Shown: positions 1-45,971 of the stretch, piece after piece
How the letters are laid out: every line of letters starts with the position of its first letter
Position numbering within the stretch: position 1 is the first letter of the stretch
Source of the DNA: Candidatus Woesearchaeota archaeon
GTDB taxonomy: Archaea; Nanobdellota; Nanobdellia; Pacearchaeales; GW2011-AR1
NCBI GenBank assembly: GCA_964555925.1
Contig: CAZKUJ010000001.1
Coordinates: 1 to 45,971 of the forward strand
Reading direction: 5' to 3'
DNA length: 45,971 bases
Made by a program: the position numbers and the translations under genes
Notes under the pieces: generated by a model
Seen by the model: only the letters and a program-made list of their open reading frames with translations
The model's database searches: none
Told to the model about the DNA's origin: nothing

Positions 1-213
1 TTTAGAAAAAATAAGGGTATTTCCAAGAGAATTTCGTCCTGCAAAAGCAAGATCCTGGAGAGGGATATCTCTAGAGATTTGGGTAAGACATATAACTAAT
101 ATGACCAATTGAAGAATAAATTTTTTGTTTTATTGATAATTTAATCGACTTCGTGCAACACATCTTATAAGAACTTTTTACGAATAAATTAGTAAAAATT
201 TACTGGATAGAAA

Positions 214-882
214 TTATATTCTCTCACACCATTCACACGTTTTAGTTGGACAGTCTTCATTTAATAATTTAAGTGCTTTATTGAATATATTCTCCGCGTT
301 TTTAACATTAACATCCATCTTCTTCAATGTCGTATCAAAGATTACTTCGCCTGTTGGCAAAACCTCTTTGGGAACATAAAAAAGAAGAAACGCGAAATCT
401 TCTGTTTGGTAGCCATTCTTCCTTAGAAGAAAATTATAGAAGTCTAATTGATTCTGATAATGCTCGTGAGTATCTTCCTTGCATGGAAATCCTCTTGTCT
501 TGTAATCAAGAACAATTATCTTCTTTTCTTTAATTAACAAATTATCAACTGCCCCGTGCAAAATATTTCCTTCTTTATCTGTCCAGGTTATTCCTTTGAA
601 ATTATTTCTCCATACCTTAAGCAATTCAGGGTCATCAAACAATTTCATGTTCTTGCAATCTCTATGATTGCATAGTTCTGGTGGAAGTTGTCCTTTATCT
701 CTGAATTTATCAAAATGAATCTTTAGAATTCCATCCATGCCAGAAGGAAGTGAAGGGAAAATAGATGCCGGACGCTTCCAAACTCTGTGCTTTTCTAACC
801 AAAAACACCTTGGGCAATCTTTCATTAAAGAAAGTGATGAAGGAGATAGCCTGAATGTTTGAATATTGTTTTTATTAGACAT
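214..882 (-). CDS. PD-(D/E)XK nuclease, Cas4/RecB-like, with 4-Cys Fe-S type signature
   Basis: 222-aa ORF. N-terminal CPRC, motif II Asp (GAVDNLL), motif III VLDYKT (D-x-K), QxxxY (QNQLDFY) and C-terminal CPTKTCEWC. This is the layout of Cas4/AddB-type nucleases. Confidence 0.6.
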   Translation of the reverse strand: MSNKNNIQTFRLSPSSLSLMKDCPRCFWLEKHRVWKRPASIFPSLPSGMDGILKIHFDKFRDKGQLPPELCNHRDCKNMKLFDDPELLKVWRNNFKGITWTDKEGNILHGAVDNLLIKEKKIIVLDYKTRGFPCKEDTHEHYQNQLDFYNFLLRKNGYQTEDFAFLLFYVPKEVLPTGEVIFDTTLKKMDVNVKNAENIFNKALKLLNEDCPTKTCEWCERI

Positions 883-954
883 TTTTATAAAAATTTAAAG
901 AAAAAGGATTATAAAAAAGTTTGTTGGGGGCTTGTTTTATACTTTATTCTAGTT

Positions 955-1818
955 TTAAGTTAATTTTGGCCCTTTTTCCGGTGCGCAGCATTGCCAGGTT
1001 TGGAATTTATGGTAGGCATTTGCGCATTCATTATACTTTTTTGGTGATTCCAAACATCTAACGGTTTCTTCGTTGACGACGTCTCTTTCACATTTAGATC
1101 TATCATAACCTATTCTTAATTCTCCAAGAGTTTTTGATAAATCTAAAAAATTCTCATCAGAAGGAGGATTTTTCTCTTTAACTTCAAATTTTTCAGAAAA
1201 AACTTCTTTTTTTATCTCGAGCAAGAGGTTCTCTAAATAATCCTGCCTTGGCCTTGTTTCTGGTGTGCGTAATTCTGGAATTTCTGACACGTAGTTTGAT
1301 GCCAAGGAGGGTCTTTTTTCAGGCATGCTTGCCAAGCGATATGGATTACTAAGAATTTCTTTATATAAATCCAGGAATTTTTTGAATTTTTCCTGATCAA
1401 AATCTTCAAAATCATAAGTCATTTTTATAGCCCTTAAACCCAATTCATATAAAACTGCTTCAAGCCAATTAAAATCCATTTCTTGTAATTGCTTAATTGT
1501 TTTTTTATTTCCTTTAAGAAGTCCTAAAATTCCATAATCAACTCTAAAACCACTATTTTCTGATCTTTTAAAATCTCCTGCTTGTCTCCGGTATTCTTCA
1601 TATTTTTCATCAATTCTTTCTAATGGAAAGAATTTGGTCTCTCCTGGAAGAAAAAATTCTCCTTTATGCTCTTTTCTTTTCCCGTAATAGATCCATTCTT
1701 TTTTTTCTATTATTTCTTCAAGTTTTTTCTTGTTTATTTCTTCTTTACCTTCTAGTAGGGTATTTGGACTATCCTCAAAATCTTTGTTTAAAAGGTCTTG
1801 CAAATATATTTTTTCCAT
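955..1818 (-). CDS. hypothetical protein, charged/helical with Cys-rich C-terminus
   Basis: 287-aa ORF filling the gap between neighbours. No recognisable motif. C-terminal cysteines (KCER...RCLE...NEC...WQCC). Confidence 0.45.
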   Translation of the reverse strand: MEKIYLQDLLNKDFEDSPNTLLEGKEEINKKKLEEIIEKKEWIYYGKRKEHKGEFFLPGETKFFPLERIDEKYEEYRRQAGDFKRSENSGFRVDYGILGLLKGNKKTIKQLQEMDFNWLEAVLYELGLRAIKMTYDFEDFDQEKFKKFLDLYKEILSNPYRLASMPEKRPSLASNYVSEIPELRTPETRPRQDYLENLLLEIKKEVFSEKFEVKEKNPPSDENFLDLSKTLGELRIGYDRSKCERDVVNEETVRCLESPKKYNECANAYHKFQTWQCCAPEKGPKLT

Positions 1819-1901
1819 TTGATTCTTTTTTGGATAATAGTGGCCTTATTTAAATATTTCGTCTCGTAACTACAAAATAGTAATGAAACTATTCTGTTAA
1901 T

Positions 1902-2636
1902 TTAAAAAAGCAACACAATAAGTAATGCTAAAATTGCCATGTTTGCAAAATCTGTTACAGAAGTAGTTAGGGGAATTAAAAAATTGCTAGGGTCTTCTTT
2001 TTTCCGATATATGTAAATTCCCGCACGTATTGCTACAAAAAATAGAACATTTGTAATAACAACCATATCAATAAGCACAATGAAAAAAACTTTTATTGCT
2101 AATTGAAGTGAGATGCCCTCTGAAGAAAAAGAGGTAATTCCAATAGCAATTAAAGAACTTCCAATTGCACATAAAACAGCGAGTACTGTTACCTGAATAA
2201 ATAATTTTTTTACTTCTGAATTTTTCCATAATTTTCCTTTTATCTTGCCTTCATAAAGCATTGTTGAGAATCTTGAAGAAATTATTGTTCCGTAATTTCC
2301 TATCACATTATTTAGAGACGGGAGTAAAATAAGCAGGGGTATTATTGAAAGAAAAGAATTTCTTACTTGTTCTAAAGCAAGTCCTCCAAGAGAACTTATA
2401 ACAGAAGCAAGAATGAGAATTTTTATGCTTTCTTTTATTATTGTTTTTGAAACATTTGAATTTTTTCCATATTCTTTAATATAAAAAAGTGTTTGTTTTG
2501 AAATCTTATGTTCTTTGTGAACTTTGCGTAGTTCTGGATGAAATTTTTTTCTTTTTAAAGAGACAATTTTCAATAAGTGTTTGGGTGCGCGACTAAGGGC
2601 TTTTTTTAAATTATGGTGATTTGTTTTTTCTTTCAT
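1902..2636 (-). CDS. MgtE/SLC41-type divalent cation transporter, membrane domain only, with basic N-terminal extension
   Basis: 244 aa. LLPSLNNVIGNYGTIISSRFST and C-terminal EDPSNFLIPLTTSVTDFANMAIL match the MgtE TM-domain signatures (D-P-x-x-x-x-P-x-x-T-x-x-x-D). Confidence 0.65.
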   Translation of the reverse strand: MKEKTNHHNLKKALSRAPKHLLKIVSLKRKKFHPELRKVHKEHKISKQTLFYIKEYGKNSNVSKTIIKESIKILILASVISSLGGLALEQVRNSFLSIIPLLILLPSLNNVIGNYGTIISSRFSTMLYEGKIKGKLWKNSEVKKLFIQVTVLAVLCAIGSSLIAIGITSFSSEGISLQLAIKVFFIVLIDMVVITNVLFFVAIRAGIYIYRKKEDPSNFLIPLTTSVTDFANMAILALLIVLLF

Positions 2637-2641
2637 TTTAA

Positions 2642-3202
2642 TTATATCAATAAAAAGACGACCAGGAGGAGGGAAACAATGCTTGTTACATCTCCTACTG
2701 TCATTATGAACGGGCCAATTATGTTGTTTGGATCATGTCCTTTCTTGAAGATGTATATTGTAGCAAAAAGAGTAAGGGGTGTTAAGATAAAGTTTGATAA
2801 TATTCCTGCTAAAAAAGGTATTAAAATTATTAGTGGAGTCAGACTACCCATAATAAAGTAATTGAATAAAAAAGCTATTAATCCCAGAACTAAAGATACA
2901 ATTATTCCCAACATGAATGAGCCGCGGATATTTCCTTTAATTAATTGACTATGGGTTTCTTTGGGATTTATTACTCTAAGGAAAAGTCCTGAACTTATTC
3001 GTGAAGCAAATGTTCCACTTATGCTTCCCCTCATGGCCATAAAACCAGGAAGAATTATTAACATTCCGGGTATGAGAAAAATTTTGTCTGTATAAACAGC
3101 AAGAACAATTCCTGCGATTAGGCCGCCAATAATCGCGAAAAATTGAGCAGAAAGTATTTCCTTGAAACCTTTGTCAAATAATTTACTAGTTTTTTCTTCC
3201 AT
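2642..3202 (-). CDS. MgtE/SLC41-type divalent cation transporter, membrane domain only
   Basis: 186 aa. PGFMAMRGSISGTFASRISSGL and HDPNNIIGPFIMTVGDVTSIVSL. Paralog of the adjacent gene, 5-nt spacing. Confidence 0.7.
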   Translation of the reverse strand: MEEKTSKLFDKGFKEILSAQFFAIIGGLIAGIVLAVYTDKIFLIPGMLIILPGFMAMRGSISGTFASRISSGLFLRVINPKETHSQLIKGNIRGSFMLGIIVSLVLGLIAFLFNYFIMGSLTPLIILIPFLAGILSNFILTPLTLFATIYIFKKGHDPNNIIGPFIMTVGDVTSIVSLLLVVFLLI

Positions 3203-3284
3203 CTTGCCTCTTTATTCTTTTTTAATAGGAATTTTTCTTATAAAAAGCTGTCGGGCAATCAAAAAGCTTTTTTTAAGCTTGTTC

Positions 3285-3920
3285 CTAATTCGGTTTTGCT
3301 CCCCTGCATAATTTATTTTTTACTTTATCAAAAATTTCTTGTGAAAGAATGCTCTCGTGCTCTCCTTGAGATTCCTCCTTGGCAAATTTTACTTTGCCAA
3401 GATATGTTGTATTCTGTAGTAATTTTTTTATGCCTGAAGTAGTCATATTATAATTTTTTGCTAGTCTTGTTAAGGATATCTTCTCATTTAAGAAAAGGTC
3501 ATAGATTTTTTTGACTTCTTCTGCTTCTTCTTCATCAATTACTAATTTTTTATTTATCAGTTTGTAACCTTTTGGTGCTTTTGTGATATGTCTGCCTGTT
3601 TTAAAAGCATTATTCATACCTGTTTTTGTTTTTTTAGAGATAGAGTAATCTGATTTTCTGAAAGTTTCTAAGAGTTTACTATCTATTTTCTCTGAAAGGT
3701 ATTTTTTAAACTCCTTTTCTGTATCTGGAGCATGTTTATGACATATAGAACAGAGAGTTGAAAGATTGGTAAGTTCATTCAATCCGTTAAAAACTTTAGG
3801 ATTAATATGATGAATTTCTAATTCTTCACCACTTGTATCTTTAAATCCACATTTTTTACAGTTAAATTTGTCTCTTTCCAAGACCTCCTTAACTAATTTT
3901 AATGGAAGATTAATTTTCAT
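3285..3920 (-). CDS. HNH endonuclease domain fused to a serine-recombinase-type 'recombinase' DNA-binding domain (no catalytic Ser domain)
   Basis: 211 aa. N-terminal CKKCG...EIHHINP...N..TLCSICHKH (HNH with CxxC pairs). Then TKAPKGYKL-x-VIDEEEAEEVKKIYDLF...SLTRLAKNYN...GIKKLLQNTTYLGKV, parallel to the recombinase domain of the upstream ORF. Overlaps that ORF by 11 nt. Confidence 0.65.
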   Translation of the reverse strand: MKINLPLKLVKEVLERDKFNCKKCGFKDTSGEELEIHHINPKVFNGLNELTNLSTLCSICHKHAPDTEKEFKKYLSEKIDSKLLETFRKSDYSISKKTKTGMNNAFKTGRHITKAPKGYKLINKKLVIDEEEAEEVKKIYDLFLNEKISLTRLAKNYNMTTSGIKKLLQNTTYLGKVKFAKEESQGEHESILSQEIFDKVKNKLCRGAKPN

Positions 3921-4677
3921 TTTGCCCTACCTGCATAGATTTATTAAAGATTTCTTCGTCTATCAAAGCAGGATGTTTTCCTGGATATAAATTTCCCTTA
4001 TATTTTATTTTACCTGTATAGGTGGGATTCCTTATTATTTGGTATAACGTTGATGAAGGGATATTAAATTTTTGACATATTTCTTTATAATTAATTCCAG
4101 CATTCCACATTTCAAAAATCTCTTTTACTTTTTCTGCATTTTCTGGATGTTTGACTAACTTTTTATCTTGGTATATATAACCAAAAGGGGCCCTATAAAG
4201 AACTTCCCCTAACTTTATCTTTCTCTCAAAAGACAATTGCACTCTTTCTTTTACCATTCCTCTTTCTAATTGTGCAAAGACTCCAATTATCTGAAAGAAG
4301 GCTTCCCCCATAGCAGAAGTTGTATCTATTTGTTCTGTAACAGAAGTAAAATTGATGTTCTTTGTTTTCAAATCTTCTAAAATAGTTATTAAATCTTTGA
4401 GTTTTCTAGAAAATCTATCAATTTTGTAAACTAAAATAATATCAAACTTTTTTTCTTGTGCATCTTTTAATAGGAGTTCTAAAGCAGGCCGATTTAAGCT
4501 TCCTGCAGAAAATCCTGCATCTTTGTAAATCTTAAATATTTCCCATTCTCTTGCATCACAGAAGCTTTTACATTTATCTATCTGAGCTTCAACACTTAAA
4601 CCTTCTTTTGCCTGTTCTTCTGTTGAAACTCTGGAATAAATAGCTACTTTGGGTTTTGATGTTTTTTTTGAATTCAT
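3910..4677 (-). CDS. serine recombinase (resolvase catalytic domain + recombinase domain, short form)
   Basis: 255 aa. VAIYSRVSTEEQ catalytic Ser motif, YKDAGFSAGSLNRP, VYKIDRFSR, FAQLERGMVKERV (E-helix). Then APFGYIY...AEKVKEIFEMW...STLYQIIRNPTYTGK recombinase domain. Confidence 0.85.
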   Translation of the reverse strand: MNSKKTSKPKVAIYSRVSTEEQAKEGLSVEAQIDKCKSFCDAREWEIFKIYKDAGFSAGSLNRPALELLLKDAQEKKFDIILVYKIDRFSRKLKDLITILEDLKTKNINFTSVTEQIDTTSAMGEAFFQIIGVFAQLERGMVKERVQLSFERKIKLGEVLYRAPFGYIYQDKKLVKHPENAEKVKEIFEMWNAGINYKEICQKFNIPSSTLYQIIRNPTYTGKIKYKGNLYPGKHPALIDEEIFNKSMQVGQNEN

Positions 4678-5074
4678 TTTCTCTTTTTATCCGTAAACTT
4701 AGGGTCTTCTTTTCTTGTAAGGGTTCCCTTCCTGCTATGAATTTATAACCTTATTGGAAAGAAACTATATAAATATTGTGATTTTTAATTGAAAAAACGC
4801 CGAGAATACATTTTGTGCAAAGCTTTAAGGGGTTTTTAGCTGTTTTTGTGGTTTTCGATAGATTCCCCTGCTCTGGACTGTTCATTCTAACCCTAGAGGA
4901 TGAACATCCTCATAATTTTCTAAACTTTTATTTGCACTTAGGTGAGCTTTGTTAATGGTTAAAATAAAGGAGTGTATCAAAAAAATTTTGGTTGAAGAAA
5001 GAGTATAGAAAAAAACTAAAAATAAAAAATAAAAAAGTGTCTGCTATGGCTTGGTTGAAGGAATTAATTTAAAT

Positions 5075-5248
5075 TTATTTCCTTTTTTTGCTGTAATTAT
5101 AATTTCTTATCAGCTTGCCTATACCTATGACCAAGACGCCAATTGCAATCAACCAGTCTGATGTGGCGCTGCCAAGGTCAATGCCAATCAAAGGTAATAC
5201 TAACAAAACACCAAGAATTGTTACCACCCACGCAGTTAATTTTGCCAT
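5075..5248 (-). CDS. small two-helix membrane protein (57 aa), not in the ORF track
   Basis: ATG at 5248 preceded by GGAGGTG 5 nt upstream. Translates MAKLTAWVVTILGVLLVLPLIGIDLGSATSDWLIAIGVLVIGIGKLIRNYNYSKKRK. Locally higher G+C than surroundings. Confidence 0.45.
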   Translation of the reverse strand: MAKLTAWVVTILGVLLVLPLIGIDLGSATSDWLIAIGVLVIGIGKLIRNYNYSKKRK

Positions 5249-5660
5249 GTGACACCTCCTTCTTTTTATTAAGAAATTTAATGATTATAAATCTTTCTCT
5301 GTCAAAAATTAGTTAAAAATTGTTTAAAATTGCTTGCTAAAATTTTTATTAATCAATTTTTTACGCGGGATTGTGCACTAAGGTGGTCTTTATGAACAGC
5401 AAATAAACTAGGGCCTTGAAGCAAGGAAAAAGGCCTGCCAGAAATTTAACCGAGAAGGAACGCAAATCGCACCTTATTTCTTGATTGGTTGGCTAGGCTG
5501 TTTGGGTGTTTGGGGGTGTTTAAACAGGCTGTTTGGGTGTATTTTTTGGTGCTTTTTCCAATAGAAGTGCTGGGGCTTCGACACATTTTTTAGATATTGA
5601 GTAAAAATTTTTAGAGATTTTTTTAGGAATTGATGTCTCTTTGGCGTCGAAAAAGAAAAG

Positions 5661-5671
5661 ATTTTTAAATG
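5661..5671 (+). promoter_or_regulatory. TATA box (ATTTTTAAATG) about 25 nt upstream of ATG 5691
   Basis: Same spacing as several other genes in the window; implies a leaderless or near-leaderless mRNA. Confidence 0.45.
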
Positions 5672-5690
5672 CAAGTGTGTAAATAATTAT

Positions 5691-6305
5691 ATGTTTGGTC
5701 TTTTTTTTAGAAAAAAAGAGGTAGAAAATTTAAAAGAAGATACAAAAAGGGGTTTTGAGTCTGTAAAAAAAGACATTGTCTCGCTTAGCGCGTGGATCAA
5801 ACACCTTGATTCTGAAAAAAATTTGCAAAAAAAAGAGATTGAAGAGTTAAAAAGTTTTTTATCGTCGATGAATGGGGAATTGGAGGGATTAAAAAATGTT
5901 ATCTCTATTATGAACCAACTAAAACCAGGCAAGCAAAATCAAACAACCAAACAGGTGTTTGATAAACAAACAGGTGTTTATGCTGTTCAAACAGGTGTTC
6001 AAACAGGTGTTCAAACACCAAATTTTGACCAATTTTCAGTAACTGAACGGGCTATTGTTTGGGTCTTATTAAATTCAGACATGCGATTGAGCTATGATGA
6101 TATTGCCTCAATTTTGGGGAAAGAGAGATCTACTATTAGGGGGCATTTAAACAGGATAAAACAGAAGAGTAATGGTTTAATTGAAGAAATAATTGAAAAA
6201 AATGGGAAAAAAAGGGTTTTTGTGTCTGAAAATATGCGGGAAAAGCTACTCAAAAAGTCAAAAGTGAGAGTTAGAAGTAAGAAACCCCAAGAGGATTCTG
6301 CTTAA
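5691..6305 (+). CDS. coiled-coil / Q-T-rich linker / C-terminal winged-HTH DNA-binding protein
   Basis: 204 aa. N-terminal heptad-like region, tandem QTGV repeats, C-terminal FSVTERAIVWVLL...SYDDIASILGKERSTIRGHLNRIKQK. Paralog of 6464..7207. Confidence 0.6.
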   Translation: MFGLFFRKKEVENLKEDTKRGFESVKKDIVSLSAWIKHLDSEKNLQKKEIEELKSFLSSMNGELEGLKNVISIMNQLKPGKQNQTTKQVFDKQTGVYAVQTGVQTGVQTPNFDQFSVTERAIVWVLLNSDMRLSYDDIASILGKERSTIRGHLNRIKQKSNGLIEEIIEKNGKKRVFVSENMREKLLKKSKVRVRSKKPQEDSA

Positions 6306-6463
6306 TTCTTAAAGATATCTCAAAAAATGAGGGTTTTGAAATAGTTAGAACCTAAAAAATAAAGGGATAGGGGCTTTAGGAGCCAAAATTTATGCAAAAA
6401 AGGAAAAAAGGGATGTTAATTAATAGTTATTCGTTGAAACGAGGAAGTCTAGAGTTGTTTTGT

Positions 6464-7207
6464 TTATATATCTCTTAACTGCAAAATTGTTTGAAGCGTG
6501 GCTATTTTTTTAAGATTTGCAGATACTGAGAGGTGGATTGTTTTATTGTTTATTTTCTTTTTCTCGACGGGAATTCCTTTTTTTATTAGCCTGCCCACAT
6601 AATCCCTTATTGAGCTCTCTGAAAGGCCTAATCTTTGGGCAAGAGTCCTATACTCTGTATGGCCTTGCTCTTCGTCAAGCTGATAGAGTGCAGAAAAGAC
6701 CAGAATCTCTTGATCTGTAAGTCTTTTGAATTTTAACCTTATTTCCTTTTTTATATTATCTAAAGATTCTAGTATCATTGCGGCATTATCAATGACATTC
6801 TCTTTGGTCTTTTCTTGAAGAGGGAATAAAAAAGGGGTTGTTTCGCCTTGATTTATGTGTTGGGTGTCTGTTTGTCTGTTTGTCTGTTTGTCTGTTGGAA
6901 CCCCTACATTTCCTATGGAAAGGGGGTTATCTTGGTCTTTTGGCGGCTTAAAAGGGGGTTTTTCTATATCCCTTTTCTTATGTGTCTGAATTTTGTGTTG
7001 GATTGCTGATGTTTGGGTCGGGGTGTGTTGGACTATGTTGGTGGTTGTTTTTTCTGAAATCTTTGTATTAACATCTGATAAAATCTGTAAAATTTTAGAC
7101 ATTTCTTCGTGTGTTTTGTTTAGATTCTGCTTAAGTAAAAAGATCTCCTTATAAAGAGCCCCCACGTCGGCTCTAACTTTCTCAAATGCTTCTTTTACTT
7201 TATCCAT
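6464..7207 (-). CDS. coiled-coil / Q-T-rich linker / C-terminal winged-HTH DNA-binding protein (paralog)
   Basis: 247 aa. EKVRADVGALYKEIFLL aligns with ESVKKDIVSLSAWIKHL of the 5691 gene. C-terminal LTDQEILVFSALY...YRTLAQRLGLSESSIRDYVGRLIKKG aligns with its HTH. Confidence 0.6.
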   Translation of the reverse strand: MDKVKEAFEKVRADVGALYKEIFLLKQNLNKTHEEMSKILQILSDVNTKISEKTTTNIVQHTPTQTSAIQHKIQTHKKRDIEKPPFKPPKDQDNPLSIGNVGVPTDKQTNRQTDTQHINQGETTPFLFPLQEKTKENVIDNAAMILESLDNIKKEIRLKFKRLTDQEILVFSALYQLDEEQGHTEYRTLAQRLGLSESSIRDYVGRLIKKGIPVEKKKINNKTIHLSVSANLKKIATLQTILQLRDI

Positions 7208-7296
7208 GATTATTTTATAAGGATTTAATATAAAAACTTTCAGATAGTGAAAGGTATATAACTTACTGTTATAGAACCGGGTTTAGGGCATTTTGC

Positions 7297-7572
7297 TCAG
7301 AGCGCGGTGGCTGCTTCCTTATATGCCTTGTAAGCATTATCGCCCAATCTCCATCTAGATCTTTTTTTATAGGTTTTTCCAGAAGAATTTTTCTTTATTT
7401 CTGCCAAAAGATTTTTCTTTTTTAGGTCAAACAAGAGCTTTTTGGTAAATTCCTCATCTCTAGCAATCTCTTTAGCAATATGGGCTGTGAATAGGGGCCT
7501 GGGGGTAGTTGAGTAAAGAACGGCTAATATCTGTTCTGATATCTTTTTCTTTTTTTCTTCAGAAATTCGCAT
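7297..7572 (-). CDS. small winged-helix DNA-binding protein
   Basis: 91 aa. ISEQILAVLYSTTPRPLFTAHIAKEIARDEEFTKKLLFDLKKKNLL...wing (GKTYKKRSRWRL), typical small archaeal wHTH layout. Confidence 0.5.
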   Translation of the reverse strand: MRISEEKKKKISEQILAVLYSTTPRPLFTAHIAKEIARDEEFTKKLLFDLKKKNLLAEIKKNSSGKTYKKRSRWRLGDNAYKAYKEAATAL

Positions 7573-7609
7573 AAAAAGAATTCGCGAGGGGTTTTTAATT
7601 ACTTTTCTC

Positions 7610-8035
7610 TTATTTTTCTTTTTCTTCTTTTCTAAAAGAAGGCATTGGCATATGAAGGGGCAGGTTTAATTCCTCTTCTAGATGTAGTGCTTTTAGTGTT
7701 GATTTTTTTAAGACAATATTGAATAAGAGGAGCCTAAAATCTTCTGGCATATTCTTTTTTTTCCACTGCTTAAGAATTTCTTTGATTGCTTTTGAATCTG
7801 CTGAGAAAAGGATTTTTCCTTCAAGAAGAATTTTTGCTACTTCTGGTTCATAGGCTACTTTATACGCGAAAGTCACCCCTATAAGCTCGTCTTTTGTTTT
7901 TAAGATATGGGATTTAATCTCGTTTATCTCGGCTATGTCTATTTTAGTATTGATGCTTAGTTTACCTACGACTTCAGAGGGCTCTTTATTTTTCTCTATA
8001 CTTATCTTAGTAAAATTAAAACCAATAACTCTCAT
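7610..8035 (-). CDS. hypothetical protein (weak SecB-like pattern)
   Basis: 141-aa ORF with good coding appearance. No strong motif. Beta-rich N-terminal half, C-terminal LLLFNIVLKKSTLKALHLEEELNLPLHMPMPSF. Confidence 0.45.
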   Translation of the reverse strand: MRVIGFNFTKISIEKNKEPSEVVGKLSINTKIDIAEINEIKSHILKTKDELIGVTFAYKVAYEPEVAKILLEGKILFSADSKAIKEILKQWKKKNMPEDFRLLLFNIVLKKSTLKALHLEEELNLPLHMPMPSFRKEEKEK

Positions 8036-8124
8036 AGAGAAAAGAATTTGAGGGTATTTTTAAAGGTTTTGATAAATTTTAATGCATCTCGTTCTAAGGT
8101 GTTCGTGAATGCAGAAAAAGTAAT

Positions 8125-8385
8125 TTAGATTAGGTCTTCTTCAGATACAACAACAAAATCACCGATGGCAATTATTGCACTGTAAGGCACCAATAGTTCT
8201 TTTGAAGATGTTTTTTCAAGATTTAGGTTTCTTGTGTATGGTGTTGGATCTTTTATTAATAAATTCAATAATTCTCCTGATTTTGTTTCAAAAGTTATAT
8301 CTTTAACAAACCCGAGTCTTTTTCCTTCTTTAGTCACTACCATCTTCCCTAAAACTAATTTAAGTGGATTTTTGTTTTCTGACAT
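8125..8385 (-). CDS. PRC-barrel domain protein
   Basis: 86 aa. LGKMVVTKEGKRLGFVKDITFETKSGELLNLLI...LLVPYSAIIAIGDFVVV is the standard archaeal PRC-barrel pattern. Confidence 0.7.
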   Translation of the reverse strand: MSENKNPLKLVLGKMVVTKEGKRLGFVKDITFETKSGELLNLLIKDPTPYTRNLNLEKTSSKELLVPYSAIIAIGDFVVVSEEDLI

Positions 8386-8890
<505 letters not shown>

Positions 8891-10102
8891 ATGGGCAAGG
8901 AATTGGATGAAATTTTTGAATCTTTTGAAGAAAACAGGATCTTTAAAGACAGATCTATTCTGCAATCGAATTACATTCCTGCAGAAATTCCCCATAGGGG
9001 TGACCAAATAAAACAAATCGCTTCAATTCTTGCGCCGGTTTTAAAAGGGGAAAGACCGAGCAATATTTTTGTTTATGGAAAAACCGGGACAGGCAAAACT
9101 CTTTCAATTTTATATCTTAAGGATGAACTTTTAAAGAGGATAAAAAAAGAGAGTGGCGTCTCATTAAGGATAGAGTATATTAATTGTAAATTAAGAAAAG
9201 TTTCAGATACAGAGTACAGGATTCTTGCGGAATTAATAAAAAAACTTGGGGGGAAAGTCCCAAACACCGGATTACCAACAGAAACAGTTTATAACAAATT
9301 TATAGACCTCATTGATTCTGAAAAACAAATTCTTATTTTGATTCTTGATGAAATTGATCAAGCAGTTAAAAAAATTTCCACAGATTTTCTCTATAATTTA
9401 ACTCGGCTTAATTCAGAGTTATCTAAAACACAGATTGGTCTTGTTGGAATAAGTAACGATCTTACTTTTTTAGAAGGAATAGATCCTCGTGTAAGAAGTT
9501 CCTTGTCAGAAGAAGAGGTTGTTTTTTCGCCATATAATGCCTTGCAGCTCCAAGAAATTCTAACTCATAGGGCAAAACCTGCTTTTAAAGAAAACGTTGT
9601 TGAAGAGGGCGTTATTGCCAAATGCGCAGCATTTGCAGCTAGAGAGCACGGAGATGCCCGTAGAGCCTTAGATTTGTTGCGAATCGCAGGAGAGCTCGCA
9701 GAAAGGGAAAATTCTCCTAAAATTCTTTTGAGGCATATAGATGAGGCGAATGTAAAGATTGAAAGAGAAAAAATTTTAGAGGTGGTTAAATCAGAACCAA
9801 AACAATTCCAATATGTTCTTTATTCTATAATAAAGCTCTTAGAAAAAGAGGTGGGCCCGATTTTTACAGGAGATGTTTACAATTGTTATCAAGAAATTTG
9901 CGGCAAAAATAAATCAGAGGTGCTGACTCAAAGAAGGGTAGGGGACATAATTCAAGAATTTGATATGCTTGGAATCATCAATGTAAAGGTTATTTCAAAA
10001 GGGAGGGGGGGGAGAATGAGGGAAATAAAATTAGCAATATCCAAAACATTAATTGAAAAAACAAAGAAAATAATTGAAGAATCCCTTGATTATAATTTTT
10101 AG
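8891..10102 (+). CDS. cdc6: Orc1/Cdc6 replication initiator
   Basis: 403 aa. Walker A GKTGTGKT, Walker B LILDEID, sensor regions, GDARRALDLLR and a C-terminal winged helix. Confidence 0.95.
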   Translation: MGKELDEIFESFEENRIFKDRSILQSNYIPAEIPHRGDQIKQIASILAPVLKGERPSNIFVYGKTGTGKTLSILYLKDELLKRIKKESGVSLRIEYINCKLRKVSDTEYRILAELIKKLGGKVPNTGLPTETVYNKFIDLIDSEKQILILILDEIDQAVKKISTDFLYNLTRLNSELSKTQIGLVGISNDLTFLEGIDPRVRSSLSEEEVVFSPYNALQLQEILTHRAKPAFKENVVEEGVIAKCAAFAAREHGDARRALDLLRIAGELAERENSPKILLRHIDEANVKIEREKILEVVKSEPKQFQYVLYSIIKLLEKEVGPIFTGDVYNCYQEICGKNKSEVLTQRRVGDIIQEFDMLGIINVKVISKGRGGRMREIKLAISKTLIEKTKKIIEESLDYNF

Positions 10103-10141
10103 AAGAAGACCCTAGATTAAATTCCAAAAAGCATATTAAAA

Positions 10142-11764
10142 ATGGACCCTAAAGAAATTCTAAAATTTTGCATTGAAAAAGGACTTCTTATAGAGCCGGA
10201 AGCGCTTAATCTACTTAGTGATTCTAATGATGGCGAATCTGTAAAACTTATCATAGAGAATATAAAAGACTGCACCCGAAAGAGAATAATTACTAAAAAA
10301 CTTTTTGAACAAAACAAGGAGGGGGGCAGCGAATTTTTTTCAAACCTTCCTAAAGAAAACCAAAAAAAACTTGAAGAATTAAAAATAAAATTAGGACTTG
10401 AAATAGAAATCTCTAAGAAGATTTCAACCGAATTTCAGCAACAGCCCTTTAAACAGAATTTTGAAAAAGAGCCTATTTCAAAAGAGGATTTTTTAAAAAG
10501 AAATATTGAAAAAAGCAGCGAATTTTCTTTAGAAGGGGTGCAAATTCTTTCAAAAATTCCTTTATCTAAGAAAAAGATCGTTGTGGAGGATTTTGTTCAG
10601 AATTTAAAAAACAAATTTATTGAGCTAAAAAACATTTTGCAAGAACATTCGGAATTAGATAATCTTGTTTCAATAAGCAAACTTTCTAAAAGTAGCCCAA
10701 GAGTCTCTATAATTGGAATAATTTCTGATAAAAAAATCACTAAAAACAAGAATATTCTATTCGATGTGGAAGATTTAACAGGAAGAGTAAAGGTTTTAAT
10801 CAACCAAAACAAACCCGAACTTTACAAAATCGCGGAAGAAGTTTCTTTAGACTCGGTAATCGGTTTTAGCGGTTTTGGGGATAGGGAAATATTTTTTGCA
10901 AACGCATTGGTATTTCCAGATATACCTGTTTTAGAAAAAAAACATTCCCCTGAAGAAGAGCATGCTCTTTTTTTAGGAGATTTACATTATGGTAGCAAAC
11001 ACTTTATGGAAGAAAATTTCCTAAAATTTATAGATTATCTTAATGGAAAAACCCCTCATAAAATAAACCCTGAAAAAATAAAATACCTTTTCATAGTAGG
11101 AGATATTGTTTCTGGAATTGGGAACTATCCATCCCAACAAAAAGATCTTAAAATCGAAGATATTGAAACACAATTTCAGAGTTTGGCAGAACTTTTAGGA
11201 AAAATTAGAAGAGACATAAAAATAATTATCTCTCCTGGAAACCACGATGGAGTAAGACTTTTAGAGCCGCAACCGCCCTTAGATGAAAAATATGCTTGGC
11301 CTTTGTACAATATGAAAAATGTTTTATTGACAGGAAATCCCGCTTATCTGAATATTGGCGCAAAAAAAGGATTTTCTGGTTTTGATGTGTTAAGTTATCA
11401 TGGTTTTTCTTATCCTTTCTATGCAAACACTGTCCCGAGTCTTATAGTCGGGGGACTAAATGCGCCAGAAAAGATAATGGCTTACCTTTTAAGAAATAGG
11501 CATCTTGCACCAACATATGCCTCCACCCAGTATTTCCCGTATGAAAAAGATGAATTATTAGTTAAAAACGTTCCAGATATTTTTGTTTCAGGACATTCTC
11601 ATAAACTTTCAGTAGATTCCTATAAGGGGGTGCTTTTAATTTCAACAGCAACATGGGAAAGAGAAACAGAATATCAAAAAAGAAAAGGAAACTTCCCTGA
11701 TTTTTGCAAAGTACCTTTATTTAATCTTAAAACAAGAGAAATAAAAATTTTAGATTTTGAATAA
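10142..11764 (+). CDS. polB: DNA polymerase II (PolD) small subunit DP1
   Basis: 540 aa. OB-fold region followed by calcineurin-type phosphoesterase motifs GDLHYGS, GDIVSG, GNHD, GHSH. Confidence 0.9.
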   Translation: MDPKEILKFCIEKGLLIEPEALNLLSDSNDGESVKLIIENIKDCTRKRIITKKLFEQNKEGGSEFFSNLPKENQKKLEELKIKLGLEIEISKKISTEFQQQPFKQNFEKEPISKEDFLKRNIEKSSEFSLEGVQILSKIPLSKKKIVVEDFVQNLKNKFIELKNILQEHSELDNLVSISKLSKSSPRVSIIGIISDKKITKNKNILFDVEDLTGRVKVLINQNKPELYKIAEEVSLDSVIGFSGFGDREIFFANALVFPDIPVLEKKHSPEEEHALFLGDLHYGSKHFMEENFLKFIDYLNGKTPHKINPEKIKYLFIVGDIVSGIGNYPSQQKDLKIEDIETQFQSLAELLGKIRRDIKIIISPGNHDGVRLLEPQPPLDEKYAWPLYNMKNVLLTGNPAYLNIGAKKGFSGFDVLSYHGFSYPFYANTVPSLIVGGLNAPEKIMAYLLRNRHLAPTYASTQYFPYEKDELLVKNVPDIFVSGHSHKLSVDSYKGVLLISTATWERETEYQKRKGNFPDFCKVPLFNLKTREIKILDFE

Positions 11765-11784
11765 TTTATTAATATAAGCAAAAA

Positions 11785-12345
11785 ATGGAAAACATTGTTG
11801 AAGAAATAAGAAATTTTGTTGAAGCAGAATGCAGAAAACCAAGCAGCAATTATGGTTACGAGCCCTATGAATTTCACTTTATTCCGGTTCATAAATATGC
11901 AAAACAATTAGCAGAAGAATTGAGTGCGGATGTTGAAGTGGTTGAACTAGCTTCTTGGTTACATGATATTGGTTCTATAATTGGAGGAAGAAAAGAGCAC
12001 CACCTTGTTGGCGCTGAAATTGCTGAGAAAAAATTAACTGAAATGAATTACCCCCAAGAAAAAATAGAACTTGTAAAAAAATGCATTCTGAATCACAGGG
12101 GTTCTTTAAACAATAAAAAAGAAAGCAAAGAAGAGCAAATAGTTGCAGATGCTGATTCAATGAGTCATTTTGATAATATCTCCGGAATTTTTAAAGCGGC
12201 ATTTATTTTTGAAAATCACAATCAAATCTCTGCAAAAAAAGAAGTTAAAAACAAATTAATCAGGAGCTGGGATAAATTATCTTTAGAAAAATCAAAGGAA
12301 TTAATTAAACCAAAATACGATGCAGCAATGCTGCTCTTGAGTTAG
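11785..12345 (+). CDS. HD-domain metal-dependent phosphohydrolase
   Basis: 186 aa. H...LHDIGS...HH...NHR...DADSMSHF motif series. Confidence 0.8.
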   Translation: MENIVEEIRNFVEAECRKPSSNYGYEPYEFHFIPVHKYAKQLAEELSADVEVVELASWLHDIGSIIGGRKEHHLVGAEIAEKKLTEMNYPQEKIELVKKCILNHRGSLNNKKESKEEQIVADADSMSHFDNISGIFKAAFIFENHNQISAKKEVKNKLIRSWDKLSLEKSKELIKPKYDAAMLLLS

Positions 12346-12366
12346 GAAAGATTTAAACAAATAAGC

Positions 12367-15300
12367 ATGGACACCCAACAATATTTTAAAGAGATAGAAA
12401 AAAGAACCAGAGAAGTCTATGAAATAGCAGAGGAAGCAAGAAAAAAAGGGTTTGATCCTTCTTTTAAAATAGAAGCACCTCTTGCAAGAGGTTTAGCAGA
12501 AAAAGTTGTAAGTCTTATTTCTACAGTATACCCCCAAATGGAGAATTCTGGAATAGTTAAAAGAATTTTAGAACTTGAAAAAAAATGGGGGAAATTAGAT
12601 CCGATGGTTTCTTTTGTAATTGCAGAAGAGGTTGCAAAACAAAAATTCTGTAAATTTTCTACATTATTAGAAGCAATAGAAGCAGGAATACGAATAGGTT
12701 TTGCATATACCACTCTTGGGGTAGTCTCTTCTCCCATAGAAGGGTTTACAGGGCTTGAACTTGGAAAAACCAAGGAAAATAAAGAATATTTTATTGCTTA
12801 TTTTTCTGGTCCAATAAGAAGTGCGGGAACAACAGCTTCTTGTCTGGTCTTAATGCTAATTGATTATCTTAGAGAGCTTTTTGGTTTTGCAAAATATGAT
12901 CCTTCTCCTGATGAGATAAATAGGTATGTCATTGAAAATCAAGACTATCATAGCCGAGTAACTAATCTGCAATATATGCCCACAAAAGAAGAAATAATCT
13001 TTCTCGCAAAAAATCTCCCGATTCAAATTGATGGAGAGCCCACAGGACATCTAGAGGTTTCAAATTTTAAGAACCTTGAAAGAGTCAAAACAAACTATGT
13101 TCGAGGGGGCATGTGCCTTATTTTTTCAGAAGGATTAGCTCAAAAGGCTGCAAAAGGTTGGAGGCTTTTGAATAGAATGAAGGAAACAGGAATAAATTTA
13201 ACAGGATTTAATTTTCTTAAGGAATATATTGAACTTCATGAAAAAAGAGACAAAGGGAAAACAGATGATTCTCCTACATATATTAATGATCTTGTCGCAG
13301 GGAGACCTGTTTTTGGGCATCCTTCTGCGTCAGGAGCGTTTAGGTTTAGATATGGGAGAGGCAGAAATTCCGGATTTAGTGCAGCAGCAATACATCCTGC
13401 AACAATGGAAATTACAGACGGATTTATTGCAATTGGAACCCAGTTAAAAATAGAAAAACCCACTAAGGGGTGCATAATTACAGTATGTGATACTATTGAT
13501 GGGCCGACCATAAAACTTTTTAATGGAAGCGTAAGAAAAATAAAAACAAGAGAAGAGGCAAAAAGACTGTATAATGATGTAGAAGAAATTCTTTATCTAG
13601 GAGACATTCTTTTTCCATATAGTGATGTGGCTAACAGAAATTCGGTTTTGCTTAAACCAGGATATGTTGAAGAAATTTGGGGACTTGAATTAAGAGAAAA
13701 AGATTCAGAATTAGAAAAAACCAAAGACGCGTTTAAAATTGATTTTAAGGAGGCGGTTTCAATAAGCAGAGAAAAAAATATACCCCTCCATCCAGAGTAT
13801 ATATTTTATTGGACACAGATTAATGAAGAGTTATTTTTAGGGCTTTTGAATTGGTTGGAACATGCAAGATTTAGCAATAAAATAATTCTTCCTTACAATA
13901 AAACAGAAAAAGAAAGATTCAAATTAGGAAAAAGGGCCCTTGAACTTTTGGGAATAGAGCACGACGCAATAATAGAAAATGTCCTCATTAACGAGGAAAT
14001 AAGTAGGGCGTTGTTTGCTAATTTAGGAATCCGTTTTGGAGAATTAGGAGATAAAACCGATTTTAGGGAACTTTTTAAGGAATATAAAAGCAAAGCCCAA
14101 TTATTAATAGACAAATTGAGCGCAGAGAAAGAAAAAAATTTTATTTTAAAGATTATTAATTCTCTTTCAGAATTTCAAATAAAAGATAAAGCAGGGGATT
14201 TTATTGGCGCAAGAATGGGCAGACCTGAAAAAGCAAAATTAAGAAAACTTACTGGGAGCCCCAATGTTCTGTTTCCTGTTGGAAGTGAAGGAGGGAGATT
14301 AAGAAGTGTCCAAGTGGCTTGTGGGGCCGGAAGTGTAAAGGGAGATTTTCCAATTTATTATTGCGAAAAATGTAAAAAAGAAACAATTTTTCTAGCCTGC
14401 GAGGTTTGTGGAGAAATTGGTGAAAGATTAAGTTATTGTCCAGAATGTTCAGAAACTTTGCGAGGACAATGCAAAATTCATCAGAAAACTCGGCTTTACT
14501 ATACAAGACCAATTAATCTAAATTATTATTTAGAATGTGCGAGAGAAAAATTAGGATTTCTAAAAGAAGACATGCCCTTTCTCATTAAAGGCGTAAGAGG
14601 AACAAGTTCTGAGAATCATACGACAGAACGTCTTGAAAAAGGAATTTTAAGAGCTCTTTTTGATTTACAAGTAAATAAAGATGGAACAATAAGATTTGAT
14701 GCTACAGAAATGCCCTTAGTTTCTTTTAAACCAAAAGAAATTTTGGTTAGTATTGAGAGATTAAAAGAAATGGGATATGTTAAAGATATTCATGGAAAAG
14801 AACTTGTAGAGGGGGACCAAATTTTAGAATTAAAACCACACGACATACTTCTTCCTGATTCACCAAGTTCTCCTGAAAGAGCAGGAGAGATTTTTATAAG
14901 AATTTGTAATTTTATTGACGAGCTTCTTGTTAGATTCTATAAAATGAAGCCTTTTTATAATGTTAAGAAAAAAGAGGATCTCGTCGGAAAATTAGGCGTT
15001 TGTATGGCCCCCCACAATTGCGCAGGGGTTGTTTGCAGAATTATTGGTTTTTCAAATACTCTTGGAATGTTTGCAAGTCCTTATATGCATGCGGCAATAA
15101 GAAGAGACTGCGACGGAGACGAGGCAGCAATAATGCTCTTGGGCGATGTTCTTCTAAATTTTTCAAGAGAATTTTTACCAAGCCATAGGGGTGGGACGCA
15201 AGATTCTCCTTTAGTCTTAAATGCTAAAATTGATGCAGGAGAAGTTGATGATCAGATTTTAGATTTTGAACTTGTTTATGAATATCCTCTTGAACTTTAT

Positions 15301-15858
15301 AGATTAGCTGAACAAAGAAAACACTCTTCAGCAATTAGCATTTATAATGTTGGGGCAGCCCTTAGAGAAGAAAAAGACCCTTTCATAAATTTGGGCTTTA
15401 CCCATGATACCTCCAATATAAATGATGGTGTGACTTGTTCTAATTATAAACTTCTTGCAACCATGCAAGAAAAAGTTCAACATCAGATGGAACTTGTTGA
15501 AAAAATTCGCGCAGCAGATACCTCTGATACGGCCAGATTAATAATTGAAAGGCATTTTATTAAGGATATGAGGGGAAATCTTAGAAAATTTTCAACACAA
15601 GATTTTCGATGTGTAGCATGCAATGAAATTATGCGAAGACCTCCTTTGCAAGGAGTCTGTACGAGATGTAAAGGGAAAATAATTTTTACAACACATGAAG
15701 GAGGAGTAAAAAAATATCTAGAGCCTGCTCTTGACTTGGCAAGAAAATATAATTTATCCAATTACATAAAGCAAAGTCTGGAACTTACTAAAAGATATAT
15801 TGATTCTGTATTTGGTTTTGAACCAGAAACGCAAGAAAGATTGGGGAGATGGTTTTAG
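12367..15858 (+). CDS. polC: DNA polymerase II (PolD) large subunit DP2, intein-free
   Basis: 1163 aa. GRPEKAK, Zn-finger cysteine clusters (CEKCKK...CEVCG, CPEC), CMAPHNCAGV, catalytic RRDCDGDEAA, C-terminal CVACN...CTRCKG. Confidence 0.95.
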   Translation: MDTQQYFKEIEKRTREVYEIAEEARKKGFDPSFKIEAPLARGLAEKVVSLISTVYPQMENSGIVKRILELEKKWGKLDPMVSFVIAEEVAKQKFCKFSTLLEAIEAGIRIGFAYTTLGVVSSPIEGFTGLELGKTKENKEYFIAYFSGPIRSAGTTASCLVLMLIDYLRELFGFAKYDPSPDEINRYVIENQDYHSRVTNLQYMPTKEEIIFLAKNLPIQIDGEPTGHLEVSNFKNLERVKTNYVRGGMCLIFSEGLAQKAAKGWRLLNRMKETGINLTGFNFLKEYIELHEKRDKGKTDDSPTYINDLVAGRPVFGHPSASGAFRFRYGRGRNSGFSAAAIHPATMEITDGFIAIGTQLKIEKPTKGCIITVCDTIDGPTIKLFNGSVRKIKTREEAKRLYNDVEEILYLGDILFPYSDVANRNSVLLKPGYVEEIWGLELREKDSELEKTKDAFKIDFKEAVSISREKNIPLHPEYIFYWTQINEELFLGLLNWLEHARFSNKIILPYNKTEKERFKLGKRALELLGIEHDAIIENVLINEEISRALFANLGIRFGELGDKTDFRELFKEYKSKAQLLIDKLSAEKEKNFILKIINSLSEFQIKDKAGDFIGARMGRPEKAKLRKLTGSPNVLFPVGSEGGRLRSVQVACGAGSVKGDFPIYYCEKCKKETIFLACEVCGEIGERLSYCPECSETLRGQCKIHQKTRLYYTRPINLNYYLECAREKLGFLKEDMPFLIKGVRGTSSENHTTERLEKGILRALFDLQVNKDGTIRFDATEMPLVSFKPKEILVSIERLKEMGYVKDIHGKELVEGDQILELKPHDILLPDSPSSPERAGEIFIRICNFIDELLVRFYKMKPFYNVKKKEDLVGKLGVCMAPHNCAGVVCRIIGFSNTLGMFASPYMHAAIRRDCDGDEAAIMLLGDVLLNFSREFLPSHRGGTQDSPLVLNAKIDAGEVDDQILDFELVYEYPLELYRLAEQRKHSSAISIYNVGAALREEKDPFINLGFTHDTSNINDGVTCSNYKLLATMQEKVQHQMELVEKIRAADTSDTARLIIERHFIKDMRGNLRKFSTQDFRCVACNEIMRRPPLQGVCTRCKGKIIFTTHEGGVKKYLEPALDLARKYNLSNYIKQSLELTKRYIDSVFGFEPETQERLGRWF

Positions 15859-15930
15859 GAGAATTTGTTTTTCATCATAATTTAATTTAAAAAGAGTTGG
15901 AATTTTTTAGTTCAATGAGATGGAGGCAAA

Positions 15931-17259
15931 ATGTTAGGGGGAATTTGTGGTGTTATATATAAGAAGGGATGTGCTGGTGTTTTATTGTCTGGACTTTTTT
16001 CATTACAGCACAGAGGAGAAGGTTTTTGCGGAGCAGTAACTAAAAGCAAAAAAAGCACGACATCTTATAGGCATGAAGGAAGGGTTTTGGAAGAATTTAC
16101 TGATAAAGAAGTTAAAAAATTGGTTGGAGATTATGGAATAGGAAATGTGCATCCGTATGTTAAACAACCAATTTCTTTTGAATCCAGATTTGGAAATCTT
16201 TCTTTTACTTATAGTGGGAAAATTCTAAATAAAAAGAGTTTAAGAAACCAGTTGTTAAAAAGAGGGAATTCCCTTTCTATTAAACAGACTGATGTGGAGA
16301 TCGTTGGTAAACTTGTTACAGAAAATAATCGCGCCGAAGATATTGTTGGAGGATTAGAGAAAATGGCGAATCAGGTTTTTGGGGTTTATAGTTTGGGAAT
16401 TTTAACAGAAGGGGGTTTATATTGTATGAGGAGCCCTATTGGTGTTGAGCCATTGGTTGTTGGAAGTAATAGCGAAATAAGTGCTTTTGCTTCTGAATCT
16501 TGTGCTTTAAAAGAGTTAGGACTAAAAAGAGAAGATTGCAGGGATGTAAAACCCGGAGAAATTATCTATATTGACAAGAAGATAGAAATTCTAAAACAAT
16601 TAAACGGAATGAAAGCTCTTTGTGGTTTTGAGCCTGGTTATTATGGAAGAATAGATTCAGTTATTGATGGTATTTCTGTAAAATTAATGCGGGAAGAAGC
16701 TGGAAGAACTTTAGCAGAAGAAGACAAGAAAAGAGGGCTTAAAGCAGATATTGTTATTCCTGTTAGGGATTCAGGGGTTGGGCACTGTATTGGGTATTCT
16801 CATGGTTCTGGGGTCCCATATGATGAAGGGCTTTTTAAAAATTGGTATGTGACAAGAACATTTATTCTAGGAACAAAAACAGCCAGACTCAAAGGAGTAA
16901 ATAGAAAGCAATCTGTTATTGAAGATGCTGTTAATGGCAAAATTGTTGTTATTGTTGATGACTCTATTAGAGAAGGAACAACTATGAGAAATAGATTAAT
17001 CCCTTTAGTGATGTCTGGAGGAGCAAAAGAAGTGCATGTGAGAATCGGTTCTCCGCAAAATAAATATTGCTGTAAGTATAGTGTTTTCCCAAAAGGAAGA
17101 GGAAAACTTTTGTCAGCAGGAAAAACCAAAGAAGAACAAAGAGAACATATTGGGGCAGATTCTTTGGAGTTTATTAGTTTGAAAGGGTATATAGGATCGT
17201 TAGGGGTTTCTGAAGAAGAAGTCTGTCTCGGATGTTGGACAGGGAAATTTCCCTCCTAA
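15931..17259 (+). CDS. purF: amidophosphoribosyltransferase-like (Ntn glutaminase + PRTase, Fe-S type)
   Basis: 442 aa. Short propeptide then CGV (MLGGI|CGVIY), PRPP loop VVIVDDSIREGTT, C-terminal CLGCWTGKFP plus CC(KY), like [4Fe-4S] PurF. Confidence 0.7.
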   Translation: MLGGICGVIYKKGCAGVLLSGLFSLQHRGEGFCGAVTKSKKSTTSYRHEGRVLEEFTDKEVKKLVGDYGIGNVHPYVKQPISFESRFGNLSFTYSGKILNKKSLRNQLLKRGNSLSIKQTDVEIVGKLVTENNRAEDIVGGLEKMANQVFGVYSLGILTEGGLYCMRSPIGVEPLVVGSNSEISAFASESCALKELGLKREDCRDVKPGEIIYIDKKIEILKQLNGMKALCGFEPGYYGRIDSVIDGISVKLMREEAGRTLAEEDKKRGLKADIVIPVRDSGVGHCIGYSHGSGVPYDEGLFKNWYVTRTFILGTKTARLKGVNRKQSVIEDAVNGKIVVIVDDSIREGTTMRNRLIPLVMSGGAKEVHVRIGSPQNKYCCKYSVFPKGRGKLLSAGKTKEEQREHIGADSLEFISLKGYIGSLGVSEEEVCLGCWTGKFPS

Positions 17260-17272
17260 ATAATTTTCTGTA

Positions 17273-18466
17273 CTACATTATTAGATAAAAGACAATTGTT
17301 GGAATCAGTAAGCAACCCATCATATTTGTTCTTCTTGTGCCGAGAGAAATACAATATATTCCTGTGAGGGTGGAGATTGTGAGAATTACCAAACCCAAAA
17401 AGTTAGAGATTATGAAAACAACAAATATCAAAATTCCGAGAGTTGCAACCGAGATTTTTGTATAATTTATTTTTGAAATTTTTTCAGAAAAAATTCTTGC
17501 AAGAGAAGAGGTTAGAAAAAAAGAAATTATCCCAGTAATTAAAGAAACTCCTAAAATCAAAATCAATATCTGGAGCGAGAAGTTGCCCAGAATGCTATTA
17601 ATTGCAACTGCTGCCCCTGTTCTTGTTTTTGAAATCAAATAAAGAGAAACAAATGAAAATCCCATGACAAGGGTGTTTGTGGCCCCTAACAAAATAAGAA
17701 ATCCCTTTCGATCTGTTTTTGAAATAGAGTTACCAATTATTGCTGCTTGTCCGCTTCCTAATCCAGGAAGCAGACTAGATAATGGAGAGGCCACTAAGGC
17801 ACCAAATAAAGGAGATAAAAAATTCCCTTTTAATTTGGGTTTTGTGATTTTTTGTTGAGGAATATGTGTTTTTGCTTTTATACTCATTATTAGCATAGAT
17901 GCACCGAACAATCCTGTTAAAAGTGGAAGCAGCGGTTCTTTAATTTCAGAATTTAGAACAATCAATCCCAGGGCACCAGTAAGGCCAAAAACAAAAAGAG
18001 CCTTTAATTTTTGTTTTTCAAGAAAAATCAAAAGCGCGAGAATTCCTAGTAAAAAATAGGCCATAAAATTCTTAAGAAAATCATATATTTTTTCAACAAT
18101 AAAATAAGAAGGAAAAGAAATTAAAATTAAAATCAAGACTGCAGCCAAACTTCCGTAAGCAGTCAGAAGAATTGCTTCATAACCTTGGCCTTTTTTTAAA
18201 AGTTCATGACCGGGTAAGATCGAAAGCTCTGTATCTGTGTCAGGGCATCCTAAAAAAATAGATGGAATAAAGTCAATAAACGTGTGTGAAATTGCCATTG
18301 CCACAATAAAAACAACCAAATAAATAGGGGCGATAGGACTTAAAAGCGAAGCAGAAAGAACTACGAGTGTTGTGCCTACAAGATTCATGTGAATGCCTGG
18401 GATTAGGCCGGTGATAGTGCCAGCAATTATACCGAAGAGAATGGCAAGTAATATTTCTAAAAGCAT
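17273..18466 (-). CDS. polytopic membrane protein, TctA/DUF112-like
   Basis: 397 aa, at least 10 predicted TM helices. Duplicated GxIPG / LPGLGSGQAA motifs typical of DUF112. Confidence 0.5.
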   Translation of the reverse strand: MLLEILLAILFGIIAGTITGLIPGIHMNLVGTTLVVLSASLLSPIAPIYLVVFIVAMAISHTFIDFIPSIFLGCPDTDTELSILPGHELLKKGQGYEAILLTAYGSLAAVLILILISFPSYFIVEKIYDFLKNFMAYFLLGILALLIFLEKQKLKALFVFGLTGALGLIVLNSEIKEPLLPLLTGLFGASMLIMSIKAKTHIPQQKITKPKLKGNFLSPLFGALVASPLSSLLPGLGSGQAAIIGNSISKTDRKGFLILLGATNTLVMGFSFVSLYLISKTRTGAAVAINSILGNFSLQILILILGVSLITGIISFFLTSSLARIFSEKISKINYTKISVATLGILIFVVFIISNFLGLVILTISTLTGIYCISLGTRRTNMMGCLLIPTIVFYLIM

Positions 18467-18511
18467 TGAATCTAAGACGCTTTTATTCTTTATTTAAATA
18501 ATTGTGGTAAA

Positions 18512-18907
18512 TTAGTTCTTTCTTTTTTCCCAATTTTTAATAGTTTCTTTTAGAGCGCCTATAGCAAGATCTGAGCAATGAATTTTTACAGAAGGAAGTC
18601 CGCCTAGAACTTTTAGAACATCTTGATTTGTTATTTTTTTTGCTTCAGAAATGGTTTTCCCTTTTACTAATTCTGTTAAAATAGAAGAAGATGCAACAGA
18701 TGCAGCACAACCATAGGTCTGAAATTTTATATCCTCTATCTTATTTTTTTTTATTTTTAGCATTATTTTTAAGAAATCTCCGCAAACAGGGCTTTCAATT
18801 CCACCTTCTGCATCTGGTTTTTTCATTTCTCCCATATTCTTTGGATTTTTGAAATATTTCATAACTTCTTCTGTGTAACCGAGGTTCTTTGTAGTATTTT
18901 TTTTCAT
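18512..18907 (-). CDS. iscU: IscU/NifU-type Fe-S cluster scaffold
   Basis: 131 aa. Three conserved Cys contexts: PVCGD, YGCAAS, IHCS. Confidence 0.85.
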   Translation of the reverse strand: MKKNTTKNLGYTEEVMKYFKNPKNMGEMKKPDAEGGIESPVCGDFLKIMLKIKKNKIEDIKFQTYGCAASVASSSILTELVKGKTISEAKKITNQDVLKVLGGLPSVKIHCSDLAIGALKETIKNWEKRKN

Positions 18908-18917
18908 TATAATTTAT

Positions 18918-19112
18918 CTAGATTCCTTTAGAAATTTTTATTGCCTGAACAGGACAAGAAGATTCTGCTGCTAATACTTCTTCTTGGCGTTTTATTTTTT
19001 CTTTTATTACCTCTGCTTTTCCCTTTCTTATTCTAAATATCTTAGGGAAGAGAGTAGCACAGTTACCACACCCAATACACCCATTTTTATTTATAGATAC
19101 GTGACACGCCAT
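18918..19112 (-). CDS. small single-cluster ferredoxin
   Basis: 64 aa. CIGCGNC ... CP motif. Confidence 0.7.
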   Translation of the reverse strand: MACHVSINKNGCIGCGNCATLFPKIFRIRKGKAEVIKEKIKRQEEVLAAESSCPVQAIKISKGI

Positions 19113-19113
19113 T

Positions 19114-20070
19114 TTATTTGAATCTTAGATAATCATATGCAGATTTTGCAGCAATTGCTCCTTCTCCTGCAGCAGTTACAATTTGTTTTAGGTTATTGTT
19201 TGTTATATCTCCTGCTGCGAAAATCCCCCCAATATTTGTTTTTGCGTGTTTATCTGTTATGATGTATTCTTTTTCCATTTTTATTTTTAATTCAGATAAA
19301 ATCTCTGTTGCAGGAGTGGAACCAATCTCAATAAAAATTCCATCAATATCTAAAAAGAAGTTCTTTATTTTATTATCTGCATCTGTTTCAATTTCAACCT
19401 GATTTACAGAATTTTTTCCTTTTATTCTTTTTAAAACCGAATTATAAAGAATTTTTATATTTCTTTTTCCATTTATTTTTTGTAAAGATGTTGGTTCACA
19501 TCTAAGTCCCCCTTTTCTATAGATTATATAAACCTCTTTTGCAAAATTGGAAAGATAAAGCGCGGTTTTTGCACAAGAATCTGCTCCCCCTATCACAATT
19601 ACTTTTTTATCTTTGAAAAAAAAACCATCACAAGTTGCGCAATAACTAACTCCTTTTCCTAAAAATTTCTTCTCTCCTTCAATGCCGAGTCTTCGATTTT
19701 CTGTTCCGAGCGCAATTATAATTGTTTTAGCGTAAATTTCTTTTTTTTCTGTTTCAATAAGAAACTGGTTTTTCTCTTTTCTGACTTTGCTTATTTCTGC
19801 TCCAAGAAATTGAGTATCAAATTCTTCTGCTTGTTTTTTGAATTTTTGCATTAATTCTGTTCCACTTCCTATAAATCCGGGCCAATTTTCAACCCTTCCT
19901 GCTTGTGTTGCAGTGCCCCCTATTATTTTTGAAATAATTATGGTTTTCAGATTATATCTTCCTGCATAAATGGCGGCAGTTAAACCAGCCGGGCCAGCCC
20001 CCAAAATTGCAAGATCAAAATATTCTGGTTTTTTTTCAAAATTTTTTTGAGAATGAGCACGCCTTTTCAT
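19114..20070 (-). CDS. trxB: thioredoxin(-disulfide) reductase
   Basis: 318 aa. GAGPAG FAD motif, redox CATCDG, second Rossmann motif VIGGADSC, C-terminal GDIT...Q.VTAAGEG. Confidence 0.85.
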   Translation of the reverse strand: MKRRAHSQKNFEKKPEYFDLAILGAGPAGLTAAIYAGRYNLKTIIISKIIGGTATQAGRVENWPGFIGSGTELMQKFKKQAEEFDTQFLGAEISKVRKEKNQFLIETEKKEIYAKTIIIALGTENRRLGIEGEKKFLGKGVSYCATCDGFFFKDKKVIVIGGADSCAKTALYLSNFAKEVYIIYRKGGLRCEPTSLQKINGKRNIKILYNSVLKRIKGKNSVNQVEIETDADNKIKNFFLDIDGIFIEIGSTPATEILSELKIKMEKEYIITDKHAKTNIGGIFAAGDITNNNLKQIVTAAGEGAIAAKSAYDYLRFK

Positions 20071-20114
20071 TTTTAATAATAGGGGTCTTTGTTTTTAAAT
20101 ATTCTTTATTGTTT

Positions 20115-21017
20115 TTATTTTGTTTTGAATTCGACAACATCTAAATCTTTTAGGACGTGGTTAAATCCCACTTTCTGTCCAGGGAATTTAGAACTAGGGC
20201 CCCAGATTTTTGTTTCTTTGATATAATCAATGTTCTTTAGAATTTTTTTACCAACATCCCGAATGCTAACGCCTTCTTCCAATATCAAAGGTTTTTCTGA
20301 TTTTTCTTTTCCTGGCTCTTTAACATAAATTCGGATTTTACTAAAGCTATGGAAAAGTTTGTTTTTTAACTCTTCAAGATTTTCACTTGTTTTTGTGGAA
20401 ATCACCACAAAATTATACCGTTTACTTTGCAATGTTGCATAAATCTTTCTTTTATCATCAGAATTTTGGGTATTAAAAACTATTATCTTCTTTCCTCTGA
20501 CCCGATCTAAACTCCTTTCTATCTTTTCTATTTCTTCTAGCTTTGTTACTAAGATTAAAATTACGTCTGCAGTGTTTACCAGCCCCTTATCATAATATTC
20601 AGAACCGATAGCAGGAATTTCTATTAATTGAATGCTTGTTCCCTTGTAATTAATCATGCCGACTATTGGTTTTTTTGTTGTAAATTCATAAGGGGCAATT
20701 TTAGGAGATGCGTTTGTCAATAAATTGAGAAGGGAGGATTTTCCAGAATTTGTAAACCCAATAAGAACTGCCTGCATATCCTCTTTTTTTATTCCCTTGC
20801 CTTTTGCAGATTTACTGGCTTTTTTGTTTTTTACGAGTTTTTCTTTTAGTTTTTTTAATCTTGTTTTTAATTGCGCAAGCATCTTCTCACTGCTTTTATG
20901 CTTTGGGCATTCCCGAATCATCTCTTCTAAGTGGAATAATCGACTTTCATCATCTTTTGCAGCGAGAAAATTTCCTTCTGCCTTTTTATAGAATGGAGAC
21001 TGATTAGTTGAAGACAT
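20115..21017 (-). CDS. DRG/Obg-family GTPase with C-terminal TGS-like domain (degenerate G3/G4)
   Basis: 300 aa. G1 GFTNSGKSS, G2 YEFTT. IQLIEIPAIG stands in place of DxPG and NTQN in place of NKxD. C-terminal VLKDLDVVEF. Confidence 0.6.
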   Translation of the reverse strand: MSSTNQSPFYKKAEGNFLAAKDDESRLFHLEEMIRECPKHKSSEKMLAQLKTRLKKLKEKLVKNKKASKSAKGKGIKKEDMQAVLIGFTNSGKSSLLNLLTNASPKIAPYEFTTKKPIVGMINYKGTSIQLIEIPAIGSEYYDKGLVNTADVILILVTKLEEIEKIERSLDRVRGKKIIVFNTQNSDDKRKIYATLQSKRYNFVVISTKTSENLEELKNKLFHSFSKIRIYVKEPGKEKSEKPLILEEGVSIRDVGKKILKNIDYIKETKIWGPSSKFPGQKVGFNHVLKDLDVVEFKTK

Positions 21018-21019
21018 TT

Positions 21020-21757
21020 TTATTGAGGGGGTGCTTGAAATTTATTAATCACTTTGATATAGTTTTTATTTAATCCACCAAGTCTGAAGAGAATTACTTT
21101 ACTAAATTCTGCCCTTTTCACAAAGTCCAAATCATTTTCGAGATTCTTCGGCGAAAGGATTGGCTCATTGCCCAAGACTCCTGTTGCAATTGTTCCAAGG
21201 CTTATTGAGTATTGGGGCTTGTTTTTTAAATTTTTTAGGCATTTTTTTATTTTTTTATTAATTAGATTTGATCTCATGCTTGAATACCACATGAGGCTTT
21301 TTTCTGTTTTTATTTTGTAATCAAGCCCTAAAATTTTAATAAAGATGGAAAAAATAGAAGCAGGAAATTCTGCAGTTGTTATTCTTTTTTTATTTTTTTT
21401 CATAAATTTTTTTATTAATCTTTTATTTTGGAAGAAATAAAAAATGTTTTTTAGAATCATCTTCTTTTTTAGGGGCATTTCCAAATCAATTAAAATAAGA
21501 TTTTTTATTTTATCAAGTTCATTAAATAATTCAATTAGGTCTCTCCTATTTGAAAAAGGGGAAATCCAATAAGAGTTTGGGATAATTGGCCAATAACCGA
21601 TTTTAACATCTTTCTTAATTTTTTTAACCTGTTTTTCTAGTTTTCGGAATTCCCGAACAGATCTTGCGGCCATGAAAATTCTTGTTTTGAATTTCACCAA
21701 TCTTAATTTATCTATATTTTCTTTGGTAGGAAATTCTTCATAAAAACTCATTTGCAT
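21020..21757 (-). CDS. hypothetical protein
   Basis: Start moved to Met28 (ATG at 21757) to remove the overlap with the divergent gene. Lys-rich, no recognised motif. Confidence 0.45.
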   Translation of the reverse strand: MQMSFYEEFPTKENIDKLRLVKFKTRIFMAARSVREFRKLEKQVKKIKKDVKIGYWPIIPNSYWISPFSNRRDLIELFNELDKIKNLILIDLEMPLKKKMILKNIFYFFQNKRLIKKFMKKNKKRITTAEFPASIFSIFIKILGLDYKIKTEKSLMWYSSMRSNLINKKIKKCLKNLKNKPQYSISLGTIATGVLGNEPILSPKNLENDLDFVKRAEFSKVILFRLGGLNKNYIKVINKFQAPPQ

Positions 21758-21791
21758 ACATCTTTTAAACTTTGAAAGGTTAAAAATATTT

Positions 21792-22622
21792 ATGAAACCG
21801 AAAAGAAAGAACCCGAAAAAAATAAAGAACAAAAGCACTCGAGAAGAAATAATTCAAAAAATTATGGCAAAGAAAGAACTTTCAGAACTTCCTTTACAAG
21901 ATGTATTGCTTGCCTTTAAAAAATTTGAAAAAAAGCCAGTCAGTAAAGAAGAAAAAATTCGTTTAACAAGAGACATGCTTCATAGAATTTTCGGAGCTTT
22001 TGGAAGCAGAAAATTATTAAAAATTCGAGACAAAGATCCGCAATGGATTTTAAGCAAGCATCTTTCTACAAGAGAAAGACTCCCTTTTTATAGAGAAATT
22101 TATAAAAGAATTTTAAAAGATTTTGAAGGTAAAATTAAGATTATTGATTTGGGTTCTGGAGTTAATGGTTTTAGTTATTTCTATTTTAAAGAAGCGGGTT
22201 TTGATGTGGATTATGTCGCAATCGAAGCAATCGGCCAATTTGTGAATCTCATGAATTCTTATTTTAATAAGGAAAAAATCAACGGAAAAGCCCTTCACTT
22301 AAGCCTTTTTGAACATTCTAAAATAAAAAAAATAGTAAAAGACACAAAAAACAAAATTCAAACAATTATTTTTTTGTTTAAAGTTGTGGATTCTCTTGAA
22401 ATGCTAAAAAGAAACTATTCTAAAAAACTTATTTCAGAACTGGCTTTAGCATCTTGTCGGATTGTTGTGAGTTTTGCAACAGAAAGCATGATTAAAAGAA
22501 GAAAATTTAAAAGTCAAAGAAAGTGGTTTGTAAATTTTATTAAAGAAAATTTTAATATTATAGATGATTTTGAGATTTTAGGAGAAAAATTTCTGGTTTT
22601 TGAAAAAAGGCAAAATTTATAA
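21792..22622 (+). CDS. FmrO/Rmt-like 16S rRNA (guanine-N7) methyltransferase homolog
   Basis: 276 aa. LHRIFGAF, HLSTRERLPFYREIY (compare HASTRERL of the Rmt/ArmA/Sgm family), SAM motif IIDLGSGVNGFS (D-x-G-x-G-x-N), and C-terminal IVVSFATESMIKRRKF...WF matching VSFPTxSLxGR...WF. Confidence 0.6.
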   Translation: MKPKRKNPKKIKNKSTREEIIQKIMAKKELSELPLQDVLLAFKKFEKKPVSKEEKIRLTRDMLHRIFGAFGSRKLLKIRDKDPQWILSKHLSTRERLPFYREIYKRILKDFEGKIKIIDLGSGVNGFSYFYFKEAGFDVDYVAIEAIGQFVNLMNSYFNKEKINGKALHLSLFEHSKIKKIVKDTKNKIQTIIFLFKVVDSLEMLKRNYSKKLISELALASCRIVVSFATESMIKRRKFKSQRKWFVNFIKENFNIIDDFEILGEKFLVFEKRQNL

Positions 22623-22653
22623 TACATTTTTTCTTTGGAGAGATATATTGAAA

Positions 22654-22977
22654 ATGCCTATCGAAACAAATTCCCCTCAACCAAAAAAACCAGAAGGAAC
22701 GCCAAAAACTTCTTCTGCAGCCCCTATACCTTCAACTAATGTTGCGCAAAAACAAAATCCTCCTTCGGCACCGGTTCTTCCAACAACTTCTTCAGGCCCG
22801 CCACAAATTCCACCTAATACTCAAATTAATACCCCGGTTCAACAACCTGTCATTGAATCTGAACAAAAAAAGAAACATGCTTGGTGGTTTTGGGTTATGC
22901 TTATAATCGGTGTAATAATTGTTTTTGGTGTTTTAGCTTACTTTTTCTTCGATAATTTTACGGCTCTTTTTAATTAA
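22654..22977 (+). CDS. Pro/Ser/Thr-rich protein with a single C-terminal TM anchor
   Basis: The ATG at 22654 avoids overlap with the upstream stop. About 75 aa low-complexity P/S/T/Q, then WWFWVMLIIGVIIVFGVLAYFFF. Confidence 0.5.
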   Translation: MPIETNSPQPKKPEGTPKTSSAAPIPSTNVAQKQNPPSAPVLPTTSSGPPQIPPNTQINTPVQQPVIESEQKKKHAWWFWVMLIIGVIIVFGVLAYFFFDNFTALFN

Positions 22978-23064
22978 TGAATTTCCCAAAAAATTTAAAG
23001 AGGCCTAATTCTCGATTATTTAATAAACAACTTAATAAACAAACTACGTTTAAGGAGATCTGAA

Positions 23065-24270
23065 ATGAAACCTTTATTTTATAGAAAAATCCTGAAAAAC
23101 GGAATGACGGTTATTTTTGAAAAAAGAAATAATCCTGTGATTAGTATGGCTTTTGCTGCAAGATGCGGAGGCATAAACGAATCTTTATCTGAAAAAGGGA
23201 TATCTCATTTTATTGAACATCTGCTTTACAAAGGAACTAAAAAAAGAAGCGCTAAAAAAATCGCTGAAGAAATTGAAAAAAACGGAGGATATCTTAATGG
23301 ATTTACCGACGAATCTCTTACAGCATACTATTGCAAAATACCCAGCAAGCATTTTGCTCTTGCCTTTGATGTTCTGTGTGATATGGTAAAGAATCCCTTA
23401 TTTGATGAAGAAGAGATTCAAAAAGAGAAGCAAGTAATATTTGAAGAGATTAAAATGTATCAAGACAATCCTTCGCGTTATGTTATTCAGGAAATACATA
23501 AATTTCTTTACAAAAAACCTTTTGGCGAACCCTTAATTGGAACAGAAAAAATACTTACTTCTCTTACAAGAAAAAAAATCATTCACAGATTTCAGAAAAT
23601 TTACCAGCCGAATAATCTCATTTTATGTATTGTGGGCGATATGAATTTTAAAAAAATTGTCCAATTGGTAGAGCAGAATTTTGGAACTAAAAAGGGGAAG
23701 GTCCCTAAATTTAAAATCGTTAAGAAAAATGCATCTAAAACCGAAAAAAGAAAAGATATAGACCAAGCAAATCTTGCTTTTGCATATCATGTTCCGACTA
23801 CCAGGGACAAAAAAAACTATGCGGCTTTTGTTCTTAATACCCTTATGGCAGGAGGACTTTCATCAAGACTTTTTCAAGAAATTCGTGAAAAAAGAAATCT
23901 GGCCTATGCTGTTAAAGGCGAATCAAACATCAGCAAAGATTTCGCGTACAATTTAATCTATGTTGGGACAAAGAAAGAAAATGTAAACTCTGTAAAAAAA
24001 ATAATTCTAGAAGAATTTAGAGAGGTATCCCAGAAACTGACTGAAGAAGAGCTTTCTTCTGTAAAAGAGCAGATAATTGGAAATCACCAAATCTCTATTG
24101 AAGATTCGCAATATCAGATGGCCAATCTCCTTTTATATGAAATAAACGGAAATGCAAAAAATCTTTATGATTTTGAAAAAAATATCCTGAACGTAAACTT
24201 GGAAGACGTTAAAGAACTTGCAAAAGAACCAGCTAAAAAGCATAGTTTTTTTGTTTTGGTACCGAAATAA
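23065..24270 (+). CDS. M16 (pitrilysin/insulinase) family zinc peptidase
   Basis: 401 aa. Inverted zinc motif HFIEH with downstream Glu; GGAG Shine-Dalgarno 8 nt upstream. Confidence 0.9.
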   Translation: MKPLFYRKILKNGMTVIFEKRNNPVISMAFAARCGGINESLSEKGISHFIEHLLYKGTKKRSAKKIAEEIEKNGGYLNGFTDESLTAYYCKIPSKHFALAFDVLCDMVKNPLFDEEEIQKEKQVIFEEIKMYQDNPSRYVIQEIHKFLYKKPFGEPLIGTEKILTSLTRKKIIHRFQKIYQPNNLILCIVGDMNFKKIVQLVEQNFGTKKGKVPKFKIVKKNASKTEKRKDIDQANLAFAYHVPTTRDKKNYAAFVLNTLMAGGLSSRLFQEIREKRNLAYAVKGESNISKDFAYNLIYVGTKKENVNSVKKIILEEFREVSQKLTEEELSSVKEQIIGNHQISIEDSQYQMANLLLYEINGNAKNLYDFEKNILNVNLEDVKELAKEPAKKHSFFVLVPK

Positions 24271-24318
24271 AGGCGCCCCTACAATTAATCTTAAAAACTA
24301 CCTTTAATCTAATTTTTT

Positions 24319-25122
24319 ATGTTTGTTGTAAAAGTTCCGGGAATCAATGGGCTCGGAAGAACAAAAGGATGCGAAAAAGCAGGAAATTCTATTCTTGCAG
24401 AGTTAAAAGAAATTTATAGTAATGAAAGGGGAATTCCTATAGATGTAAAACTTTTAGATTTAGAAGAGATACATCTAGACAATTCTAATTTAGAGCTTAC
24501 TAATCGCTTGATTTATGCAAATGCACTTGAAATTTTTAGCGAAAAGCAAAAAACTGTTTTTTTAGGAGGAGATCATTCGATAAGTTACTCCTTAGTCTGT
24601 GCTTTTCTTGAGCACTGCAAAAAAATAAAAGAAGAGCCTTGCTTAATTGTTTTTGACGCGCATCCTGATTGCATGAAGCCAGATAAGAACTTTCCTGTGC
24701 ATGAAGAGTGGCTTTCAGCTTTAATTGAAAAGGGTTTTCCTCCTGAAAATGTCTTTTTAGTGGGAGTTAGGAATATTTATCCTTCTGAAAAAATATTTTT
24801 AGAAAAAAACAAAATCAAGAAAATGGATATGAATCAACTTTTTGAAAATTTAGAGGATTCTTGTGATATTCTTATGGAATTTTCAAAAAATAAACAAATC
24901 TACATTTCTATTGATATAGATTCAATTGATCCTGCTTTTGCCCCTGGAACAGGCTATAAAGAACCAGGCGGACTTACAAGCAGAGAATTTTTATATCTAA
25001 TCCAAAGACTTCATAAACTGAAAAATATTCGGTCGGTTGACTTGGTTGAAATAAATCCTGAAAAAGACATAGGGGGGATTACTGTTAAACTTGGAGCAAA
25101 AATTCTTTCTGAACTAATCTAA
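24319..25122 (+). CDS. ureohydrolase (agmatinase/arginase family)
   Basis: 267 aa. GGDHSIS, VFDAHPD, SIDIDSIDPAFAPGTG Mn-binding motifs. Confidence 0.85.
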   Translation: MFVVKVPGINGLGRTKGCEKAGNSILAELKEIYSNERGIPIDVKLLDLEEIHLDNSNLELTNRLIYANALEIFSEKQKTVFLGGDHSISYSLVCAFLEHCKKIKEEPCLIVFDAHPDCMKPDKNFPVHEEWLSALIEKGFPPENVFLVGVRNIYPSEKIFLEKNKIKKMDMNQLFENLEDSCDILMEFSKNKQIYISIDIDSIDPAFAPGTGYKEPGGLTSREFLYLIQRLHKLKNIRSVDLVEINPEKDIGGITVKLGAKILSELI

Positions 25123-25130
25123 CTTAAAGA

Positions 25131-25138
25131 TTTATAAA
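25131..25138 (+). promoter_or_regulatory. TATA box TTTATAAA centred about 26 nt upstream of ATG 25161
   Basis: Sequence and spacing read directly. Confidence 0.45.
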
Positions 25139-25160
25139 TTTAGATACCTTTTTCTTAACT

Positions 25161-25778
25161 ATGAACAGAAAAATAATTTTATTGGTCCTTTCAGATATTC
25201 TTATCTTAAGCAGTTTTGGATTAATTGCTCCGATATTTGCTATTTTCATAATCGGCATAGAGGGGGGAAATCTTATAACAGCAGGAATAGCAACAGGAAT
25301 CTTTTTGATTGTTCGTTCAACAGCCCAGTTTCCTCTATCAAGATTTTTAATTGATAAACATAGGCATAAATCAAGATTATTGCTTGTTGGAACAGCTTTG
25401 ATAGTGTTGGTGCCTTTTATTTATATTCTTGCTGAAGATGTTTATATTCTTTTTATTGCGCAAGCTATTTACGGACTTGGAACAGCATTTGCATATCCAA
25501 GTTGGTTTAGTCTCTTTACAATGTATATGGATAAAAGACACAGGGGTTTGGAATATTCTTTCTGGAGTGCAGGAGTAGGAGGTGGGGGCGCACTGGCAGC
25601 ATTTTTTGGAGCTACAATAGCAGAGAATTTTGGATTCATTCAACTCTTTTTTGTTGTGGGCTCTATAGCTCTTCTTGGATTTTTTATTCTAATCTTTTTA
25701 GATAGAATTGAAACAAGAGATATAAGAAAAGAGCTAAGCCTTAAAAGAAAAAAAGAAAGAGAAGAAGCAAAGAAATAA
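25161..25778 (+). CDS. six-TM membrane protein resembling a half-size MFS transporter
   Basis: 205 aa. Loop 2-3 motif FLIDKHRHKSRL resembles MFS D-R-x-G-R-R. Ends after about 6 TM with a Lys/Glu tail. Confidence 0.4.
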   Translation: MNRKIILLVLSDILILSSFGLIAPIFAIFIIGIEGGNLITAGIATGIFLIVRSTAQFPLSRFLIDKHRHKSRLLLVGTALIVLVPFIYILAEDVYILFIAQAIYGLGTAFAYPSWFSLFTMYMDKRHRGLEYSFWSAGVGGGGALAAFFGATIAENFGFIQLFFVVGSIALLGFFILIFLDRIETRDIRKELSLKRKKEREEAKK

Positions 25779-25859
25779 AAATCATTTGAAAAAGCGAAGA
25801 AAAGAGTTCAAAGAAAAGCAATGCATTAAAGAATATAAATCTAAAAATATTTTTGAAAA

Positions 25860-26387
25860 ATGAAAAAAAGAATTTTTATTGCGATAGATCTCCCTCCAGA
25901 AATATCAAAAGAAATTTTAAAAATTCAGAAACAACTTCCTTCTTTTATTGGAAAAAAGACCGAAGTAGAAAATTTGCATTTAACTCTAAAATTTCTTGGT
26001 GAAATTGAACAAGGGCAAATAGAAAAAATAAGAAAAAAACTTAGGGAAATTAAAATAAAAAAATTTAAAGCAGAAGTTAGAGATTTGGGGGTCTTTTCTC
26101 CGAAATTTATAAGAATTATTTGGTTAAATCTAAAAGGGTGCGAACAACTCCAAGCAGAAATTGATGAAAAACTTTCGAATTTCTTTGAAAAAGAGAAAAG
26201 ATTTATGGGCCATCTTACTCTTGCTCGAATAAAAAAAATAAATAATAAGGAAGAATTTTTAAATTTATTAAAAAGCATAGAACTCCCAAAATCTAAATTT
26301 GAAATTAAAACCTTTAAATTAAAAAGTTCGATTTTAAGCTCTAAGGGTCCAAGATACGAAGATGTTGAAATTTATAATTTAGAATAA
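25860..26387 (+). CDS. thpR: 2H phosphoesterase: RNA 2',3'-cyclic phosphodiesterase / 2'-5' RNA ligase (LigT/ThpR)
   Basis: 175 aa. Two H-x-T-x motifs (HLTLKF, HLTLAR). Confidence 0.85.
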   Translation: MKKRIFIAIDLPPEISKEILKIQKQLPSFIGKKTEVENLHLTLKFLGEIEQGQIEKIRKKLREIKIKKFKAEVRDLGVFSPKFIRIIWLNLKGCEQLQAEIDEKLSNFFEKEKRFMGHLTLARIKKINNKEEFLNLLKSIELPKSKFEIKTFKLKSSILSSKGPRYEDVEIYNLE

Positions 26388-26405
26388 TAAAATAATAGAT
26401 AAGAT

Positions 26406-27101
26406 TTAAGCCCCAAATTCCTGTCCAACAATTCTTAACATATTTTCTGTTTTTTTTCCGAGTATTTTTTTTAATTCTTCTTCAGAAGCATTTATTATAT
26501 TCTTAATTGTTTTGAATTTTTTTAAAAGTTCTTTTGCGGTTTTTGGGCCAATACCGGGAAATCCTTCAAGAATAAATTGGAGTCTTTCTTGTTTGTCAAG
26601 ATCTTTTTTTATTGCACGCACGGAAATTTCTTTTGATTTTCTTTTTGCAAGAATGGCCAAAAATCTTGCGGTATCTTCATAGTTCTTCGTAAATATTATG
26701 GGTGTTCGATGCTTTAGAAGAATTGAAATTAGAAATCCCCTGACAGAGTTAGAATGCACTCCTTTGCTGTTTTCATCTTCTGAATAAAGCTCTTGTTCAT
26801 ATATTCCTTCTATGAGAAGCAGGCGATTTTCGTATTGATTCATTTGTTCTAATTGATGTAAAAGTCTCCGATTTATCATTGAAGAAAGGAAATCTGAAAC
26901 AGTTTTTCTTTCTATTGCAATATTTCCAATAAGATAATCAGCAACATCTAACTGCGCGAGTTCTATTTCTATTCCCAAGGATTTAAGTTCTGAAAGAACA
27001 AGTGAATTTTTTTCTCGATAATCAACTACTATCTTTATTGTTCTTTTTTCTTTTATTCTTTTTTCAGAAAAAATATCAAATATCTTTTTCATTTTCTTCA
27101 A
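26406..27101 (-). CDS. hef: XPF/ERCC4-type nuclease with C-terminal (HhH)2, i.e. the Hef nuclease part
   Basis: 231 aa. VVDYREK, ADYLIGNIAIERKTVSDF (GDx(n)ERKxxxD), FPGIGPKTAKELLKKF HhH. Confidence 0.85.
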   Translation of the reverse strand: MKKMKKIFDIFSEKRIKEKRTIKIVVDYREKNSLVLSELKSLGIEIELAQLDVADYLIGNIAIERKTVSDFLSSMINRRLLHQLEQMNQYENRLLLIEGIYEQELYSEDENSKGVHSNSVRGFLISILLKHRTPIIFTKNYEDTARFLAILAKRKSKEISVRAIKKDLDKQERLQFILEGFPGIGPKTAKELLKKFKTIKNIINASEEELKKILGKKTENMLRIVGQEFGA

Positions 27102-28659
27102 GTTTCTTTTGAACCTCTTTTTTAGACTTATTAAAAAAATCTCTTTTTATAGAGTTTATTGAAGAGTGCATCCTTTTTTCTTTTGCTTTTGAAACATAAA
27201 AATATGCTTCGTCTCTTGTATTTTTTGTAATAAGCACAATAAGCTTGCCCTCTATTAAACGGGCAGTTCTACCTGCTCTTTGTATGGCTCTTATTGCAGA
27301 GGGAACAGGCTCATAAAAAACAACAAGATTCACTTCTGGAATATCTAAACCTTCTTCTCCGATTGAAGTAGCACACAAAATATTTGTTGTTCCAACAGAG
27401 AAATCGTTTAATATTTTCCTCTGCTCCTTTTGACTTAATCCCTGGACGTCTTCAGAACCTGATTTCTTACCCTGCCCAACAAAAATGGCCGCATTTATTC
27501 CGGAAATTCCATTCATTTTTTTAGAAATTAATTTTGCAGTATCTCGAAATTGTGTAAAAATAATTATTCGGATTTTTTCATTTTTTTCTCTTTCTTTTCT
27601 AATTATCCTTTCTAATTCTAAAATTTTTGGATGTTCTATTCCTTCTAAAAGTAATTTATTTGAACTAACCAGCGCAAAATTAAACTCTGGTTTTTTAGTC
27701 AATCTTTCAATACCTCGACTTTCTTTTTTTGAGGCTTTCTGAAGCAAGCCCCTTAAATATTTATTAAATCCTGCCAGGGTTTGCGTCTCTAATAATTCTA
27801 GGGCGTGCTGTATTCTTATTGCTTGGGCACAGGCACTTGACGCTAAAAAATTATTGTAATTTTTATTTCCTCTTGCAATACTAAAAATAAGTTTTTTCTG
27901 AAGTTTAATTAATTCTGTTTTGCTTGGAGGACCGAAAAGTACTTTCCTATTCCTTAATTCACCAATATAGGATCCAAAAATTCTTAATAAAATCTCTCTC
28001 ATCCTTCTGAACTCGGGCGGAAGATCTAGAATAATTTTTACAAATTCTAATTTTTGTAGATAAGGTTGTACATCAAGACTCTCCCGGGTTCTTAACTCAA
28101 CTTCCTCTATTGAAAGGTTTTTACAAATTTCTTGAATTTTTGATATTTCACTTCCTGGAGAAGCAGTTAATCCAAGAATTCTTGGATGAAGCGCCTGTTC
28201 GAGATATTTTTTTGCTACATAGCTGTAATCGTAATTTTTTATGCACCGGTGTGCTTCATCTTCAATCAGTAAACATACTCCTGTCAGCGTATAAAGTATT
28301 TTTTTTAAATCGTTTGCGATACATTGTGGAGTTGAAAAAATTATGTCGGCTGTTTCCCAAATTTCTCTCCTTTTTTCAGATTTAACCAGCCCCGTAAATA
28401 ATTGCAAATCTCCAAAAAGCTCAGGAAGATGTTTTTTAAAATAAATTAAATGTTGCTCTGCAAGGGGTTTTGTCGGAGCTAAAAAAACAATTTTTTCTCC
28501 TGGAAATTTTTTCATTCTTTCAATAGAAAGCATAAGCGCAATAAGAGTCTTACCAATTCCTGTTGGCAACACGACCAGGCAATTTTTATCTACACAGGTT
28601 TTCAGAATATTTTCCTGATATTCTCTTGGGAAGATTTTTTCTAAAAATTCCATCAGCAA
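27076..28659 (-). CDS. hef: Hef-type SF2 DEAH helicase part
   Basis: 527 aa. LPTGIGKT, DEAH, TASPG, QRAGRTAR. Overlaps the nuclease ORF by 26 nt in another frame. Confidence 0.9.
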   Translation of the reverse strand: MLMEFLEKIFPREYQENILKTCVDKNCLVVLPTGIGKTLIALMLSIERMKKFPGEKIVFLAPTKPLAEQHLIYFKKHLPELFGDLQLFTGLVKSEKRREIWETADIIFSTPQCIANDLKKILYTLTGVCLLIEDEAHRCIKNYDYSYVAKKYLEQALHPRILGLTASPGSEISKIQEICKNLSIEEVELRTRESLDVQPYLQKLEFVKIILDLPPEFRRMREILLRIFGSYIGELRNRKVLFGPPSKTELIKLQKKLIFSIARGNKNYNNFLASSACAQAIRIQHALELLETQTLAGFNKYLRGLLQKASKKESRGIERLTKKPEFNFALVSSNKLLLEGIEHPKILELERIIRKEREKNEKIRIIIFTQFRDTAKLISKKMNGISGINAAIFVGQGKKSGSEDVQGLSQKEQRKILNDFSVGTTNILCATSIGEEGLDIPEVNLVVFYEPVPSAIRAIQRAGRTARLIEGKLIVLITKNTRDEAYFYVSKAKEKRMHSSINSIKRDFFNKSKKEVQKKLEENEKDI

Positions 28660-28688
28660 GAAAAATTCCCTTCTTATAAAAAGTTATC

Positions 28689-28895
28689 TTATTTTTTGAT
28701 AATATAGACCACAAGAATTGCAGAACATAAAACAAGCATTAATCCAATAAAGGAAATTATATCAAAAGGATACTTATTGTCTAGAATAACATTTCCAGTA
28801 ATTCCTTTATTTAGAAATAAAAACCCTGTTATAAACGAGGTTAAAGCAAAAACTGCGGCAACTTTTTTGGTTTGTAGCCAACTTGTTTTTTCCAT
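28689..28895 (-). CDS. small two-TM membrane protein
   Basis: Internal Met37 start (ATG at 28895) removes the overlap with the upstream gene. 68 aa with two hydrophobic helices. Confidence 0.4.
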   Translation of the reverse strand: MEKTSWLQTKKVAAVFALTSFITGFLFLNKGITGNVILDNKYPFDIISFIGLMLVLCSAILVVYIIKK

Positions 28896-28942
28896 GTCTT
28901 TTTTATGAAACCAGCCTTTAAATGTTTTTTTATATCGAATTC

Positions 28943-29578
28943 TTATATTAGGAAAAAAGCATATACTAATCCGATTAGGACAAGCGTGGCGAGGAAACTC
29001 CACAATGCAAGATTTCCAAAGAATATCTTATTTCCATCAAGATCTGAAAGGGGAATCATGCTGAAAAAAGCAAAGTATATGCTTAATCTAGAAAATTCCG
29101 GAAACCCTAGAAGATAACCAATTATAGCAAAAAGCAAATTTGCAAAAACACCAGAAGCAGCAATTAATCCTAAGTGATCTTCAGTCATTTCAGTATATGA
29201 ATAAAGTCCGTATCTTTTCGCAGCCCGATATACTCTTGGTTTTACATCAAAAACTAAAGAGGCTAGCCATATAAAACCCCCTAGTTGTCCGAAAAGCAAT
29301 AAAGATGTTAAGATTGGAAAAAGTATTCCTGCAGGAAAGGGTTTCTTAAGGTATTGGGATGGTTTAAATCCATATCTTTCTATTGTCCACAATTTTATTT
29401 CCATCTCTGAATCAAGGTAAAAACTCGTAATTTTTTTTGCAAGAACATTCACCACAATTATAATAAAGAATATAAGGAAAAGATAGGGGAATCTTTCAAT
29501 GCTTTTAAACAAACCCATAGCAAAAGCAAAGACCAGTGTTAGAATTAATACAGAAAATATTTCTTTTGAGGTAAACAT
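28943..29578 (-). CDS. M50 (site-2 protease)-like membrane protein lacking HExxH
   Basis: 211 aa. AASGVFANLLFAI and FFSMIPLSDLDGNKIF match the M50 GPxxN and NxxPxxxLDG motifs. The expected HExxH helix reads VNVLAKK. Confidence 0.4.
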   Translation of the reverse strand: MFTSKEIFSVLILTLVFAFAMGLFKSIERFPYLFLIFFIIIVVNVLAKKITSFYLDSEMEIKLWTIERYGFKPSQYLKKPFPAGILFPILTSLLLFGQLGGFIWLASLVFDVKPRVYRAAKRYGLYSYTEMTEDHLGLIAASGVFANLLFAIIGYLLGFPEFSRLSIYFAFFSMIPLSDLDGNKIFFGNLALWSFLATLVLIGLVYAFFLI

Positions 29579-29677
29579 GAATTAAAGAGATTTGAATTTT
29601 TTATAAAGTTTGTTATGCTACAGAATTGATTAAGAAAGGCATTTCTTGATAAAATTATATATTAAATCATGGAAAAG

Positions 29678-29686
29678 TATTTAAAT
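29678..29686 (+). promoter_or_regulatory. TATA box TATTTAAAT centred about 25 nt upstream of ATG 29707
   Basis: Sequence and spacing read directly. Confidence 0.45.
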
Positions 29687-29706
29687 GAGTTCCTCTAAAT
29701 TTTGAT

Positions 29707-29985
29707 ATGCGCGTTAAGAAAATAACAGAGGTCATTGGTTTTAAAGTTTACACTGATTCGGGAGATTATTTTGGAGAAATTGAAGAAGCCAATCTCTTGG
29801 ACAATAAGGTTGATGGCTGGAAAATAAGGGTTGGAGGAAGTGTTACTTCTTTAATTGGCGGAGCCAGAGGAGTGATCATACCTCATCAATTTGTTAGAGC
29901 AATCGGCGAGATTTTTGTTATAAACAAATCTGCTTTACCTAGCCAAGAATCTGAAATAGAGGAAATTCCTGGAGATTTGATTTAA
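29707..29985 (+). CDS. PRC-barrel domain protein
   Basis: 92 aa. VIGFKVYTDSGDYFGEIEEANL...VIIPHQFVRAIGEIFVI. Confidence 0.7.
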   Translation: MRVKKITEVIGFKVYTDSGDYFGEIEEANLLDNKVDGWKIRVGGSVTSLIGGARGVIIPHQFVRAIGEIFVINKSALPSQESEIEEIPGDLI

Positions 29986-30081
29986 GTTCTAGATTGGGGG
30001 CTATTCTTAACGCTTAAGAAAATATTTTTTGTAAAGGGCATAAAAAACATTTATAAATACTAGAGTAATATTAAATTTAAT

Positions 30082-30588
30082 ATGGTTGAAGAAACAATAC
30101 TGCAACATTGGATTTTTACTAAGTTTGCATTGCCTTTTCTTTTGATATTCTTTATAGTTTTTGGAATTCTTGAAAAAACGAAAATTTTCGGTTCTGGAAA
30201 ACAACTTAATGCGCTGATTTCATTTGTTATTGGAGCAATTTTTGTTGTGGCGGTTTCTCCAAAACTCGTTGTTTCTAACTTAATACTCTTTTTGACTGTT
30301 GCTTTGGTTGTTATGTTTGTTGCACTTTTGCTTTGGGGATTTCTCGCAGGAGAAGAAGGGCTAAAATTTGAAAAAGCACCAATTGGGTTAAAATATTTTA
30401 TTGGAATTGTAGTTGTAATTTCTGTTCTTGTTGGTCTTCTCTGGGCGACGGGCGTTGAAAAAACCTTTTTAGGAAATATCTTTGATTTCTTTTTTAATCA
30501 ACCTTGGAGTTCAACGTTCTGGATAAACGCACTTTTTATTGCTGTTATAATCATTGCCCTTGTTCTTGTTCTAAAAAAATCTAAATGA
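30082..30588 (+). CDS. polytopic membrane protein (family shared with the next gene)
   Basis: 168 aa. ALPFLLIFFIVFGILEKTKIFG aligns with ILPFLLIFALVFGILTRVKIFD of the neighbour. Confidence 0.55.
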   Translation: MVEETILQHWIFTKFALPFLLIFFIVFGILEKTKIFGSGKQLNALISFVIGAIFVVAVSPKLVVSNLILFLTVALVVMFVALLLWGFLAGEEGLKFEKAPIGLKYFIGIVVVISVLVGLLWATGVEKTFLGNIFDFFFNQPWSSTFWINALFIAVIIIALVLVLKKSK

Positions 30589-30606
30589 GTAAACAATCCC
30601 GAAACA

Positions 30607-30616
30607 TATTTAAATA
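30607..30616 (+). promoter_or_regulatory. TATA box TATTTAAATA centred about 25 nt upstream of ATG 30636
   Basis: Sequence and spacing read directly. Confidence 0.45.
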
Positions 30617-30635
30617 AGATTAGTCAAATATTTAT

Positions 30636-31199
30636 ATGATTGATGAAATTTTCACTCTCCAAATAGGAAGCTTTTATGGGGGATCTATTGGGAATATGTT
30701 GGCATATTGGGGGAGTGCGGGATTCTTTAGTTATATCCTCCCTTTTCTTTTGATCTTTGCTCTTGTTTTCGGAATTCTAACAAGGGTCAAGATTTTTGAT
30801 AATAAAGCAATTAATGGTGTTATCGCGCTTGTTGTAGGGCTTTTATCATTACAATTTCATTTTGTACCAATGTTCTTTTCAGAAATCTTTCCTAGATTAG
30901 GGGTGGGTCTTGCAGTAATTCTTTGTTTGCTTATTTTAGGAGGTCTTTTCTTTGATCCTAAGAACAAGATGTTAAATTATGGTCTTTTAGGTGTGGGAGT
31001 TATTGTTTTTCTTGTTGTTTTAGTTCAAACATTTGGATGGTTGGGATGGTGGAATCTTCAAATATGGTACTATAATTGGCAGGGAATATTAGGGGTCGTT
31101 ATATTTTTAGCAATTATTGGATTAATTGTTGGTTCTGGAAGCAAGAAAAAACTTCCAGATTATCAGGCTAAGATGTTTGAACCATCACCTTCAGGTTGA
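30636..31199 (+). CDS. polytopic membrane protein (paralog of 30082..30588)
   Basis: 187 aa. Shared N-terminal helix motif and similar TM layout. Confidence 0.55.
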   Translation: MIDEIFTLQIGSFYGGSIGNMLAYWGSAGFFSYILPFLLIFALVFGILTRVKIFDNKAINGVIALVVGLLSLQFHFVPMFFSEIFPRLGVGLAVILCLLILGGLFFDPKNKMLNYGLLGVGVIVFLVVLVQTFGWLGWWNLQIWYYNWQGILGVVIFLAIIGLIVGSGSKKKLPDYQAKMFEPSPSG

Positions 31200-31248
31200 T
31201 TATCTTCAAATTTATTTTTTTAGAAAAATTTTCTAATCTAATCATGAT

Positions 31249-32130
31249 TTAATGAGGTGTTCTTTTATGGCTCTTTTTTCTAACAAGATGCTTAGTGCGA
31301 TGCACAGAAGATTCGAGATGCTTATTTTCTGCTTTATTGGCTAAAACATTAACAATTTTTCCAAAGGAATCTTGCATCATACCCATTTCTTTTTTTATAC
31401 TATCTAAACCACCACCATATGATCCGACTCTTTCAAGTATTTCTGCTTGTAACCTATCGATGCTATATTCTATTTTTTTTAACCTATCAGAAATTGAATC
31501 AACTTTTGTTTGAGTTAGAGCTTTTAATTCATTTAGACCTTCTAGTTGTTTTTGAAGTGGTTTTATTTTTTCAAAAAATACTCTTTCTGCAACCTCTATT
31601 ATTGTATCTATGTCTCCTGCAGACTGAGAACTGTAATCATATTCTCCTGATCCGGGATATTCTTCAGAGGGATATTCCTGGGGAGAGTATTGCTGTTCTT
31701 CATAAGCGGGATATTGTTGTTCGGGGTATTGTTCGTATTGTTGTTCAGAATAAGCAGGATATTGTGGTGGTGCTTGAGAATTTGAATATGAATATTCTTC
31801 AGGCATTTCTTTAACTAAAGGAGCCCCTCCCCTCTTTGAATAATGCTGAAATCTTGACGGAGTTGGCGGGGGCATTAAATCTTCATCAGAGATTGAGCCC
31901 TCAGTAGGTAAAGATTCTGATTCTTCAGATACCATTATTGAGGGTTCCATACCTTCCATACCTTTTTCTTCTAAATCTTCTCCAGGAGAAACCGCATTTT
32001 TTATTTTTGCTTGGCTTAAAGTTTCTGTTATTTCTTTTGGAGAAATTCCCTGCTCTCTTAATCTATTGACAATTGCTTCTTCAGGGAACCCATTTCTTTT
32101 TAATTCCATAACTTGCTCTAAAATCCCCAT
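31249..32130 (-). CDS. protein with small N-terminal helical domain, Q/Y/P/E-rich low-complexity centre and C-terminal coiled coil
   Basis: 293 aa. Repeats of QQYPAY/EQYPEQQY; C-terminal heptad region. Confidence 0.5.
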   Translation of the reverse strand: MGILEQVMELKRNGFPEEAIVNRLREQGISPKEITETLSQAKIKNAVSPGEDLEEKGMEGMEPSIMVSEESESLPTEGSISDEDLMPPPTPSRFQHYSKRGGAPLVKEMPEEYSYSNSQAPPQYPAYSEQQYEQYPEQQYPAYEEQQYSPQEYPSEEYPGSGEYDYSSQSAGDIDTIIEVAERVFFEKIKPLQKQLEGLNELKALTQTKVDSISDRLKKIEYSIDRLQAEILERVGSYGGGLDSIKKEMGMMQDSFGKIVNVLANKAENKHLESSVHRTKHLVRKKSHKRTPH

Positions 32131-32145
32131 TTTGATTATTATCTT

Positions 32146-32484
32146 TTATTTTTTTAAATCTTTTTTTCTTACAAATTCTAAAGGCTGGAACATCTTTGCT
32201 TGTTTTGAAAGAATTTCAAGATCTTCCTTTCTCGCAAATTTTGAAAATTCTGATGAAGCAACTTCTAAAAAAGAAGTTAATCTTTCAATATTCTTTTTCA
32301 TTAGTTCAAAATTCTTTTTTATTTCTAATAGGTCTTTATTGTTTTTTTCTTTCATCTCGACGAGATTTTGACCTATAAGCAAGAGGCGATCTTTCAAAAT
32401 CCGGTGTTTTTCTTCTAAATCTCTTATTCTTACATTAATATCATTTAAAAATTGCCAATCCCCACCCCCTTGTTCCTCAATCAT
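32146..32484 (-). CDS. coiled-coil protein
   Basis: ATG at 32484 (the ORF track extends to a TTG at 32544). Heptad-rich 112 aa, 15 nt upstream of the previous gene's start. Confidence 0.5.
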   Translation of the reverse strand: MIEEQGGGDWQFLNDINVRIRDLEEKHRILKDRLLLIGQNLVEMKEKNNKDLLEIKKNFELMKKNIERLTSFLEVASSEFSKFARKEDLEILSKQAKMFQPLEFVRKKDLKK

Positions 32485-32633
32485 CAAAAATAAAGGGGAA
32501 GGCAGTTTAAATTTGTTGTGTTTAATCTGCGAATCTATTAACAATGTATAGAAAGAGCATTAATATATTTTTTTCTAAATGTTTTATATGCAAAATATTT
32601 TAAACTACCGCTCTTTTTTATTTGAGTTCTAAA

Positions 32634-34919
32634 ATGCCACAAGAAAGAGACAGCCATCCATATGAAATCAAAAGAGAAGGGGGAGAAGACATTCTTTATA
32701 TAAATTATTTGGGCGCACCTTATGTTCCCAATTTAGCAGAGTCTCCAGAAGTTATGGAAAGAACTATTGATGTGCTTACTGAAAACCAAAATGTCTCGAG
32801 AATTATCTTTTCACAACAAAAGAATTATAATTATGATTTTAGAGAAACTTCTTATCTTTTGGAAATTGCGTATCTTTATATTCATCTGATGAAACAAGAG
32901 AGAATTCTTTCAAAGAATAAACTAGCGCCAACTCAAGACATGTTTTTCTCTAAAAGATACAATGAAATCTTTTCCTTTTTACTTCTATTAAAACAAGACC
33001 CAATTGCGGCCTATTTTGAAGTAAAAAAGCTGATTATTTCTGAAAAAATATTTCTGGAAAAACTAGGAGCAACAAATAGATCAAATCAGTCGAATTACTT
33101 GAATCTTCTTGAAAAAATTCGTGAAATGCTAGAAAAAACAAAATTAATTCAGGACGCCACCATTTATTTAGAAGGTTATAGAAAGGGGGAGAGAGAAATT
33201 TACAACAAACTTTTTAAGCCAGATGTAATACCTAATTTTACTTTTACAAGACTTGTTTCAGACTTGCCCGGAGATGCAGAAATAATAGACCAGTATAAAC
33301 TTGTTCATGAAGAGTACGATGTTTCTTTTGTAACAATTTTGAAAAAAAAGGACGAGCCCAAACTTTTATATCATCTGATTCCTCCGGAAAGCACTTTAAG
33401 AGAAGACCATAGCATTCTTTTGAATTTAGCTAGAAGAGTTCTTGTAGAGCATCAACCAAAAGCTGAAGAGTTTACTGACATAGAAAGAACACGCAGAGTT
33501 TTTTTTAATATTTCAAGGGATCTTTTGAGAGATCTTGCACAGGGCAAGGGAATAAAAATTAATTATTCAGAACTTAATTTGCTAGCGACTATTTTGGTAA
33601 GACATACTGTTGGTTTTGGAGTTATTGAAGTTCTTTTACAAGATAAGAAAATTCAAGATATTTTTTTAAATGCGCCGATTTCATTAATACCTATTTTTAT
33701 TAGACACCAGAATTATGATGAGTGTTCAACTAATATAATTCCGAGCCAGGAAGATACTGACTCTTGGGCAGCTAAATTTAGATTAATTTCTGGAAGACCT
33801 CTTGATGAAGCAAATCCAATTTTAGATACACAGCTTGAAATTGGTCCAATAAGAGCAAGAATCGCGGTAGTTCAAAGACCCCTTTCACCAGACGGACTTG
33901 CTTATGCAATAAGAAGGCACAGAGAAGCACCTTGGACTTTTCCTTTATTTGTGCAGAATAAAATGATTAATCCCCTAGCAGCAGGACTTCTTAGTTTTTT
34001 AACAGATGGCTCTAGAACAATTTTGATTGCAGGAACAAGAAGCTCTGGTAAAACAAGCTTGCTGGGTAGCTTAATGCTTGAAATAATTCCAAAATATCGA
34101 ATAATTGTTATTGAAGATTCATTAGAGTTGCCAGTTGAGTGTCTTAGAAATTTGAAATATGATATTTTGAGAATGAAAGTTAGATCTGCTTTATTAAAAG
34201 AAACAACAGAAATTTCTGCTGATGATGGAATACGAGCATCTCTTAGACTTGGCGATAGCTGTTTAATCATTGGAGAGGTAAGAAGTTTAGAAGCAAGAGC
34301 CCTATACGAGGCAATGAGAATTGGGGCTTTGGCGAATGTTGTCGCAGGAACAATTCATGGGGCATCTCCATACGGGGTTTTTGACAGAGTTGTTAATGAT
34401 TTAAAAGTACCTGCAACTAGTTTTAAAGCTACAGACGTAATTGCTGTTGCAAATCCCATAAAAACCTCAGATGGATTACACTCTTGGAAAAGAGTTGTAA
34501 GGTTATCTGAAGTCAGGAAACATTGGAAGAAAGATCCATTGGAAGAAAAAGGATTTGTTGATTTATTAACCTATAATGTGGAGAAAGATGAATTAGAACC
34601 AACAGAAGATTTAATTAACGGAGATAGTGAAGTTATAAAAGATGTTGCTTCTAGCGTAAAAGGCTGGGCTGGAAACTGGGACGCTGTTTGGGATAATATT
34701 CTTTTAAGATCAAAAATAAAAGGAGAGCTCGTGAACACGGCTGAAAAAATTAAAGATTATAGAATTCTTGAAGCTGATTTTAATACACTCTCTAATCATG
34801 TTTTTCATAGAATCTCAGATGAAATAAGAGAAGAGGTAGGACTTCCAATTAGTGAGAGGGTTTTTCCAGATTGGCAAAAATGGCTGAATTCTGAAATAAA
34901 GAAAAGAAAACTTATCTGA
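32634..34919 (+). CDS. type IV pilus/secretion (PilB/FlaI/VirB11 superfamily) assembly ATPase with long N-terminal region
   Basis: Walker A AGTRSSGKTS at about residue 470, Asp box IVIEDSLEL, Walker B CLIIGEVR, His box AGTIHGAS. Alternative TTG start at 32622. Confidence 0.9.
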   Translation: MPQERDSHPYEIKREGGEDILYINYLGAPYVPNLAESPEVMERTIDVLTENQNVSRIIFSQQKNYNYDFRETSYLLEIAYLYIHLMKQERILSKNKLAPTQDMFFSKRYNEIFSFLLLLKQDPIAAYFEVKKLIISEKIFLEKLGATNRSNQSNYLNLLEKIREMLEKTKLIQDATIYLEGYRKGEREIYNKLFKPDVIPNFTFTRLVSDLPGDAEIIDQYKLVHEEYDVSFVTILKKKDEPKLLYHLIPPESTLREDHSILLNLARRVLVEHQPKAEEFTDIERTRRVFFNISRDLLRDLAQGKGIKINYSELNLLATILVRHTVGFGVIEVLLQDKKIQDIFLNAPISLIPIFIRHQNYDECSTNIIPSQEDTDSWAAKFRLISGRPLDEANPILDTQLEIGPIRARIAVVQRPLSPDGLAYAIRRHREAPWTFPLFVQNKMINPLAAGLLSFLTDGSRTILIAGTRSSGKTSLLGSLMLEIIPKYRIIVIEDSLELPVECLRNLKYDILRMKVRSALLKETTEISADDGIRASLRLGDSCLIIGEVRSLEARALYEAMRIGALANVVAGTIHGASPYGVFDRVVNDLKVPATSFKATDVIAVANPIKTSDGLHSWKRVVRLSEVRKHWKKDPLEEKGFVDLLTYNVEKDELEPTEDLINGDSEVIKDVASSVKGWAGNWDAVWDNILLRSKIKGELVNTAEKIKDYRILEADFNTLSNHVFHRISDEIREEVGLPISERVFPDWQKWLNSEIKKRKLI

Positions 34920-35008
34920 TTTTGCTTAAAAACCTAAAATTTATTAACCAATTCTTATTGATGTTTAAATAATAGATATTGAAAAAGAGGGAAAAATAAA
35001 ATATAAAC

Positions 35009-37171
35009 ATGTCTAGAGATGTCGATGAGATTCTTAGAAAATATAGCAGTAAACTTGGATCCAAGATTTCTGCTTCAGATAAAAAAGAAATAGATTATAG
35101 CAGAGAATATGTAAAATTCAAAGGCGAAATGCTTCCTGAACTTTCAAGATATGAAAGATTATGCAAAAGCTTAGGAAGTGCAATAAAATTGAAATTTTCA
35201 GAAAAGGACACACAGAAAGTTAAAAAATCTCTTGAAATAGCCCATCTTGACCTTGAGCCTTGGCAGCCTTTAACATTTAGTGTTATGACTTTTATTTTTG
35301 TTTTTTTAGCAGGACTTTTTATCTCTTTAGCTGTTATTTTGATTAAGGGAAGTTTTGAATCTTTTCCGATTTTATTTTTCTTTCTTGTTATAATTTTTTC
35401 TATTTTTATTTTTTATTTTATGAATGCATATCCTGCCAGACTCGCCAATAAATGGCGTCTAAAAGCTTCTGCACAGATGGTTCCTGCTATTTTATATGTT
35501 GTAGTTTATATGAGGCATACATCAAATTTAGAGAGAGCAATTGCTTTTGCATCAGAAAATTTAGAGTATCCTCTTGCATTGGATTTAAAGAAAGTTTTTT
35601 ATGATGTTCAAGTTGGAAAATTTTCAACTATAAAGGCAAGTCTTGATCATTATCTAGAAACATGGAGAGACTATTCTGTAGAATTTATTGAGGCATTTCA
35701 TCTTATTGAAAGCAGTTTATATGAGCCAGATGGGTCAAGAAGAATTATAACTCTTGAAAAAGCCCTAAAAGTTGTTCTTGATGGAGTTTACGATAGAATG
35801 TTGAGATTCACTCACAATGTAAAAAGTCCTTTAACAAATGTTTACATGCTGGGCATTGTTCTTCCAACACTTGGTTTGGCATTACTTCCTCTTGCAAGTG
35901 CTATGTTGGGAGGCTTATTAACTTGGGTCCATGTTTTTGTGCTTTTTAATTTGATAATTCCTTTTTTTGTTTTTTATTTAACAGACAGAGTTACTTTTTT
36001 GAGGCCAGGAGGATATGGGGAAACTTCTCTGCTTGAGAAAAATCCCCTTTATTATAAATATAAAAGTAAAAAACCATATGTCAAAACATTTTTTTTGATA
36101 TTTCCTCTTTTGCTTATAGGATTGTTACCTCTTATCTTTGCATTTACTCCTTTACCTGATTTCTTAGGATTACAAAAAGATTATTCTTTTTCAGATTTTG
36201 GTCTGAATTTTTTTGGAACAGGAGGATTTTTTGGTTTTATTGAAACTACGACAGGTCTTAAGGGTCCTTTTGGAACAGGAGCCCTAATTCTAAGCATGCT
36301 TGTTCCCCTTAGCATCGCCCTATTCTTTTCTTTATCTTTTAAAATGAGAACAAAAGAACTGATTATTGAAAGAGATAAAACAAAGCAACTTGAACTTGAA
36401 TTTAATAACTCTTTATTTCAGGTCGGAAATAGAATAGGTCAGGGGGTTCCTACTGAACTTGTTTTCGCAAAAGTCGCAGAGTCTTCTAAGGGATTGAAAA
36501 CAGAAGATTTTTTCAGAAGAGTGGATTACAACATAAGGCAGATGGGCATGAGTGTTGAAAAAGCTATTTTTGATTTAAGAAGAGGGGCAATTATTCATTA
36601 TCCTTCTGAATTAATCTCTATTAGCATGAAAATTCTTGTTGAATCTGCTAAAAAAGGATTAAAAATTGCGGCCATTAGTGTAATGAGTATTTCAGAATAT
36701 GTTAAGAATATTCACAAAATAACAGCCCGGCTTAAAGATATGCTTGCAGAAGTTGTTTCAGATATGAAGAGCAATATGTCTTTCCTTGCTCCTCTTCTTT
36801 CTGGAGTTGTTGTTGGTTTAGCCGCAATGATTACTGAAATTCTAACGAGATTAGAGATAACAAAGATTGCAGAAGGTGGAGAAGCAGCTGCGTCTTTGGG
36901 TGGACTTGCGTCTTTATCTAATTTATTTGAAGTTGGAATGATGATTCCTCCTTATTTTTTGCAAATAATAATCGGTGTTTATCTTATTCAAATCATTTTT
37001 ATATTAACAAGAACTCTAGTGATTGTGGATTTTGGAGAAGATAGGCTTCAAACAACATATAATCTCGGAAAAAGCTTTACTTCAGGAATAGTTCTTTATT
37101 TTATCACTGCACTTTTCTCCACAATTGCCTTGTTTGTTCTGGTAAACATCGTTCTTGGAAATTTGGTTTAA
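35009..37171 (+). CDS. polytopic platform protein (FlaJ/TadC/PilC-like) of the pilus machinery
   Basis: 720 aa. Two blocks of TM helices separated by soluble helical domains. Sits immediately downstream of the ATPase, as in archaeal pilus operons. Confidence 0.6.
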   Translation: MSRDVDEILRKYSSKLGSKISASDKKEIDYSREYVKFKGEMLPELSRYERLCKSLGSAIKLKFSEKDTQKVKKSLEIAHLDLEPWQPLTFSVMTFIFVFLAGLFISLAVILIKGSFESFPILFFFLVIIFSIFIFYFMNAYPARLANKWRLKASAQMVPAILYVVVYMRHTSNLERAIAFASENLEYPLALDLKKVFYDVQVGKFSTIKASLDHYLETWRDYSVEFIEAFHLIESSLYEPDGSRRIITLEKALKVVLDGVYDRMLRFTHNVKSPLTNVYMLGIVLPTLGLALLPLASAMLGGLLTWVHVFVLFNLIIPFFVFYLTDRVTFLRPGGYGETSLLEKNPLYYKYKSKKPYVKTFFLIFPLLLIGLLPLIFAFTPLPDFLGLQKDYSFSDFGLNFFGTGGFFGFIETTTGLKGPFGTGALILSMLVPLSIALFFSLSFKMRTKELIIERDKTKQLELEFNNSLFQVGNRIGQGVPTELVFAKVAESSKGLKTEDFFRRVDYNIRQMGMSVEKAIFDLRRGAIIHYPSELISISMKILVESAKKGLKIAAISVMSISEYVKNIHKITARLKDMLAEVVSDMKSNMSFLAPLLSGVVVGLAAMITEILTRLEITKIAEGGEAAASLGGLASLSNLFEVGMMIPPYFLQIIIGVYLIQIIFILTRTLVIVDFGEDRLQTTYNLGKSFTSGIVLYFITALFSTIALFVLVNIVLGNLV

Positions 37172-37210
37172 TTTAGTTAAATTTATTAAATAGTATTTGT
37201 TTTTTTTTCT

Positions 37211-37378
37211 ATGATCTTTTTTAAAAAAGGGTGTGGAAAAAAAGCAATAGTCTCTGATTATCTTCCATGGATTTTAATAGCTGTAGCTGTTCTTGTGATT
37301 CTTATGATTACAATTTTTTTGCTTAGAGGAAGAGGAGTTTCACTTATAGATCAAATTAAAAGTCTTTTAAGAGGATAA
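37211..37378 (+). CDS. mini single-TM protein (55 aa), not in the ORF track
   Basis: MIFFKKGCGKKAIVSDYLPWILIAVAVLVILMITIFLLRGRGVSLIDQIKSLLRG. KKG then a hydrophobic helix. Packed 2 nt before the next ORF. Confidence 0.4.
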   Translation: MIFFKKGCGKKAIVSDYLPWILIAVAVLVILMITIFLLRGRGVSLIDQIKSLLRG

Positions 37379-37380
37379 AA

Positions 37381-37539
37381 ATGGAATTAACACTTGAAAA
37401 TCTTATAAAAATCATTATTGGAGTTTTAGTCTTTGTCGTAGTGGTTTCAGGAATTTATCTTTTCTTTAAAACCTATGTGATAGAATTTTTTATAGGAGGA
37501 AATTCAACATCTGAATTAATCCTGACTCTGATAAAATAG
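37381..37539 (+). CDS. mini single-TM protein (52 aa), pilin-helix-like without leader
   Basis: MELTLENLIKIIIGVLVFVVVVSGIYLFFKTYVIEFFIGGNSTSELILTLIK. Its N-terminus resembles the predicted mature N-terminus (ELTTQQLVIIIVLIV) of the 38162 prepilin. Confidence 0.4.
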   Translation: MELTLENLIKIIIGVLVFVVVVSGIYLFFKTYVIEFFIGGNSTSELILTLIK

Positions 37540-37552
37540 AAATTCATAAAAA

Positions 37553-38032
37553 ATGTATAATAAAAAAGGATTTTTGTTAGCAGAAGAAACTCTAAAAATA
37601 ATTCTTGCAGTAATTGCTATTGGATTTCTTGTTTATTTGCTTTTTTCTGTTTATAAAACAAATAAAGATTCAGGAAATTTAGAGTTAGCAAAAGCATCTA
37701 TGGAGACCCTGGTTTCAGGAATTAATAATAGTAAAGCAAGAATTGAAATCTATAATCCGAGCAATTGGATAATTTGTTCTTGGCCAAATCCGTACTCTAC
37801 TGGTTTTGGACCTTTTCAGAGCATTAAATTAGGAATGCCGAAATTCTGTTCAAATTTAGGATTGGATAATTGTTTGTGTATTTGTAAAAAGGAAAATCCT
37901 GATTCTTGTGATAAAAATGGGATTTGTAGAGAGAATTCCTGGAGTTTATTACTTGACAAAAACATAAAAATAGATAATCCCCCCATAACTCTTTTCATAG
38001 ATTACGATGCTAAAAAGATTTTAAAAATTTAA
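37553..38032 (+). CDS. prepilin-like protein (class III signal peptide), Cys-rich
   Basis: MYNKKG|FLLAEETLKIILAVIAIGFLVYLLF. Basic leader, Gly, hydrophobic helix, Glu at +5; 8 Cys in the globular part. Confidence 0.65.
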   Translation: MYNKKGFLLAEETLKIILAVIAIGFLVYLLFSVYKTNKDSGNLELAKASMETLVSGINNSKARIEIYNPSNWIICSWPNPYSTGFGPFQSIKLGMPKFCSNLGLDNCLCICKKENPDSCDKNGICRENSWSLLLDKNIKIDNPPITLFIDYDAKKILKI

Positions 38033-38054
38033 ACGAATCAATAAAACAATAAAA

Positions 38055-38159
38055 ATGGATACAGAAGAACTAATAAAATATTTGATCTGGGTTGTTTTTT
38101 TCGCCATAGCATTGGCAGGAGTTTATTTTTTGTTAAGAAAAATAGGAGTAATTGGCTAA
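38055..38159 (+). CDS. mini single-TM protein (34 aa)
   Basis: MDTEELIKYLIWVVFFAIALAGVYFLLRKIGVIG. Fills the 38033-38161 gap; its stop lies 2 nt before the next ATG. Confidence 0.3.
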   Translation: MDTEELIKYLIWVVFFAIALAGVYFLLRKIGVIG

Positions 38160-38161
38160 AA

Positions 38162-38899
38162 ATGAAAAAAATAAATAAAAGAGGAGAATTAACAACACAA
38201 CAGCTGGTTATAATTATTGTTCTTATTGTAAGTTTTATCATTATTTTATTTTTGTTGTTTAGATTGAATCTTGGAGAGACAACCAATAAAGAAATTTGTC
38301 ATAATTCTGTTGTTCTAAAAGCAAAATCAGCAGGATTATCTGGCCCTCTCGATTGCAGAACAAATTACCTTTGTATTTCTGGCGGAAAAGATTGTAAGGG
38401 AATAACCCCCACATCTACAGTTAAAGTTAATCCTAAGAATAAAGAAGAAATTATGAAAGCTCTTGCAGATGAAATGGTCGATTGTTGGTGGATGTTTGGC
38501 GAAGGGGAAATTACTTATGCAGATAAATCTCTTGCTCAGAAAACTTCGTGTTCTCTTTGTTCTATTGTTGAATTTGATGAAAGTTTTAAAGAAATTGATC
38601 CAATTTCATATATAGAATTTTATAATTACCTAAGTACAACTTCAAAAACAACTCCACAAACATATCTTCAGTATTTATATCCGACCAATAACCTAAATGA
38701 ATTAAGCAAAGAACTTAAGCTTGCAAATTATTTCGATAAAAATTTAGAATTTGATAAGACTTACTCTATTCTAACTGGAATGGAAAGAAGCATTGTTTTG
38801 GGATTATTTGGGAGTTCCCATGTTCCTGTAGTAATTTTAGAAAAAAGCAAAGAAAATTACGAGGCTGTTGGATGCGACATCTTTTTAACAAAAGCTTAA
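38162..38899 (+). CDS. prepilin-like protein (class III signal peptide), Cys-rich, largest of the set
   Basis: MKKINKRG|ELTTQQLVIIIVLIVSFIIILFLLF; 245 aa. Confidence 0.65.
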   Translation: MKKINKRGELTTQQLVIIIVLIVSFIIILFLLFRLNLGETTNKEICHNSVVLKAKSAGLSGPLDCRTNYLCISGGKDCKGITPTSTVKVNPKNKEEIMKALADEMVDCWWMFGEGEITYADKSLAQKTSCSLCSIVEFDESFKEIDPISYIEFYNYLSTTSKTTPQTYLQYLYPTNNLNELSKELKLANYFDKNLEFDKTYSILTGMERSIVLGLFGSSHVPVVILEKSKENYEAVGCDIFLTKA

Positions 38900-38900
38900 A

Positions 38901-39302
38901 ATGAAAACTCTAATAAAAAAAAAGAATGGTGAGATTTTAACAGAGAATATAATTTTTATAATTCTTAATTTGGTTTTTCTTTCAATATTGGTAGTGTTTT
39001 TGTTTTCACGTACATCTACTGCTGCTGTTTTTGAAGAAAAATATGCAAAGCAAATAGCTTTAGCTCTTGATTCTGCAGAGCCTGGAATGACTATTTATTT
39101 AGAAATGAAAGATGCAATAAAAATTGCAAAAAAGAATTCCATTAATCTGGAAAATGTTATTTCAATTAGAGACAATCTTGTTACAGTTAGATTGCGTGAT
39201 GGTGAAGGATATAGTTATTCTTTTTTCAATAATGCACAAGTTACTGCAAGATTTGATACTGAAAGTGAAGAAAAATATTTTTTTGTGATAGATAAAAAAT
39301 GA
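38901..39302 (+). CDS. prepilin-like protein
   Basis: MKTLIKKKNG|EILTENIIFIILNLVFLSILVVFLF, Glu at +5; 133 aa. Confidence 0.6.
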   Translation: MKTLIKKKNGEILTENIIFIILNLVFLSILVVFLFSRTSTAAVFEEKYAKQIALALDSAEPGMTIYLEMKDAIKIAKKNSINLENVISIRDNLVTVRLRDGEGYSYSFFNNAQVTARFDTESEEKYFFVIDKK

Positions 39303-39308
39303 ATAAAA

Positions 39309-39806
39309 ATGAATAAAAAAGGAGATAAACTAATATCAGTGTATTGGTTTGCAGTATTATTTATAGTGGCTGCTGCAATTGTTTATATGGTGCATGCTTT
39401 TTATGGGAAACCTTATGATGTTAGGCCCATAGAAGCAGATATTCTAATTTCGAAAATTGCGCGATGTCTTTCTGAAACAGGGCATATTAAAGAAGGAGTT
39501 TTTGAAGAAAACTTTAAAGAAAATTTTAGAGGCATATGCAAATTGAATTTTCGGGTAGAAGATGTCTATGGTTGGAGAGAGCAAGAACAATATTATGTGG
39601 AGATTGAAATTTTGAAATTTGACTCTACAGAAAGCGTTCTTTTCCTTGAAGACGGAAACAAACAGCTGAGAGATTTTTGCGGCCGCGATGAAAAAAATTT
39701 TCCGAGGTGTCTTGAAAGAAGTCTGTACTCTTTAGATAAGGATGGAAATTCGTATAAAATAAATCTTGTTTCAATTGTAAGAAAAACAGAAAAAAATGTT
39801 TATTAA
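39309..39806 (+). CDS. prepilin-like protein
   Basis: MNKKG|DKLISVYWFAVLFIVAAAIVYMV; 165 aa. Confidence 0.55.
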   Translation: MNKKGDKLISVYWFAVLFIVAAAIVYMVHAFYGKPYDVRPIEADILISKIARCLSETGHIKEGVFEENFKENFRGICKLNFRVEDVYGWREQEQYYVEIEILKFDSTESVLFLEDGNKQLRDFCGRDEKNFPRCLERSLYSLDKDGNSYKINLVSIVRKTEKNVY

Positions 39807-40320
39807 AAAATTCAAAAATAAAAGAGGACAAACAGGTGAAACACTTACTTGGATTATTGCTACATTAATAATTATTGTAATTTTACTTATCGCGATTTCT
39901 ATTGCGAACTTTATGGGAAATAATAAAAAATTTGATTATGTTAAGAAAACAGATACTCTGGCGTCAAAATCTCTTTTTGCTTATCTTCTAACTGAAGACA
40001 CAGAGGGGCAGACTGTTTATGAGCAATTAAAAGAAGCTGGAAATTTTACTAAATTTAATGGAGAATTGGCGGTTGATATTTTTAAAAAATTTTATGGGGG
40101 GGAGTTTCAACAAGTTTGGTTTGGGATTAGCAATTATAATAAAGGGCTTATGGGAGGAACATGGAATGGAGAATCTAATAATTATTTTGGAAATAAACCC
40201 AAATCCACTGCTGTTGGACAGGGGGGAGTTGTGGCTGAAAAAAATTCTTTATCAATTATGATTCATAAAGAAGAAAACTCTATTATAGAGTTACTTTTTG
40301 TATGGGGGTTAAAATCATGA
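39796..40320 (+). CDS. prepilin-like protein
   Basis: MFIKKFKNKRG|QTGETLTWIIATLIIIVILLIAISI; 174 aa; 11-nt overlap with the upstream gene. Confidence 0.65.
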   Translation: MFIKKFKNKRGQTGETLTWIIATLIIIVILLIAISIANFMGNNKKFDYVKKTDTLASKSLFAYLLTEDTEGQTVYEQLKEAGNFTKFNGELAVDIFKKFYGGEFQQVWFGISNYNKGLMGGTWNGESNNYFGNKPKSTAVGQGGVVAEKNSLSIMIHKEENSIIELLFVWGLKS

Positions 40321-40616
40321 AAAACAAACGCGGAGATATCCCGATAACAATTCTTGTAATCGGAGTTTTGGCGATTTGCATTACAGCGATTCTTAGTTTT
40401 TCTCTTTCAAGCAAATCTTCAAAAAATGATTTTAGCACCCTCGATACAGTAGAAGAAGTTTTAGTGATAAAAGAAAAAATATCCCTATACTCTAAATTAG
40501 GATTTAGTGAGGAAGAAATTATTAAAATTTTAGGAATTCAATATGATGAAAATTTAAAAACAAAATATATTCTTAGAGAAAATGGACCTGTAATTGTGAG
40601 ATACAATCTTCCGTAA
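40317..40616 (+). CDS. prepilin-like protein
   Basis: The ATG at 40317 forms an ATGA overlap with the upstream stop. MKNKRG|DIPITILVIGVLAICITAILSF; 99 aa. Confidence 0.6.
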   Translation: MKNKRGDIPITILVIGVLAICITAILSFSLSSKSSKNDFSTLDTVEEVLVIKEKISLYSKLGFSEEEIIKILGIQYDENLKTKYILRENGPVIVRYNLP

Positions 40617-40632
40617 TAAAGTAAATAAAAAC

Positions 40633-40642
40633 ATTTTTAAAC
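40633..40642 (+). promoter_or_regulatory. TATA box ATTTTTAAAC centred about 25 nt upstream of ATG 40663
   Basis: The only pilin-like gene preceded by a real intergenic gap (46 nt) with a correctly spaced TATA element. Confidence 0.45.
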
Positions 40643-40662
40643 AAAATAACCTTGAAATTAAT

Positions 40663-41019
40663 ATGAAAAATAAAAGAGGGCAAGGGCTAAGCACAAATGC
40701 CATTATTCTTATAATTTTAGGAGTTGTAGTTTTGGTTGTTATGATCTTGGGATTTACCCTTGGTTGGGGCACATTGTTTCCTTTCCTTTCAGGCAATAAT
40801 GTTGAACAAATAAAAACTAATTGTGGTGTTGCGTGTTCGACTGGAAGTACTTATGATTATTGCATTCAAGAAAGAAATTTAAAAGCAGATGGTCTTCCTG
40901 GGGGAGACAAAGAGGTGAAAGGCACTTGCTTTTCCTTTTCCACAACAACTGGTTTTGAAAAATACGGTATTGCAAGATGTCAACAATTAGAATCCGGATG
41001 CCCACAGCCAACAAGCTAA
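40663..41019 (+). CDS. prepilin-like protein, candidate major pilin
   Basis: MKNKRG|QGLSTNAIILIILGVVVLVVMILGF, a textbook archaeal class III signal peptide. 118 aa, 6 Cys, own promoter. Confidence 0.7.
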   Translation: MKNKRGQGLSTNAIILIILGVVVLVVMILGFTLGWGTLFPFLSGNNVEQIKTNCGVACSTGSTYDYCIQERNLKADGLPGGDKEVKGTCFSFSTTTGFEKYGIARCQQLESGCPQPTS

Positions 41020-41270
41020 AAATAATTTATTAAGAATCTTTTGTGGGCATTCTGCGATTTTAAATAAATTTTAATTTTTAATTGAATTCTGAAAAATATT
41101 TAAACGAGATATTCTATTTTTAGATATGGATTATGCCTTTCCTCAAAAGAGAAAAAAGAAGCAAGATAAAAAGAAAGAGAGGAAAAAACACCCTTATAAA
41201 CAAGGGGGGAGAAACAGATTAAGAAAATCCTGCCCGAGCATTTTATAAAGATTATTTGCTATTTTTCCTT

Positions 41271-42131
41271 ATGGGTGAATTCATATTTATCTTTTTTTTA
41301 GCAATAGTCTGGTTAATTTTTGCAGCAATTCAAGATTTGAGGAGTAGAGAAATAGCAAATTGGTTAAATCTTTCTCTAATAACCTTTGCATTGGGATTTA
41401 GATTCTTTTATTCTCTTTTTTCAGAAAGTTTTAGCTTTTTTTATCAAGGAATTTTTGGGTTAGTAATCTTTTTTATAATAGGAAATCTTCTTTACTATGG
41501 GAAATTTTTTGCAGGAGGTGACGCTAAACTCATGATGGCTCTTGGAACAATATTACCTTTCTCAGAAACTTTTTCAATAAACTTGTCTATCTTTTTAATA
41601 TTCTTTCTGATATTTTTTATTGTTGGAGCACTTTACACGATTTTTTCAACGATATATCTTAGTTTAAGCAATTTTAATGCGTTTAAAAAAGAATTCTCTG
41701 CGAATTTTAAAAAAAATAAGAAAGTTATTTTTCTGATTTTTCTTTTAGGTTTACTTATATTAATTTTTGGATTTTGGGAAGATGTTTTTTTCCTTTTAGG
41801 AATTTTAATTTTTCTTTTACCTTATTTTTATGTTTATGTAAAAGCAGTTGATGAATCTTGTTTAGTAAGGGAAATAAAGACAAATCAAATTCGAGAAGGA
41901 GACTGGCTCTATAAAAATTTGACAATCGGAAAGAAAATAATCAAAGCAGATTGGAACGGTTTAGGTAAAAAAGAAATACTACAATTAAAGAAAGCATATA
42001 AAACTGTCTTAATTAGATACGGATTACCTTTTTCTCCTGTATTTTTAATAAGTTTTTTGATTCTTTTTTATTTTTGGAAAACCCAAGCATTTGAAATCTT
42101 ATTGAATTTTTTAGGGAATTCTTTTTGGTAA
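41271..42131 (+). CDS. A24-family prepilin/preflagellin peptidase (PibD/FlaK/EppA-like)
   Basis: Two catalytic Asp contexts: AAIQDLRSREI and FFAGGDAKLMMALG (GxGDxKL). Polytopic. The ORF track starts at the TTG at 41256. Confidence 0.8.
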   Translation: MGEFIFIFFLAIVWLIFAAIQDLRSREIANWLNLSLITFALGFRFFYSLFSESFSFFYQGIFGLVIFFIIGNLLYYGKFFAGGDAKLMMALGTILPFSETFSINLSIFLIFFLIFFIVGALYTIFSTIYLSLSNFNAFKKEFSANFKKNKKVIFLIFLLGLLILIFGFWEDVFFLLGILIFLLPYFYVYVKAVDESCLVREIKTNQIREGDWLYKNLTIGKKIIKADWNGLGKKEILQLKKAYKTVLIRYGLPFSPVFLISFLILFYFWKTQAFEILLNFLGNSFW

Positions 42132-42770
42132 CCAGATATGTTTTTCTGATTCTTTTAAAATTATTTTTTTCTTTTTAGGTCTTTTAACAGATTTTCTTGG
42201 TTTAGAGAGAATCTTTTGAATTTCTGAAAGCTCTTCTGATTTTGCAGCATTTCTCTTTTCTGACTTTTTATTTCCATATATTGGAACAACATTTATTATT
42301 TCATGGCCCAAAATATTAGAAGAAGAAATTTCGATATTCTCTGGTTTAAATTTTGTTTTTAATCTTTTTCCTACTTTCTTGGCTAAAGAGAAAACACCCG
42401 AATGCATTTTTTCTGAAGAAGAGGGGTGTTCTTTTGGAATAACTAAGGTGTGCCCTTTAGAAAAGGGATTTATTTCTAAAACAGCTAGAGCCTTATTGTT
42501 TTCATCAATTTTATATGAATTAATTTGGTCTGAGATTATTGAACAAAAAACACATTCAGAAAAAGCCTTTTTTGATAACTCTTCTCTCTTAAATTCTTCT
42601 GGAATCCCAGGGTAATCAATATGGTTTTTCTTTAAAAATTCCTCTAATTGTTGAGAATTCATTGCTTTTATTTGATTAGTGGCAAATTCTTTCTTTGAAT
42701 CGGGAAAACTTTTTTCAATCTGATTAATTATTTCTTTTTTTATTTCTTCTGTCTGTTCAGATGTCAACAT
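42111..42770 (-). CDS. HIT-superfamily-like protein with degenerate histidine triad plus N- and C-terminal extensions
   Basis: 219 aa. CVFCSI, GHTLVIPKEH, but the triad position reads GHEIINVVP instead of HxHxHxx. Basic C-terminal tail. Confidence 0.6.
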   Translation of the reverse strand: MLTSEQTEEIKKEIINQIEKSFPDSKKEFATNQIKAMNSQQLEEFLKKNHIDYPGIPEEFKREELSKKAFSECVFCSIISDQINSYKIDENNKALAVLEINPFSKGHTLVIPKEHPSSSEKMHSGVFSLAKKVGKRLKTKFKPENIEISSSNILGHEIINVVPIYGNKKSEKRNAAKSEELSEIQKILSKPRKSVKRPKKKKIILKESEKHIWLPKRIP

Positions 42771-42811
42771 CTAATAACTAAAGAATTTGCATTAATATAT
42801 TTAACGAAATC

Positions 42812-42821
42812 TTTTTAAATA
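42812..42821 (+). promoter_or_regulatory. TATA box TTTTTAAATA centred about 25 nt upstream of ATG 42841
   Basis: Sequence and spacing read directly. Confidence 0.45.
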
Positions 42822-42840
42822 AGAAGGGGTTTGTCTATAA

Positions 42841-43038
42841 ATGAGCGGATTTAGTGCTTTTCTTTCTGGTATAGCAGGAATAAGTGTTCTGATAGGATAC
42901 TTTTTTCCACCATTAAATGATTCTTACTATCTAATTCTTTTTGGGGGAATTTTAGCATTAATTTCTGCAGCAATGGCAACAAAATCTAGAAAAAGAGCAA
43001 AACTAAAATCTTCTTACGCATCAAATCCTTCTCGTTGA
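42841..43038 (+). CDS. small two-TM membrane protein
   Basis: 65 aa. Two hydrophobic helices and a basic tail; correctly spaced TATA. Confidence 0.45.
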   Translation: MSGFSAFLSGIAGISVLIGYFFPPLNDSYYLILFGGILALISAAMATKSRKRAKLKSSYASNPSR

Positions 43039-43061
43039 GAATTTTTTCAAGTAAAGAGAGA

Positions 43062-43334
43062 TTATCCTATTGCTCTTCTCATATCAAGAATTTCTAAAGA
43101 ACCCACCCCTTCAATTCCCTTAATTTTTTCTTCAAGAGTGTTAAGTTCTTCTTCTTCAGGCCAGCCAAATAAAATAATTAAAGCTTTAAGTCCAAAGGCT
43201 ATTGGCTCTATTTCAATTTTAAAATTTTTTATCTCTTTATTATTTAAGATATTTCTTACTTCAGCCTCAATTCCAGTTATATCTGTTTCTTGAGAATTGG
43301 GCATAAGCTTCATTTTTATTATTACTGTTCCCAT
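43062..43334 (-). CDS. ef1b: translation elongation factor aEF-1 beta
   Basis: 90 aa. KMKLMP...IEPIAFGLKALIILF...VGSLEILDMRR, characteristic of archaeal EF-1beta. TTTATAAA (43356-43363) lies about 25 nt upstream. Confidence 0.9.
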   Translation of the reverse strand: MGTVIIKMKLMPNSQETDITGIEAEVRNILNNKEIKNFKIEIEPIAFGLKALIILFGWPEEEELNTLEEKIKGIEGVGSLEILDMRRAIG

Positions 43335-43445
43335 AATTCCCTTTAAAAAAAGGAATTTATAAATGTTGAGTTAGGACTTTATTTGTTTGCATTAATTGAA
43401 AAAGCAATAATAATACTTAAAAACACGGGTGTTTTTTCTTAAAGA

Positions 43446-44396
43446 ATGATTAATCCAAATTATGAAAAAATTATCGAAAAAATTGCAAGAATTTCAAATT
43501 CAAGTAAAGAAGAAATTGAAAAAAAAATCGAGGCCAAAAAATCTAAGTTATCAGGATTGATTAGCAAAGAAGGAGCCGCATTAATTGTTGCTTCTGAATT
43601 AGGTATTTCTTTTGAAAACGAAAAGCTGAAAATAGATGAACTTATTCCTGGAATGAGACGAGTTAATGTTTTAGGAAAGATTTTGGATATTTCTCCTGTA
43701 AGAACTTTTAAAACTAAAAGTGGAGATGAATCAAAAGTAGTTAATTTTTGGATGGCTGATGATTCTTCAAATATTAGGGTTGTCCTTTGGGACACAAATC
43801 ATGTTGCAATGGTAGAAGAAGGAAAAATAAAAGACGGAGTTGTTGTTGAAATTAACAACGCATCTATGAGGGATACAGAATTGCATCTAGGGAATTTTTC
43901 AGAAATAAAAATTAGTGAAGAAACAATTCAAAATGCAATTAGTGAAAAAGTATTTAGAGAAAAGAAAATTTCTGATTTTGTAAAAGGAGAGGGCGTTAGA
44001 ATTCGGGCTTTTATTGTTCAGATTTTTGAACCAAGATTTTTTAATGTTTGTCCTGAATGTAAAAAGAAAATAGAAAAAGAGGGTGATGTTTTCATTTGTT
44101 TGACTCATAAGAAGGTTCTTCCTGAAAAAAGGGCAATTGTAAATCTTGTTATTGATGATGGAACCGGCTCTATAAGGGCTGTGTTATTTAATGAAGGATA
44201 CACTACTCTAGGTTTTACAGAACTTGAGAATCCAGAGAAAATGACTGTGCAAAAACAAGATCTTTTAGGCAGAGAAATGCTTTTCTCTGGAAATGTGAGA
44301 TTAAATGCATTTTTCAACAATCTTGAGCTAATTGTTGAAAATGCGAAAAATATAGATTTAGATGAGACTATAAGAATTCTTGAGAATCAGAAATAA
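43446..44396 (+). CDS. replication protein A (RPA/RFA-type ssDNA-binding protein, OB folds + zinc finger)
   Basis: 316 aa. N-terminal helical SKEGAALIVASELG region, OB-fold pattern (VNVLGKILDISPVRTF...VVLWD) and CPECKKK...C..H zinc ribbon inside the second OB fold. Confidence 0.75.
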   Translation: MINPNYEKIIEKIARISNSSKEEIEKKIEAKKSKLSGLISKEGAALIVASELGISFENEKLKIDELIPGMRRVNVLGKILDISPVRTFKTKSGDESKVVNFWMADDSSNIRVVLWDTNHVAMVEEGKIKDGVVVEINNASMRDTELHLGNFSEIKISEETIQNAISEKVFREKKISDFVKGEGVRIRAFIVQIFEPRFFNVCPECKKKIEKEGDVFICLTHKKVLPEKRAIVNLVIDDGTGSIRAVLFNEGYTTLGFTELENPEKMTVQKQDLLGREMLFSGNVRLNAFFNNLELIVENAKNIDLDETIRILENQK

Positions 44397-44415
44397 TCAT
44401 ATATTTTTTAAATTC

Positions 44416-44427
44416 ATCTAAATAAAA
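44416..44427 (+). promoter_or_regulatory. TATA box (ATCTAAATAAAA) centred about 25 nt upstream of ATG 44446
   Basis: Sequence and spacing read directly. Confidence 0.4.
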
Positions 44428-44445
44428 ACAAAGAGATTTTCAAAA

Positions 44446-44904
44446 ATGTTAACAAGAACACATTTAGCGATAACTTTATTTTTTGTCTTAATCTTCCTTA
44501 ACTCTTTTCAAGATAAGATATCTTTTGTTGTGATTGCGCTTATTTCTGCATTAATTCCAGACATTGATTCTAAATTTTCACGCTTAGGCAAGCAAAAAAT
44601 ATTTCGAATTCTTCAATTTTTTATTAAGCACAGGGGAATTTTTCATAGCTTTACTTTTTTGATAATAATTACGCTCTTTTTTGTCTTGTTTTATCCGATT
44701 GTGGCTTTTCCTTTATTTTTAGGATATGGATTGCATTTATTTGCAGATAGTTTTACTCGAAGAGGCATAAGGCCTTTTTATCCCTTAAAAAACAAATTTT
44801 CAGGAATTGTCCTAGTTGGGGGTTTTACAGACATTTCTCTTTTTTTAGGCTTCGCCTTTTTTGATTTAATCTTTATAGGAATTCGGATTTATGGCTATTT
44901 TTAG
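44446..44904 (+). CDS. membrane-bound metal-dependent hydrolase, DUF457/YdjM family
   Basis: 152 aa. THLA...PDIDS...HRGIFHS...GYGLHLFADSFTRRGIRPFYPL. Confidence 0.7.
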   Translation: MLTRTHLAITLFFVLIFLNSFQDKISFVVIALISALIPDIDSKFSRLGKQKIFRILQFFIKHRGIFHSFTFLIIITLFFVLFYPIVAFPLFLGYGLHLFADSFTRRGIRPFYPLKNKFSGIVLVGGFTDISLFLGFAFFDLIFIGIRIYGYF

Positions 44905-44947
44905 AGATATAGTACTCTTTAAATATATACTAAAAATACGAATAATC

Positions 44948-44955
44948 TTTATAAA
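44948..44955 (+). promoter_or_regulatory. TATA box TTTATAAA centred about 25 nt upstream of ATG 44977
   Basis: Sequence and spacing read directly. Confidence 0.45.
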
Positions 44956-44976
44956 CACCTTGTTTTTTAGAACTCC

Positions 44977-45971
44977 ATGACTGTGAAAAAGGATGTTCAG
45001 CAAATTAAAGAAGCTGTTTCTGAAGAGACTAAAAGCATCCCTTCTGAAAAAAACGAACCAACACTTACAGATCTTCCAGGAATAGGTCCTGCTGTATCTG
45101 CTAAACTTGATTCAGCAGGAATATACGACGTAATGAGTCTTGCAGTTATGACTCCTTCTGAACTTTCTGAAGTCGCAGGAATTAGTGCAGCTGTAGCAAG
45201 AAAAGCAATTCAAGCTGCGAGAAATATGCTTGATCTTGGATTTATGGAGGGTACAGAATATGCAAAAAGAAGAGAAAGCATTTTTTACATAACAACAGGA
45301 AGCAAAAACTTCGATACTCTTTTAGGTGGAAAAGGCGTTGAATCCAGATCTATTACAGAAGCTTTTGGGGCTTTTGCTTCTGGAAAAACTCAACTTGGCT
45401 TAACTCTTGCTGTAAATGTTCAGTTACCTATAGAAAAAGGAGGGGTTAGTGGAAAAAGTGTTTTTATTGATACAGAAGGAACATTTAGACCATCGAGAAT
45501 AAAACAGATTGCAGAAAAACTCGAAGCAAACCCTGAAAAAGTCTTGAAGAATATTTTTGTTGCTCGAGCTTTTAACTCTGACCATCAGGTTCTTTTATTA
45601 GATAAAATTACAGAAATGATTAAAAAAGGAGAACCAATTAAACTTATTGTTATTGATTCTTTAACTGCTCATTTTAGGGCAGAATTTGCAGGTAGGGGGC
45701 AATTAGCAGATAGACAACAGAAGCTTAATAGATATATTCATCAGCTTATGAAACTCGCTGAAATGCACAATTTAGCTGTTTATATTACAAATCAAGTTAT
45801 GGCTAATCCTGCCCAATTATTTGGAGATCCCACTACAGCTATTGGAGGGCATATTGTTGGACATGCCTCTACATATAGGATATATCTTAGGAAAGGAAAG
45901 GCTGGCAGCCGAGTGGCAAAAATGATAGATAGTCCAAATCTTCCAGATAATGAAACTGTTTTCAATGTTAC
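44977..45971 (+). CDS. radA: RadA recombinase (3' end truncated by the window edge)
   Basis: Open frame from ATG 44977 to the window end; absent from the ORF track because it has no stop. N-terminal HhH LTDLPGIGPAVSAKL, Walker A GAFASGKTQ, FIDTEGTFRP, Walker B LIVIDSL, NQV...GGHIVGHAS. Confidence 0.95.
   Translation, partial: MTVKKDVQQIKEAVSEETKSIPSEKNEPTLTDLPGIGPAVSAKLDSAGIYDVMSLAVMTPSELSEVAGISAAVARKAIQAARNMLDLGFMEGTEYAKRRESIFYITTGSKNFDTLLGGKGVESRSITEAFGAFASGKTQLGLTLAVNVQLPIEKGGVSGKSVFIDTEGTFRPSRIKQIAEKLEANPEKVLKNIFVARAFNSDHQVLLLDKITEMIKKGEPIKLIVIDSLTAHFRAEFAGRGQLADRQQKLNRYIHQLMKLAEMHNLAVYITNQVMANPAQLFGDPTTAIGGHIVGHASTYRIYLRKGKAGSRVAKMIDSPNLPDNETVFNV

Follow-up and report, generated by a model that had tools for sequence, protein, structure and literature searches.

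A serine recombinase gene overlapping a gene for an HNH nuclease–recombinase domain protein beside the replication origin of Pacearchaeota-like Nanoarchaeota: a possible homing-like cassette

In a genome of a Candidatus Woesearchaeota archaeon (GCA_964555925.1) a gene for a serine recombinase overlaps a gene in which an HNH nuclease domain stands where the catalytic domain of a recombinase would be expected, and the question raised by this locus is what joins the two. The window that we analysed is the whole stretch of 45,971 nt at positions 1-45,971 of contig CAZKUJ010000001.1. Both genes lie on its minus strand, serB at 3910..4677 and the gene for the second protein, here called HNH-RD, at 3285..3920, and the 11 nt that they share are 3910-3920, just as the initial annotation had placed them. 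That annotation offered two readings of the pair, a homing or targeting module and an unusual two-component integrase, of which only the first fared well in what follows.

SerB is an intact protein of 255 aa, in which a catalytic domain with the motif YSRVSTEEQ (Ser18) is followed by a short subtype-B PF07508 domain. Residues 11-157 match the Resolvase family PF00239 with 140 bits against a cut-off of 23.3, and residues 178-246 match the Recombinase family PF07508 with 41.8 bits against a cut-off of 21.1 (Pfam). Y14, R16, S18, Q22, D87 and R88 are invariant among 119 homologues, Ser18 being the nucleophile, and the N-terminal catalytic domain, the YxRVSxxxQ motif and the Arg and Asp by which serine recombinases are recognised are all present, so that its description as a bona fide serine recombinase holds. 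With large serine integrases it shares the PF07508 domain after helix E. As had been noticed from the open reading frame, it lacks the rest of their architecture: a Pfam search gave no zinc-ribbon match even at an E-value of 1, the protein ends after the recombinase domain (RD), there is no coiled coil, and its length of 255 aa compares with the more than 400 aa typical of a large serine recombinase. The CcrB, CcrC and XisF models match SerB only over their first ~200-270 positions, with 91-152 bits against cut-offs of 375-900. Strict vertical and slow inheritance of SerB was considered and is half right. Purifying selection is strong, dN being 0.04-0.14 compared with 0.18-0.19 for Orc1 (with one exception, the Orc1 pair L013-L001 at 0.086), but the correlation between SerB identity and host-gene identity is only moderate (rho 0.5), and dS between the window and locus L008 is low, as described below.

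The 211 aa of HNH-RD fall into three parts, all on the minus strand. The HNH domain (3666..3920, approximately aa 1-85) has the pattern CxxC...HH...N...CxxCH; the linker (3579..3665) keeps the C-terminal part of the serine-recombinase helix E, reading TFRKSDYSISKKTKTGM in alignments where SerA, a recombinase of sister genomes, has FAEFERNIIGDRTKFGM; and RD_A (3285..3578), a subtype-A PF07508 domain, runs from APKGY at about aa 115 to the C-terminal tail and stop. An HNH domain followed by a second copy of PF07508 had been proposed for this reading frame, and the Pfam matches uphold both assignments, with 38 bits for HNH PF01844 at residues 21-63 (cut-off 21.4) and 34.4 bits for PF07508 at residues 130-204 (cut-off 21.1). 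Among 111 full-length homologues the four Cys and N52 are found in every one, H37 in 107, and H38 and H61 in 96 each, and F87, R88, S93, G101 and M102 of the linker are invariant or nearly so. In an AlphaFold2 model (pLDDT 86) the RD superposes on that of the A118/LI integrase (4KIS, 6DNW; E 1e-7, 34% identity, rmsd ~2.2 A) and the HNH part resembles the HNH nickases and nucleases 4H9D, Cap5 and McrA (Foldseek). The sequence motif and the structural matches together point to the beta-beta-alpha-metal His/Asn/His fold with CxxC...CxxC that characterises HNH endonucleases. The top sequence matches of this domain in the PDB and NCBIfam are IscB HNH domains, and PADLOC, which covers known defence systems, returned generic HNH matches only.

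With its conserved motif, dN of 0.13-0.20 and saturated dS, the HNH-RD nuclease is under purifying selection. Over 100 lineages keep it intact and constrained, which is as compatible with a host function as with an element that invades again and again. The C-terminal halves of SerB and HNH-RD are 30% identical over 106 residues (E 8e-17). It had been supposed from this kinship that the two proteins recognise related DNA, a view that the data do not favour, as their PF07508 domains are of different subtypes at that 30% identity and each is associated with its own palindrome. The impression that no system of this architecture has been described agrees with our literature search, which found no published description, and the novelty of HNH-RD stands even if the selfish interpretation developed below is wrong.

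A search for the same pair elsewhere, which the initial annotation recommended, found it in 17 loci of Pacearchaeota-like Nanoarchaeota and in no viral contig. It lies always ~4.5 kb from Orc1/oriC, as a single copy in the same chromosomal slot. Sister genomes have one of two alternatives in this slot, either SerA, a single fused recombinase with a Ser domain and a PF07508 domain of the HNH-RD type, or an archaeal XerA that has a dif-like site and, downstream, an HNH either free-standing or fused. Three contigs of 0.4-0.65 Mb and about 10 metagenome loci have XerA (NF040815, 236 bits against a cut-off of 220) at this syntenic position. GCA_028711165.1 is an example of a genome with SerB, and GCA_040961015.1 of one with XerA. 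XerA and a Ser recombinase occur together in no locus examined, tblastn found no tyrosine recombinase in the 46-kb window, and no SerB was found on XerA-bearing contigs among the best 120 of 2762 XerA matches. The three configurations are sporadic and interleaved both on the host-gene tree and on the RD tree, these being neighbour-joining trees of short proteins. The HNH downstream of XerA, free-standing or fused, is the same as that beside SerB, and the HNH-RD fusion arose at least two times independently. Likewise undescribed is a locus beside oriC in which Tyr and Ser recombinases are interchangeable, the RD protein stays the same and the sites form a co-oriented array, and this too stands whichever reading is preferred.

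Several candidate elements lie in the DNA upstream of serB. A TATA-box-like element, TTTATATA (4766..4773, minus strand), is invariant in the 16 aligned SerB loci and is probably the promoter element of the serB/HNH-RD operon. It is followed by CCAATAAGGTTATAA (4742..4756, minus strand), in conserved alignment columns, which may be bound as a B-like half-site, and then by the B-type palindrome GAAGGG-AA-CCCTTA (4718..4731), a candidate binding and crossover site of SerB. The sequence AAGGGWWCCCTT is found once in the 46-kb window and once per SerB locus, always upstream of serB, and is absent from every canonical SerA locus and every XerA locus; hybrid palindromes of the SerA loci L074, L076 and L083 also fit a looser B pattern. 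It is by this association that TAAGGG-AA-CCCTTA is put forward as the candidate SerB site. The only IMG/VR contig with the palindrome, L093, comes from a bacterial phage that is unrelated and encodes a canonical integrase of 468 aa, and the match is therefore put down to chance. Directly upstream of the ribosome-binding site is an A-type half-site, CCCTAAGTTTAC (4693..4704, minus strand), with the same motif in the same place in SerA loci, which is probably bound by RD_A proteins. The full A-type palindrome (CTTAGGG-CA-CCCTAAG) was found in SerA loci only (20), and A-type half-sites persist in the leader and array of cassette-bearing genomes. Every type of recombinase is preceded by a palindrome of its own, located in the promoter or leader of its gene. 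The conserved leader was treated as a set of DNA sites because RNAalifold gave no covarying pair (-2.75 kcal/mol); no tRNA or Rfam family was found in the window. An invertible segment was also considered and rejected, since the pair is not flanked by convincing inverted repeats and the B palindrome does not recur in the 46 kb.

Just outside the promoter lies what looks like a vestigial dif-like site, CTTTGCACAA-AATGTA-TTCTCGGCG (4798..4822, minus strand), with 8/9 matches in the left arm and 4/9 in the right. Intact versions, TTCGCACAA-CCTATA-TTGTGCGAA, are found at the equivalent position upstream of xerA, and it is in XerA loci that the site scores best. The shared slot, the lack of any locus with both recombinases and this decayed site in the window suggest that SerB has come to stand in the place of XerA. 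Further upstream are the 26-nt array sites, co-oriented, with arms 5 bp apart, and present only between a 204-aa gene and the recombinase gene; a PWM scan placed copy 2, of the AACAAAGCTCACCTAAGTGCAAAT type, at 4930..4955 and copy 1 (…CCACCTTAGTGCACAA) at 5371..5396, both on the minus strand. Between the two is an ORF for a 57-aa membrane protein (5075..5248, minus strand), of which L073 and L086 have homologues. What lies between the sites is variable, 48 of 93 segments being singletons, and the first gene after site 1, which is DUF5654-like, is conserved in position in 13 loci. With most other segments being singletons, shuffling of individual cassettes as in an integron is not supported. 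A canonical integron was rejected: the recombinases are of the Ser type or are a 275-aa XerA (TIGR02249, 216 bits, below the cut-off of 265), and the sites are duplex-type motifs without attC-like structure.

Comparison of the window with L008 clarified the history of the pair. In a block at 3570..4790 (minus strand), which takes in the promoter, the leader, serB, the HNH and the linker, identity to L008 is 82-97% and the edges are sharp; in a sliding comparison from 4790 to 3570, identity is ~40% left of the block and 52-78% in the RD. Between the two loci dS is 0.47 for SerB and 0.67 for HNH plus linker, as against 1.2-2.2 for flanking DNA and 1.85 for the core of the RD, flanks and PF07508 core both being saturated. 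L008 is the nearest neighbour of SerB, HNH and linker (85-97%), but for the RD core no sequence exceeds 63% identity. The end of the block coincides exactly with the start of PF07508 in the second gene. When a locus with SerB and HNH-RD is compared with one with SerA (L013/L033), homology is lost beyond the first array site and regained near aa 112 of the RD gene, and the break is the same between loci with XerA plus HNH-RD and loci with SerA (L023/L084, L028/L086). As DNA homology across configurations resumes at the RD, and as RD trees interleave SerA with HNH-RD, RD_A of HNH-RD is the orthologue of the RD in SerA of sister genomes.

Judged from these substitution rates, a 1.2-kb cassette of TATA box, leader with palindrome, serB, HNH and helix-E-like linker has a younger history than its flanks. 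The pair appears to travel between genomes as a single cassette into a slot where sisters keep XerA. Interleaving of the configurations and the low-dS block are what would be looked for in a free-standing homing endonuclease, namely sporadic presence and movement with adjacent DNA. By dS there is one clear case of recent transfer, that between the window and L008, the other mosaics being old, and ordinary homologous exchange without any nuclease could yield an identical mosaic.

Of the explanations considered, the best supported is that of a laterally moving homing-like cassette whose nuclease fuses to the DNA-binding domain of the resident recombinase and whose SerB replaces XerA or SerA. We advance it tentatively, as somewhat short of probable, and to this extent the original suggestion of a homing or targeting module survives. 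SerB would be the working site-specific recombinase of the locus, binding as a dimer to TAAGGG-AA-CCCTTA in its own leader and acting like a resolvase that has its res or dif-like site beside it. It would fill the role that XerA/dif or SerA has in sister genomes, most likely resolution of replicon dimers together with repression of its own operon. HNH-RD may be a former serine recombinase in which the HNH took the position of the Ser domain relative to helix E and the DNA-binding domain; from that position it should bind half-sites of the CCCTAAG type and nick or cut beside them, at the place of cleavage by a serine recombinase. Since the full two-armed CCCTAAG palindrome, a putative target in view of the RD subtype that SerA and HNH-RD share, is found only at the SerA promoter, the nuclease would cut cassette-free genomes. 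Half-sites in genomes with the cassette are suggested to be spared through an arm spacing of 5 bp rather than 6 bp, or through being single. Repair from a cassette-bearing copy could use the upstream region as homology on the left and the RD coding sequence on the right, and would swap the SerA promoter and catalytic domain for serB and HNH, fused in frame to the resident RD. The pair would then be a homing-type selfish cassette that brings a substitute for the recombinase it destroys. Intermediate states expected of such a cycle, namely a free HNH after xerA, fusions, degenerate HNH genes (Cys kept, His lost) and RD-only genes, are all seen.

In its boldest form, which we consider doubtful, the homing-like interpretation says that a homing nuclease without a DNA-binding domain of its own captures the RD of a resident recombinase, uses it to cut uninvaded alleles and brings the substitute with it, and that serine recombinases have in this way taken over from Xer/dif at an origin-proximal site of their own in a DPANN lineage. 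If this were true, selfish nucleases would have a new route to gaining and keeping target specificity, through the DNA-binding domain of a host recombinase, and there would be a natural design for programmable 'recombinase-domain nucleases'. It would also be the first case known to us of serine recombinases in the chromosomal place of Xer/dif in archaea, and would bear on the resolution of chromosome dimers in organisms without FtsK. The set is compact, with proteins of 255, 211 and ~140 aa and short sites, and although it comes from uncultivated Nanoarchaeota it could be worked on entirely in vitro.

It is also conceivable, though we think it rather improbable, that the pair is a cooperative two-part system, in which HNH-RD, like its RD-only relatives, is an accessory subunit on CCCTAAG sites beside the crossover site and in the array. 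A synapse might be built or licensed as with res subsites II/III or with PepA/ArgR at cer, and a nick by the HNH could aid whichever recombinase is encoded upstream. The leader is composite, with B half-site and B palindrome and an A half-site ~20 bp away, all conserved as DNA; the overlap of serB and HNH-RD presumably means that they are co-translated; purifying selection acts on both; the one component of the locus that does not change is an RD_A protein, and all three configurations have the site array. That HNH and RD, which also occur separately, were fused at least twice suggests a functional link, and Cortez et al. 2010 (PMC2958812) left open a possible partner for archaeal XerA. Against cooperation, the same HNH follows tyrosine and serine recombinases, whose chemistry is unrelated. 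In L065 SerB occurs without an intact HNH protein, the RD gene ~600 bp downstream having a degenerate HNH (hnh*); in L022 another gene separates SerB from HNH-RD; SerA loci have no HNH at all; and the cassette and the RD differ in history. To our knowledge no serine or tyrosine recombinase requires a nuclease partner. Because HNH-RD is not a specific partner of SerB, as the XerA loci and L065 make plain, the obligate two-component integrase of the initial annotation is unlikely.

Domesticated DNA-binding proteins are a less likely explanation again. The RD_A proteins, HNH-RD among them, would be transcription regulators and the HNH mainly a zinc-finger fold; the 26-nt sites would be operators of the small genes and the half-site before the ribosome-binding site would repress the recombinase operon. 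Consistent with this, in about 65 of 91 cases an ORF of the plus strand starts 50-190 nt downstream of an array site, the half-site CCCTAAGT precedes the ribosome-binding site in both SerA and SerB loci, and the odd 5-bp spacing of the array arms is unsuited to a crossover with a 2-bp stagger. Degenerate-HNH and RD-only genes are moreover conserved beside the S9-L13 operon in the wider Nanoarchaeota, with no recombinase nearby. The subfamily adjoining SerB or XerA, however, has retained the catalytic His, Asn and His and not the zinc ligands alone, and regulation by itself would leave the mosaic boundaries and the strict partition of palindromes unexplained.

It is very unlikely that the two genes serve as the integrase of a virus or plasmid lodged in the chromosome, or of an IS-like element such as an IS607-like serine transposase with its nuclease. 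The overlapping recombinase and nuclease genes do recall tnpA-tnpB of IS607, the HNH domain is most similar to that of IscB, and the region downstream is variable. No close relative of either protein, however, was found in the 2.9 million viral contigs of IMG/VR, the single-copy pair never leaves its slot, and the variable tract is of 2-4 kb only, without structural or replication genes. The order of domains is opposite to that of IS607 TnpA, the IS607 and IscB models score 48 each against cut-offs of 110 and 175, and no Rfam RNA was found; comparison with related genomes had been proposed as a way to define att sites, and we saw no sign of an integrated virus or plasmid bearing them. A single large serine recombinase broken by a frameshift or sequencing error, which the initial annotation had itself raised and for which nothing speaks beyond the adjacency and overlap of the ORFs, can be dismissed almost entirely, as these are separate conserved genes laid out as two ORFs in 17 independent contigs with differing frames, the HNH start of the second is foreign to serine integrases, and neither zinc ribbon nor coiled coil is present. 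The junction itself is not constant among independent contigs: at one extreme the ORFs are 1 nt apart, at the other they overlap by 23 nt, or by 38 nt in the partial contig L026, and the relative reading frame therefore differs between loci.

Several known systems are comparable with the pair in part. Large serine integrases such as A118/LI and Bxb1 (4KIS, 6DNW, 9IU8) share catalytic domain, helix E and PF07508 with SerB, whereas SerB, at 255 aa, and HNH-RD are without zinc ribbon or coiled coil, and HNH-RD has an HNH in place of the Ser domain. In IS607 elements (TnpA with TnpB/IscB) the genes of the serine recombinase and the nuclease overlap as well, and their IscB HNH is like that found here. 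In the present pair, which is single-copy and syntenic, the IscB model covers the HNH part only, RuvC and a guide-RNA family match are missing, and the nuclease is predicted to be guided by protein rather than RNA. In small resolvase systems (Tn3/gamma-delta res, Sin, and multimer resolution by ParA of RK2) the recombinase gene lies beside its own site. SerB resembles these in that its single-copy gene is directly downstream of a conserved, multi-part, predicted binding region of ~85 bp that overlaps promoter and leader, and differs in that its DNA-binding domain is PF07508 and not a small HTH, that it is chromosomal, origin-proximal and archaeal, and that its function is predicted.

XerS/difSL and XerH/difH are Xer modules with a single recombinase and a dif beside its gene. 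Like these, and like archaeal XerA/dif (PMC2958812), the XerA of sister genomes has a dif-like palindrome, of 9+6+9 and directly upstream of the gene, and it does so in the slot that SerB takes elsewhere. In the Thermococcales dif is near the terminus and not beside xerA (PMC2958812), whereas the module here is beside Orc1, and the window has only the decayed dif-like site, XerA being found at the homologous position in other genomes. Free-standing HNH homing nucleases of phages, of the I-HmuI type, are also comparable, nuclease genes being reported at boundaries of genetic exchange (PMC10448857). Here too a small HNH gene lies downstream of a conserved gene, is sporadic, has degenerate copies and sits at the edge of a mosaic block. 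What sets the present nuclease apart from the I-HmuI type is that its cleavage of a target is putative, that its DNA-binding part comes from a serine recombinase rather than from NUMOD or HTH elements, and that a substitute recombinase is carried along with it.

An initial annotation of a serine recombinase overlapping a gene for an HNH nuclease with a recombinase domain (RD) was borne out by Pfam domains, a helix E remnant and structure matches. SerB (3910-4677, minus strand, 255 aa) matches PF00239 (140 bits) and PF07508 (41.8 bits), and its partner HNH-RD (3285-3920, minus strand, 211 aa), which overlaps it by 11 nt, matches PF01844 (38 bits, residues 21-63) and PF07508 (34.4 bits, residues 130-204), all four matches surpassing the curated Pfam cut-offs. 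SerB ends after PF07508 with no further domain; it belongs to the serine recombinase superfamily, and the lack of a zinc ribbon and coiled coil sets it apart from the large serine integrases. The C-terminal halves of the two proteins share 30% identity over 106 residues (E 8e-17), and the HNH-RD linker leading from HNH to PF07508 retains the C-terminal part of helix E of serine recombinases (TFRKSDYSISKKTKTGM vs FAEFERNIIGDRTKFGM). In an AlphaFold2 model of HNH-RD (pLDDT 86) the RD part matches the A118/LI integrase (4KIS, 6DNW; 34% identity) and the N-terminal part resembles HNH nickases and nucleases. On this combined evidence HNH-RD is best described as a serine recombinase with an HNH nuclease exchanged for its catalytic domain.

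Both are real, constrained genes. Nearly all of the approximately 290 HNH-RD homologues are about 205 aa long with identical architecture, and those that are named all belong to Nanoarchaeota or Pacearchaeota. A profile search of 1.8 billion representatives yielded no more than 27 clusters below 1e-30, which marks the family as small and confined to this clade. Its four Cys and Asn52 are present in 111 of 111 full-length members and the His residues in 96-107 of them. SerB, with invariant catalytic residues, is represented by over 120 clusters at 75-99% identity. At saturated dS, dN was 0.08-0.14 for SerB, 0.13-0.20 for HNH plus linker, and 0.18-0.19 for Orc1 in five of six pairs. The window is chromosomal archaeal DNA, with Orc1/Cdc6, both PolD subunits and a 4-11% GC stretch adjoining Orc1.

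In every recovered locus the pair stands behind the same succession of genes, which runs from PolD and Orc1 through a PRC-barrel protein and three ORFs (about 140, 91 and 247 aa) to an oppositely oriented 204-aa gene; a 1-2 kb tract of variable small ORFs separates this last gene from the pair. Classification with our own HMMs for four domains gave three alternative contents of this slot. The first is SerB with HNH-RD (17 loci). The second is SerA, a single protein in which a Ser catalytic domain is fused to the RD subtype of HNH-RD (RD_A), found in about 30 loci; its RD scores 150-175 bits with the RD_A model vs about 80 with the SerB RD model. The third is a 275-aa tyrosine recombinase, XerA (236 bits against the NCBIfam XerA_Arch equivalog cut-off of 220), which lies in exactly the same slot in three contigs of 0.40-0.65 Mb and is directly followed by HNH-RD, a degenerate-HNH RD gene, an RD-only gene or a free-standing HNH of 97-98 aa. 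None of the recovered loci has XerA and a Ser recombinase together.

Two of the free-standing HNH genes, in near-complete Nanoarchaeota contigs, abut the xerA stop codon (L173 7831-8124, L174 7834-8130) and share homology (about 70% in the core) with the HNH portion of a second type of fusion, that of locus L028. An RD-only or degenerate-HNH paralogue adjoins the S9-L13 ribosomal operon, a position that it also has in wider Nanoarchaeota with no recombinase nearby. In loci of more distant Nanoarchaeota (L049, L057, L040, L051 and L067; e.g. L049 9980-10558) a 192-200-aa degenerate-HNH RD protein, with four Cys kept and the catalytic His lost, is conserved in the order endonuclease-IV-like, HAD hydrolase, degenerate-HNH RD, membrane protein, S9-L13-L18e; neither recombinase nor array sites were found near it, and the protein resembles a domesticated DNA binder. 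In L007 (2570-2881) and L056 (approximately 8800-9108) the conserved leader is separated from the start codon of the recombinase, SerB in the former and XerA in the latter, by an inserted ORF for a basic zinc-ribbon protein of some 103 aa (…KRGGYTCVIKVKCAKCNRVLFSYQKDGPGWLKRCYLNRII…) with no Pfam match. Downstream of the pair the window carries two tandem half-size MgtE-domain genes and a PD-(D/E)XK (Cas4-like) nuclease (214-882 and 1902-3202, minus strand) where most related loci have a radical-SAM gene, an RD-only gene and the S9-L13 operon, so that the right side of the slot is rearranged in this genome.

On the other side, Orc1/Cdc6 (8891-10102) is immediately preceded by an extremely AT-rich stretch (8386-8890, especially 8500-8700; GC 4-11%). 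This stretch is flanked by a pair of inverted repeats of 34 nt (8500-8533 and 8744-8777) and probably combines the unwinding element of the replication origin with origin-recognition boxes. Over the window, cumulative GC skew is lowest at about 3-5 kb, an interval that spans the pair. Always present between Orc1 and the slot are two genes for conserved coiled-coil proteins with a C-terminal winged helix (5691-6305, plus strand; 6464-7207, minus strand; weak HTH_36 and DnaD_N matches), and the 247-aa gene contains four copies of an in-frame octamer, TGTCTGTT (6865-6896). A palindromic motif, AAACAGC(C/T)GTTTAAAC, is repeated in the interval from the 204-aa winged-helix gene to array site 1, with 2-3 copies in the window (5495-5545) and 5-6 in L007 (1410-1580). 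Many loci, in all configurations, conserve this motif, which may serve as an operator for the 204-aa gene, itself transcribed divergently, or may be a site associated with the origin.

Each recombinase type has its own palindrome in its promoter or leader. The 85 bp before serB retain 86-91% DNA identity while the surrounding proteins differ by 30-50%, and contain, in this order, a TATA box, a half-site of B-like type, the palindrome TAAGGG-AA/TT-CCCTTA (4718-4731; one copy in the 46-kb window and one per SerB locus) and, about 19 bp later, CCCTAAGTTTAC immediately before the ribosome-binding site; RNAalifold found no conserved RNA fold in this leader. SerA loci have TATA-CTTAGGG-CA/TG-CCCTAAG and then an identical CCCTAAGT half-site before the ribosome-binding site, and XerA loci a dif-like TTCGCACAA-CCTATA-TTGTGCGAA followed by a TATA box and a XerA half-site. 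The pairing of protein and site, here one of co-occurrence throughout, is almost perfect for the three palindromes, the exceptions being hybrids in three SerA loci (L074, L076, L083) that fit both A and B patterns. A decayed dif-like site persists in the window (4798-4822), L005, L007 and some SerA loci, and a good one in L039 and L086. In the recombinase-proximal palindromes of the aligned loci the central dinucleotide is always one of two reverse complements, AA/TT with SerB and CA/TG with SerA, and never itself palindromic, as would be expected if these two bases were a serine-recombinase crossover overlap.

A second kind of site, of 26 nt with consensus TTAACTAAGCTAACCTAAGTGCACAA, is present in 1-5 copies in nearly every locus spanning the region, in every configuration (window 5371-5396 and 4930-4955). 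With rare exceptions these array sites lie between the 204-aa gene and the recombinase gene, co-oriented with the latter; the exceptions are opposite-strand sites (L022 and L042) and low-scoring matches, one of these groups in L017 and another where serB or serA starts in L022, L065 and L083. Since their arm spacing is one base less than that of the SerA palindrome, they are predicted to be binding sites (operators or accessory) rather than crossover sites. Small ORFs start 50-190 nt downstream of them. In 13 loci of all three configurations, among them L008 (9145-9381), L039, L047, L054 and L016, the first gene past array site 1 encodes a membrane protein of DUF5654-like type (about 93 aa); the other inter-site segments are mostly unique.

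The history of the slot is mosaic. In neighbour-joining trees of short sequences the three configurations are interleaved for the neighbouring 204-aa protein, and SerA and HNH-RD for the RD_A domain. Between sister loci of different configuration DNA homology is lost just past the first array site and regained inside the stretch that encodes RD_A, around residue 112, where identity is back at the level of the flanks. The closest relative of the window's SerB (97/89%), HNH domain (85%) and linker (90%) is locus L008, while its RD core has at most 63% identity to any other. Sliding comparison with L008 showed one block of 82-97% identity, from window position approximately 4790, a little upstream of the TATA box, to approximately 3570, at the APKGY start of the RD, flanked by identities of about 40% on the left and 52-78% on the right; dS is 0.47-0.67 in the block vs 1.2-2.2 in the RD core, 204-aa gene and Orc1. 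Thus a 1.2-kb unit of promoter, leader, serB, HNH and linker moved recently between lineages, its right edge being a domain boundary within a gene. This is the one recent transfer documented by dS, and its manner we infer.

Three features suggest that SerB is the recombinase at work in the locus: the gene is complete and under strong constraint; its leader contains a dyad site of its own, an arrangement shared with resolvases and single-Xer modules; and it takes the position of XerA beside a decaying dif-like site. It appears to have replaced XerA/dif or SerA, and its presumed job would most plausibly be replicon dimer resolution and autoregulation. HNH-RD is not tied to SerB, since the same HNH, free or fused, follows XerA, SerB in L065 has only a degenerate-HNH RD gene about 600 bp downstream with no intact HNH-RD, and another gene separates the two in L022. 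There were at least two independent HNH-RD fusions, as the L028 type combines the free-HNH type with an RD-only type that bears a coiled coil. In HNH-RD, helix E and the RD would position the HNH at the place of the Ser domain, so that nicking or cutting beside CCCTAAG half-sites is predicted; the full two-armed site is found only at the promoter of the SerA allele. A cut there would be repaired from a cassette-bearing copy, the arms of homology being the upstream region and the part of the gene that codes for the RD. Such repair would leave block edges exactly as observed and would fuse the HNH to the RD in frame. Taken together, the states of the HNH (free, fused, degenerate, lost) resemble a homing cycle. 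We tentatively regard the unit as a homing cassette in which SerB substitutes for XerA or SerA, a reading that falls somewhat short of an even chance.

A cooperative accessory role for HNH-RD is rather unlikely. That the proteins are pure regulators is less probable still, and that they are the integrase pair of a mobile element is very improbable. A frameshift artefact may be dismissed for practical purposes.

No description of the HNH-RD architecture, the pair or the locus was found in the searchable literature. HNH-RD is an HNH nuclease carrying the DNA-binding module of a serine recombinase, and its near analogies are free-standing HNH homing endonucleases on the one hand and resolvase/res and single-recombinase Xer/dif modules on the other, with a looser one to IS607 TnpA with TnpB or IscB; with each of these the pair and its locus share some, but not all, of the defining features.

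What the first reader, a model, noticed from the sequence alone, without database searches (positions are those of the whole stretch)
32622..42131. Complete, pilin-rich type IV pilus-like locus
About 9.5 kb on a single strand encodes the following, in order. First a PilB/FlaI-superfamily ATPase, then a 720-aa polytopic platform protein. Next come seven consecutive proteins whose N-termini all follow basic leader-[KR/N]G-hydrophobic helix (KKG|F, KRG|E, KNG|E, KKG|D, KRG|Q, KRG|D, KRG|Q). Three helix-only mini-ORFs are interspersed, and an A24 aspartyl prepilin peptidase closes the set. The genes are tightly packed (ATGA and 11-nt overlaps). I saw no archaellin-type FlaB or FlaF/G/H-like genes, so this looks like an adhesion or uptake pilus rather than an archaellum. 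Seven distinct pilin-like subunits plus an enlarged ATPase and platform is unusually elaborate for what appears to be a small-genome archaeon. It is the best candidate here for a host-attachment or DNA-uptake apparatus of uncharacterised composition.
Basis: partly seen in the sequence, partly recalled or inferred. Interest (0 to 1): 0.72.

Follow-up and report, generated by a model that had tools for sequence, protein, structure and literature searches.

The report
Conserved DPANN type IV pilus locus
This is a real, complete gene set for building a type IV pilus-like surface filament (not a swimming archaellum) in a tiny Pacearchaeota-type archaeon; it is conserved gene for gene in hundreds of related species, yet its subunits are invisible to standard annotation.

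Summary
Window 32622-42131 (+ strand) encodes these parts:
- a GspE/FlaI/TadA-family ATPase with all four nucleotide motifs
- a 720-aa platform, shown to be GspF/PilC-like only through distant relatives and a fold match
- eight proteins, not seven, with a conserved [KR][KR][G/A]-cleavage motif followed by a hydrophobic helix
- two leaderless single-helix mini-proteins
- a previously unnoticed, conserved 40-aa basic mini-gene
- an A24 peptidase with both catalytic Asp residues

At least 593 species genomes (Pacearchaeota, Woesearchaeota, Nanoarchaeota) hold a relative of the platform. About 25-45 of the fetched loci keep the whole gene order. The ATPase (73%) and platform (67%) are better conserved than RPA or EF-1beta.

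Conserved TATA boxes at exactly -29..-22 from four ATGs (m55, p118, m40, peptidase) point to leaderless transcription units. With ATPase+platform these give five units: ATPase+platform, nine coupled genes, p118 alone (likely major pilin), the mini-gene, and the peptidase.

No archaellum component is present. No pilin matches any known pilin family, and the largest one has no fold match in the PDB.

Verdict: a lineage-wide, divergent variant of a known kind of machine, the archaeal type IV filament system. It is closest in layout to 'System 2'. Function (attachment versus uptake) is inferred, not shown. Interest is moderate.

The parts
32634..34919 (+). Secretion/assembly ATPase of the GspE/FlaI/TadA superfamily. 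It is 761 aa from the ATG at 32634; the ORF opens at a TTG at 32622. A conserved extension of about 215 aa precedes the core.
   Evidence: Pfam T2SSE 8.5e-13. NCBIfam TadA family 119 bits and FlaI 116 bits, both far below their cut-offs. The best solved relative is afGspE (2oap) at 5e-28, then CpaF at 4e-22 and FlaI at 5.6e-14. Motifs: Walker A GTRSSGKT nt 34032-34055; Asp box nt 34101-34127; Walker B LIIGEVR nt 34263-34283; His box GTIHG nt 34347-34361. The N-terminal extension is conserved (71% column identity) and has no PDB sequence match.
35009..37171 (+). Polytopic platform protein, 720 aa. It is a divergent GspF/PilC/TadC/FlaJ-type protein with two repeats in one gene.
   Evidence: The window copy has no Pfam or PDB sequence hit. 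Of 48 diverse full-length relatives, 13 hit Pfam T2SSF (best 3e-10), at residues about 134-281. The AF2 model (pLDDT 81, pTM 0.80) matches the EpsF/OutF/PilC cytoplasmic domains with Foldseek probability 0.96-1.00, TM 0.69-0.75 and rmsd about 3 A. N-half against C-half gives hhalign E 0.0024, in register.
37182..37189 (+). TATA-like box TTTATTAA, at -29..-22 from the m55 ATG. Predicted promoter of the nine-gene unit m55 to p104.
   Evidence: The consensus of 63 orthologous upstream regions keeps AaaTTTATTAA at a fixed distance.
37211..37378 (+). m55: a 55-aa helix-only protein with a class-III-like leader. It resembles Flp/EpdE-type pilins and is an alternative candidate for the major subunit.
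   Evidence: In 64 orthologues the site reads -3 K, -2 K/R, -1 G (60) or A (4), +4 E/D, +5 Y. Other gene callers also call it. No Pfam or NCBIfam match.
37381..37539 (+). m52: a 52-aa single-helix protein without a leader. Its N-terminus resembles a mature pilin N-terminus (M-ELT-I/L-..-LIKIIIG).
   Evidence: Found in 61 of 82 loci, median identity 54%. hhalign links it to m34 (93%) and aligns m52 residue 2 with p118 residue 8, just after the cleavage site.
37553..38032 (+). p159: a pilin-like protein with KKG|FLLAEE, so it has a bacterial-style Glu at +5. Its C-domain is Cys-rich.
   Evidence: Across 57 orthologues: -1 G/A in 56, +1 F in 41, +5 E in 44. Conserved Cys columns. No significant PDB or Pfam match.
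38055..38159 (+). m34: a 34-aa single-helix protein without a leader. The N-terminus is acidic and the C-terminus basic, which by the positive-inside rule predicts N-out and C-in.
   Evidence: An intact 31-41-aa ORF in 57 loci, median identity 58%.
38162..38899 (+). p245: the largest pilin-like protein, with KRG|ELTTQQ and eight conserved Cys. Candidate tip or adhesin subunit.
   Evidence: The family has 791 database homologues, all 'hypothetical' with no Pfam domain. AF2 model: pLDDT 86.6, pTM 0.79, N-terminal helix 12-34 followed by an alpha/beta domain. No PDB fold match (best E 0.66, TM 0.12).
38901..39302 (+). p133: a pilin-like protein with KNG|EILTEN (Glu at +5) and no Cys.
   Evidence: Across 52 orthologues: -1 G/A in 49, +5 E in 43, +6 N in 50. 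N at -2 in the window copy is rare (4 of 52).
39309..39806 (+). p165: a pilin-like protein with KKG|DKLISVYWF and four conserved Cys.
   Evidence: Across 49 orthologues: -1 G/A in 48, +1 D/E in 42, +2 K in 45.
39796..40320 (+). p174: a pilin-like protein with KRG|QTGETLTW. It overlaps p165 by 11 nt.
   Evidence: Across 38 orthologues: -1 A/G in 36, +1 Q in 33, +4 E/D in 32. The -11 overlap with p165 is the median across 34 loci.
40317..40616 (+). p104: a pilin-like protein with KRG|DIPITILV. The likely start is the ATG at 40317, which gives an ATGA overlap with p174; the ORF opens at 40302.
   Evidence: Across 40 orthologues: -1 G/A in 39, +1 D in 31, +3 P in 34.
40627..40641 (+). BRE-like AAAAACA followed by TATA box TTTTTAAA, at -29..-22 from the p118 ATG. 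Predicted dedicated promoter for p118.
   Evidence: The element is nearly identical at a fixed distance in most of 38-42 loci. The p104-to-p118 gap has a median of 46 nt and is never 10 nt or less, unlike most other junctions in the block; only p245-to-p133 is also often 30 nt or more.
40663..41019 (+). p118: a small pilin-like protein with KRG|QGLSTNAIILIILG and six conserved Cys. Best candidate for the major filament subunit.
   Evidence: +1 Q in 41 of 42 orthologues, with a very conserved mature N-terminus. It has its own conserved promoter. Archaeal pilins in the PDB appear only at non-significant E values of 0.4-1.3.
41126..41248 (+). m40: a conserved 40-aa, highly basic, soluble mini-protein (consensus ...KR.K.K.KKKEKKKHPYKKGG.R...). 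A TATA-like box (TATTTAAA) lies at 41097-41104. Its membership in the system is uncertain.
   Evidence: The region is 72-84% identical at nucleotide level in more than 30 species. Third-position synonymous changes show it is coding. The ORF is intact in 32 of 33 loci. It stays upstream of the peptidase where the pilin block is missing (L061, L065) and where the peptidase is inverted (L024). No Rfam, Pfam, NCBIfam or PDB match.
41256..42131 (+). Class III signal (prepilin) peptidase of family A24. The probable true start is the ATG at 41271, preceded by TATA box TTTATAAA at 41242-41249. A C-terminal extension adds further predicted transmembrane segments.
   Evidence: Pfam Peptidase_A24 1.1e-14. 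FlaK structure 3s0x at 1.4e-8, with D27 (IQDLRSREI) and D89 (AGGDAK) aligned to FlaK's DFRSREI and GGGDGK; their identity as FlaK's catalytic Asp residues is from my own knowledge. NCBIfam FlaK 47.7 bits against a cut-off of 330, so it is not a FlaK orthologue. Promoter evidence.

Best explanation
The locus is the lineage-wide type IV filament (T4P-like) machine of Pacearchaeota and Woesearchaeota archaea.

Shown here:
- It encodes one hexameric-type secretion ATPase.
- It encodes one fused two-repeat GspF/PilC-like platform.
- It encodes a dedicated A24 aspartyl peptidase.
- It encodes eight substrates that share a conserved [KR][KR][G/A]-cleavage motif followed by a hydrophobic helix.
- It also encodes two leaderless single-helix proteins.
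- All of these are conserved in order across many species and are as constrained as core housekeeping genes.

Inferred mechanism:
1. The prepilins insert with the basic leader in the cytoplasm.
2. The peptidase cuts after the G/A.
3. The ATPase, docked on the platform's cytoplasmic bundles, uses ATP to lift mature subunits out of the membrane into a helical filament held together by the N-terminal helices.
4. The six tightly coupled, stoichiometrically produced subunits p159 to p104 form an initiation or tip complex. The Cys-rich p245, whose predicted fold has no match in the PDB, is the likeliest distal or adhesive element.
5. p118 has its own conserved strong promoter and is the bulk subunit (about 55%). 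The Flp-like helix-only m55 is the alternative (about 30%).
6. m52 and m34 are membrane-embedded assembly partners or leaderless pilin mimics.

The most likely role is attachment to a host cell or surface (about 50%). A retractile uptake role is the main alternative. It is not a motility archaellum.
For: Core components:
- ATPase family and motifs.
- Platform homology through relatives (13 of 48 hit T2SSF) and through fold.
- Both catalytic Asp residues of the peptidase align to FlaK.

Substrates:
- The cleavage motif is nearly invariant at -3, -2 and -1 across 38-64 orthologues in each of eight families.
- The eight families are related to one another only through the leader and helix, in register.
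- The p245 model has a pilin-like layout, an N-terminal helix followed by an alpha/beta head.
- Conserved Cys sets occur in p118, p159, p165 and p245, consistent with an extracellular location.

Conservation and organisation:
- At least 593 species genomes hold a relative of the platform, and the whole gene order is kept in the longer loci.
- Median identity is 73% for the ATPase and 67% for the platform, against 59% for RPA and 44% for the EF-1beta-like gene.
- Coupled or overlapping junctions link the genes from m55 to p104, and conserved TATA boxes at -29..-22 define the units.

Literature: the layout matches the published description of archaeal 'System 2', namely an N-extended ATPase, a single platform gene, SPIII pilins, pilin-like proteins without SPIII, and small membrane proteins.
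Against: - No filament, cleavage event or expression was observed. Everything beyond homology is inference.
- Only 2 of 7 N-termini satisfy the strict FlaFind hexamer, because 3-8 polar or mixed residues separate the cut site from the hydrophobic core.
- No pilin matches any known pilin or archaellin family by sequence.
- The p245 head has no structural match, so 'pilin' rests on the N-terminal architecture and on context.
- The window's own platform gives no direct Pfam hit.
- Pilins conserved at 36-48% identity are not what one expects of fast-evolving host-specific adhesins, which weakens the attachment reading relative to a generic uptake or structural role.
- Neighbouring unrelated genes (HIT, the EF-1beta-like gene, RPA) are also syntenic, so gene order alone does not prove functional linkage.
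Confidence: 0.8

Rival explanations
1. The machine is the same, but its job is uptake rather than adhesion. It would be a short, retractile Com/Tad-like pseudopilus that pulls DNA or other macromolecules through the S-layer. That would feed an organism described as lacking amino-acid, lipid and cofactor synthesis.
For: - The subunits are as conserved as housekeeping proteins across species. That fits a generic ligand better than host-specific adhesion.
- Several subunits carry a bacterial-style Glu at +5 (p159, p133), and m55 has a Flp-like acidic-Tyr pair.
- The core of the ATPase scores best against TadA/CpaF-type models. Tad pili extend and retract with a single ATPase (my own knowledge).
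- Pacearchaeota are reported to lack many biosynthetic pathways.
Against: - No ComEC, ComEA or DprA-like gene lies in the window. The rest of the genome was not available.
- No DNA-binding feature was identified in any subunit.
- No retraction ATPase is present.
- In some relatives the locus carries large secreted proteins inserted at its junctions. That is more suggestive of surface adhesion.
Confidence: 0.2
2. It is a secretion or surface-assembly pseudopilus (T2SS-like or bindosome-like). It would never form an external fibre and would instead position or export envelope proteins.
For: - Many co-expressed 'minor' subunits are present, and no single subunit has been proven to be the abundant fibre former.
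- The ATPase also matches the bindosome ATPase model BasE weakly (60 bits).
- SPIII-dependent non-filament systems are described in archaea (abstract read).
Against: - No SPIII-bearing solute-binding protein or exoprotein cargo gene is in the locus.
- The BasE score is far below its cut-off of 1000.
- p118 has a dedicated, very conserved promoter, as expected for a bulk structural subunit.
Confidence: 0.1
3. It is an archaellum, a rotary motility filament.
For: The ATPase aligns over most of its length to the FlaI model (E 1.4e-33). The nearest named peptidase model is FlaK.
Against: - The FlaI score is 116 bits against a cut-off of 550, and the FlaK score is 47.7 against 330.
- None of 100 subunit sequences hits an archaellin or any other known pilin model.
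- No FlaF, FlaG, FlaH, FlaC/D/E or FlaX match was seen in the genes scanned. These were all the locus genes and 20 of the larger flanking ORFs; several ORFs between 1 and 23000 were not scanned.
- The ATPase has a large N-terminal extension, which the 2026 census reports as absent from archaellum ATPases.
Confidence: 0.02
4. The small ORFs and 'pilins' are chance hydrophobic ORFs in an AT-rich genome, and only the ATPase, platform and peptidase are real.
For: The window is about 31% G+C, so long spurious ORFs and lysine-rich N-termini are easy to obtain.
Against: - Every one of them is an intact, collinear ORF in dozens of species, with conserved motifs and conserved Cys residues.
- 7 of the 8 motif hits in the whole window fall in this block.
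- The p245 family alone has 791 database members.
Confidence: 0.01

Closest known systems
Archaeal TFF 'System 2' / Makarova clade 2. These are euryarchaeal pili such as Haloferax volcanii PilB3-PilC3 with PilA pilins; the solved ATPase afGspE (2oap) is from Archaeoglobus, a genus in which the census reports System 2-like loci.
   Same: - An ATPase with a long N-terminal extension.
- A single-gene platform.
- Several SPIII pilins, together with pilin-like proteins lacking SPIII and small membrane proteins (description read).
- afGspE is the best solved relative of the ATPase.
- Clade 2 was reported to include a few nanoarchaeal ATPases.
   Different: - None of the subunits hits a known pilin Pfam model. 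The signature System 2 pilins (PilA/arCOG02416, arCOG02911) are the relevant ones, and from my own knowledge their Pfam model is Pilin_N/DUF1628. arCOG profiles could not be run.
- A dedicated peptidase is encoded in the locus.
- The window carries no large adhesin gene.
- The platform is too divergent for a direct Pfam hit.
- Phylogenetic placement of the ATPase was not tested.
Epd pilus of Methanococcus maripaludis ('System 1')
   Same: - A multi-gene locus with many minor pilins.
- A dedicated in-locus prepilin peptidase.
- A helix-only pilin lacking a globular domain (compare m55).
- Gln at +1 in some substrates (p118, p174), as in EppA substrates (my own knowledge).
- System 1 is reported in some DPANN.
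   Different: - System 1 has two separate platform genes, whereas here there is one fused 720-aa gene.
- The Epd major pilin is encoded elsewhere.
- Orthology to Epd proteins was not demonstrated or testable here.
Bacterial Tad/Flp pilus
   Same: - The best NCBIfam model for the ATPase core is the TadA family, and CpaF structures are strong hits.
- m55 is a short, helix-only subunit with an acidic-Tyr pair just after the cut site, like the Flp G|xxxxEY motif.
- There is a single ATPase and no PilT.
- The peptidase shows no Pfam or NCBIfam match beyond its A24 domain, so no methyltransferase domain was detected.
   Different: - The TadA score (119 bits) is far below its cut-off of 373.
- m55 does not hit the Pfam Flp model, and its E/D-Y pair sits one residue closer to the cut.
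- The platform is fused rather than split into TadB and TadC.
- It is archaeal, with no secretin and no TadZ/TadG set.
Bacterial Com pseudopilus / T2SS minor-pilin sets (monoderm-type TFF)
   Same: - One ATPase, one platform, one peptidase, one presumed major subunit and a block of co-translated minor subunits.
- Glu at +5 in some subunits.
   Different: - No sequence or fold match to ComG or Gsp pseudopilins.
- Six to seven minor subunits rather than four.
- No DNA-translocation genes nearby.
Archaellum (ArlB/F/G/H/I/J)
   Same: The same superfamily of ATPase, platform and peptidase.
   Different: - No archaellin, ArlF, ArlG, ArlH or ArlCDE/X.
- The ATPase and the peptidase score far below the FlaI and FlaK equivalog cut-offs.

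Membership tests
Type IV filament (TFF) superfamily machine | Secretion ATPase of the GspE/PilB/FlaI/TadA family with Walker A, Asp box, Walker B and His box | tested here: met
   Pfam T2SSE 8.5e-13. PDB hits afGspE, CpaF and FlaI. All four motifs located.
Type IV filament (TFF) superfamily machine | Polytopic platform of the GspF/PilC/TadC/FlaJ family (two T2SSF repeats) | tested here: met
   The window copy has no direct Pfam hit. However, 13 of 48 full-length relatives hit T2SSF. The AF2 model matches the EpsF/OutF/PilC cytoplasmic domains with probability 0.96-1.00 and TM about 0.7. The internal repeat is only weakly supported (E 0.0024).
Type IV filament (TFF) superfamily machine | Class III signal peptidase (A24) with two catalytic Asp residues | tested here: met
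   PF01478 at 1.1e-14. D27 and D89 (GGD) align with the DFRSREI and GGGDGK motifs of FlaK 3s0x.
Type IV filament (TFF) superfamily machine | At least one substrate with a class III signal peptide: a short basic leader, G/A at -1, then a hydrophobic helix | tested here: met
   In eight families, -3 K/R, -2 K/R and -1 G/A are nearly invariant over 38-64 orthologues. The program FlaFind itself could not be run.
Type IV filament (TFF) superfamily machine | Strict FlaFind core hexamer [KRDE][GA][ALIFQMVED][ILMVTAS]x3 | tested here: not met
   Only p159 and p245 match; five of the seven reader-listed proteins do not. Of those five, four have polar or mixed residues at +2 to +4, and p133 fails on N at -2. 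m55 does not match either. The pattern was written from memory.
Archaellum | Archaellin (ArlB/FlaB) filament genes | tested here: not met
   No archaellin or other known pilin model was hit by the window proteins or by 100 orthologous subunit sequences.
Archaellum | ArlF/ArlG stator, ArlH, and ArlCDE or ArlX accessory genes | tested here: not met
   No significant match among the scanned window genes, namely all the locus genes and 20 of the larger flanking ORFs. There is only an insignificant FlaC_arch hit (E 0.12) in up293. Several ORFs between 1 and 23000, and the rest of the genome, were not checked.
Archaellum | The ATPase is an ArlI/FlaI orthologue | tested here: not met
   NCBIfam FlaI equivalog scores 116 bits against a cut-off of 550. 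No formal phylogeny was possible.
Archaeal TFF System 2 / clade 2 | N-terminally extended ATPase and a single platform gene | tested here: met
   The alignment to afGspE starts at query residue 220. The extension is conserved. There is one 720-aa platform gene.
Archaeal TFF System 2 / clade 2 | SPIII pilins together with pilin-like proteins lacking SPIII and small membrane proteins | tested here: met
   Eight SPIII-type proteins plus the leaderless m52 and m34. The feature is as described.
Archaeal TFF System 2 / clade 2 | Signature pilins (PilA arCOG02416 family; arCOG02911) | tested here: not met
   No known pilin Pfam model hit in 100 sequences. From my own knowledge, Pilin_N/DUF1628 is the relevant Pfam model. 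arCOG profiles were not available, so distant membership is not excluded.
Archaeal TFF System 2 / clade 2 | The ATPase branches within clade 2 in a phylogeny | not testable with these tools
   No reference set of archaeal ATPases could be fetched. The only indirect indication is that afGspE is the best PDB hit.
Epd pilus / System 1 | Two separate platform genes | tested here: not met
   A single fused 720-aa gene in the window and in all 82 loci.
Epd pilus / System 1 | Helix-only major pilin and a dedicated peptidase | tested here: inconclusive
   m55 is helix-only with an SPIII-like site, and a peptidase is in the locus. Orthology to EpdE or EppA was not testable.
Bacterial Tad/Flp pilus | Flp-family pilin, TadA/CpaF equivalog ATPase, and split TadB/TadC | tested here: not met
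   m55 has no Flp Pfam hit. TadA scores 119 bits against a cut-off of 373. The platform is fused.

The most novel reading that the evidence does not exclude
The locus would be a distinct, so far unclassified subtype of archaeal type IV filament system, specific to the Pacearchaeota/Woesearchaeota radiation and essential to it.

Under this reading:
- It uses orphan subunit families, including a tip protein whose predicted fold has no match in the PDB (p245).
- It has a new class of leaderless 'pre-matured' mini-pilins (m52, m34).
- It has a Flp-like helix-only subunit.
- It works as a single-ATPase extend-and-retract device that mediates host contact or macromolecule uptake.

That would make it the DPANN counterpart of the Patescibacteria pili that drive episymbiosis.
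Probability: 0.25. Interest if true: 0.7.

Novelty: new variant of a known kind. Interest (0 to 1): 0.5.

Why it matters
Pacearchaeota and Woesearchaeota are among the most widespread DPANN archaea. How they live is described as enigmatic, and no host is known.

In the bacterial counterparts of these organisms (Saccharibacteria), type IV pili have been shown experimentally to trigger episymbiosis (titles and abstracts). For these archaea the pilus genes are effectively invisible:
- The platform and all the subunits are annotated 'hypothetical' and carry no Pfam domain.
- A dedicated Pacearchaeota genome paper never mentions pili.
- One preprint argued that pili identify cells as CPR because T4P components are 'missing in DPANN genomes'. 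That wording was not found in the published version.

This work gives experimenters concrete targets. It shows that a complete locus is widespread: at least 593 species genomes hold the platform, and the longer loci keep the full gene order. It shows the locus is strongly constrained. It defines the parts list, the cleavage motifs and the promoter structure. These can be used as:
- profiles for re-annotating metagenomes
- peptides to look for in metaproteomes
- candidate major and tip subunits for cryo-EM or cryo-ET

It does not overturn any concept. The general point that DPANN T4P islands hold unrecognisable pilins was made in 2019.

Tried and rejected
1. Direct annotation of the platform failed with Pfam, NCBIfam and a PDB sequence search. 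It was resolved only through a search of 50%-identity cluster representatives, Pfam hits in distant relatives, and a fold search.
2. Profile searches of the p118 and p159 families against PDB sequences gave only non-significant hits. Archaeal pilins 8fjs, 8tib and 8fk7 and a geopilin appeared at E 0.36-1.3. This is not usable as evidence.
3. A Foldseek search of the confident p245 model against the PDB found no match.
It was redone with a closer alignment.
The two remaining homologue searches were therefore spent on building admissible alignments.
6. The conserved element between p118 and the peptidase was first suspected to be an RNA. Rfam found nothing credible at gathering or relaxed thresholds. 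Codon-position variation then showed it is a protein-coding mini-gene.
7. Large distances between the ATPase and the platform in other loci were first suspected to be inteins. This was rejected: the ATPase is uninterrupted and the extra DNA is inserted genes.
8. The N-terminal extension of the ATPase gave no PDB sequence match.
9. A formal ATPase phylogeny against FlaI, PilB, AapE, UpsE and Epd clades could not be built, because no reference sequences were obtainable with the tools.
10. The sigma-70 promoter scanner was not used, because the organism is archaeal. Upstream regions anchored on the start codons were compared across species instead.

Full report
**1. What is in the sequence**

| Label | Coordinates | Note |
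|---|---|---|
| ATPase | 32622/32634-34919 | |
| platform | 35009-37171 | 720 aa |
| m55 | 37211-37378 | |
| m52 | 37381-37539 | |
| p159 | 37553-38032 | |
| m34 | 38055-38159 | |
| p245 | 38162-38899 | |
| p133 | 38901-39302 | |
| p165 | 39309-39806 | |
| p174 | 39796-40320 | |
| p104 | 40302/40317-40616 | |
| p118 | 40663-41019 | |
| peptidase | 41256/41271-42131 | |

- The quoted N-terminal motifs are exact.
- The genes are packed as described. p165 and p174 overlap by 11 nt. p174 and p104 share an ATGA overlap if p104 starts at its second ATG. Several other junctions have gaps of 1-2 nt.
- A six-frame scan of the whole window looked for a basic-[KR][GA]-spacer-hydrophobic-run N-terminus. 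It returned eight ORFs, seven of them in this block. The cluster is therefore not a composition artefact of a 31% G+C genome.

**2. Organism and context**

- Flanking genes are archaeal housekeeping genes: Orc1/Cdc6, both PolD subunits, an RPA-like OB-fold protein, XPF/ERCC4 and a helicase. There is also a gene that reads like aEF-1beta, which was not scanned.
- The platform protein is identical to one found on JGI metagenome contigs.
- It is 92% identical to the copy in a 'Candidatus Pacearchaeota' MAG.

**3. Core machinery**

ATPase:
- It hits Pfam T2SSE.
- It carries Walker A, the Asp box, Walker B and the His box.
- Its best solved relatives are afGspE of Archaeoglobus (5e-28), CpaF (4e-22) and FlaI (5.6e-14).
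- Against NCBIfam it scores 119 bits on TadA (cut-off 373) and 116 bits on FlaI (cut-off 550). It is an orthologue of neither.
- About 215 residues precede the region that aligns to afGspE. This extension is conserved among orthologues (71% column identity) and has no PDB sequence match.

Platform:
- It gave nothing with Pfam, NCBIfam or a PDB sequence search.
- An exhaustive search found 1041 cluster representatives with E up to 0.001. Full-length relatives reach down to 27% identity in that search.
- Of 48 such relatives, 13 hit Pfam T2SSF (best 3e-10), over residues about 134-281.
- An AF2 model built on a mixed-depth alignment has pLDDT 81 and pTM 0.80. It matches the cytoplasmic domains of EpsF, OutF and PilC with Foldseek probability 0.96-1.00, TM 0.69-0.75 and rmsd about 3 A.
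- The two halves align in register, but weakly.
- It is therefore a divergent, fused, two-repeat GspF/PilC/TadC-type platform.

Peptidase:
- It hits Peptidase_A24.
- It aligns to the FlaK structure, with its two Asp residues (D27, D89) aligned to FlaK's DFRSREI and GGGDGK motifs.
- It scores far below the FlaK equivalog cut-off.

**4. Subunits**

- tblastn shows the full gene order in the loci with enough flank. The order is: up293(-), up132(-), ATPase, platform, m55, m52, p159, m34, p245, p133, p165, p174, p104, p118, peptidase, HIT(-), EF-1beta-like gene(-), RPA.
- Each subunit family has a nearly invariant site: K/R at -3, K/R at -2, G/A at -1, and a family-specific +1 to +6 signature.
- m55 belongs to this set (K[KR]G|[IV][IV]S[ED]YLPW). 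It is helix-only, like Flp/EpdE-type pilins.
- m52 and m34 have no leader. m52 aligns from its second residue to the mature N-terminus of p118, and m52 and m34 are related to each other.
- p159 and p133 carry Glu at +5, as bacterial pilins do.
- The strict FlaFind hexamer, which I wrote from memory, fits only p159 and p245. In most of the others a short polar stretch precedes the hydrophobic core.
- No subunit, and none of 100 orthologues, hits any pilin or archaellin Pfam family.
- Profile searches against the PDB were not significant.
- p245 has 791 database homologues, all 'hypothetical'. It folds confidently (pLDDT 86.6) into an N-terminal helix followed by an alpha/beta head. The model has no PDB match.
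- Conserved Cys sets in p118, p159, p165 and p245 fit an extracellular location.

**5. Constraint**

Over 25 loci that hold all 18 genes, the median identities are as follows.

| Gene | Median identity |
|---|---|
| ATPase | 73% |
| platform | 67% |
| up132 | 62% |
| m55 | 60% |
| RPA | 59% |
| m34 | 58% |
| m52 | 54% |
| peptidase | 52% |
| p133, p118 | 48% |
| HIT, EF-1beta-like gene | 44% |
| other pilins | 36-43% |

The machine is as constrained as core information-processing genes. That suggests an indispensable role. It also argues against rapidly diversifying, host-specific adhesins.

**6. Transcription architecture (new)**

- Junctions from m55 to p104 are mostly 10 nt or less, or overlapping. 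The exception is p245 to p133, where about half the loci have a gap of 30 nt or more.
- The p104-to-p118 gap has a median of 46 nt and is never 10 nt or less.
- I aligned upstream regions on their start codons across species. This reveals TATA boxes at exactly -29..-22 before four genes:
  - m55: TTTATTAA
  - p118: AAAAACA followed by TTTTTAAA, almost invariant
  - the newly found mini-gene m40: TATTTAAA
  - the peptidase: TTTATAAA, measured from the ATG at 41271, which is therefore the likely start
- The platform has no such box and is presumably co-transcribed with the ATPase.
- In some lineages an extra copy of the m55-type box precedes p133.
- The predicted units are ATPase+platform, m55 to p104, p118, m40, and the peptidase. 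The spacing implies leaderless mRNAs.
- A dedicated, highly conserved promoter makes p118 the best candidate for the bulk subunit. m55, as the first cistron of a leaderless operon, is the alternative.

**7. Mechanism (inference)**

1. Prepilins insert with the basic leader inside the cell.
2. The A24 peptidase cuts after G/A.
3. The ATPase, docked on the platform's cytoplasmic bundles, drives subunits from the membrane into a helix-packed filament.
4. The translationally coupled set p159 to p104 forms a priming or tip complex, with p245 as the probable distal element.
5. m52 and m34 act in the membrane.

With a single ATPase, retraction cannot be excluded; Tad pili retract with one motor (my own knowledge). 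For function I weigh attachment at about 0.5, uptake at about 0.2-0.25, and a secretion or pseudopilus role at about 0.1.

**8. Comparison with known systems**

- The layout matches the 2026 census description of archaeal 'System 2': an N-extended ATPase, a single platform gene, SPIII pilins, pilin-like proteins without SPIII, and small membrane proteins.
- The 2016 classification noted a few nanoarchaeal ATPases in that clade.
- The locus differs from System 1 (Epd), which has a split platform.
- It differs from the archaellum, because none of the archaellum-specific parts is present.
- A 2019 review had already noted that DPANN T4P islands contain FlaI- and TadC-type genes plus unrecognisable predicted pilins.
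- This is therefore a divergent variant of a known kind, not a new kind.
- Membership in System 2 is not established. The signature pilin families were not matched, and no ATPase phylogeny could be built.

**9. Significance**

Annotation pipelines miss the platform and all the subunits. A Pacearchaeota-focused genome paper does not mention pili. One preprint assumed that DPANN lack T4P components, a statement I did not find in the published version. The parts list, motifs and promoters defined here make the system searchable and testable.

Noticed in passing
window 41126-41248 (+): A conserved 40-aa, very basic mini-gene (consensus M-D-Y-x-F-S/P-E/Q-K-R-N/K-K-x-K-D/N-K-K-K-E-K-K-K-H-P-Y-K-K-G-G-...) lies in the supposed gap before the peptidase. 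The ORF is intact in 32 of 33 species, and synonymous third-position changes show it is coding. It has its own TATA box at -29..-22, and its 3' end overlaps the peptidase promoter. It stays with the peptidase when the pilin block is absent or the peptidase is inverted. There is no match in Rfam, Pfam, NCBIfam or the PDB.
   Followed up: yes
window 31249-32130 (-) and 32146-32544 (-): Two divergently transcribed, coiled-coil-looking proteins (293 aa and 132 aa) sit next to the ATPase in 48-49 of the 82 loci. The 132-aa one is 62% conserved, more than RPA. Neither has a significant family match; up293 gives only an insignificant FlaC_arch hit at E 0.12. They could be cytoplasmic accessory or regulatory partners of the ATPase. 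General synteny is high here, so linkage is unproven.
   Followed up: partly
L023:3121-7884, L023:11129-12883, L023:13376-15241, L012:2626-4521, L052:11188-13707 and others: In related species the ATPase/platform and platform/m55 junctions are insertion hot spots. Some inserts are large secreted proteins (roughly 400-1600 aa); four of them share the N-terminus '...VSAGWFxDFWGKITG...' or a close variant, and these are possible adhesins. Other inserts are HEPN/MNT-like pairs, UvrABC or RecQ. The window itself has no insert and no copy of the motif.
   Followed up: partly
L014, L016, L030, L032, L034 and others (p245 orthologues of about 300 aa): The longer orthologues of p245 carry an extra Gly/Ala-rich hydrophobic segment of about 50-60 residues shortly before the conserved C-terminal Cys. 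The window's 245-aa form lacks it. This may be a second membrane or oligomerisation segment.
   Followed up: no
window 8386-8890, upstream of Orc1/Cdc6 (8891-10102), followed by PolD DP1 and DP2 (10142-15858): A non-coding, AT-rich stretch of about 500 nt has TA-repeat palindromes (8538-8595). These are flanked by a 34-nt inverted repeat pair (8500-8533 and 8744-8777). It lies directly upstream of orc1/cdc6 and looks like a replication origin.
   Followed up: partly
window 4678-5690: A stretch of about 1 kb has no ORF longer than 66 aa. It has no tRNA and no Rfam match, even at relaxed thresholds. It is unexplained.
   Followed up: partly
window 30082-30588 (+) and 30636-31199 (+): Two adjacent polytopic membrane proteins (168 and 187 aa) with no family match lie just upstream of the locus neighbourhood. 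Whether they are conserved with the locus was not checked.
   Followed up: no
L061, L065 (loci of two other Pacearchaeota/Woesearchaeota MAGs): The pilin block is absent between the platform and the peptidase, replaced by unrelated genes (in L061, ORFs that read like glycosyltransferases; not scanned). The ATPase lies more than 6 kb from the platform; in L061 the intervening ORFs read like UvrABC. The system can therefore be fragmented, and the pilin genes are presumably elsewhere in those genomes.
   Followed up: no
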